This document shows positions 1-17,836 of a DNA stretch of 17,836 bases, piece by piece. Origin of the DNA: Candidatus Eiseniibacteriota bacterium (GTDB taxonomy: Bacteria; ARS69). Below the pieces are notes generated by a model that searched no databases, was not told where the DNA came from, and was given only the letters and a program-made list of their open reading frames with translations. How positions within the stretch are numbered: the first letter of the stretch is position 1; the number at the start of each line of letters is the position of its first letter. The stretch is from positions 1 through 17,836 of the forward strand of contig JBQTGV010000209.1 in assembly GCA_052390515.1 (NCBI GenBank). The letters are read 5' to 3'. Made by a program: the position numbers and the translations under genes.

Positions 1-153
1 TGGGTGGGGAACCGCGCCGTGATCCTGGCCGACGTCGGTGAGCGCTGCGTGATCGGCGCGGGCTCGGTGGTGACGAAGCCGCTCGCGCCGCGCTCCATCG
101 CGGTGGGATCGCCGGCGCGCGTCGTCGGCACCCGCGGCGGGCCGGCGTCGTGA
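1..153 (+). CDS. Hexapeptide-repeat (left-handed beta-helix) acyl/acetyltransferase, 3' fragment
   Basis: Manual translation of frame 1: WVGNRAVILADVGERCVIGAGSVVTKPLAPRSIAVGSPARVVGTRGGPAS*. IGAGSVVTK...GSPARV is the typical C-terminus of this family. The TGA at 151-153 overlaps the next GTG (GTGA). Confidence 0.85.
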   Translation, partial: WVGNRAVILADVGERCVIGAGSVVTKPLAPRSIAVGSPARVVGTRGGPAS

Positions 154-1196
154 GCGAGGGCGCGGTCGTCGTCGAGGACTTCGCCCCGGGCGGTGAGGAG
201 GAGTGGGACGCGTTCGGCGCCGGGCACCCCGAGCACTCGCACTACCATCGTGCCGGTTGGGCCTCGGTGATCCGAGCCGCGTTCGGCCGGCGGACGCCGT
301 ACCGGCTGGCGCGCGCCGGCGGCCGCGTGGAGGGGGTCCTGCCGCTCGTGGCGTTCGCCCATCCGCTCTTCGGCCGCTACCTCGTTTCCGTTCCGTTCCT
401 GAACCGCGGTGGGATCCTGTGCACGACCGAGCGCGCGAAGATCGCGCTGCTCGCCGAGGCACGAAGCTTGATGGCGCGGACGCGGTCCTCGTTCTGCGAG
501 CTGCGCCACGTGCGTGGGATCGACCCGAGCCTGCCCGCGCGCGAGACGAAGGTCTCGATGGCGCTGGACGTGCGCTCAGGTCGGGACGCGCTGTGGAAGT
601 CGGTGGGGTCGAAGGTCCGCAACCTGGTACGCAAGGCGGAACGGGCCGGGCTCACCGTGCGGGAGGGACGCCCGGAGTCGGACCTGGACGCGTTCTACGC
701 GGTCTTCGCCGCCAACATGCGCGACCTGGGCACGCCGGTGTACACGCCGCGTTTCTTCCGGGAGTGCTTCCGCGTCTTCCCGCGGGATCTTCGCCTCAAC
801 GTCGTGGAGCGGGACGGACGGATCGCGGCGGCGGGCATCTGCGTCCGCGAAGGCGCGTTCACCGAGATGCACTGGGCGGCCTCGGATCGGCGGGAGCTCG
901 CCCACGCGCCGAACATGCTGCTCTACTGGGACGCGATCGCCCACGCGGCGGATCAAGGCGTGGCGGAGTTCTGCTTCGGCCGATCCACGGTGGATTCGGG
1001 CCCCTACCGGTTCAAGCGGCAGTGGGGGGCTGCGCCCACGTCGCTCCGCTGGGAGTATCTCCTCGCGCCCGGCGAGCAGCTCCCCTCGCTGAATCCGGAC
1101 AGCCCGAAGTTCCGCCTCGCGACGCGCGTCTGGCGCCGCCTGCCCTTGTCCGTGACGCTCCGCCTCGGGCCGCCGATCGTCCGACATCTTCCCTGA
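150..1196 (+). CDS. FemAB-related (GNAT-fold) protein, PEP-CTERM/exosortase system-associated (TIGR03019-like)
   Basis: Motifs GVLPLV...LFGRYLVSVPFLNRGG, KVRNLVRKA, NMRDLGTPV, PNMLLYW, FGRSTVDSG.YRFKRQWG, LNPDSPKF; located in an exosortase cluster. Confidence 0.88.
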   Translation: MSEGAVVVEDFAPGGEEEWDAFGAGHPEHSHYHRAGWASVIRAAFGRRTPYRLARAGGRVEGVLPLVAFAHPLFGRYLVSVPFLNRGGILCTTERAKIALLAEARSLMARTRSSFCELRHVRGIDPSLPARETKVSMALDVRSGRDALWKSVGSKVRNLVRKAERAGLTVREGRPESDLDAFYAVFAANMRDLGTPVYTPRFFRECFRVFPRDLRLNVVERDGRIAAAGICVREGAFTEMHWAASDRRELAHAPNMLLYWDAIAHAADQGVAEFCFGRSTVDSGPYRFKRQWGAAPTSLRWEYLLAPGEQLPSLNPDSPKFRLATRVWRRLPLSVTLRLGPPIVRHLP

Positions 1197-1199
1197 GGA

Positions 1200-2159
1200 T
1201 CAGGAAGACGTGCTCCCGCCGGGCTTCGGGCGATGGTCCGGCTCCGCGAAGGGCTCCATCCCGAGGAAGCGGATCCGGAACGCGTCGATCGTATTGAGCC
1301 GGACCCTGTGGGTGAACTGGCCGACGGCGTCGTGCGCCGTCCAGGCCAGCCGGCGCGCGGGATCCACCGCTGCGTCCGGGTGCACGACCTCGTAGCCGAG
1401 CCGCGCGAGAGAGCTGCCTGCCACCGCTTCGAACGTGCGTACCTGCGCGGGACGGAGGTGCGTCTTCCACTTGCGGCTGTTGTCCCCGGCCACGCGCTTC
1501 AGCACCGCTTCCAGCCGCGCCGGCACGAACGGCTGTCCGAGAAAGCGGTGCAGGGCTTCGGCCTGCCGCTGCGGATCCTCGAGCAGCGTCTCGTAGCGCA
1601 CGTCGAGGAGGCGGCCCGAGGCACGCACGCGGGTGAGCACCTCGCTTTCGGCCGTACACCGGTTCCATAGCAGCGCGCAGGCGTACACGTTGCGCGGTCC
1701 CCACTTCCGCCCGAGAAGAGAGAGGGCGACGTCGCGTCCGTCCCGGAACACGTGCAGGTAGAGCGCGTTCGGGAAGAGCCGGTCGATGACGTCCAGCTCG
1801 AGGACGTAGTGGGGCGTCTTGTCGCCCCAGCCGGTGCGCCCGTGCCGCAGTACCCGCGCCAGGCAGATGCGGTCCACCAGCTCGGGGTAGGACGCGGTCT
1901 CCGGCGGCTCGACGAACGCATCCGGGTCGAGGGCCAACTTCCACTGCATCACCGGCCGTTCCTTGAGGATGTCCCTGAGCAGCCGCACGCGCGCCTCGCG
2001 GCGAGACAGATCCCCGTAGCGGGGAAGGAGCCGCGCGTACCTGGTGATGAAGTGCGACTCGACCGGAGGACCCCAGGCGGTCTCGCGGATCAGGCTGCCG
2101 ACCAGCGTCGTGCCGGAACGCGGACAGCCGATGACGAAGAGCGGGGGAGTCGGGCTCAC
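1200..2159 (-). CDS. PAPS-dependent sulfotransferase (Sulfotransfer_3-like)
   Basis: 5'-PSB loop FVIGCPRSGTT, WGDKTP, 3'-PB motif RDGRDVALS, VRYETLLEDP. GTG start preceded by AAGGAGG on the minus strand (2170-2176). Confidence 0.88.
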   Translation of the reverse strand: MSPTPPLFVIGCPRSGTTLVGSLIRETAWGPPVESHFITRYARLLPRYGDLSRREARVRLLRDILKERPVMQWKLALDPDAFVEPPETASYPELVDRICLARVLRHGRTGWGDKTPHYVLELDVIDRLFPNALYLHVFRDGRDVALSLLGRKWGPRNVYACALLWNRCTAESEVLTRVRASGRLLDVRYETLLEDPQRQAEALHRFLGQPFVPARLEAVLKRVAGDNSRKWKTHLRPAQVRTFEAVAGSSLARLGYEVVHPDAAVDPARRLAWTAHDAVGQFTHRVRLNTIDAFRIRFLGMEPFAEPDHRPKPGGSTSS

Positions 2160-2333
2160 GCGGCGGGATCCTCCTTCGGCACCTTACCATCGGGTCGTGC
2201 CTCCGAGAAGTCCACCGCGGCCGGCGCGTTCCACGACGCGCGGGATGCGTTGCGAAACGCGGGCGCCTTGCGTTCCGCCCGGCGTGCCGTGCACGCCGGC
2301 ACGGTGTCCTTGCGCATTCTTGCCGGTGTTGCA

Positions 2334-2349
2334 TGGCACGGAACGTGCA
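2334..2349 (+). promoter_or_regulatory. Sigma54 (RpoN) -24/-12 promoter
   Basis: TGGCACGGAACGTGCA vs consensus TGGCACG-N4-TTGCW: GG and GC exactly 10 nt apart, one mismatch; about 50 nt upstream of the GTG at 2400. Confidence 0.75.
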
Positions 2350-2399
2350 GCCCATGCCTTGCGACGAGAAACGTCCTCGATCACCGCCGGGAGAGCATC

Positions 2400-3848
2400 G
2401 TGAAGAGGATCCTGATCGTCGACCCCGACACGCAGTATCGGGGCCGCGCTCGCGGAGTGCTGGAGGCGCTGGACTACGAAGTCGTGGCGCTGGCCAGTGC
2501 GGAAGACGCGCTGCTGGCGATGGGGGAGGGTGCGCCCTCCCTGGTCATCGCCGGCTGCGACGAGCCGCGCGATCCCGAAATGGAGCTGGTGAGGATGGCG
2601 CGGCGGGCGGTACGCCCGGTGCCCGTGCTCGTCCTGGCGCGCAACGGGAGCACGCGCGGCGCGATCGACTTCATGGACGCGGGCGCCTACGACTACGTCG
2701 TCAAGCCCGGGGATCCGAGCGAGCTGCTCGAAGTGGTGCGCGAGATCCTGCGCCTCTCCGGCGAGTTCGTGAACCCGGTGGAAGTGGCCGAGGCACCGGA
2801 CAAAGGCGGCGACGAGCGCGGCGAGATCATCGGGCGCAGCCCGGAGATGATCGAGATCTTCAAGCTGATCGGCCGGATCGCGAAGTCCGACGCTGCCGTC
2901 CTCGTCCAGGGCGAGAGCGGCACCGGCAAGGAGCTCGTCGCCCGCGTGATCCACGAGAACAGCCGGCGCGCCGAAAAGCCCTTCCTGGCCGTGAACTGCG
3001 CGGCCATCCCGGAGACGCTGCTGGAGAGCGAGCTCTTCGGGCACGAGAAGGGCGCCTTCACCGGATCGGCCGGACCGCGGAAGGGCAAGTTCGAGCTCTC
3101 CCACGGCGGCACCATCTTCCTCGACGAGGTCGGGGACATGAGCCTGGCCACGCAGGCGAAGATCCTGCGCGTGCTGCAGGAGCACACCTTCGAGCGCGTC
3201 GGCGGCGAGCAGACCCTCACTGCGGACACGCGGATCATCACCGCCACGAACAAGAGTCTGGTCGACGCGATCGAGCGGAGCGAGTTCCGGGTCGACCTCT
3301 TCTATCGCCTGAAGGTGGTGTCCATCTTCCTTCCGGCGTTGCGCAAGCGGCCCGGGGACGTACCGCTGCTGATCGACCACTTCATCCAGAAGCATCGCAA
3401 ACAGTCCAAGCTCTCCATCCACGGGATCTCCCAGCGCGCGCAGGCCTTCCTCGAGGCGCAGCCCTGGCCGGGGAACGTCCGCGAGCTGGAGAACGCCATC
3501 CAGACCGCGGTCGTGCTCAATCGGACCGGGCTCCTGGAGGTGGAGGACTTCCCGTTCCTGCGGCAGGGAGGGGAGAAGGACGGCGTGGCCGAGACGGTCA
3601 CCGACGTGCTCGATCGCCTCAAGTGCCAAGCGCGGCACGCGGCGCGCATCCTGCTCGCGTCGGAGGACGCCGCCGGAGGGGGCGAGGTCTACCACCGCTG
3701 CGTCGGCGAAGTGGAGCGCTCCGTCGTGGAAGCGGCGCTCGACCTGCATCGCGGGAACCAGGTGCGCGCGAGCCGGGCGCTCGGAATCAGCCGGAACACG
3801 TTGCGTAGCAAGATCGCTCCGGTTGACCGGGAAGAGAAGCGCCCCTAG
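2400..3848 (+). CDS. Sigma54-dependent transcriptional activator (atypical REC - AAA+ - Fis-type HTH)
   Basis: Walker A GESGTGKE, ESELFGHEKGAFTGS, Walker B IFLDEVG, DLFYRL, WPGNVRELEN, HTH GNQVRASRALGISRNTLRSK. Start placed at GTG 2400 (MKRILIVD), not the ORF-track start at 1752, which overlaps the sulfotransferase. Confidence 0.92.
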   Translation: MKRILIVDPDTQYRGRARGVLEALDYEVVALASAEDALLAMGEGAPSLVIAGCDEPRDPEMELVRMARRAVRPVPVLVLARNGSTRGAIDFMDAGAYDYVVKPGDPSELLEVVREILRLSGEFVNPVEVAEAPDKGGDERGEIIGRSPEMIEIFKLIGRIAKSDAAVLVQGESGTGKELVARVIHENSRRAEKPFLAVNCAAIPETLLESELFGHEKGAFTGSAGPRKGKFELSHGGTIFLDEVGDMSLATQAKILRVLQEHTFERVGGEQTLTADTRIITATNKSLVDAIERSEFRVDLFYRLKVVSIFLPALRKRPGDVPLLIDHFIQKHRKQSKLSIHGISQRAQAFLEAQPWPGNVRELENAIQTAVVLNRTGLLEVEDFPFLRQGGEKDGVAETVTDVLDRLKCQARHAARILLASEDAAGGGEVYHRCVGEVERSVVEAALDLHRGNQVRASRALGISRNTLRSKIAPVDREEKRP

Positions 3849-3870
3849 ACTCCGCGACCCGGAGCGGGCC

Positions 3871-5085
3871 ATGAACATCCTCTTCCTGTCGCAGCGCGTT
3901 CCGGAGCCTCCCAACAAGGGCGACAAGATCCGCTCGCACCACTTCGCGCGGCGTCTGGCCGCGCGGCACGCCGTGCACCTGGCATGCCTCGCGGACGACC
4001 CCGCGGAGGAGGCGCACGTGGACGCGGCGAAGCGGTGGGCCGCCTCCGTCACCTGGCGGCAGCGCTGCGGCGCGGAGAGCGCGTGGCGCGCGGGCGTATC
4101 CGCGCTGACCGGGCGGCCGTTGACCGCGGGCTTCTTCCGCTCCGGCGGGCTCTCCGAGGCGGTCCGCCGCGCGCGGCAGCGGGAGCGGTTCGACGTGCTG
4201 GTGGCGTACTGCTCGGGGATGGCCGGGTACGTGGAAGGCTCGTCCGAGGCGAAAGTCCTCGATCTCGTCGACGTGGACTCCGAGAAGTGGAAGGAGTACG
4301 CACGGCGCGCGGCCCTTCCGGCCAGGGCCCTCTACGGCCTGGAGCACCGGCTGCTTCGTGGCTACGAGAAGCGTCTCGTGCGCGAGTTCGACCGGGCCGT
4401 GCTCATCTCCGTCGAGGAGCGGGACATGCTTGCTCGCTTCGCCGACGTGCGGCGCGTGGCGGTCGTCTCCAATGGAGTGGACGCGGAGTGGCTCGCGCGC
4501 CCGCGACCGCGGCCACGGGGTACCGTGCTGAGCTTCATCGGCGCGCTCGACTACTTCGCGAACGTGGACGGCATCGTCTGGTTCGCCCGGGAGGTCTTTC
4601 CCGAGGTGCGCCGCCGCGTGCCCGGGGCCACGCTGCGCGTCGTGGGCCGACGGCCCGTGCCGGCGGTGCGGGGGCTGTCGGACGGGGAGGGCGTCGAGGT
4701 CGTGGGAGAGGTCGCCGACATGAGGCCGGAGCTGTGGAGCGCGACGCTGGCCGTCGCCCCACTGCGGATCGCGCCGGGCATCCAGAACAAAGTGCTGGAG
4801 GCGATGGCCGCGGGAACGCCCGTCGTCGCGACGCGGGCCGCGCTGCGCAGCCTGGTCGGGCGGCCCGGCGAGCACTACCTGGCGGCCGACGGGGCGGAGG
4901 AGTTCGCGGCCGCGGTCTCGCGGCTCGTCGAGCGGCCGGACGAGGCTGATGCGATGGCCGCGCGCGCGCTCGCCCTGGTGCGCGATCGGTACTCGTGGGA
5001 CCAGCGTGCGCGGGAGTACGAGACCGTGCTGGAGGAGGCCGTCGCCGAACGGCGAAGCGTCGAAGCGCGCGGAGGAACGGTGTGA
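3871..5085 (+). CDS. GT4-family glycosyltransferase, PEP-CTERM/exosortase system-associated (TIGR03087-like)
   Basis: N-terminal LFLSQRVPEPPNKGDKIRS, DLVDVDSEKW, FIGALDYFANVDG, VAPLRIAPGIQNKVLEAMAAG. ATG 3871 follows GGAG. Confidence 0.9.
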   Translation: MNILFLSQRVPEPPNKGDKIRSHHFARRLAARHAVHLACLADDPAEEAHVDAAKRWAASVTWRQRCGAESAWRAGVSALTGRPLTAGFFRSGGLSEAVRRARQRERFDVLVAYCSGMAGYVEGSSEAKVLDLVDVDSEKWKEYARRAALPARALYGLEHRLLRGYEKRLVREFDRAVLISVEERDMLARFADVRRVAVVSNGVDAEWLARPRPRPRGTVLSFIGALDYFANVDGIVWFAREVFPEVRRRVPGATLRVVGRRPVPAVRGLSDGEGVEVVGEVADMRPELWSATLAVAPLRIAPGIQNKVLEAMAAGTPVVATRAALRSLVGRPGEHYLAADGAEEFAAAVSRLVERPDEADAMAARALALVRDRYSWDQRAREYETVLEEAVAERRSVEARGGTV

Positions 5086-5948
5086 AGAACGCGCTCACCG
5101 TGGACGTCGAAGACTGGTTCCAGGTCTCGAACTTCGACGGCGTGGTCCGCCGGGACGAGTGGGACAGCTTCCCCTCGCGCGTGGAAGCGAACACGCGACG
5201 TCTCCTGGACCTGTTCGCGCGGCACGGCGTCCGTGGCACGTTCTTCGTGCTCGGGTGGGTGGCGGAGCGCTTTCCCGATCTGGTCGCCGAGATCCGCCGT
5301 CTCGGGCACGACGTGGAGAGCCATTCGCACGGGCACGAGCTGGCCTACCGGCTCGGCGCGCAGCGCTTCGGGGAGGACCTTCGCCGCTCCCTGGACGCGC
5401 TCGAGAAGGCGACCGGAGTACGCCCGCGCGGGTTCCGCGCGCCGAGCTTCAGCATCGACCGCAGGAGTCTGTGGGCCTTCGACGTGCTCGCCGAGCACGG
5501 GATCGAGTACGACTCGAGCGTGTTCCCGGTGCGCCACCCCCGGTACGGGATGCCCGCGTTCTCTCGCGTGCCGAGACGGATTCGCACCGCGTCGGGCCGC
5601 ACCATCCGCGAATTTCCGCTCACCACGCTGCGCGTGCTGGGTCGAAACCTGGGGGCGTCGGGCGGCGCGTACCTGCGCATCCTGCCGATCGACGTGATGG
5701 TGCGCGCGTTCCGGCAGATGAACGCGGCCGGGCAGCCCGCCGTGCTCTACGTGCATCCGTGGGAGCTGGATCCGGGGCAACCTCGGCTCGGCGTTCGCGG
5801 CTGGGGACGCATCACGCACTACGCGAATCTCGCCTCGACGGAGCGACGGCTGGAGCGGCTGCTCCGGGCGTTCACCTTCGCTCCGATGGCGGACGTGCTG
5901 GAGTCCGCGCCCGGGATGGCGCAGGAGCCTGTCGAGGTCGGCGCGTGA
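5082..5948 (+). CDS. Polysaccharide deacetylase, PEP-CTERM locus subfamily (TIGR03006-like, DUF3473 C-terminus)
   Basis: NALTVDVEDWFQV, TFFVLGWVAE, HxxxH (HSHGH), GFRAPSFSI, YDSSVFP, YVHPWELDPGQPR. GTGA overlap with the upstream gene and GGAGG RBS. Confidence 0.9.
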   Translation: MKNALTVDVEDWFQVSNFDGVVRRDEWDSFPSRVEANTRRLLDLFARHGVRGTFFVLGWVAERFPDLVAEIRRLGHDVESHSHGHELAYRLGAQRFGEDLRRSLDALEKATGVRPRGFRAPSFSIDRRSLWAFDVLAEHGIEYDSSVFPVRHPRYGMPAFSRVPRRIRTASGRTIREFPLTTLRVLGRNLGASGGAYLRILPIDVMVRAFRQMNAAGQPAVLYVHPWELDPGQPRLGVRGWGRITHYANLASTERRLERLLRAFTFAPMADVLESAPGMAQEPVEVGA

Positions 5949-6826
5949 GCGCGGCGCGCGCGCTCCGCGGAACGGCACCCGACCTCGCGCTCCTGGGAGC
6001 GGGGCTCGTGCTGGTGTACGCGCCGCTCGCCCCGGAGCTGGTGCGCGACTGGTGGAGCTCCGGAGACTTTTCGCACGGCTTCTTCGTTCCGCTCGTCTCC
6101 GGGTGGATCGTGTGGACGCGTCGCGAGAGGATCGGCGCCGCGCCGATCCGGCCGTTCCCGCCCGGGCTCGCGCTACTCGTCCTCGCCGCCGCGCAGTACC
6201 TGCTCGGCGTGGCCGCCGCGGAGTTCTACCTGCAGCGGACCTCGGCGGTGCTGTTCCTCGGAGGCGGCGTGCTGTTCCTGTTCGGACCGCGCGTCGCCGC
6301 GGAGTGCGCGTTCGCCATCGTCTTCCTGCTCTTCGCCATTCCGCCGCCGAACCTGGTGATGAACTGGATCGCGTTCCCGCTCCAGCTGCAGGCCTCCCGA
6401 TTCACCGAGCTGATCCTGGATGTCGCCGGGATCGAGGCGGTGCGCAGCGGCAACGTGATCCATCTCGAGCACGTCTCGTTGGAAGTGGCCAGGGCGTGCA
6501 GCGGCCTGAGATCGCTGGTGACCCTCTCCGCTCTCGGCGCGATCGTCGCCGAGGGCAGCCTCCTGCCTTCGCGGGGCGGGCCGCGTGGCACCGCGCTGCG
6601 CGTTCTGGTGTTCCTCGGCGTGTTCCCGGTGGCGGTGGCGGTGAACTCGGTGCGCGTCGCCGCGACGGCGGTGTTCGCCGCGAACGGGGGCGTGGTGCTG
6701 GCCTCGGGGTGGGCTCACGAACTGGTCGGGCTGCTCATGTTCCTCGTTTCCATGGGCCTGCTCCTCGCCTGGAGGTCGATGCTGCGATGGATGGAATCGT
6801 GGCGCGCGTCGCCGCCGCGCTCCTGA
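5945..6826 (+). CDS. Exosortase (EpsH family transpeptidase)
   Basis: Multi-pass hydrophobic protein with DFSHGFFVP, FPLQ, GNVI, catalytic Cys in VARACSGLRS, Arg in VNSVRV, His in WAHELVG. GTGA overlap with the deacetylase. Confidence 0.92.
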   Translation: MSAARALRGTAPDLALLGAGLVLVYAPLAPELVRDWWSSGDFSHGFFVPLVSGWIVWTRRERIGAAPIRPFPPGLALLVLAAAQYLLGVAAAEFYLQRTSAVLFLGGGVLFLFGPRVAAECAFAIVFLLFAIPPPNLVMNWIAFPLQLQASRFTELILDVAGIEAVRSGNVIHLEHVSLEVARACSGLRSLVTLSALGAIVAEGSLLPSRGGPRGTALRVLVFLGVFPVAVAVNSVRVAATAVFAANGGVVLASGWAHELVGLLMFLVSMGLLLAWRSMLRWMESWRASPPRS

Positions 6827-7461
6827 TCGGGGCGATGCTGCTCGGCGGCCGGACGATCCGCGAGGGCGCCCGGCAGCCGGCGGAGTCCGTGCGTCTGGAG
6901 CTCGTCCCGCAGCAGCTCGGCGCGTGGGAGGGCACCGACCTCGAGGTCGGCGCCGACGTCCTGGAGCTGCTGGACCCGGACGGCTTCCTGCTCCGCGAGT
7001 ACCGGCAGGCCGGGGAGCTTCCTCTGCAGCTCTACGTGGACTACCACCGCGTGCAGCGTCTCGGCTCGACGATCCACTCGCCGCGGATCTGCTACCCGGG
7101 CGCGGGCTGGCAGCCCGTCGGCGTGGAGCTGGGCGAGATCACGGTGGACGGAGGAACGCGGCCGGCGTGCTGGCTTCGCCTGCGGTCCGGCGAGCGCGAG
7201 ATGCTCGTGCTGTACTGGTACGAGTCGCGTTGGGGACGCTCCGCGCGGGAGCTGGATCTCAAGAGGAACATCGTGCGCTCCGCGCTGATGCGGCGCCCGG
7301 CCGACGCGGCCCTGCTGCGCTTCGCGACGCCTCTCCTGGGAGGCGACGAAGGCGCGGCGCGGGAGCGCATCGTGCGCTTCGTGCGGGCCGCGGAGCCATC
7401 GGTGCGTCACGAGCTGCCGTTCGACCGAGAGGCGGACGGCGGCGTCCTGGAAACCGATTGA
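6787..7461 (+). CDS. epsI: EpsI family exosortase-associated protein
   Basis: N-terminal hydrophobic anchor, VPQQLGAWEG, LYVDYH, IHSPRICYPGAGW, LVLYWY. ATG 6787 follows GGAGG (6771-6775) and overlaps the exosortase 3' end by 40 nt. Confidence 0.85.
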   Translation: MDGIVARVAAALLIGAMLLGGRTIREGARQPAESVRLELVPQQLGAWEGTDLEVGADVLELLDPDGFLLREYRQAGELPLQLYVDYHRVQRLGSTIHSPRICYPGAGWQPVGVELGEITVDGGTRPACWLRLRSGEREMLVLYWYESRWGRSARELDLKRNIVRSALMRRPADAALLRFATPLLGGDEGAARERIVRFVRAAEPSVRHELPFDREADGGVLETD

Positions 7462-7511
7462 CAGTCCCCGGAGGCACTCGGATCATGCCTCCGCTTTGTC
7501 GGAGAGGAACG

Positions 7512-8648
7512 ATGCGGGAACGTACACGCCGGATCGCGACGGCCGCCGCGCTCGCCCTCGCCTCGATCAGCGGACCGGCGCTCGCGCAGGATGCCGCGGT
7601 GGAGGAGGGCCCCGCGCTCGAGTTCCGCGCGAACGTGCCCTGGGCGCGCGTGGTGCTCGAGGGGGATCCCTCGATCGCGGGCGTTTCGCCGCTTCGCGTA
7701 CCGGGCCCGCTCGCCGGCAACCTGTGGCTGTACGCGGCGGGACCGGGGCTCGAGGAGCAGCGCGGGAAGGTCCGCGTCGTACTCGACGAGAACGGCTCGC
7801 ACATCGCGTCCTACGGGTCGCTGCCGTTTCGCCAGACGATGACGCGCGCCGTGCTGTACCCCGGCTTCGCCCCGCTGCGGGCACAGGAGCGGACCAAGGG
7901 GCTCACCATGGCGGCCGCCGCCACCGCGGGGCTGGTCCTCTCGCTGTGGGCCCACGACGACTATCGAGGCGCGCTGGACCGGCGCGAGTCGGCGGAGGCG
8001 GACCTGGCCGCCGCGCCCGACAGCACGCTGCCGGCGGCCCGGGAGGCCCTGCGCGGGGACCGGGCCGAGGAAGGGCACCTGCGCGATCGCCGTGATCTGT
8101 TCCTGAGCGCCACGGCGGCCGTGTGGGGAGTCAGCCTCGTCGACGCCCTCGTGTTCCGCCCGCGCTTCGACGTGACCGAAGCGGACGAGACGTCGCTCAC
8201 GGTGAGCCTCCGCCGGAAGTCGCGCGGGCAGGCCGTGGCGCGCTCGCTCTTCTTCCCGGGCCTCGGTCAGGCGTACAACGGGCAGCGCCGCAAGGGGTTC
8301 TGGGTCGCCCTGGGAGGCCTGGCGGCCGGGTCCTACGCGGTGTGGCGCATGGACGACGTCGCCCGTGCGGAGGCCCAGCTGCGTCAGGCCGAGGCCCGGC
8401 TCGCGGAGCTGGACACGCCCGAGAGCGAGGCGTTGCGGGACAAGAGCCTGGGCGACGTCGAGAACACCCGTAGCGAACGGGACACGGCCTTCAAGATCCT
8501 GGCGGGGTACTGGGGGCTCTCGCTGCTCGATTCCGTGCTCTCCTTCGAGGAGCCCTGGGGCACCGTCCCGGTCGGCGCCGAGCAGAGCGCGCTCCGCTGG
8601 CGCATCGATCCCGCGCGGGGCGTCGTCGCCGGCGAGCTGCGTTTCTGA
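7512..8648 (+). CDS. Exported/membrane hypothetical protein: signal peptide, possible PEGA-like domain, two DUF5683-like repeats
   Basis: MRERTRRIATAAALALASISGPALA-QD signal peptide; repeats RAVLYPGFAP...KG...VWGVSLVDA and RSLFFPGLGQAYNG...KG...YWGLSLLDS; RBS GGAGAGG before ATG 7512. Domain names are by recognition only. Confidence 0.7.
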   Translation: MRERTRRIATAAALALASISGPALAQDAAVEEGPALEFRANVPWARVVLEGDPSIAGVSPLRVPGPLAGNLWLYAAGPGLEEQRGKVRVVLDENGSHIASYGSLPFRQTMTRAVLYPGFAPLRAQERTKGLTMAAAATAGLVLSLWAHDDYRGALDRRESAEADLAAAPDSTLPAAREALRGDRAEEGHLRDRRDLFLSATAAVWGVSLVDALVFRPRFDVTEADETSLTVSLRRKSRGQAVARSLFFPGLGQAYNGQRRKGFWVALGGLAAGSYAVWRMDDVARAEAQLRQAEARLAELDTPESEALRDKSLGDVENTRSERDTAFKILAGYWGLSLLDSVLSFEEPWGTVPVGAEQSALRWRIDPARGVVAGELRF

Positions 8649-8668
8649 GCTGCTTCGGAACACACGAA

Positions 8669-8698
8669 TTGACAGCTTTCGGATCCCGGTGCTAGTCT
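8669..8698 (+). promoter_or_regulatory. Sigma70-type promoter for the sugar transferase
   Basis: TTGACA (8669-8674), 18-nt spacer ending in TGC (extended -10), TAGTCT (8693-8698), in intergenic DNA. Confidence 0.7.
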
Positions 8699-8778
8699 TT
8701 CGGTTCGCGAAGGCATCGGCAAGGTCCGGGTGGGGATGCGGCGGTCCTTCGCAACCCCGTTTCGCCCGGAGCGAGGCC

Positions 8779-9555
8779 GTGCGCGAGTCGGAAGTGCAAA
8801 GCAGCCGTTCTCCCGTATTCGTCGCCGCGAGCGTCGTCTCGGCGATGCCGGCGCCCCGTCTGGTCGCAGAACCCGTGCGGCCCGATCCTCTTCGCCGCAT
8901 CGTCGACGTCGTGGGCTCGGCCGTGCTCCTCGTTCTCTTCCTTCCGGTCATGGTCGCGATCGCCGCTTCGATCCGCGCCGGCTCGCGGGGCCCGATCTTC
9001 TACCGGCAGACGCGCGTGGGCATCAATCGACGCACCGGCATGGACCGCCGCGCGCCGGTCAGCCGTGCCGCGGGCCTCGATCGGCGCCGCATGGACCGTC
9101 GCACCATCGCCAGTGCCGGGAAGCAGTTCCGGATCGTCAAGTTCCGCACGATGGTGGAGGACGCGGAGGCCGAGACCGGGCCGCAGTGGGCGGCGAAGGG
9201 CGACGCTCGCGTCACCACGATCGGCCGGCTGCTCCGGCGTTACCGCCTCGACGAGCTTCCGCAGCTCGTGAACGTGCTCCGCGGCGACATGACGTTCATC
9301 GGCCCGCGTCCCGAGCGGCCCTTCTTCGTCGAGCGCTTCCGACGGCGGATTCCCGCGTACGCTGATCGATTGACGACGCTGCCCGGGATCACCGGTCTCG
9401 CGCAGGTGGAGCACAAGTACGACGAGACTGAGGAGGACGTGCGGCGCAAGCTCGAGTACGACCTCCGCTACATCCGGGAGAGGGGGCTGCTCACCGATCT
9501 GCGGATCTTGTGGCGGACGGTCATCGTCGTCCTCACCGGTGCCGGGGCGCACTGA
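8779..9555 (+). CDS. Priming sugar transferase (polyprenyl-phosphate phosphoglycosyl transferase, Bac_transf family)
   Basis: RRIVDV, GPIFYRQTRVG, KFRTM, GRLLRRYRLDELPQLVNVLRGDMTFIGPRPERP, PGITGLAQV, KLEYDLRY. Start uncertain: GTG 8779 (GGAG 7 nt upstream) or ATG 8845. Confidence 0.9.
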   Translation: MRESEVQSSRSPVFVAASVVSAMPAPRLVAEPVRPDPLRRIVDVVGSAVLLVLFLPVMVAIAASIRAGSRGPIFYRQTRVGINRRTGMDRRAPVSRAAGLDRRRMDRRTIASAGKQFRIVKFRTMVEDAEAETGPQWAAKGDARVTTIGRLLRRYRLDELPQLVNVLRGDMTFIGPRPERPFFVERFRRRIPAYADRLTTLPGITGLAQVEHKYDETEEDVRRKLEYDLRYIRERGLLTDLRILWRTVIVVLTGAGAH

Positions 9556-9619
9556 CCCCTGGTCCGCGTCCGACCAGCCACGTCGAGCATAGGTCCCGAA
9601 GCCTCCGCACCGCGCCGGC

Positions 9620-9648
9620 TTGACCCGGCTCTCCGACCGTGCTAGCGT
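9620..9648 (+). promoter_or_regulatory. Sigma70-type promoter for the STAS-GGDEF-epimerase-regulator unit
   Basis: TTGACC (9620-9625), 17-nt spacer ending in TGC, TAGCGT (9643-9648). Confidence 0.65.
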
Positions 9649-9703
9649 GCGCGCCGGAACTTCCAGTCAATACGTGACTTAGGACGAACCGCGCAGGGGA
9701 GCC

Positions 9704-10105
9704 TTGGAGCATTCCGTTCGGGACGTGGGGGACGTGACCGTCGTCACGATCCAGGGGAAGATCCTGGGCGGGCCGGAGTCCGAGGGCCTCCGGGTCGAGC
9801 TGGAGCGGATCGTGGGCGGCTCCTGCCGCCGGCTCCTGGTCGACCTCTCGGGCGTCCCGTGGATGAACAGCGCGGGGCTGGGGATCCTTCTCTCGGCCTA
9901 TGCCCGCATGCGGGAGCGGGGCGGGGACGTCCGCCTCGCCGGTGCGGGACCCCGGGTCCGAGATATCCTACGAACGACCAAACTCCTCACGGTTCTTGCC
10001 GTCCTGGACGATGAAGGGGCAGGAATTCGGAGCTTCGAGGCGGGTCCCTCCGCGGACCGGGAGGCCGGCGCCCGGGCAGGGGGCGTCCGTCCGGGCTCCG
10101 GGTGA
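9704..10105 (+). CDS. STAS-domain protein (anti-sigma factor antagonist, SpoIIAA/RsbV-like)
   Basis: VTVVTIQGKI, LLVDLSGVPWMNSAGLGILL with the phosphorylatable Ser, GGDVRL, VRDILRTTKL; TTG start after GGGGAG. Confidence 0.88.
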   Translation: MEHSVRDVGDVTVVTIQGKILGGPESEGLRVELERIVGGSCRRLLVDLSGVPWMNSAGLGILLSAYARMRERGGDVRLAGAGPRVRDILRTTKLLTVLAVLDDEGAGIRSFEAGPSADREAGARAGGVRPGSG

Positions 10106-10177
10106 GCCGAGCGGTCGTTCCCGAACCCGCCGGATCCCGCGCGGCATGCGCACTTCGACCCTCCGAGGGCGTGGGTG

Positions 10178-11218
10178 ATGGACCGTTCCGCCAGAGCAGC
10201 CGGTGACGCGGCGATGGCCGACCAGGCCCGCATCGTCGCGGAGCTGCTCGCGCTGCCGCCGCTCGGTCAGACCGGCCGCCTCAAGTATGCGGCGCTCCTG
10301 CAGGGCGCGGTGACTTTGCTCGGCGCGCAAGGGGCGACCGTCGGCTTCTGGGTCTCCCCGGGGGAGCTGCGGCGCTTCCGCGCGCGAGCCGGAGAAGGGG
10401 GAAGCGACGTGCACGAGGACGTCGGGGATCCCGGGCGCTCCGACGGCCCCGTCGCCACGGTGCTTCGCTCCGGCGGAGCGCGGCTACTGGGACCCGAGAC
10501 GCCGGCCGAACCGGGCGGCGAGTACCCCGGATTCCCCTCCGTCTCGCGCATCCTGCTCGGGCTGCGTCTTCGCGACGAGCCGCCTGCCCTGCTCAGCGTG
10601 CACCGCTTCGGCGGGACGCCGTTCGCGGCACCGGATCGCGAGAGGGCGGAGCTGCTCGCTCCGCTCTTCGCCACCGCGCTCGACAACCTGCGCCGCTTCT
10701 CCCGCGCCGAGGAGCTCTCCATCACCGACGGGCTCACCGGCGTGTACAACTACCGCTACTTGCGCAGCGCGCTGGACAAGGAAGTGGCGCGCGCTCGGCG
10801 CTTTCGCGAGAAGTTCTCCATCATCATGCTCGACGTCGATCACCTGAAGGAATACAACGACGTGCACGGCCACCTGCGAGGCAGCGAGGTGCTTCGCCGC
10901 CTGGCGGGCCTCGTCACCGCCGAGCTTCGCGGCGCGGACATCGTGGCCAAGTACGGCGGCGACGAGTTCGTGATCATCCTGCCCCAGACCGAGCGGCCCG
11001 GCGCGCGGATCCTGGCGGAGAGGATCCGCCGTTCGGTGGAGGCGCACGAGTTCCCCGGCGAGGACAAGGGAATGAAGATCACGTCGTCGATGGGGATCGC
11101 GCAGTTCCCCGAGGACGGCGAGGTCTCCCGCGACCTGCTGGATGCGGCGGACACGGCGCTCTACGAGGCGAAGCGGTCCGGGCGCAACCGGGTGTCGGCG
11201 GAGTCTCGATCCGCGTAG
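10178..11218 (+). CDS. GAF-like sensor GGDEF dinucleotide cyclase; candidate Hypr (3',3'-cGAMP-producing) enzyme
   Basis: TDGLTGVYNYRY, MLDVDHLKEYNDVHGHLRGS, I-site RGAD five residues before GGDEF, ADTALYEAKRSGRN; GAF-type exit helix PFAAPD...LATALDN-like. Start at GTG 10175 or ATG 10178. Confidence 0.9.
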   Translation: MDRSARAAGDAAMADQARIVAELLALPPLGQTGRLKYAALLQGAVTLLGAQGATVGFWVSPGELRRFRARAGEGGSDVHEDVGDPGRSDGPVATVLRSGGARLLGPETPAEPGGEYPGFPSVSRILLGLRLRDEPPALLSVHRFGGTPFAAPDRERAELLAPLFATALDNLRRFSRAEELSITDGLTGVYNYRYLRSALDKEVARARRFREKFSIIMLDVDHLKEYNDVHGHLRGSEVLRRLAGLVTAELRGADIVAKYGGDEFVIILPQTERPGARILAERIRRSVEAHEFPGEDKGMKITSSMGIAQFPEDGEVSRDLLDAADTALYEAKRSGRNRVSAESRSA

Positions 11219-11230
11219 GGAGGAGGAGGC

Positions 11231-12202
11231 GTGGCGAAGTTCCTCGTCACGGGGGGCGCCGGGTTCATCGGCTCCAACCTGGTGGATGCACTGGTGGCCG
11301 CGGGCGGCTCGGTGCGGGTGCTCGACGACTTCTCGAGCGGCCGGCGTGAGAACCTGGAGCGCGCCCGCTCGCGGGTCGATCTGATCGAGGGCAGCATCAC
11401 CGATCCGGACGCGGTCGCGCGGGCCATGCGCGGCGCGGACTACGTGCTGCACCACGCGGCCATCGCCTCGGTGCCGAAGTCGCTGGCCGATCCGGAGCTG
11501 GCCTATCGCACCAACGTGGAGGGCACGCTGAACCTGCTGGAAGCGGCCCGCCGCGAAACCGTGCAACGACTCGTGCTGGCCTCGTCCTCGGCGGTCTACG
11601 GCGACGGCGACGGCACGGATCCGGACGCGCCGCGCTCGGAGGAAATGTCTCCCGATCCGTTGTCACCGTACGCGGCCTCGAAGCTGGCCGGTGAGATCTA
11701 CTGCCGGCAGTACACGGCGTGCGGCTGGGTTCCGACGGTGTGCCTACGGTACTTCAACATTTTCGGGCCACGTCAGGACCCGGGGTCGGACTACGCCGCG
11801 GTCGTGCCCATCTTCATCCGCCGGCTGCTCGAGGGAAACCGCGCCGTGATCCACGGCGATGGGCTGCAGACGCGGGACTTCACCTACATCGAGAACGCCG
11901 TGCGCGCGAACCTGCTGGCGGTGGAGCGGGCGTCCGCGGTCGGCGGCGTGTTCAACGTCGGCTGCGGGCGGTCCTTCCGCGTCATCGACCTGTACCGGCG
12001 GATCGCGGACTTCTTCGAGTCCCGGCTGGAGCCGGTGCACGAGCCGGAGCGCGAGGGCGACGTGCGCAACTCCAGGGCCTCGATCGAGCTGGCGCGGGTG
12101 AAGCTCGGCTATCAGCCTTCAGTCGGCTTCGAAGAGGGTCTGGCCAACACCTGCTCGTGGTTCCGCGCGCATCCCGAGGCGGCCGGGGTGGCGGGCTCGT
12201 GA
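11231..12202 (+). CDS. NAD-dependent NDP-sugar epimerase/dehydratase (extended SDR; UDP-Glc/GlcNAc 4-epimerase-like)
   Basis: LVTGGAGFIGSNL, ASSSAVYG, catalytic YAASK, LRYFNIFGPRQDP, GDGLQTRDFTY, REGDVRNS; strong AGGAGG RBS. Confidence 0.92.
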   Translation: MAKFLVTGGAGFIGSNLVDALVAAGGSVRVLDDFSSGRRENLERARSRVDLIEGSITDPDAVARAMRGADYVLHHAAIASVPKSLADPELAYRTNVEGTLNLLEAARRETVQRLVLASSSAVYGDGDGTDPDAPRSEEMSPDPLSPYAASKLAGEIYCRQYTACGWVPTVCLRYFNIFGPRQDPGSDYAAVVPIFIRRLLEGNRAVIHGDGLQTRDFTYIENAVRANLLAVERASAVGGVFNVGCGRSFRVIDLYRRIADFFESRLEPVHEPEREGDVRNSRASIELARVKLGYQPSVGFEEGLANTCSWFRAHPEAAGVAGS

Positions 12203-13614
12203 GCTCGCCGGGCACCCTGGTCCTGGTCGTGGACGACGACCGCATGTTCCGTCGGATCCTCGAGTCCGGTCTGTCCGACATGGGGTTCCGCGTGGAGACG
12301 AACGATGGCGCCGGCGACGTTCCTGCGGTCGTCGCCTCCGCCGGGCCCGACGTCGTGCTCCTCGACCTGGAGCTCCCCGGTCAGACCGGCCTCGACGTGC
12401 TCGCGCGCTTCGCCGCCGCGAGGCTGGAAGTCCCGGTCATCATGGTGACCGGCACCGAGGACGTCTCCACCGCGGTCCGCGCCATGCGCACGGGTGCCTT
12501 CGACTACGTGACCAAGCCGGTCAACCTCGAGGAGCTGTCCGTCTCCATCGAGCGGGCCGTGGAGTCGGCGCGCGTCCTCCGCGAGCGGAACCTGTACCGG
12601 GACCGTTACGACCGCCGGTTCCGCGTGGTGGAGAGCCGGAACCCGGCGATGCGGCGCATCTACGAGCTCGCGCGGCGAGTGGCGCAGAGCCAGACCACGA
12701 CGGTGCTGATCCAGGGCGAATCGGGCACGGGCAAGGAGCACATCGCGAACCTCATTCACCAGGCTTCGCCCCGCAGCGACAAACCGTTCCTGGAGATCAA
12801 CTGCGCCAGCCTGCCCGACCCTCTGCTGGAGAGCGAGCTCTTCGGGCACGAGCGGGGTGCGTTCACCGACGCGTCGGAGCGCAAGCGCGGCCTCCTGGAG
12901 CTCGCCGACGGCGGCACCCTCTTCCTCGACGAGGTGGGGGAGATGGCGCTGCCCATCCAGGTGAAGATGCTGCGCGTGCTGGAGCGCATGTCGTTCCGGC
13001 GGGTCGGAGGAACCGAGGACATCCAGGTGTCCATCCGCATCATCTCGGCGACGAACCGGGACCTCGCGAAGGCGGTCGCGGAGGGGGAGATGCGCGAAGA
13101 CTTCTTCTTCCGGCTGAAGGTCGTGCCGATCGAGCTGCCGCCGCTTCGCCAGCGTCCGGAGGACTTCGCCCCGCTGGTGGAGAGCTTCCTGGAGGAGTTC
13201 TCGCATGCCTTCGGGCGCTCGTTCAGCGGCGTCTCCGGCGAGGCCATGCGGCTCATGCGCGCGTACGCCTGGCCGGGGAACATCCGCGAGCTTCGCAACT
13301 GCCTGGAGCGTGCCGTGCTTCTGCACGACGGGACGGAGCTGAGCGCGGAGATGCTCTCGATTCCGGGGAGCGGGCTTCCGGGGGATGAGCCGCTCGAGTT
13401 CCTGGAAGATCTGCGCGAGATCGGCGAGCGCGGAATCCCGGAGGCGGGCGTGGACTTCGAGCGCCTCGTCGGCTCCCTGGAGCGCTTCCTCATCTCCAAG
13501 GCGTCGGAGAAGGCGAGTTGGAACCAGAGCCTGGCCGCGCGCTACCTGCACCTGAACCGGGACAAGCTGCGCACGCGGATGAAGAACCACGGTCTCGGCC
13601 GCGGTTCGAGCTAG
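12199..13614 (+). CDS. Sigma54-dependent response regulator (canonical REC - AAA+ - HTH; NtrC/AtoC-like)
   Basis: REC: VVDDD, VVLLDLELP, IMVTG, YVTKP. AAA+: GESGTGKE, ESELFGHERGAFTDA, LFLDEVG, WPGNIRELRN. HTH NQSLAARYLHLNRDKLR. GTGA overlap with the epimerase. Confidence 0.92.
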   Translation: MSSPGTLVLVVDDDRMFRRILESGLSDMGFRVETNDGAGDVPAVVASAGPDVVLLDLELPGQTGLDVLARFAAARLEVPVIMVTGTEDVSTAVRAMRTGAFDYVTKPVNLEELSVSIERAVESARVLRERNLYRDRYDRRFRVVESRNPAMRRIYELARRVAQSQTTTVLIQGESGTGKEHIANLIHQASPRSDKPFLEINCASLPDPLLESELFGHERGAFTDASERKRGLLELADGGTLFLDEVGEMALPIQVKMLRVLERMSFRRVGGTEDIQVSIRIISATNRDLAKAVAEGEMREDFFFRLKVVPIELPPLRQRPEDFAPLVESFLEEFSHAFGRSFSGVSGEAMRLMRAYAWPGNIRELRNCLERAVLLHDGTELSAEMLSIPGSGLPGDEPLEFLEDLREIGERGIPEAGVDFERLVGSLERFLISKASEKASWNQSLAARYLHLNRDKLRTRMKNHGLGRGSS

Positions 13615-13679
13615 CACCCCACCGGCCGTCCCGCTTTTCCACTTTTGCGATCGAGCGCCTTTCCGTACCATCGCCGCCC

Positions 13680-14210
13680 ATGCGTTCGATCGCGGAGACG
13701 GCCCGGCTCCTGTCCGGCGCCCTCCTGCTCGGCATGCTCGCGGCGGGCTGCGCCGTGTACGGGTTCTCGTCGTCGCTCCTTCCCGGGCACATCAAGAGCG
13801 TCGCGGTGACGCTGTTCGACAACCGGACCGAGCGCGGGGACCTGGCCACGGCGCTCGCGGACTCGCTGACGGAAGCGTTCCTCTCCAACCACACGCTGCA
13901 AGTGGCGGGGGAGAAGGCGGCGGACTCGTGGGTGGAGGGAACCCTGCTGGAGTACCGTCGCCAGCCGTTCACGGTGGACGAGAACGAGCAGGTGCTGGAG
14001 TACAAGGTGGAGATCGCCGTGGAGGTGCGCTTCGTGGACGTCCGGAAGAACCAGGTGATCTGGGAGGATCCGCGGCTCGTGCAGTGGGCCATCTACCAGT
14101 TCGCGCCGGGTCCTACGGGAGAGCAGCCCGAAACAGAAGAGACCGGAATCGGCCGGGTCATGGCGAAGCTGACCGATGACATCCTGAACCGCACCGTCGA
14201 GGGTTGGTGA
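13680..14210 (+). CDS. lptE: LptE-family outer-membrane lipoprotein (LPS assembly)
   Basis: Lipobox LAAG-C, then [42 protein letters not shown]; adjacent to leuS as lptE often is. Confidence 0.75.
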
Positions 14211-14220
14211 CGAGGCGAAC

Positions 14221-16818
14221 ATGCAGAGCGCCGGCGTGAAAGAGACGTGGAAGGACGGAGCGCGCTACCCGTTCGCCGAGGCGGAGCGGAAGTGGCAGGA
14301 ACGCTGGCTGCGCGAGCAGACCTTCCGCACTCCCGAGAATCTCGAAGGGCGGCCGAAGTACTACGTGCTGGTCATGTTCCCGTACCCCTCGGGGGCGGGC
14401 CTGCATGTCGGGCACCCCGAGTCCTACACCGCGGCCGACATCCTGGCGAGGTACAAGCGGATGCGGGGATTCGCCGTGCTGCACCCCATGGGGTGGGACG
14501 CGTTCGGGCTTCCCGCCGAACAGTACGCGGTGCAGACCGGGACGCACCCGCGCATCACCACCCGGCGCAACATCGACACTTTCCGCCGGCAGGTCCGCAT
14601 GCTGGGACTCTCGTACGACTGGGAGCGCGAGATCGACACCACCGATCCGTCGTACTACCGCTGGACGCAGTGGATCTTCTTGCGGCTGCTCGGCTCCTTC
14701 TATGACGAGACCACGGGGCGGGCGCGTCCGATCGAGGAGCTGGTCGTCCCCGAGGACGTGAGGGCGAAGGGCGACGCGACGGTCCGGGCGTACCGTGACT
14801 CGCGACGGCTCGCGTACCAGTCCGAGATTCCGGTGAACTGGTGCGCCGCGCTCGGAACCGTGCTGGCGAACGAGGAGATCGTCGACGGCAAGAGCGAGCG
14901 CGGCGGGTATCCGGTGGAGCGCCTTCCGCTCCGGCAGTGGATGCTGCGGATCACCGCGTACGCGGATCGGCTGCTTGCCGACCTCGACGAGGTGGACTGG
15001 CCCGAGCCGATCAAGCTGCAGCAGCGGAACTGGATCGGAAAGAGCGAGGGCGCGGAGGTGGACTTCCCGCCCGCGGCCGGGGCCTCCGGCACGGACGCTC
15101 GCCGTCCGTTCCAGGAGGAAGCGCTCGCGGGCACCATCCGCGTCTACACGACGCGGCCGGACACCATCTTCGGCGCCACGTTCCTCGTGCTGTCGCCGGA
15201 GCACCCCCTGGTGGAGCGCTTCACCACGCCGGATCGTCGCGAGGCGATGCTACGCTACCGCGACGCGTCCGCGCGCAAGAGCGAGATCGAGCGGACCGAT
15301 CTCGCGCGGGAGAAGACCGGGGTCCCGACGGGCGGCTTCGCCTGGAACCCGGCCACCGGCGAGAACGTGCCGGTGTGGGTGGCGGACTACGTGCTCATGG
15401 GCTATGGCACCGGCGCGATCATGGGAGTCCCCGGCCACGACGAGCGCGACCACGAGTTCGCGCGGAAGTACGGGCTGGAGATCCGGTCGATCCTCGCCGA
15501 CGGCGGGGATCCGGTGCCTCCGGGCGCGGACCAGTCGGGTGCGCGCTTCGTGCGCTCGTCCGGACCGCAGGTCAGCCTCGACGGGCTGGACGTGCCCGCG
15601 GGCAAGCGGCGGATCATCGAGTGGCTGGAGCGCAGCGGGTGGGGCCGGGCCGCGTCGAACACGAAGCTCCGCGACTGGATCTTCAGCCGGCAGCGCTACT
15701 GGGGCGAGCCGATCCCCGTCCTCCACGGCGAGAACGGCGAGATCGTTCCGGTCGACGACTCCGAGCTGCCGCTCGTGCTTCCGGAGATGGAGGACTTCTC
15801 GCCGTCCGGCCGCCCCGAGCCCATGCTGGCCAAGGCGAAAGAGTGGGCGGAAGTCGTCGATCCGCAGACCGGAAAGCGCTGGGTGCGGGAGACGAACACC
15901 ATGCCGCAATGGGCCGGCTCCTGCTGGTACTACCTGCGTTACATCGATCCGGCGAACGGCGCGCAGCCGTTCGATCCGGCGAAGGAGCGCGCGTGGATGC
16001 CGGTCGACATCTACATCGGCGGCGCCGAGCACGCCGTGCTGCACCTCCTGTACGCGCGCTTCTGGCACAAGGTCCTGTACGACCTCGGGTACGTGTCGAC
16101 CACGGAGCCGTTCCGGAAGCTCATGAACCAGGGGATGATCTTGGGCGAGGACGGCGACAAGATGTCCAAGGCGCGCGGCAATGTGATCAACCCGGACGAC
16201 GTCGTCGAAGAGCACGGCGCCGACGCGCTTCGCCTGTACGAGATGTTCATGGGGCCGCTGGAGGTGGACAAGCCCTGGTCGACGAAGGGCATCCACGGCA
16301 TCTCGCGCTTCCTGGATCGGGCCTGGCGCGCGGCGCAGTTCGCCGAGCCGGAGGGCGATCCGTTCGCGCGTGCCAGGCACCGCACCATCCGCAAGGTCAC
16401 CGAGGACATCGAGAGGGTGCGCCTGAACACGGCGATCTCGGCCCTGATGGAGTTCGTGAACGAGCTCACCCGGACCGAGAGGGCATCGGTGGAGGACAAG
16501 CGCACGCTCACGCTGCTGCTTTCGCCCTTCGCCCCGCACCTCGCCGAGGAGGTCTGGGAGCGGCTCGGGGCACGGGCTTCGCTGGCCTACGAGCCCTGGC
16601 CGGAGTTCGATGCCCGGCTGGCGGCGGCGGACTCCGTCACCATCGTGATCCAGATCGACGGGAAGGTCCGCGGCAAGTTCGAGGTCGAGGCCGGCGCTCC
16701 GAACGACGAGCTCGAGCGGCGGGCGCTCGCCGACGATTCGGTCCGCCGCCATCTCGAAGGGCGCACCCCGAGTAAGGTCGTGGTGATTCCCGGGCGCCTG
16801 GTGAACCTCGTCACCTGA
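14221..16818 (+). CDS. leuS: Leucine--tRNA ligase
   Basis: [14 protein letters not shown] (HIGH), [12 protein letters not shown], editing domain YTTRPDT and [55 protein letters not shown] (KMSKS). Confidence 0.97.
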
Positions 16819-16826
16819 GTCGCCTT

Positions 16827-16854
16827 CGCGTGAGCTTCCGCGCGTGAGCTTCCG
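16827..16854 (+). repeat. Perfect 14-bp tandem direct repeat (CGCGTGAGCTTCCG x2)
   Basis: Copies at 16827-16840 and 16841-16854, just after the leuS stop. Confidence 0.9.
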
Positions 16855-16907
16855 CCGCGGAGGTCCGCCTGCCGTGACTTTCTGCCGCGAAACGGGGCCG
16901 GAGCCCG

Positions 16908-16936
16908 TTGTCCGTGCCCGCAGGGCGGCATATCGT
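16908..16936 (+). promoter_or_regulatory. Putative sigma70-type promoter for the monooxygenase
   Basis: TTGTCC (16908-16913), 17-nt spacer, TATCGT (16931-16936). Confidence 0.5.
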
Positions 16937-17036
16937 GAAGCAGCCGCTCGCGGGTCCTGCCGTGGGACATCGCGCCTCCCGGTTGCCCCGCTCGGTCTCT
17001 TCGCGAGGGCTCACCTCGCCGGAGAGGAGGTGGGCC

Positions 17037-17836
17037 GTGGTCCCCAAGCACGAAACCGACGTCGTCGTCGCGGGGGCCGGCCCCGTGGGCATGGTCTGCG
17101 CGCTGGATCTCGTCCGCCGAGGGCTTTCGGTCGAGATCCTCGACGAGGAACGCAGGCCGGCGAGCCACAGCTACGCGCTCGCCCTGCATTCGCGATCGAT
17201 CGAGTTGTTGCAGGATCTGGGAGTGCGCGTCTCCGGGCATCCTCACGCGCTTCCGATCGAGAGCCTCGCGTTCTACGAGGGCGCGGAGCGGCAGGCCTCG
17301 CTGGACTTCTCCGCGCTGCAGGGGCAGCGACCCGGCGTGCTCGTACTGCGTCAGAGCCACCTGGAGCGCGCGCTGGAGGAGGAGCTCGCGCGGCACGGCG
17401 TGAAGGTGCGCTGGAACCACCGCGTGTCGGGCTTCGTGGAGAGACCCGACCGCGTCGAGATCGAGGTGCAGCGGCTGGACAGCCTCTCCACAGGCTACGC
17501 CGTGGCCCGCAGCGAGCGCGAGGTCACCCACCTGGAGCACCGCACCGCCGCGTTCCTGGTGGGCGCGGACGGGCAGGAGTCGCTGGTGCGCAGGACACTG
17601 GGAATCCCGCTGCGCATGGCGGGGCCCGCGCTGCGATTCGCGGTGTTCGAGTTCCAGTCCGGCGTGGACCCCGGGCGTGAAGTGCGCGTCGTGCTGGACG
17701 ACACGACCACCAGCGTGCAGTGGCCGCTGAAGGACGCACGTTGCCGCTGGAGCTTCCAGCTGGACGCCCCGGACGTCGAGGGCGGCCACCACAAGAGCCG
17801 GGCCGCGGCGCCGGTCGGCAAGGACTACTTCCCGGT
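17037..17836 (+). CDS. FAD-dependent monooxygenase (FAD_binding_3 / aromatic hydroxylase-like), 5' part, runs off the window
   Basis: Not in the ORF track (no stop in the window). Manual translation from GTG 17037: MVPKHETDVVVAGAGPVGMVCALDL (GxGxxG), LRQSHLERAL, FLVGADGQESLVRR (DG motif); GGAGG RBS. Confidence 0.88.
   Translation, partial: MVPKHETDVVVAGAGPVGMVCALDLVRRGLSVEILDEERRPASHSYALALHSRSIELLQDLGVRVSGHPHALPIESLAFYEGAERQASLDFSALQGQRPGVLVLRQSHLERALEEELARHGVKVRWNHRVSGFVERPDRVEIEVQRLDSLSTGYAVARSEREVTHLEHRTAAFLVGADGQESLVRRTLGIPLRMAGPALRFAVFEFQSGVDPGREVRVVLDDTTTSVQWPLKDARCRWSFQLDAPDVEGGHHKSRAAAPVGKDYFP

Follow-up and report, generated by a model that had tools for sequence, protein, structure and literature searches.

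Why does the enzyme that primes exopolysaccharide (EPS) synthesis carry an arginine-rich insertion, and is the loop connected with the dinucleotide cyclase encoded close by? The question is raised by a stretch of 17,836 nucleotides from a Candidatus Eiseniibacteriota bacterium (the window), in which a small monotopic phosphoglycosyl transferase (PGT) of 236 amino acids is encoded at 8845..9555 (+). Translation may begin at ATG 8845 (236 residues) or at GTG 8779 (258 residues), and the closest database homologues are annotated at 258 residues; numbering here is from ATG 8845. The protein matched the Pfam family Bac_transf (PF02397; E 4e-60; 202.8 bits, the gathering cut-off being 27) in two stretches, one on either side of the insertion, and its matches to TIGR03025 and TIGR03013 fell under their cut-offs. 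The AlphaFold2 model (mean pLDDT 91.6) contains the N-terminal helix-break-helix, or re-entrant helix (H15-31 and H33-46), of the PglC fold, and Foldseek returned PglC (8e37_A, E 3e-13, target-normalised TM 0.78) and 8t53_A (E 3e-10).

Two alignments were used to follow individual residues, one of 28 diverse sequences and a second that includes rows without the insertion. Invariant in both were K99, R101 and M103 of the KFRTM strand (9139..9153, +), which leads from a hairpin into the catalytic core, the Asp-Glu pair D136 E137 of the LDELPQL motif (9250..9255, +), and the GPRP (G153-P156) and PGITG (P180-G184) motifs. As in PglC, D136 and E137 would form the catalytic dyad. The re-entrant helix, hairpin, KFRTM strand and Asp-Glu pair are all common to Campylobacter PglC (PDB 8e37/8g1n). 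Judged by sequence and model, the window protein is a small PglC-like monotopic PGT, predicted to carry out polyprenyl-phosphate sugar-1-phosphate transfer.

Where PglC has zero residues, the window PGT carries a 32-residue Arg/Asp-rich insertion (residues 60-91; 9022..9117, +) at the tip of the beta-hairpin E52-58/E94-100. We know of no regulatory loop in PglC. The insertion translates as INRRTGMDRRAPVSRAAGLDRRRMDRRTIASA, preceded by ...YRQTRVG and followed by GKQFRIVKFRTM. A preliminary description had placed 32 residues, rich in Arg, between the two glycines of the RVG-xx-GKxF family motif, here RVG and GKQF, and this is borne out by the translation, by the split Pfam match and by the PglC alignments (8e37, 8g1n), which break at query 63/93 with the bordering PglC residues abutting. 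Model confidence dropped to pLDDT 63-71 within the insertion, against at least 93 in its flanks, the loop being drawn as coil with a short helix at 78-83; a relative with a 20-residue loop behaved similarly (pLDDT 58 at residues 71-80, core above 90, no confident hairpin). This low confidence suggests that the loop is probably flexible.

To place the insertion in its family, 270 PGT proteins were classified, comprising the query, its 120 best word-search matches and 149 representatives at 50% identity. In this set, which is skewed towards relatives of the query, the site was a 2-residue turn in 57 proteins and a loop of at least 20 residues in 192, with 3 others mis-anchored by the regular expression and 18 not classifiable. 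Sequence comparison indicates that the insertion, in loops of 18-98 residues, is the mark of a widespread, uncharacterised PGT subfamily. The conserved core consists of (N/D)RR at the start of the loop and (D/E)RR, often as RRxx(D/E), near its end. In the window these are NRR (N61 R62 R63; 9025..9033, +) and the last DRR (D84 R85 R86; 9094..9102, +). Among the 28 diverse sequences R63 and R86 were invariant (28/28) and R62 and R85 were present in at least 90%; with insertion-less rows included, R63 still stood at 90% or more. Conservation of the DRR motifs among insertion-bearing homologues, on which the preliminary description had staked its proposal, was thus found.

The minimal form of the loop has 20 residues and reads DRR-x9-RRxxD. 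Across 72 distinct loops of this length R14 was present in 96%, R15 in 100%, D18 in 94% and G20 in 99%, and D2, R3 and R4 in 94-99% (D2 in 96%), these last figures arising partly by construction, since many of the loops were collected with a pattern demanding [ND]RR. The ordered motif [DN]RR-x8-12-[RK]Rxx[DE] was present in 156 of the 322 distinct loops, compared with 2.3 loops on average and 9 at most over 200 shuffles that preserved composition, indicating that its order goes beyond composition alone, and 99 of the 322 loops end in RRxx[DE]xG. Arginine makes up 30% of loop residues. Loop lengths peak sharply at 20, 30 and 32 residues; the longest loops (66-98 residues) hold many DRR copies, and the middle of the loop is poorly conserved.

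The preliminary description had likened the insertion to the arginine-rich region of Caulobacter Cle proteins, and this comparison proved apt. According to the available part of the published account, the CleD motif is DRR-x11-(R/K)RxxD, both of its elements contact c-di-GMP, and the peptide is unstructured in the apo state (PMC7382256). The PGT loops share with CleD and with the c-di-GMP-sequestering peptide (PMC7382256, PMC5677366) a short linear Arg/Asp motif in which DRR is followed by (R/K)RxxD, and the predicted flexibility of the loop parallels the unstructured peptide. The nearest match in the window is DRR-x10-RRxxD (D67...D84; 9043..9096, +), in which D67-R68-R69, with further DRR copies in the loop, supplies the first element and R80-R81-R82-M83-D84 the second. 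The 11-residue spacer of CleD was not found, the window loop having a spacer of 10 residues and the 20-residue class one of 9; in the available Table 1 of the CleD account, single-residue deletions weakened binding by the peptide without abolishing it (PMC7382256). The stacking Tyr163 and the Gly-Pro turn described in that part of the account have no conserved counterpart in the PGT loops, the window loop having no aromatic residue and the 20-residue class no conserved one; the substitution Y163A in the CleD peptide made binding approximately 25-fold weaker (same table). Moreover, the motif of CleD forms the C-terminal tail of a CheY-like protein, whereas that of the PGT lies in an internal loop of a membrane enzyme and is flanked by extra RR pairs. 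A second analogy, to the RxxxR of PilZ domains, was set aside: a Pfam scan of the PGT gave Bac_transf only and not the PilZ fold, which carries RxxxR plus (D/N)xSxxG, and conservation in the loops does not fall on RxxxR. Identity with the dimerisation hairpin of WbaP was also rejected, as that hairpin (Asn251-Gln268) is placed in a DUF upstream of the catalytic domain in the available part of the WbaP account (PMC10942596).

The second gene downstream of the PGT (8845-9555) encodes a GAF-GGDEF protein (10178..11218, +; PF00990, E 1e-43) and the intervening one a STAS, or anti-sigma-factor-antagonist-like, protein (9704..10105, +; PF01740, E 2e-15; TIGR00377), in keeping with the earlier statement that a dinucleotide cyclase lies two genes away. 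The published signature of Hypr enzymes combines GGDE[F/Y] with Ser or Thr at GacA position 348 (PMC6456294). By sequence the window protein has an intact GGDEF (10955-10969), carries RGAD as its I-site (10928-10939) and has Ser where GacA has Ser348 (10883-10885); in its GHLRGSEVL segment this Ser stands 9 residues after Asn and 26 before the GGDEF Asp, reproducing the spacings of Asn339, Ser348 and Asp374. Its best PDB match was 6d9m, with GHLxGS and NYRYL in common, and alignment to that structure matched Ser348, the GGDEF Asp and the cross-dimer Tyr of GacA, the Geobacter Hypr GGDEF enzyme (PMC6456294). The Ser was present in 120 of the 120 best homologues, and the other four GGDEF domains of the genome have Asp at this position. 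Intact GGDEF, RGAD and Ser together make the protein a candidate Hypr synthase of the active type, with cGAMP or c-di-GMP as its product, in agreement with the cyclase assignment made earlier. It differs from GacA in having GAF rather than REC as its N-terminal domain and in the STAS gene upstream.

The setting of the cyclase was also examined. The genome encodes 5 GGDEF domains, 2 PilZ domains (both on contig C3) and 0 EAL domains, and one of the 5 GGDEF domains lies 620 bp from the insertion-bearing PGT. A motif scan found a promoter-like sequence, TTGAC-N-GTGCTAG, upstream of the PGT (8669..8695, +) and a second copy upstream of the STAS-GGDEF pair (9620..9645, +); it matches twice in the window and three times in the whole genome. 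A scan of 8500-10300 for sigma70 promoters and terminators called nothing, this motif included. An Rfam scan of the window gave no match except one at chance level, and no c-di-GMP-I, c-di-GMP-II or GEMM riboswitch was found in the 95% complete genome, in a search whose RF01051 control was silent in 14 of 14 control genomes, so that this negative carries little weight.

We then asked whether insertion-bearing PGTs are generally encoded near GGDEF genes. Within the window's phylum a GGDEF gene lies 364-839 bp downstream of the PGT in the window and in 6/7 orthologues (L239 being the exception) but near none of 7 insertion-less PGTs, and a STAS homologue is present in the loci of 6/7 orthologous relatives. 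In a sample of the Gemmatimonadetes class, a GGDEF-like open reading frame was near 13/19 insertion-bearing and 0/21 insertion-less PGTs. A mixed genome sample, with a permissive re-check, gave 4/8 against 0/72 among the matches listed, the insertion-less controls being mainly large PGTs among the matches listed for generic conserved patterns; metagenome loci of at least 8 kb gave 10/24 for insertion-bearing PGTs. The Gemmatimonadota neighbour combines REC with a degenerate GGDEF domain: REC was present in 15/15 scanned, the RxxD I-site was kept in 17/17 informative proteins and GG[DE]EF in none. An I-site RxxD is therefore retained in both types of neighbour, as RGAD in the window cyclase. 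In some loci (L257, L265, L267) the REC-GGDEF gene shares a strand with the PGT and is separated from it by just 4-48 bp, and proximity is kept while gene order is shuffled among loci.

The co-occurrence suggested in the preliminary description accordingly holds in two phyla, with no such neighbour for insertion-less PGTs of the same genomes, but not throughout. A paralogous PGT with a similar loop of 30-32 residues had a GGDEF gene within 10 kb in 0/6 relatives, and three loci from other taxa with loops of 30-31 residues had no GGDEF neighbour. In a tree built from 105 locus PGTs the insertion state changes once, which makes the linkage a property of one clade and a single independent contrast; we therefore make no statistical claim, as Fisher p values take no account of how many events are independent. 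A FastTree phylogeny of 242 catalytic domains showed 8 changes of state, the key splits being weakly supported (51-58). Furthermore, a sigma54-dependent response regulator (12199..13614, + in the window), co-located with insertion-bearing PGTs across phyla, is a more constant neighbour than GGDEF (7/7 and 16/19). Some sigma54 activators of this class bind c-di-GMP, and the linkage to GGDEF genes could then be a matter of transcriptional control through such an activator, without the loop.

Taken together, we tentatively favour, at somewhat less than an even chance, the model that the loop couples EPS priming to cyclic-dinucleotide signalling. The insertion would act as a regulatory loop, conserved and intrinsically flexible, on the cytoplasmic beta-hairpin that leads to the active-site KFRTM strand. 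After the manner of the CleD peptide, the paired (N/D)RR ... RRxx(D/E) elements of the loop would bind c-di-GMP or whatever the neighbouring Hypr-type cyclase makes, and the RxxD I-site of the neighbouring GGDEF-domain protein may join in. With ligand bound, the loop would become ordered and PGT activity would be switched, so that the first committed step of EPS synthesis is coupled to the messenger. We infer ligand binding, the identity of the ligand and the effect on catalysis from the conserved Arg core, the match to the CleD motif, the predicted flexibility and the GGDEF linkage, together with the few GGDEF genes in the genome, the RxxD in both neighbour types and the rare motif upstream of both the PGT and the STAS-GGDEF pair. 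Counting against the model are the x9/x10 spacing and the lack of a stacking Tyr or Gly-Pro turn, the single contrast, the paralogue, 30-31-residue-loop loci and L239 that lack a GGDEF gene, and the constant sigma54 neighbour; loops of 66-98 residues with many DRR copies are also not what a single defined binding site predicts. The idea of a cyclic-dinucleotide sensor is in this sense partly supported and a good experimental lead.

A more specific version, which we consider doubtful, is that the loop is a portable CleD-like module making the priming PGT a direct receptor. For the window's phylum the signal received by the PGT would be whatever the adjacent Hypr-type cyclase produces, possibly 3',3'-cGAMP. 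In Gemmatimonadota an intercalated c-di-GMP dimer, the form bound by CleD, would be shared by the loop and the RxxD I-site of the REC-degenerate-GGDEF protein, acting as a phosphorylation-controlled adaptor in a ternary bridge. The pathway served would be EPS synthesis of the Wzx/Wzy type, exosortase-associated in the window. The Gemmatimonadota neighbours resemble degenerate-GGDEF I-site receptors for c-di-GMP, of the PelD, PssE and PopA type, in that they have lost GG[DE]EF, keep RxxD and adjoin a polysaccharide enzyme. Those receptors control synthase-dependent systems or proteolysis, and we know of none that acts on a phosphoglycosyl transferase.

The same neighbours lend themselves to another explanation, namely that the loop binds no nucleotide and instead docks a protein partner, either the REC-degenerate-GGDEF adaptor or the GAF-GGDEF, STAS or another protein of the locus. 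There is a precedent in Myxococcus xanthus, where EpsW, a response regulator, directly activates the PGT EpsZ according to the available part of the published account (PMC12802240), and docking would suit the REC domains in all 15 Gemmatimonadota neighbours, the adaptor genes a few bp from the PGT, the proximity that survives shuffling and a loop that is flexible like many docking motifs. However, the partner differs by phylum (GAF-GGDEF or degenerate REC-GGDEF) while the loop core stays the same, and the paralogues and 30-residue-loop loci have no such neighbour, so that we regard docking as unlikely. As in the cyclic-dinucleotide model, EpsZ initiates a Wzx/Wzy pathway under post-translational control by a co-encoded signalling protein; it is a large PGT regulated through a cytoplasmic DUF and dimerisation, with neither a nucleotide ligand nor an Arg-rich loop in the part of the account available (PMC12802240).

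We give an equally low probability to the loop being an electrostatic element that tunes membrane association or substrate choice, with no role in signalling, by contacting anionic ligands at the membrane surface such as phospholipid head groups, polyprenyl phosphate or diphosphate, or an acidic or sulphated nucleotide-sugar. The arginine content of the loops is consistent with this (10 Arg against 3 Asp in the window), as are the monotopic nature of the enzyme and the hairpin leading into the invariant K99/R101 strand, and a sulfotransferase and an epimerase encoded at the window locus suggest an unusual sugar. Simple anion binding, however, would not be expected to conserve the Asp/Asn positions (D2 and D18 in the 20-residue loops) and leaves the GGDEF linkage of the clade unexplained. 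Least probable is a tolerated low-complexity expansion of a surface turn, without specific function and inherited by one PGT clade, for although variable length, a poorly conserved middle, low model confidence, a single origin on the 105-PGT tree and Arg codons favoured by high G+C genomes would fit, the two Arg pairs and their flanking acidic residues are near-invariant among sequences only 40-50% identical, the ordered motif far exceeds its frequency in shuffled loops and the length peaks are sharp.

How c-di-GMP controls polysaccharide synthesis is understood where production is synthase-dependent, as it is for cellulose, alginate, Pel and PNAG. For pathways of the Wzx/Wzy-dependent kind, the available part of the 2025 mBio paper on EpsW and EpsZ calls post-translational control poorly understood (PMC12802240), and a limited literature search found no report of nucleotide binding by a phosphoglycosyl transferase. 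Should the loop bind a cyclic dinucleotide, the PGT would be the first second-messenger-gated priming enzyme and the range of the CleD linear motif would grow to include, besides CheY-like proteins, the loop of an enzyme. The PGT would also offer a possible protein effector for Hypr-GGDEF signalling, with 3',3'-cGAMP possibly as the messenger, and the loop may be a direct switch for the production of slime, i.e. exopolysaccharide.

Finally, two observations concern the wider distribution and setting of these enzymes. PGTs with the insertion are common in soil and sediment phyla, which are seldom cultured. Directly upstream of the window PGT lies a gene for a DUF5683 protein (7485..8648, +), a conserved neighbour both in the window's phylum and in the loci with 30-residue loops.

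The sugar transferase encoded at 8845-9555 is a small PglC-like monotopic phosphoglycosyl transferase (PGT): it matches the Pfam family PF02397 (E 4e-60), and its AF2 model (mean pLDDT 91.6) matches PglC (8e37_A; Foldseek E 3e-13). Translation of 9022-9117 reproduced exactly the 32-residue insertion quoted in the preliminary description, which occupies residues 60-91, counted from the ATG at 8845. In the model the insertion forms the tip of a hairpin between strands at residues 52-58 and 94-100, the second of which continues into the invariant KFRTM motif. PglC has no residues at this point, the alignment being interrupted at query residues 63/93 while the flanking PglC residues are contiguous. 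Among 270 classified proteins (the query, its 120 best word-search matches and 149 representatives at 50% identity), 57 had a two-residue turn and 192 a loop of at least 20 aa, with 3 mis-anchored by the regular expression and 18 unclassified; this set is skewed to the query's relatives, and its counts are not family-wide frequencies.

Proteins and loci together supplied 322 distinct loops, 18-98 aa long, whose lengths cluster sharply at 20 aa (72 loops), 30 aa (63) and 32 aa (59). When 28 diverse members sharing 41-74% identity with the query were aligned, R63 and R86 proved invariant, and conservation of R62 and R85 was at least 90%. The 20-aa class has the consensus x-D-R-R-x9-R-R-x-x-D-x-G, with R14 at 96%, R15 at 100%, D18 at 94% and G20 at 99%; D2, R3 and R4 reach 94-99%, figures that are partly built in, since the DNA pattern used to retrieve many loops of this class itself required [ND]RR. 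Judged by sequence, the window's loop looks like a minimal motif, D67RR-x10-R80R81xxD84, nested inside the extra RR pairs N61RR and D84RR. Model confidence was low within the loop, both in the window protein (pLDDT 63-71) and in a 20-aa-loop relative (58 at residues 71-80), beside cores above 90; the loop is therefore probably flexible or folds only upon binding something. Greatly expanded loops also occur (66-67 aa at loci L118, L150 and L168; 68 and 98 aa in proteins P0173 and P0247), in which (G)DRR/ERR recurs as many as ten or so times, in what looks like repeat amplification.

The C-terminal peptide of Caulobacter CleD binds an intercalated c-di-GMP dimer via DRR-x11-(R/K)RxxD, being unstructured when free and a hairpin when bound (excerpts of PMC7382256). 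Six conserved residues of the PGT loops correspond to these two elements, with a spacer of 9 or 10 residues rather than 11; single deletions in the CleD peptide weaken binding 2- to 11-fold (PMC7382256, Table 1). The PGT loops have no aromatic counterpart of CleD Tyr163, loss of which weakens binding ~25-fold (same table). The preliminary description had also likened the insertion to PilZ domains, an analogy that found no support. The reading we favour, at somewhat less than even odds, is that the loop makes the priming enzyme switchable by cyclic dinucleotides, in which case its DRR and RRxxD elements would bind the nucleotide; it is not an established sensor. Literature searches combining PGTs or priming glycosyltransferases with c-di-GMP returned, among the result listings, no report of nucleotide binding by such an enzyme. 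According to excerpts of PMC12802240, synthase-dependent pathways are known to be controlled by c-di-GMP, and the control of Wzx/Wzy pathways is poorly understood. The insertion-bearing PGT is a good experimental lead.

Other roles for the loop have also to be weighed. It might serve as a protein-docking site without nucleotide binding, for which EpsW-EpsZ provides a precedent (excerpts of PMC12802240); we regard this as unlikely. An electrostatic element for membrane or substrate, in a family of loops containing 30% Arg and 9% Asp, is likewise improbable. A tolerated low-complexity expansion is more doubtful still, and ordered motifs greatly exceed the composition-shuffled expectation, with [DN]RR-x8-12-[RK]Rxx[DE] in 156 of 322 loops (shuffled mean 2.3) and [DE]RRxx[DE]RR in 78 (0.8).

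Linkage to GGDEF genes was scored within up to ~10 kb either side of each PGT, using six-frame ORFs of at least 70 aa and a GGDEF profile built iteratively with the window protein as its seed, which recovered the same five loci as Pfam in the window's genome. In the window's phylum, represented by only 12 species genomes, all with an orthologue, a GGDEF-like ORF was found in the window and at 6/7 orthologues, on the PGT's own strand and 364-839 bp downstream, and at 0/7 insertion-less PGTs and 0/6 copies of a second insertion-bearing paralogue. In a Gemmatimonadetes-class sample (61 genomes) the counts were 13/19 for insertion-bearing and 0/21 for insertion-less PGTs. Among the matches listed for a mixed genome sample (80 loci), they were 4/8 (loops of 19-22 aa, Gemmatimonadales-type) and 0/72 (mostly large PGTs from other phyla). 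An unfiltered repeat search of the control loci gave no further match better than E 0.05. Insertion-bearing metagenome loci, some of which duplicate genome loci, gave 15/66 overall and 10/24 where the flank measured 8 kb or more. L270, selected as insertion-bearing, has a two-residue turn and was therefore tallied as insertion-less; the mixed and class samples have two loci in common, L271 and L007 being one place and L268 and L031 another. Three unpublished genomes (G034, G038 and G045) entered an underlying tally, and none of the loci counted here comes from them. By loop length, again where flanks reached 8 kb or more, a GGDEF-like ORF accompanied 25/43 loops of 18-24 aa, 0/1 of 25-29 aa, 0/3 of 30-33 aa outside the window's phylum and 1/1 above 33 aa. 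For 21 of the 52 closest PGT homologues, a GGDEF homologue among the closest had a longest contig of equal length, suggesting that each such pair lies on one contig.

On a tree of 105 locus PGTs built with the loop columns left out, the insertion state changes once, so the insertion-bearing PGTs are one clade, the contrast with insertion-less PGTs is one event, and Fisher p values such as 2e-6 overstate the evidence for linkage; a larger FastTree tree has 8 changes, weakly supported. A sigma54 activator neighbours insertion-bearing PGTs even more regularly than GGDEF: 7/7 orthologues versus 0/7 insertion-less PGTs in the window's phylum, 16/19 versus 0/21 in the class sample, and 5/8 versus 13/72 among the matches listed for the mixed sample. 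Three loci from other taxa with 30-31 aa loops are without GGDEF and have DUF5683 and a sigma54 regulator in common with the window. The core synteny is therefore DUF5683-PGT-sigma54 regulator, and the GGDEF genes are additions to it in two lineages. The GGDEF neighbours might serve transcriptional rather than enzyme-level control.

The GAF-GGDEF protein (10178-11218) has an intact GGDEF with an I-site, RGAD, five residues upstream, and in the window's phylum is apparently an active cyclase. It carries Ser (codon 10883-10885) in place of the Asp of canonical cyclases; its spacings, Asn-9-Ser-26-Asp, are those of Asn339, Ser348 and Asp374 in the Hypr enzyme GacA (excerpts of PMC6456294), and among solved structures it is best matched by 6d9m, a fusion of T4 lysozyme and GGDEF with GHLxGS and NYRYL in common. 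This signature makes it a candidate cGAMP/c-di-GMP synthase. All 120 best homologues combine Ser with GGDEF, and the remaining four GGDEFs of the genome have Asp; the genome's network is small (5 GGDEF, 2 PilZ, no EAL match). Directly upstream lies an anti-sigma antagonist-like STAS gene (9704-10105), with a homologue at 6/7 relatives' loci. This layout is reminiscent of SiaC/SiaD, in which a diguanylate cyclase is under partner-switch control; the match to NF038266 was under cut-off.

In Gemmatimonadota, the neighbouring protein joins a response-regulator receiver to a GGDEF domain that is degenerate (Pfam REC in 15/15; PF00990 at E 1e-3 or better in 12/15). Among 17 informative sequences GG[DE]EF occurs in none and RxxD in all, placed five residues ahead of the degenerate motif, which is the pattern of c-di-GMP receptors that use an I-site. 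If the loop is a switch, it might share its ligand with the I-site of the GGDEF-domain protein next to it. The conserved Gemmatimonadota module (L253-L269, L007, L022, L118, L157 and others) combines a sigma54 activator, REC with degenerate GGDEF and a 20-aa-loop PGT in several gene orders, with 4-48 bp between PGT and REC-GGDEF genes at some loci.

The window is an entire contig (17.8 kb) from a genome of 4.27 Mb and 95% completeness, and carries by profile matches an EPS locus of exosortase type. Ahead of the PGT lie genes for a FemAB-like XrtA-associated protein (150-1196), a sulfotransferase (1200-2159, minus strand), a sigma54 response regulator (2400-3848), a TIGR03087 glycosyltransferase (3871-5085), an XrtA-system deacetylase (4995-5948), exosortase (5945-6826), EpsI (6787-7461) and a DUF5683 protein (7485-8648); after GAF-GGDEF come an epimerase (11231-12202), a second sigma54 response regulator (12199-13614), LptE (13680-14210) and LeuRS (14221-16818). 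Neither regulator reaches the cut-off set for TIGR02915, the model of the PEP-CTERM-box regulator. DUF5683 also neighbours insertion-bearing PGTs elsewhere in the window's phylum and at the 30-aa-loop loci L154, L180 and L188 (with a PEGA domain in the latter two), and L154, like the window, has LeuRS nearby.

The motif TTGAC-N13-17-GTGCTAG occurs three times in the genome. Two copies are in the window, upstream of the PGT (8669-8695) and of STAS-GGDEF (9620-9645), which suggests a common promoter; the third (C188:6752-6779, minus strand) precedes an unrelated ORF. A second insertion-bearing PGT, 53-58% identical and with a 30-32 aa loop, is present in every genome of the window's phylum (C59:12743-13393, minus strand, in the window's genome; L240-L245 in relatives), in several genomes ~30 kb from the first. 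GGDEF or sigma54 neighbours lie within 10 kb of it in 0/6 relatives; on C59 of the window's genome, a GGDEF protein is located ~10 kb from it.

Follow-up and report, generated by a model that had tools for sequence, protein, structure and literature searches.

A GAF-GGDEF gene with the Hypr sequence signature beside an exosortase polysaccharide locus: a candidate 3',3'-cGAMP synthase in a Candidatus Eiseniibacteriota genome

Hybrid promiscuous (Hypr) GGDEF enzymes have been recognized as a class since 2016, and the class already includes a GAF-Hypr enzyme, GacB of Myxococcus xanthus. They are reported to be rare, making up 0.17% of GGDEF domains according to the figure quoted in PMC9140294, and they have been discussed as a deltaproteobacterial invention (PMC6456294). 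The serine of GacA-type enzymes is the equivalent of D344 in PleD (PMC9140294). A cross-dimer position, occupied by Arg in 94% of diguanylate cyclases, is also linked to the product: where it holds Tyr, Ser, Ala or Gln, Hypr enzymes make mainly cGAMP, and those that lean towards c-di-GMP have Arg (PMC6456294). PMC6456294 adds the Goldilocks rule, by which Hypr enzymes carry GGDE[F/Y] and never GGEEF. The enzymes are promiscuous in vitro (PMC9140294), and a role of the I-site is known in GacA and GacB (PMC6456294 among the sources). GacB is activated by cAMP at its GAF domain and inhibited by c-di-GMP. Bd0367 of Bdellovibrio bacteriovorus produces both cGAMP and c-di-GMP in vivo, and the S214D exchange turns it into a c-di-GMP synthase (PMC9140294).

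The window analyzed here, a stretch of 17,836 nucleotides from a Candidatus Eiseniibacteriota bacterium, contains a GAF-GGDEF gene on the plus strand (P0001; 10178..11218), which was taken from the open reading frame list with its translation and encodes 346 amino acids. An alternative start, GTG at 10175, lies one codon 5' of the annotated start. GC3 of the cyclase reading frame was 0.89, compared to 0.72 for the antisense frame. The GGDEF catalytic domain spans residues 182-338 (10721..11191, plus strand; Pfam PF00990, E 1.1e-43; TIGR00254, 173 bits), and a search of the organism's own genome returned the same coordinates. An AlphaFold2 model of the whole protein had a mean pLDDT of 90.3.

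The N-terminal part, residues 1-175 (10178..10702, plus strand), was assigned as a GAF-fold sensor domain from a weak Pfam match and from the model. The Pfam GAF_3 match covered residues 37-170 at E 6.8e-4, under the gathering score, and relatives carry GAF, GAF_2 and GAF_3. The GAF part alone had no match among PDB sequences at E up to 10. In the model, residues from about 5 to 183 form a GAF fold, which best matched the N-terminal domain of PmGH (Z 14.6), followed by the GAF domains of PDE6/5/2 (Z 13.1-13.7) and GAF-B of DevS (Z 13.3). A sequence-only reading of this DNA had called the enzyme GAF-like-regulated, and the predicted N-terminal GAF fold (Z 13-14.6) bears out that description. 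The GAF domain is fused to a GGDEF domain with the Hypr signature, an architecture that matches GacB. Between the two, DSSP on the model assigned one long helix to residues 151-182 (10628..10723, plus strand), which likely serves as a dimer or signal helix. Among the structures matched by the whole model were two sensor-helix-GGDEF cyclases, 5llw and 4zmu.

The translation of 10178-11218 (plus strand) contains NDVHGHLRGSEVL, in which Ser236 is encoded by AGC at 10883..10885, exactly where the sequence-only reading had placed the serine. That reading had named the alignment of this residue with PleD D344 as one of its tests. In the HMMER alignment, Ser236 fell on the serine of GacA (GHLVGSQVL in 6d9m) and on the canonical Asp in WspR, and so the claim withstood the comparison; the residue-level alignment was made with 6d9m and WspR, and the step from the GacA-type Ser to PleD D344 is that of PMC9140294. 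With an offset of 130 for the 6d9m chain, the aligned serine is S348, and N339 and D374 then match the residues of the eLife paper. At the same offset, Tyr192 (TAC, 10751..10753, plus strand) aligned with the cross-dimer residue Tyr304 of GacA, with LTGVYNYRYL lying on LTGLFNYRYL. The position PleD 344 and the cross-dimer site, which in a canonical diguanylate cyclase hold Asp and Arg, are thus occupied by Ser236 and Tyr192. The third mark, GGDE[F/Y], is present as GGDEF at residues 260-264 (10955-10969), and all three sequence marks of Hypr enzymes are therefore found in this protein. Two of these published marks, the GGDE[F/Y] rule and the cross-dimer Tyr, lay beyond those used by the sequence-only reading.

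The other residues read from the DNA were found again in the translation: MLDVD with the metal-binding Asp219, the RxxD motif, DHLK in place of DxFK and KYGG in place of RYGG. The KYGGDEF segment (10949..10969, plus strand) holds Lys258 (10949-10951) at the position of PleD R366, which a review lists as a substrate contact (PMC7186502), the central Asp262 and the general base Glu263. Lys258 for Arg and Leu223 for Phe are the two substrate-site differences of the family from GacA. The I-site RxxD is RGAD at residues 251-254 (10928..10939, plus strand; sequence and alignment), and Arg282 of the secondary I-site aligned with GacA R393/394 in the 6d9m alignment. The GGDEF domain is intact, with Asp219, Asn227, Asp228, GGDEF, Lys332 and others invariant in the family. 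A Ser at the specificity position is insufficient on its own, since of five canonical cyclases given an Asp-to-Ser exchange four were inactive and one, GSU3350, was a pure diguanylate cyclase (PMC6456294). The sequence-only reading had likewise called the Ser suggestive and insufficient.

Comparison with proteins of known structure also pointed to GacA. The best PDB sequence match was 6d9m, the Hypr domain of Geobacter metallireducens GacA (E 1.7e-40, 142.7 bits), and the next chain scored 129.1 bits. A profile of the family gave 209.8 bits against 6d9m and 180.7 against the best canonical cyclase, a gap of 29 bits. Two Asp-type domains that are 53-54% identical to the query domain, P0232 and P0214, were used as controls; for these, WspR and PleD ranked first and 6d9m scored only 119.3 and 127.1 bits. 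GacA itself is about 46% identical to the query domain (74/160, by hand count of the printed alignment). Asp-type domains with 49-54% identity occurred in an unbiased HMMER search, whose best 150 matches were taken up by two-domain proteins and the family of the cyclase. Since some Asp-type domains are nearer to the query than GacA is, common descent with the deltaproteobacterial Hypr enzymes does not follow.

The signature was conserved in every set of relatives. The Ser was kept in 120 of 120 homologs among the matches listed, in 80 of 80 genome loci and in all nine same-phylum orthologs. In the same 120 listed homologs, the position of Lys258 was always Lys, the motif was always GGDEF, the catalytic and I-site residues were invariant, and the cross-dimer residue was Tyr in 119 and Phe in one. 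Tyr occupied the cross-dimer position in 75 of the genome loci and Phe in five. Ser, Tyr/Phe, Lys258 and GGDEF were kept together in 80/80 loci, which were found by patterns that left out the Ser and the Tyr/Phe, and in 9/9 orthologs within the window's small GTDB phylum, which were found by whole-protein search. The contig scan with these patterns yielded members of the cyclase's own family and nothing else. In an unbiased sample, Lys at the R366 position was seen only in the family of the cyclase and in one other domain. When the three trait columns were left out of the alignment, the resulting tree grouped the Y/F-S-K domains, with 25 in one clade of 26, and none of 500 label shuffles was equally clustered. 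The Ser is no chance or private change, as it is kept across homologs, loci and orthologs. The sequence-only reading had expected standard annotation to call such a protein a plain diguanylate cyclase, and the source names were indeed all diguanylate cyclase, GGDEF domain-containing protein or hypothetical protein.

The gene lies beside an XrtA/PEP-CTERM exosortase polysaccharide locus (150..9555; Pfam and TIGR models). This locus encodes a FemAB-like protein, a sulfotransferase (minus strand), a sigma-54 regulator, a glycosyltransferase, a deacetylase, an exosortase, EpsI, a DUF5683 protein and a priming sugar transferase. TIGR03006 (333 bits), TIGR03019 (332), TIGR03087 (379) and TIGR02602 (181) each scored over their cut-offs, and the specific XrtA model scored 171, under its cut-off of 208. 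An exosortase, EpsI and markers of the XrtA system are found next to the cyclase gene, and the sequence-only placement inside a polysaccharide locus is thereby confirmed. In close relatives, the cyclase gene is likewise within an XrtA/PEP-CTERM exosortase locus, as judged by synteny. Directly 5' of the cyclase is a gene for a STAS anti-sigma-factor antagonist (9704..10105, plus strand; Pfam STAS; TIGR00377, 58.7 bits, over cut-off), which was present in 8/8 close loci with sufficient flank and in 0/57 distant loci. On the 3' side, genes for an NAD-dependent sugar epimerase (11231-12202, plus strand; Pfam) and a sigma-54 response regulator (12199-13614, plus strand; Pfam) follow. The gap from the cyclase stop to the epimerase is 12 bases, and the epimerase and regulator genes overlap by 4 bases. 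Rfam gave a single chance-level match over the window (E 0.77). The sigma-54 promoter consensus, with up to 3 mismatches allowed, matched 38 times against 43.5 expected and so gave no signal, and no sigma-70 promoters or terminators were found in 9400-12400.

The organism's own genome holds five GGDEF domains, of which that of the cyclase here is the only Ser-type and three are Asp-type, which leaves room for c-di-GMP alongside as a signal of its own. The genome also carries one class III nucleotide cyclase gene, which makes a cyclic mononucleotide input to the GAF domain possible. Among 72 candidates in the 95% complete assembly, none was a GEMM-I riboswitch (RF01051); the control was positive in 0/14 genomes, and therefore this absence is weak. 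None of the six HD-GYP domains in the genome carries RxxQ/N, the mark of cGAMP phosphodiesterases. Instead, three have RxxK/R, two have RxxS and one is degenerate, with the motif position checked against PmGH. No EAL domain was found in the genome. Two PilZ proteins are present.

Taken to the limit of what sequence can support, the Ser, the GGDEF motif, Tyr192 and the preference for 6d9m, measured with Asp-type controls, favor the proposed Hypr reading. We consider it reasonably probable that the gene product is a homodimeric, GAF-regulated Hypr GGDEF cyclase. In the mechanism that we propose, a small ligand at the N-terminal GAF domain would act through the long linker helix to bring the two GGDEF domains into a productive arrangement, with one purine NTP bound per half-site. 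Asp262 of GGDEF would preserve the Mg-to-base distance on which a Ser-type enzyme depends, and Tyr192 of the partner subunit would stack on either base. If so, the enzyme would accept ATP alongside GTP, making 3',3'-cGAMP plus some c-di-GMP. The I-site formed by RxxD and Arg282 would most likely bind c-di-GMP from the three canonical cyclases and turn the enzyme off. The conserved neighborhood suggests that the signal probably feeds into the control of envelope or exopolysaccharide genes.

It is unlikely, though a serious prospect, that the protein is an ordinary diguanylate cyclase in the cell, with a Ser that accommodates GTP and with c-di-GMP as essentially the sole product, by which exosortase-linked polysaccharide production would be turned on. 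At polysaccharide loci, GGDEF genes most commonly serve in control by c-di-GMP. Every catalytic and I-site residue of a diguanylate cyclase is present, the riboswitch and HD-GYP searches of the genome gave no cGAMP-specific reader or eraser mark, and the altered GSU3350 shows that Ser combined with GGDEF is compatible with pure diguanylate cyclase activity (PMC6456294). However, across two phyla there was no exception to the joint presence of Ser, Tyr/Phe and GGDEF, which argues for selection on a non-default specificity. Hypr enzymes with a cross-dimer Tyr make mainly cGAMP (PMC6456294), and the family profile scores 29 bits higher against the GacA Hypr domain than against the best canonical cyclase; both speak against a pure c-di-GMP output.

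Two further possibilities were weighed. It is quite improbable that the main product is a different purine dinucleotide, either c-di-AMP or a mixed compound of non-standard type, through a shift of specificity beyond GacA by Lys258 and Leu223. No GGDEF enzyme is known to make chiefly c-di-AMP in vivo, and Arg-to-Lys is a conservative change. Nevertheless, Lys258 sits at the substrate contact of PleD R366, is invariant in the family and is nearly absent outside it in the sample, and Hypr GGDEFs are able to produce each of the three dinucleotides and to use further purine NTPs (PMC6456294). A catalytically inactive protein whose I-site acts as a receptor for cyclic dinucleotides is the least probable of the explanations we weighed, and we give it very little credence. 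The I-site is intact and Asp-to-Ser inactivates many GGDEF enzymes (PMC6456294), but the published inactive pairing is Ser with GGEEF and the motif here is GGDEF (PMC6456294). Moreover, all catalytic residues are invariant in the 120 homologs listed, unlike those of degenerate receptor domains.

The GAF-regulated Hypr cyclase that we favor is no new kind of system, as its chemistry, its signature residues and the GAF-Hypr architecture are already published. What is new is the occurrence of the known Hypr signature in new phyla, with a product that is predicted to be of the cGAMP type. A literature search limited to the words GGDEF and Eisenbacteria found no paper. GGDEF-based cGAMP signaling would reach new bacterial branches through a family that keeps the full signature in uncultured Eisenbacteria-like phyla, and such a family would show that automatic "diguanylate cyclase" names hide cGAMP-type enzymes. 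The adjacent exosortase polysaccharide locus and sigma-54 regulator offer a concrete, testable output, and a genome without known cGAMP readers points to effectors yet to be found. A bolder version is possible, if doubtful. The gene could be a founding member of a separate cGAMP-type GGDEF lineage across uncultured Eisenbacteria and a small neighboring GTDB phylum, marked by a distinct active site with Tyr/Phe, Ser, Lys-YGGDEF and DxLK. GGDEF would have come first, followed by R-to-Y and finally D-to-S, in a history separate from that of the deltaproteobacterial enzymes. Its cGAMP would be coupled to envelope or exosortase polysaccharide control through new kinds of readers and erasers, which is suggested by a genome without GEMM-I riboswitch, EAL domain or RxxQ HD-GYP.

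Among the known systems, GacA (GSU1658/Gmet_1914; 6D9M), the Rec-Hypr GGDEF GMP-AMP cyclase of Geobacter, is the best PDB sequence match by protein and by profile. Its Ser348, Asn339, central GGDEF Asp, cross-dimer Tyr304, and RxxD plus Arg393 I-site all align, and its GGDEF fold matches the AlphaFold2 model with a Z of 25.0 and an rmsd of 2.3 across 166 residues. In contrast to GacA, the sensor here is a GAF rather than a receiver domain, the host phylum differs, Lys258 replaces the Arg before YGGDEF and Leu223 replaces the Phe of DxFK. GacB (MXAN_2643) shares the two-domain architecture, GAF followed by a Hypr GGDEF with an I-site, a likeness of architecture rather than of compared sequences. 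Bd0367 (DgcA), a Hypr GGDEF protein, has the Ser (S214) and the I-site in common by description, but its N-terminal domain and its biology, gliding exit from prey, are different. PleD and WspR share the fold, the catalytic residues and the I-site with the cyclase (110-128 bits; Z 24.1-25.1 in the structure search), and differ from it in having Asp at PleD 344 and Arg at the cross-dimer site, where the protein described here has Ser236 and Tyr192.

The target cyclase gene, an ORF at 10178-11218 on the + strand (alternative GTG start at 10175), lies in a 17,836-base window of 70.5% G+C. Its codon-position G+C profile is of the real-gene type, with a GC3 of 0.89 versus 0.72 in the antisense ORF, and the product has 346 residues. 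The sequence-only reading had reported a serine at the specificity position, and NDVHGHLRGSEVL was indeed found in the translation, with Ser as residue 236 (codon AGC, 10883-10885). The other motifs it had listed were also recovered: MLDVD (Asp219), RGAD as the RxxD (residues 251-254), DHLK, and KYGGDEF (Lys258; GGDEF at 260-264). In Pfam, residues 182-338 matched GGDEF over its full length (E 1.1e-43), and residues 37-170 matched GAF_3 below threshold. NCBIfam returned generic diguanylate cyclase models only, each under its equivalog cut-off. An AlphaFold2 model, for which 34 family members were used (mean pLDDT 90.3), has an alpha/beta domain joined by a long helix (residues 151-182) to the GGDEF domain, and as a whole resembles the sensor-helix-GGDEF cyclases 5llw and 4zmu. 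Residues about 5-183 of the model match GAF domains with Z of 13-14.6, and the earlier description of the N-terminal part as GAF-like was therefore correct.

Among all PDB sequences, the top match for the target was 6d9m_A (E 1.7e-40), a T4-lysozyme fusion of the GGDEF domain of Geobacter metallireducens GacA, a hybrid promiscuous (Hypr) enzyme. GHLRGSEVL of the target aligned to GHLVGSQVL of GacA, YND to VND, and YGGDEF to YGGDEF. A chain-to-residue offset of 130 turns the aligned positions into S348, N339 and D374/E375, the residues named in PMC6456294 (this and the other papers are cited from excerpts), so the GacA numbering is self-consistent. The same offset pairs GacA Tyr304 with target Tyr192 (LTGLFNYRYL on LTGVYNYRYL). 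The canonical Asp stands opposite Ser236 in alignments with WspR, and PleD D344 is the counterpart of the GacA-type Hypr Ser (excerpt of PMC9140294). The claimed correspondence of Ser236 with D344 agrees with these alignments, by way of GacA S348 and the WspR Asp.

The excerpted text of PMC6456294 gives three marks of Hypr enzymes: Ser/Thr at position 348; GGDE[F/Y] and never GGEEF, the Ser/GGEEF pairing being inactive; and, at the cross-dimer position, Tyr, Ser, Ala or Gln in enzymes that produce mostly cGAMP. At that position 94% of diguanylate cyclases have Arg, and Hypr enzymes that also have it lean to c-di-GMP. The target carries all three marks (Ser236, GGDEF and Tyr192), and its state is exactly the end of the evolutionary route proposed in the same excerpts, in which GGDEF came first and R304Y and D348S followed in either order. 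The I-site, through which c-di-GMP inhibits GacA and GacB (excerpts of PMC6456294 and 10.1101/600031), is intact, with RxxD and Arg282, the counterpart of GacA R393.

Conservation was examined with a word-indexed search, in which 8000 candidates were scored, 767 had E up to 0.001 and the best 120 (41-100% identity) were used. All 120 listed homologs had Ser236, Lys258, GGDEF, RxxD and Arg282, and residue 192 was Tyr in 119 and Phe in one. Since this search favours shared words, two less biased checks were made, a species-genome scan and a whole-protein search of the window's phylum (below). The scan, with the patterns [AC]KYGGDEF and DVD[NHG]LKxYN, neither of which includes Ser236 or Tyr192, found 442 relatives; Ser was present in every one of the best 80 of the 442, and residue 192 was Tyr in 75 of these and Phe in 5. 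An unbiased HMMER search of the target domain against 1.84 billion representatives gave 521,140 matches at E up to 0.001. The best 150 of these proteins contained 274 domain stretches, with Asp at the specificity position in 229 and Ser in 26; 25 of the Ser stretches carried the Y/F-S-K-GGDEF set and one was a degenerate second domain. Several tandem-GGDEF proteins among these matches (P0122, P0200, P0201, P0185 and P0228) have Asn at the specificity position with a Tyr/Phe cross-dimer residue (Y/F-N-R-GGDEF), a combination of which we know no discussion.

In a FastTree tree of 260 GGDEF domains, with the three trait columns taken out, the 25 family domains fell within a clade of 26, the intruder being the long-branched second domain of P0240. 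This clade lacked strong support, and the smallest set holding the query with at least 95% support had 60 rows, 26 of them Ser and 34 not. On this tree the Ser label required three changes, a number as low in 0 of 500 shuffles. The window's GTDB phylum comprises 12 species genomes, all of one family. A search with the whole protein found orthologs (64-69% identical) in nine of the 11 others, all nine with the Y-S-K-GGDEF set, and no match in G001 (100% complete) or G004 (73% complete). G001, without an ortholog at E up to 1e-40, is reported complete at just 2.7 Mb. By taxon label, the closest relatives are Gemmatimonadota or unclassified MAGs, and those 39-59% identical are mostly Candidatus Eisenbacteria; a few carry other labels, perhaps through errors of binning.

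When the 34 family members were made into a profile, 6d9m scored 209.8 bits with it and 5euh, the highest-scoring canonical domain, scored 180.7. The controls were P0232 and P0214, which share 54% and 53% identity with the query domain and are the nearest Asp-type single-domain neighbours among the HMMER matches listed. Both put WspR or PleD first in PDB searches, and among GGDEF-only chains 6d9m fell below WspR for both (119.3 bits for P0232, 127.1 for P0214). These sequence comparisons therefore tie the preference for the Hypr structure to the Ser family and not to its wider neighbourhood. In identity, by contrast, GacA (about 46% over the domain; 74/160, counted on the HMMER midline) is no closer to the target than these Asp-type proteins are, and fold comparison did not tell Hypr and canonical domains apart, since both gave Z of 24-25.

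All genes from 2250 to the window end are on the + strand. The cyclase had been described as inside a polysaccharide locus, and XrtA/PEP-CTERM exosortase polysaccharide genes do lie upstream of it: a FemAB-like protein (TIGR03019), a minus-strand sulfotransferase, a sigma-54 response regulator (2250-3848, +), a glycosyltransferase (TIGR03087, +), a deacetylase (TIGR03006, +), the exosortase with EpsI (+), a 396-residue DUF5683 protein (7458-8648, +) and a priming sugar transferase (+). The DUF5683 protein matched no NCBIfam model and is 38-44% identical in close loci. A STAS gene (+) stands between this locus and the cyclase. Downstream are a sugar epimerase (+) after 12 bases, a second sigma-54 response regulator (12199-13614, +) overlapping the epimerase by 4 bases, and after these LptE and LeuRS (both +). 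The PEP-CTERM-box regulator model TIGR02915 scored 354 and 363 bits against the two regulators, under its cut-off of 502.6. The sigma-54 promoter consensus showed no excess over chance in the window.

This gene order is kept in the 10 closest loci as far as contigs reach. Counting loci with enough flank, the neighbours were STAS (8/8), sugar transferase (6/6), deacetylase (6/6), exosortase (4/6), epimerase (7/7), sigma-54 regulator (5/5), LptE (5/5) and LeuRS (5/5). The gap between cyclase and epimerase is about 1.3 kb in all close relatives with enough flank, compared with 12 bases (11219-11230) in the window; in one such locus (L007:11017-12315) it holds a 432-residue UDP-glucose/GDP-mannose dehydrogenase gene, which the window lacks. 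Among 70 more distant loci, no STAS (0/57) or exosortase (0/30) was nearby, and thus association with the exosortase is confined to the window's own small phylum. Association with envelope-sugar genes and a sigma-54 two-component system reaches wider: the regulator and LptE were downstream in 24/37 of the distant loci, and each of the 32 whose downstream flank is 9.5 kb or longer had the regulator (19), an epimerase homolog (17) or both. The one distant locus annotated, L037, has sugar-nucleotide-modifying genes and a PAS histidine kinase in between.

The window's own assembly (4.27 Mb, 223 contigs, 95% complete) encodes five GGDEF domains: the target as the sole Ser type, three Asp types with GGEEF/GGEEL and one degenerate. 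It also has six HD-GYP domains, two PilZ domains and one class III nucleotide cyclase. No EAL domain was found in this assembly, so all cyclic-dinucleotide breakdown would rest on HD-GYP enzymes. At the Rxx(K/R) position, set by alignment to PmGH, three have RxxK/R, two RxxS and one is degenerate. The excerpt of 10.1101/600031 links RxxQ/N to cGAMP-specific hydrolysis, as in PmxA, which has RxxQ where canonical enzymes have Rxx(K/R); none of the six carries this mark. The two RxxS domains (C213:32257-32772, + and C208:2880-3356, +) read RPYS. No GEMM-I riboswitch was found in this genome by a search that was positive in no control genome either.

Taken together, the target is probably a Hypr cyclase. 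In this enzyme, the GAF domain would gate the cyclase, c-di-GMP would inhibit it, and the product would be 3',3'-cGAMP with some c-di-GMP alongside. The Ser alone would not justify this reading, because D-to-S substitution in five canonical enzymes reportedly abolished activity in four and gave a pure diguanylate cyclase in the fifth (excerpt of PMC6456294); the earlier caution that the Ser was suggestive and not sufficient was well placed. A cyclase whose only product in practice is c-di-GMP is a less probable, though serious, alternative, and an inactive receptor is highly improbable. The odds of a Hypr enzyme are raised because the set of Ser, GGDEF and Tyr is complete, its conservation is unbroken and the likeness to GacA is specific. 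Another purine dinucleotide as main product, with Lys258 and Leu223 as the cause, is improbable, only a little less so than the receptor.

Hypr GGDEFs, their signature residues and the GAF-Hypr enzyme GacB are already published (excerpts of PMC6456294, PMC9140294 and 10.1101/600031). We found no published work joining Eisenbacteria and GGDEF. New here are the Lys258 and Leu223 variants particular to the target's family, its genomic company, and its hosts, uncultured phyla that do not fall within the deltaproteobacterial groups mentioned in the excerpts of PMC6456294. GacB of Myxococcus xanthus is a GAF-Hypr enzyme, and the target, as known from sequence and model, is predicted to join a GAF fold to a GGDEF domain with Hypr marks.
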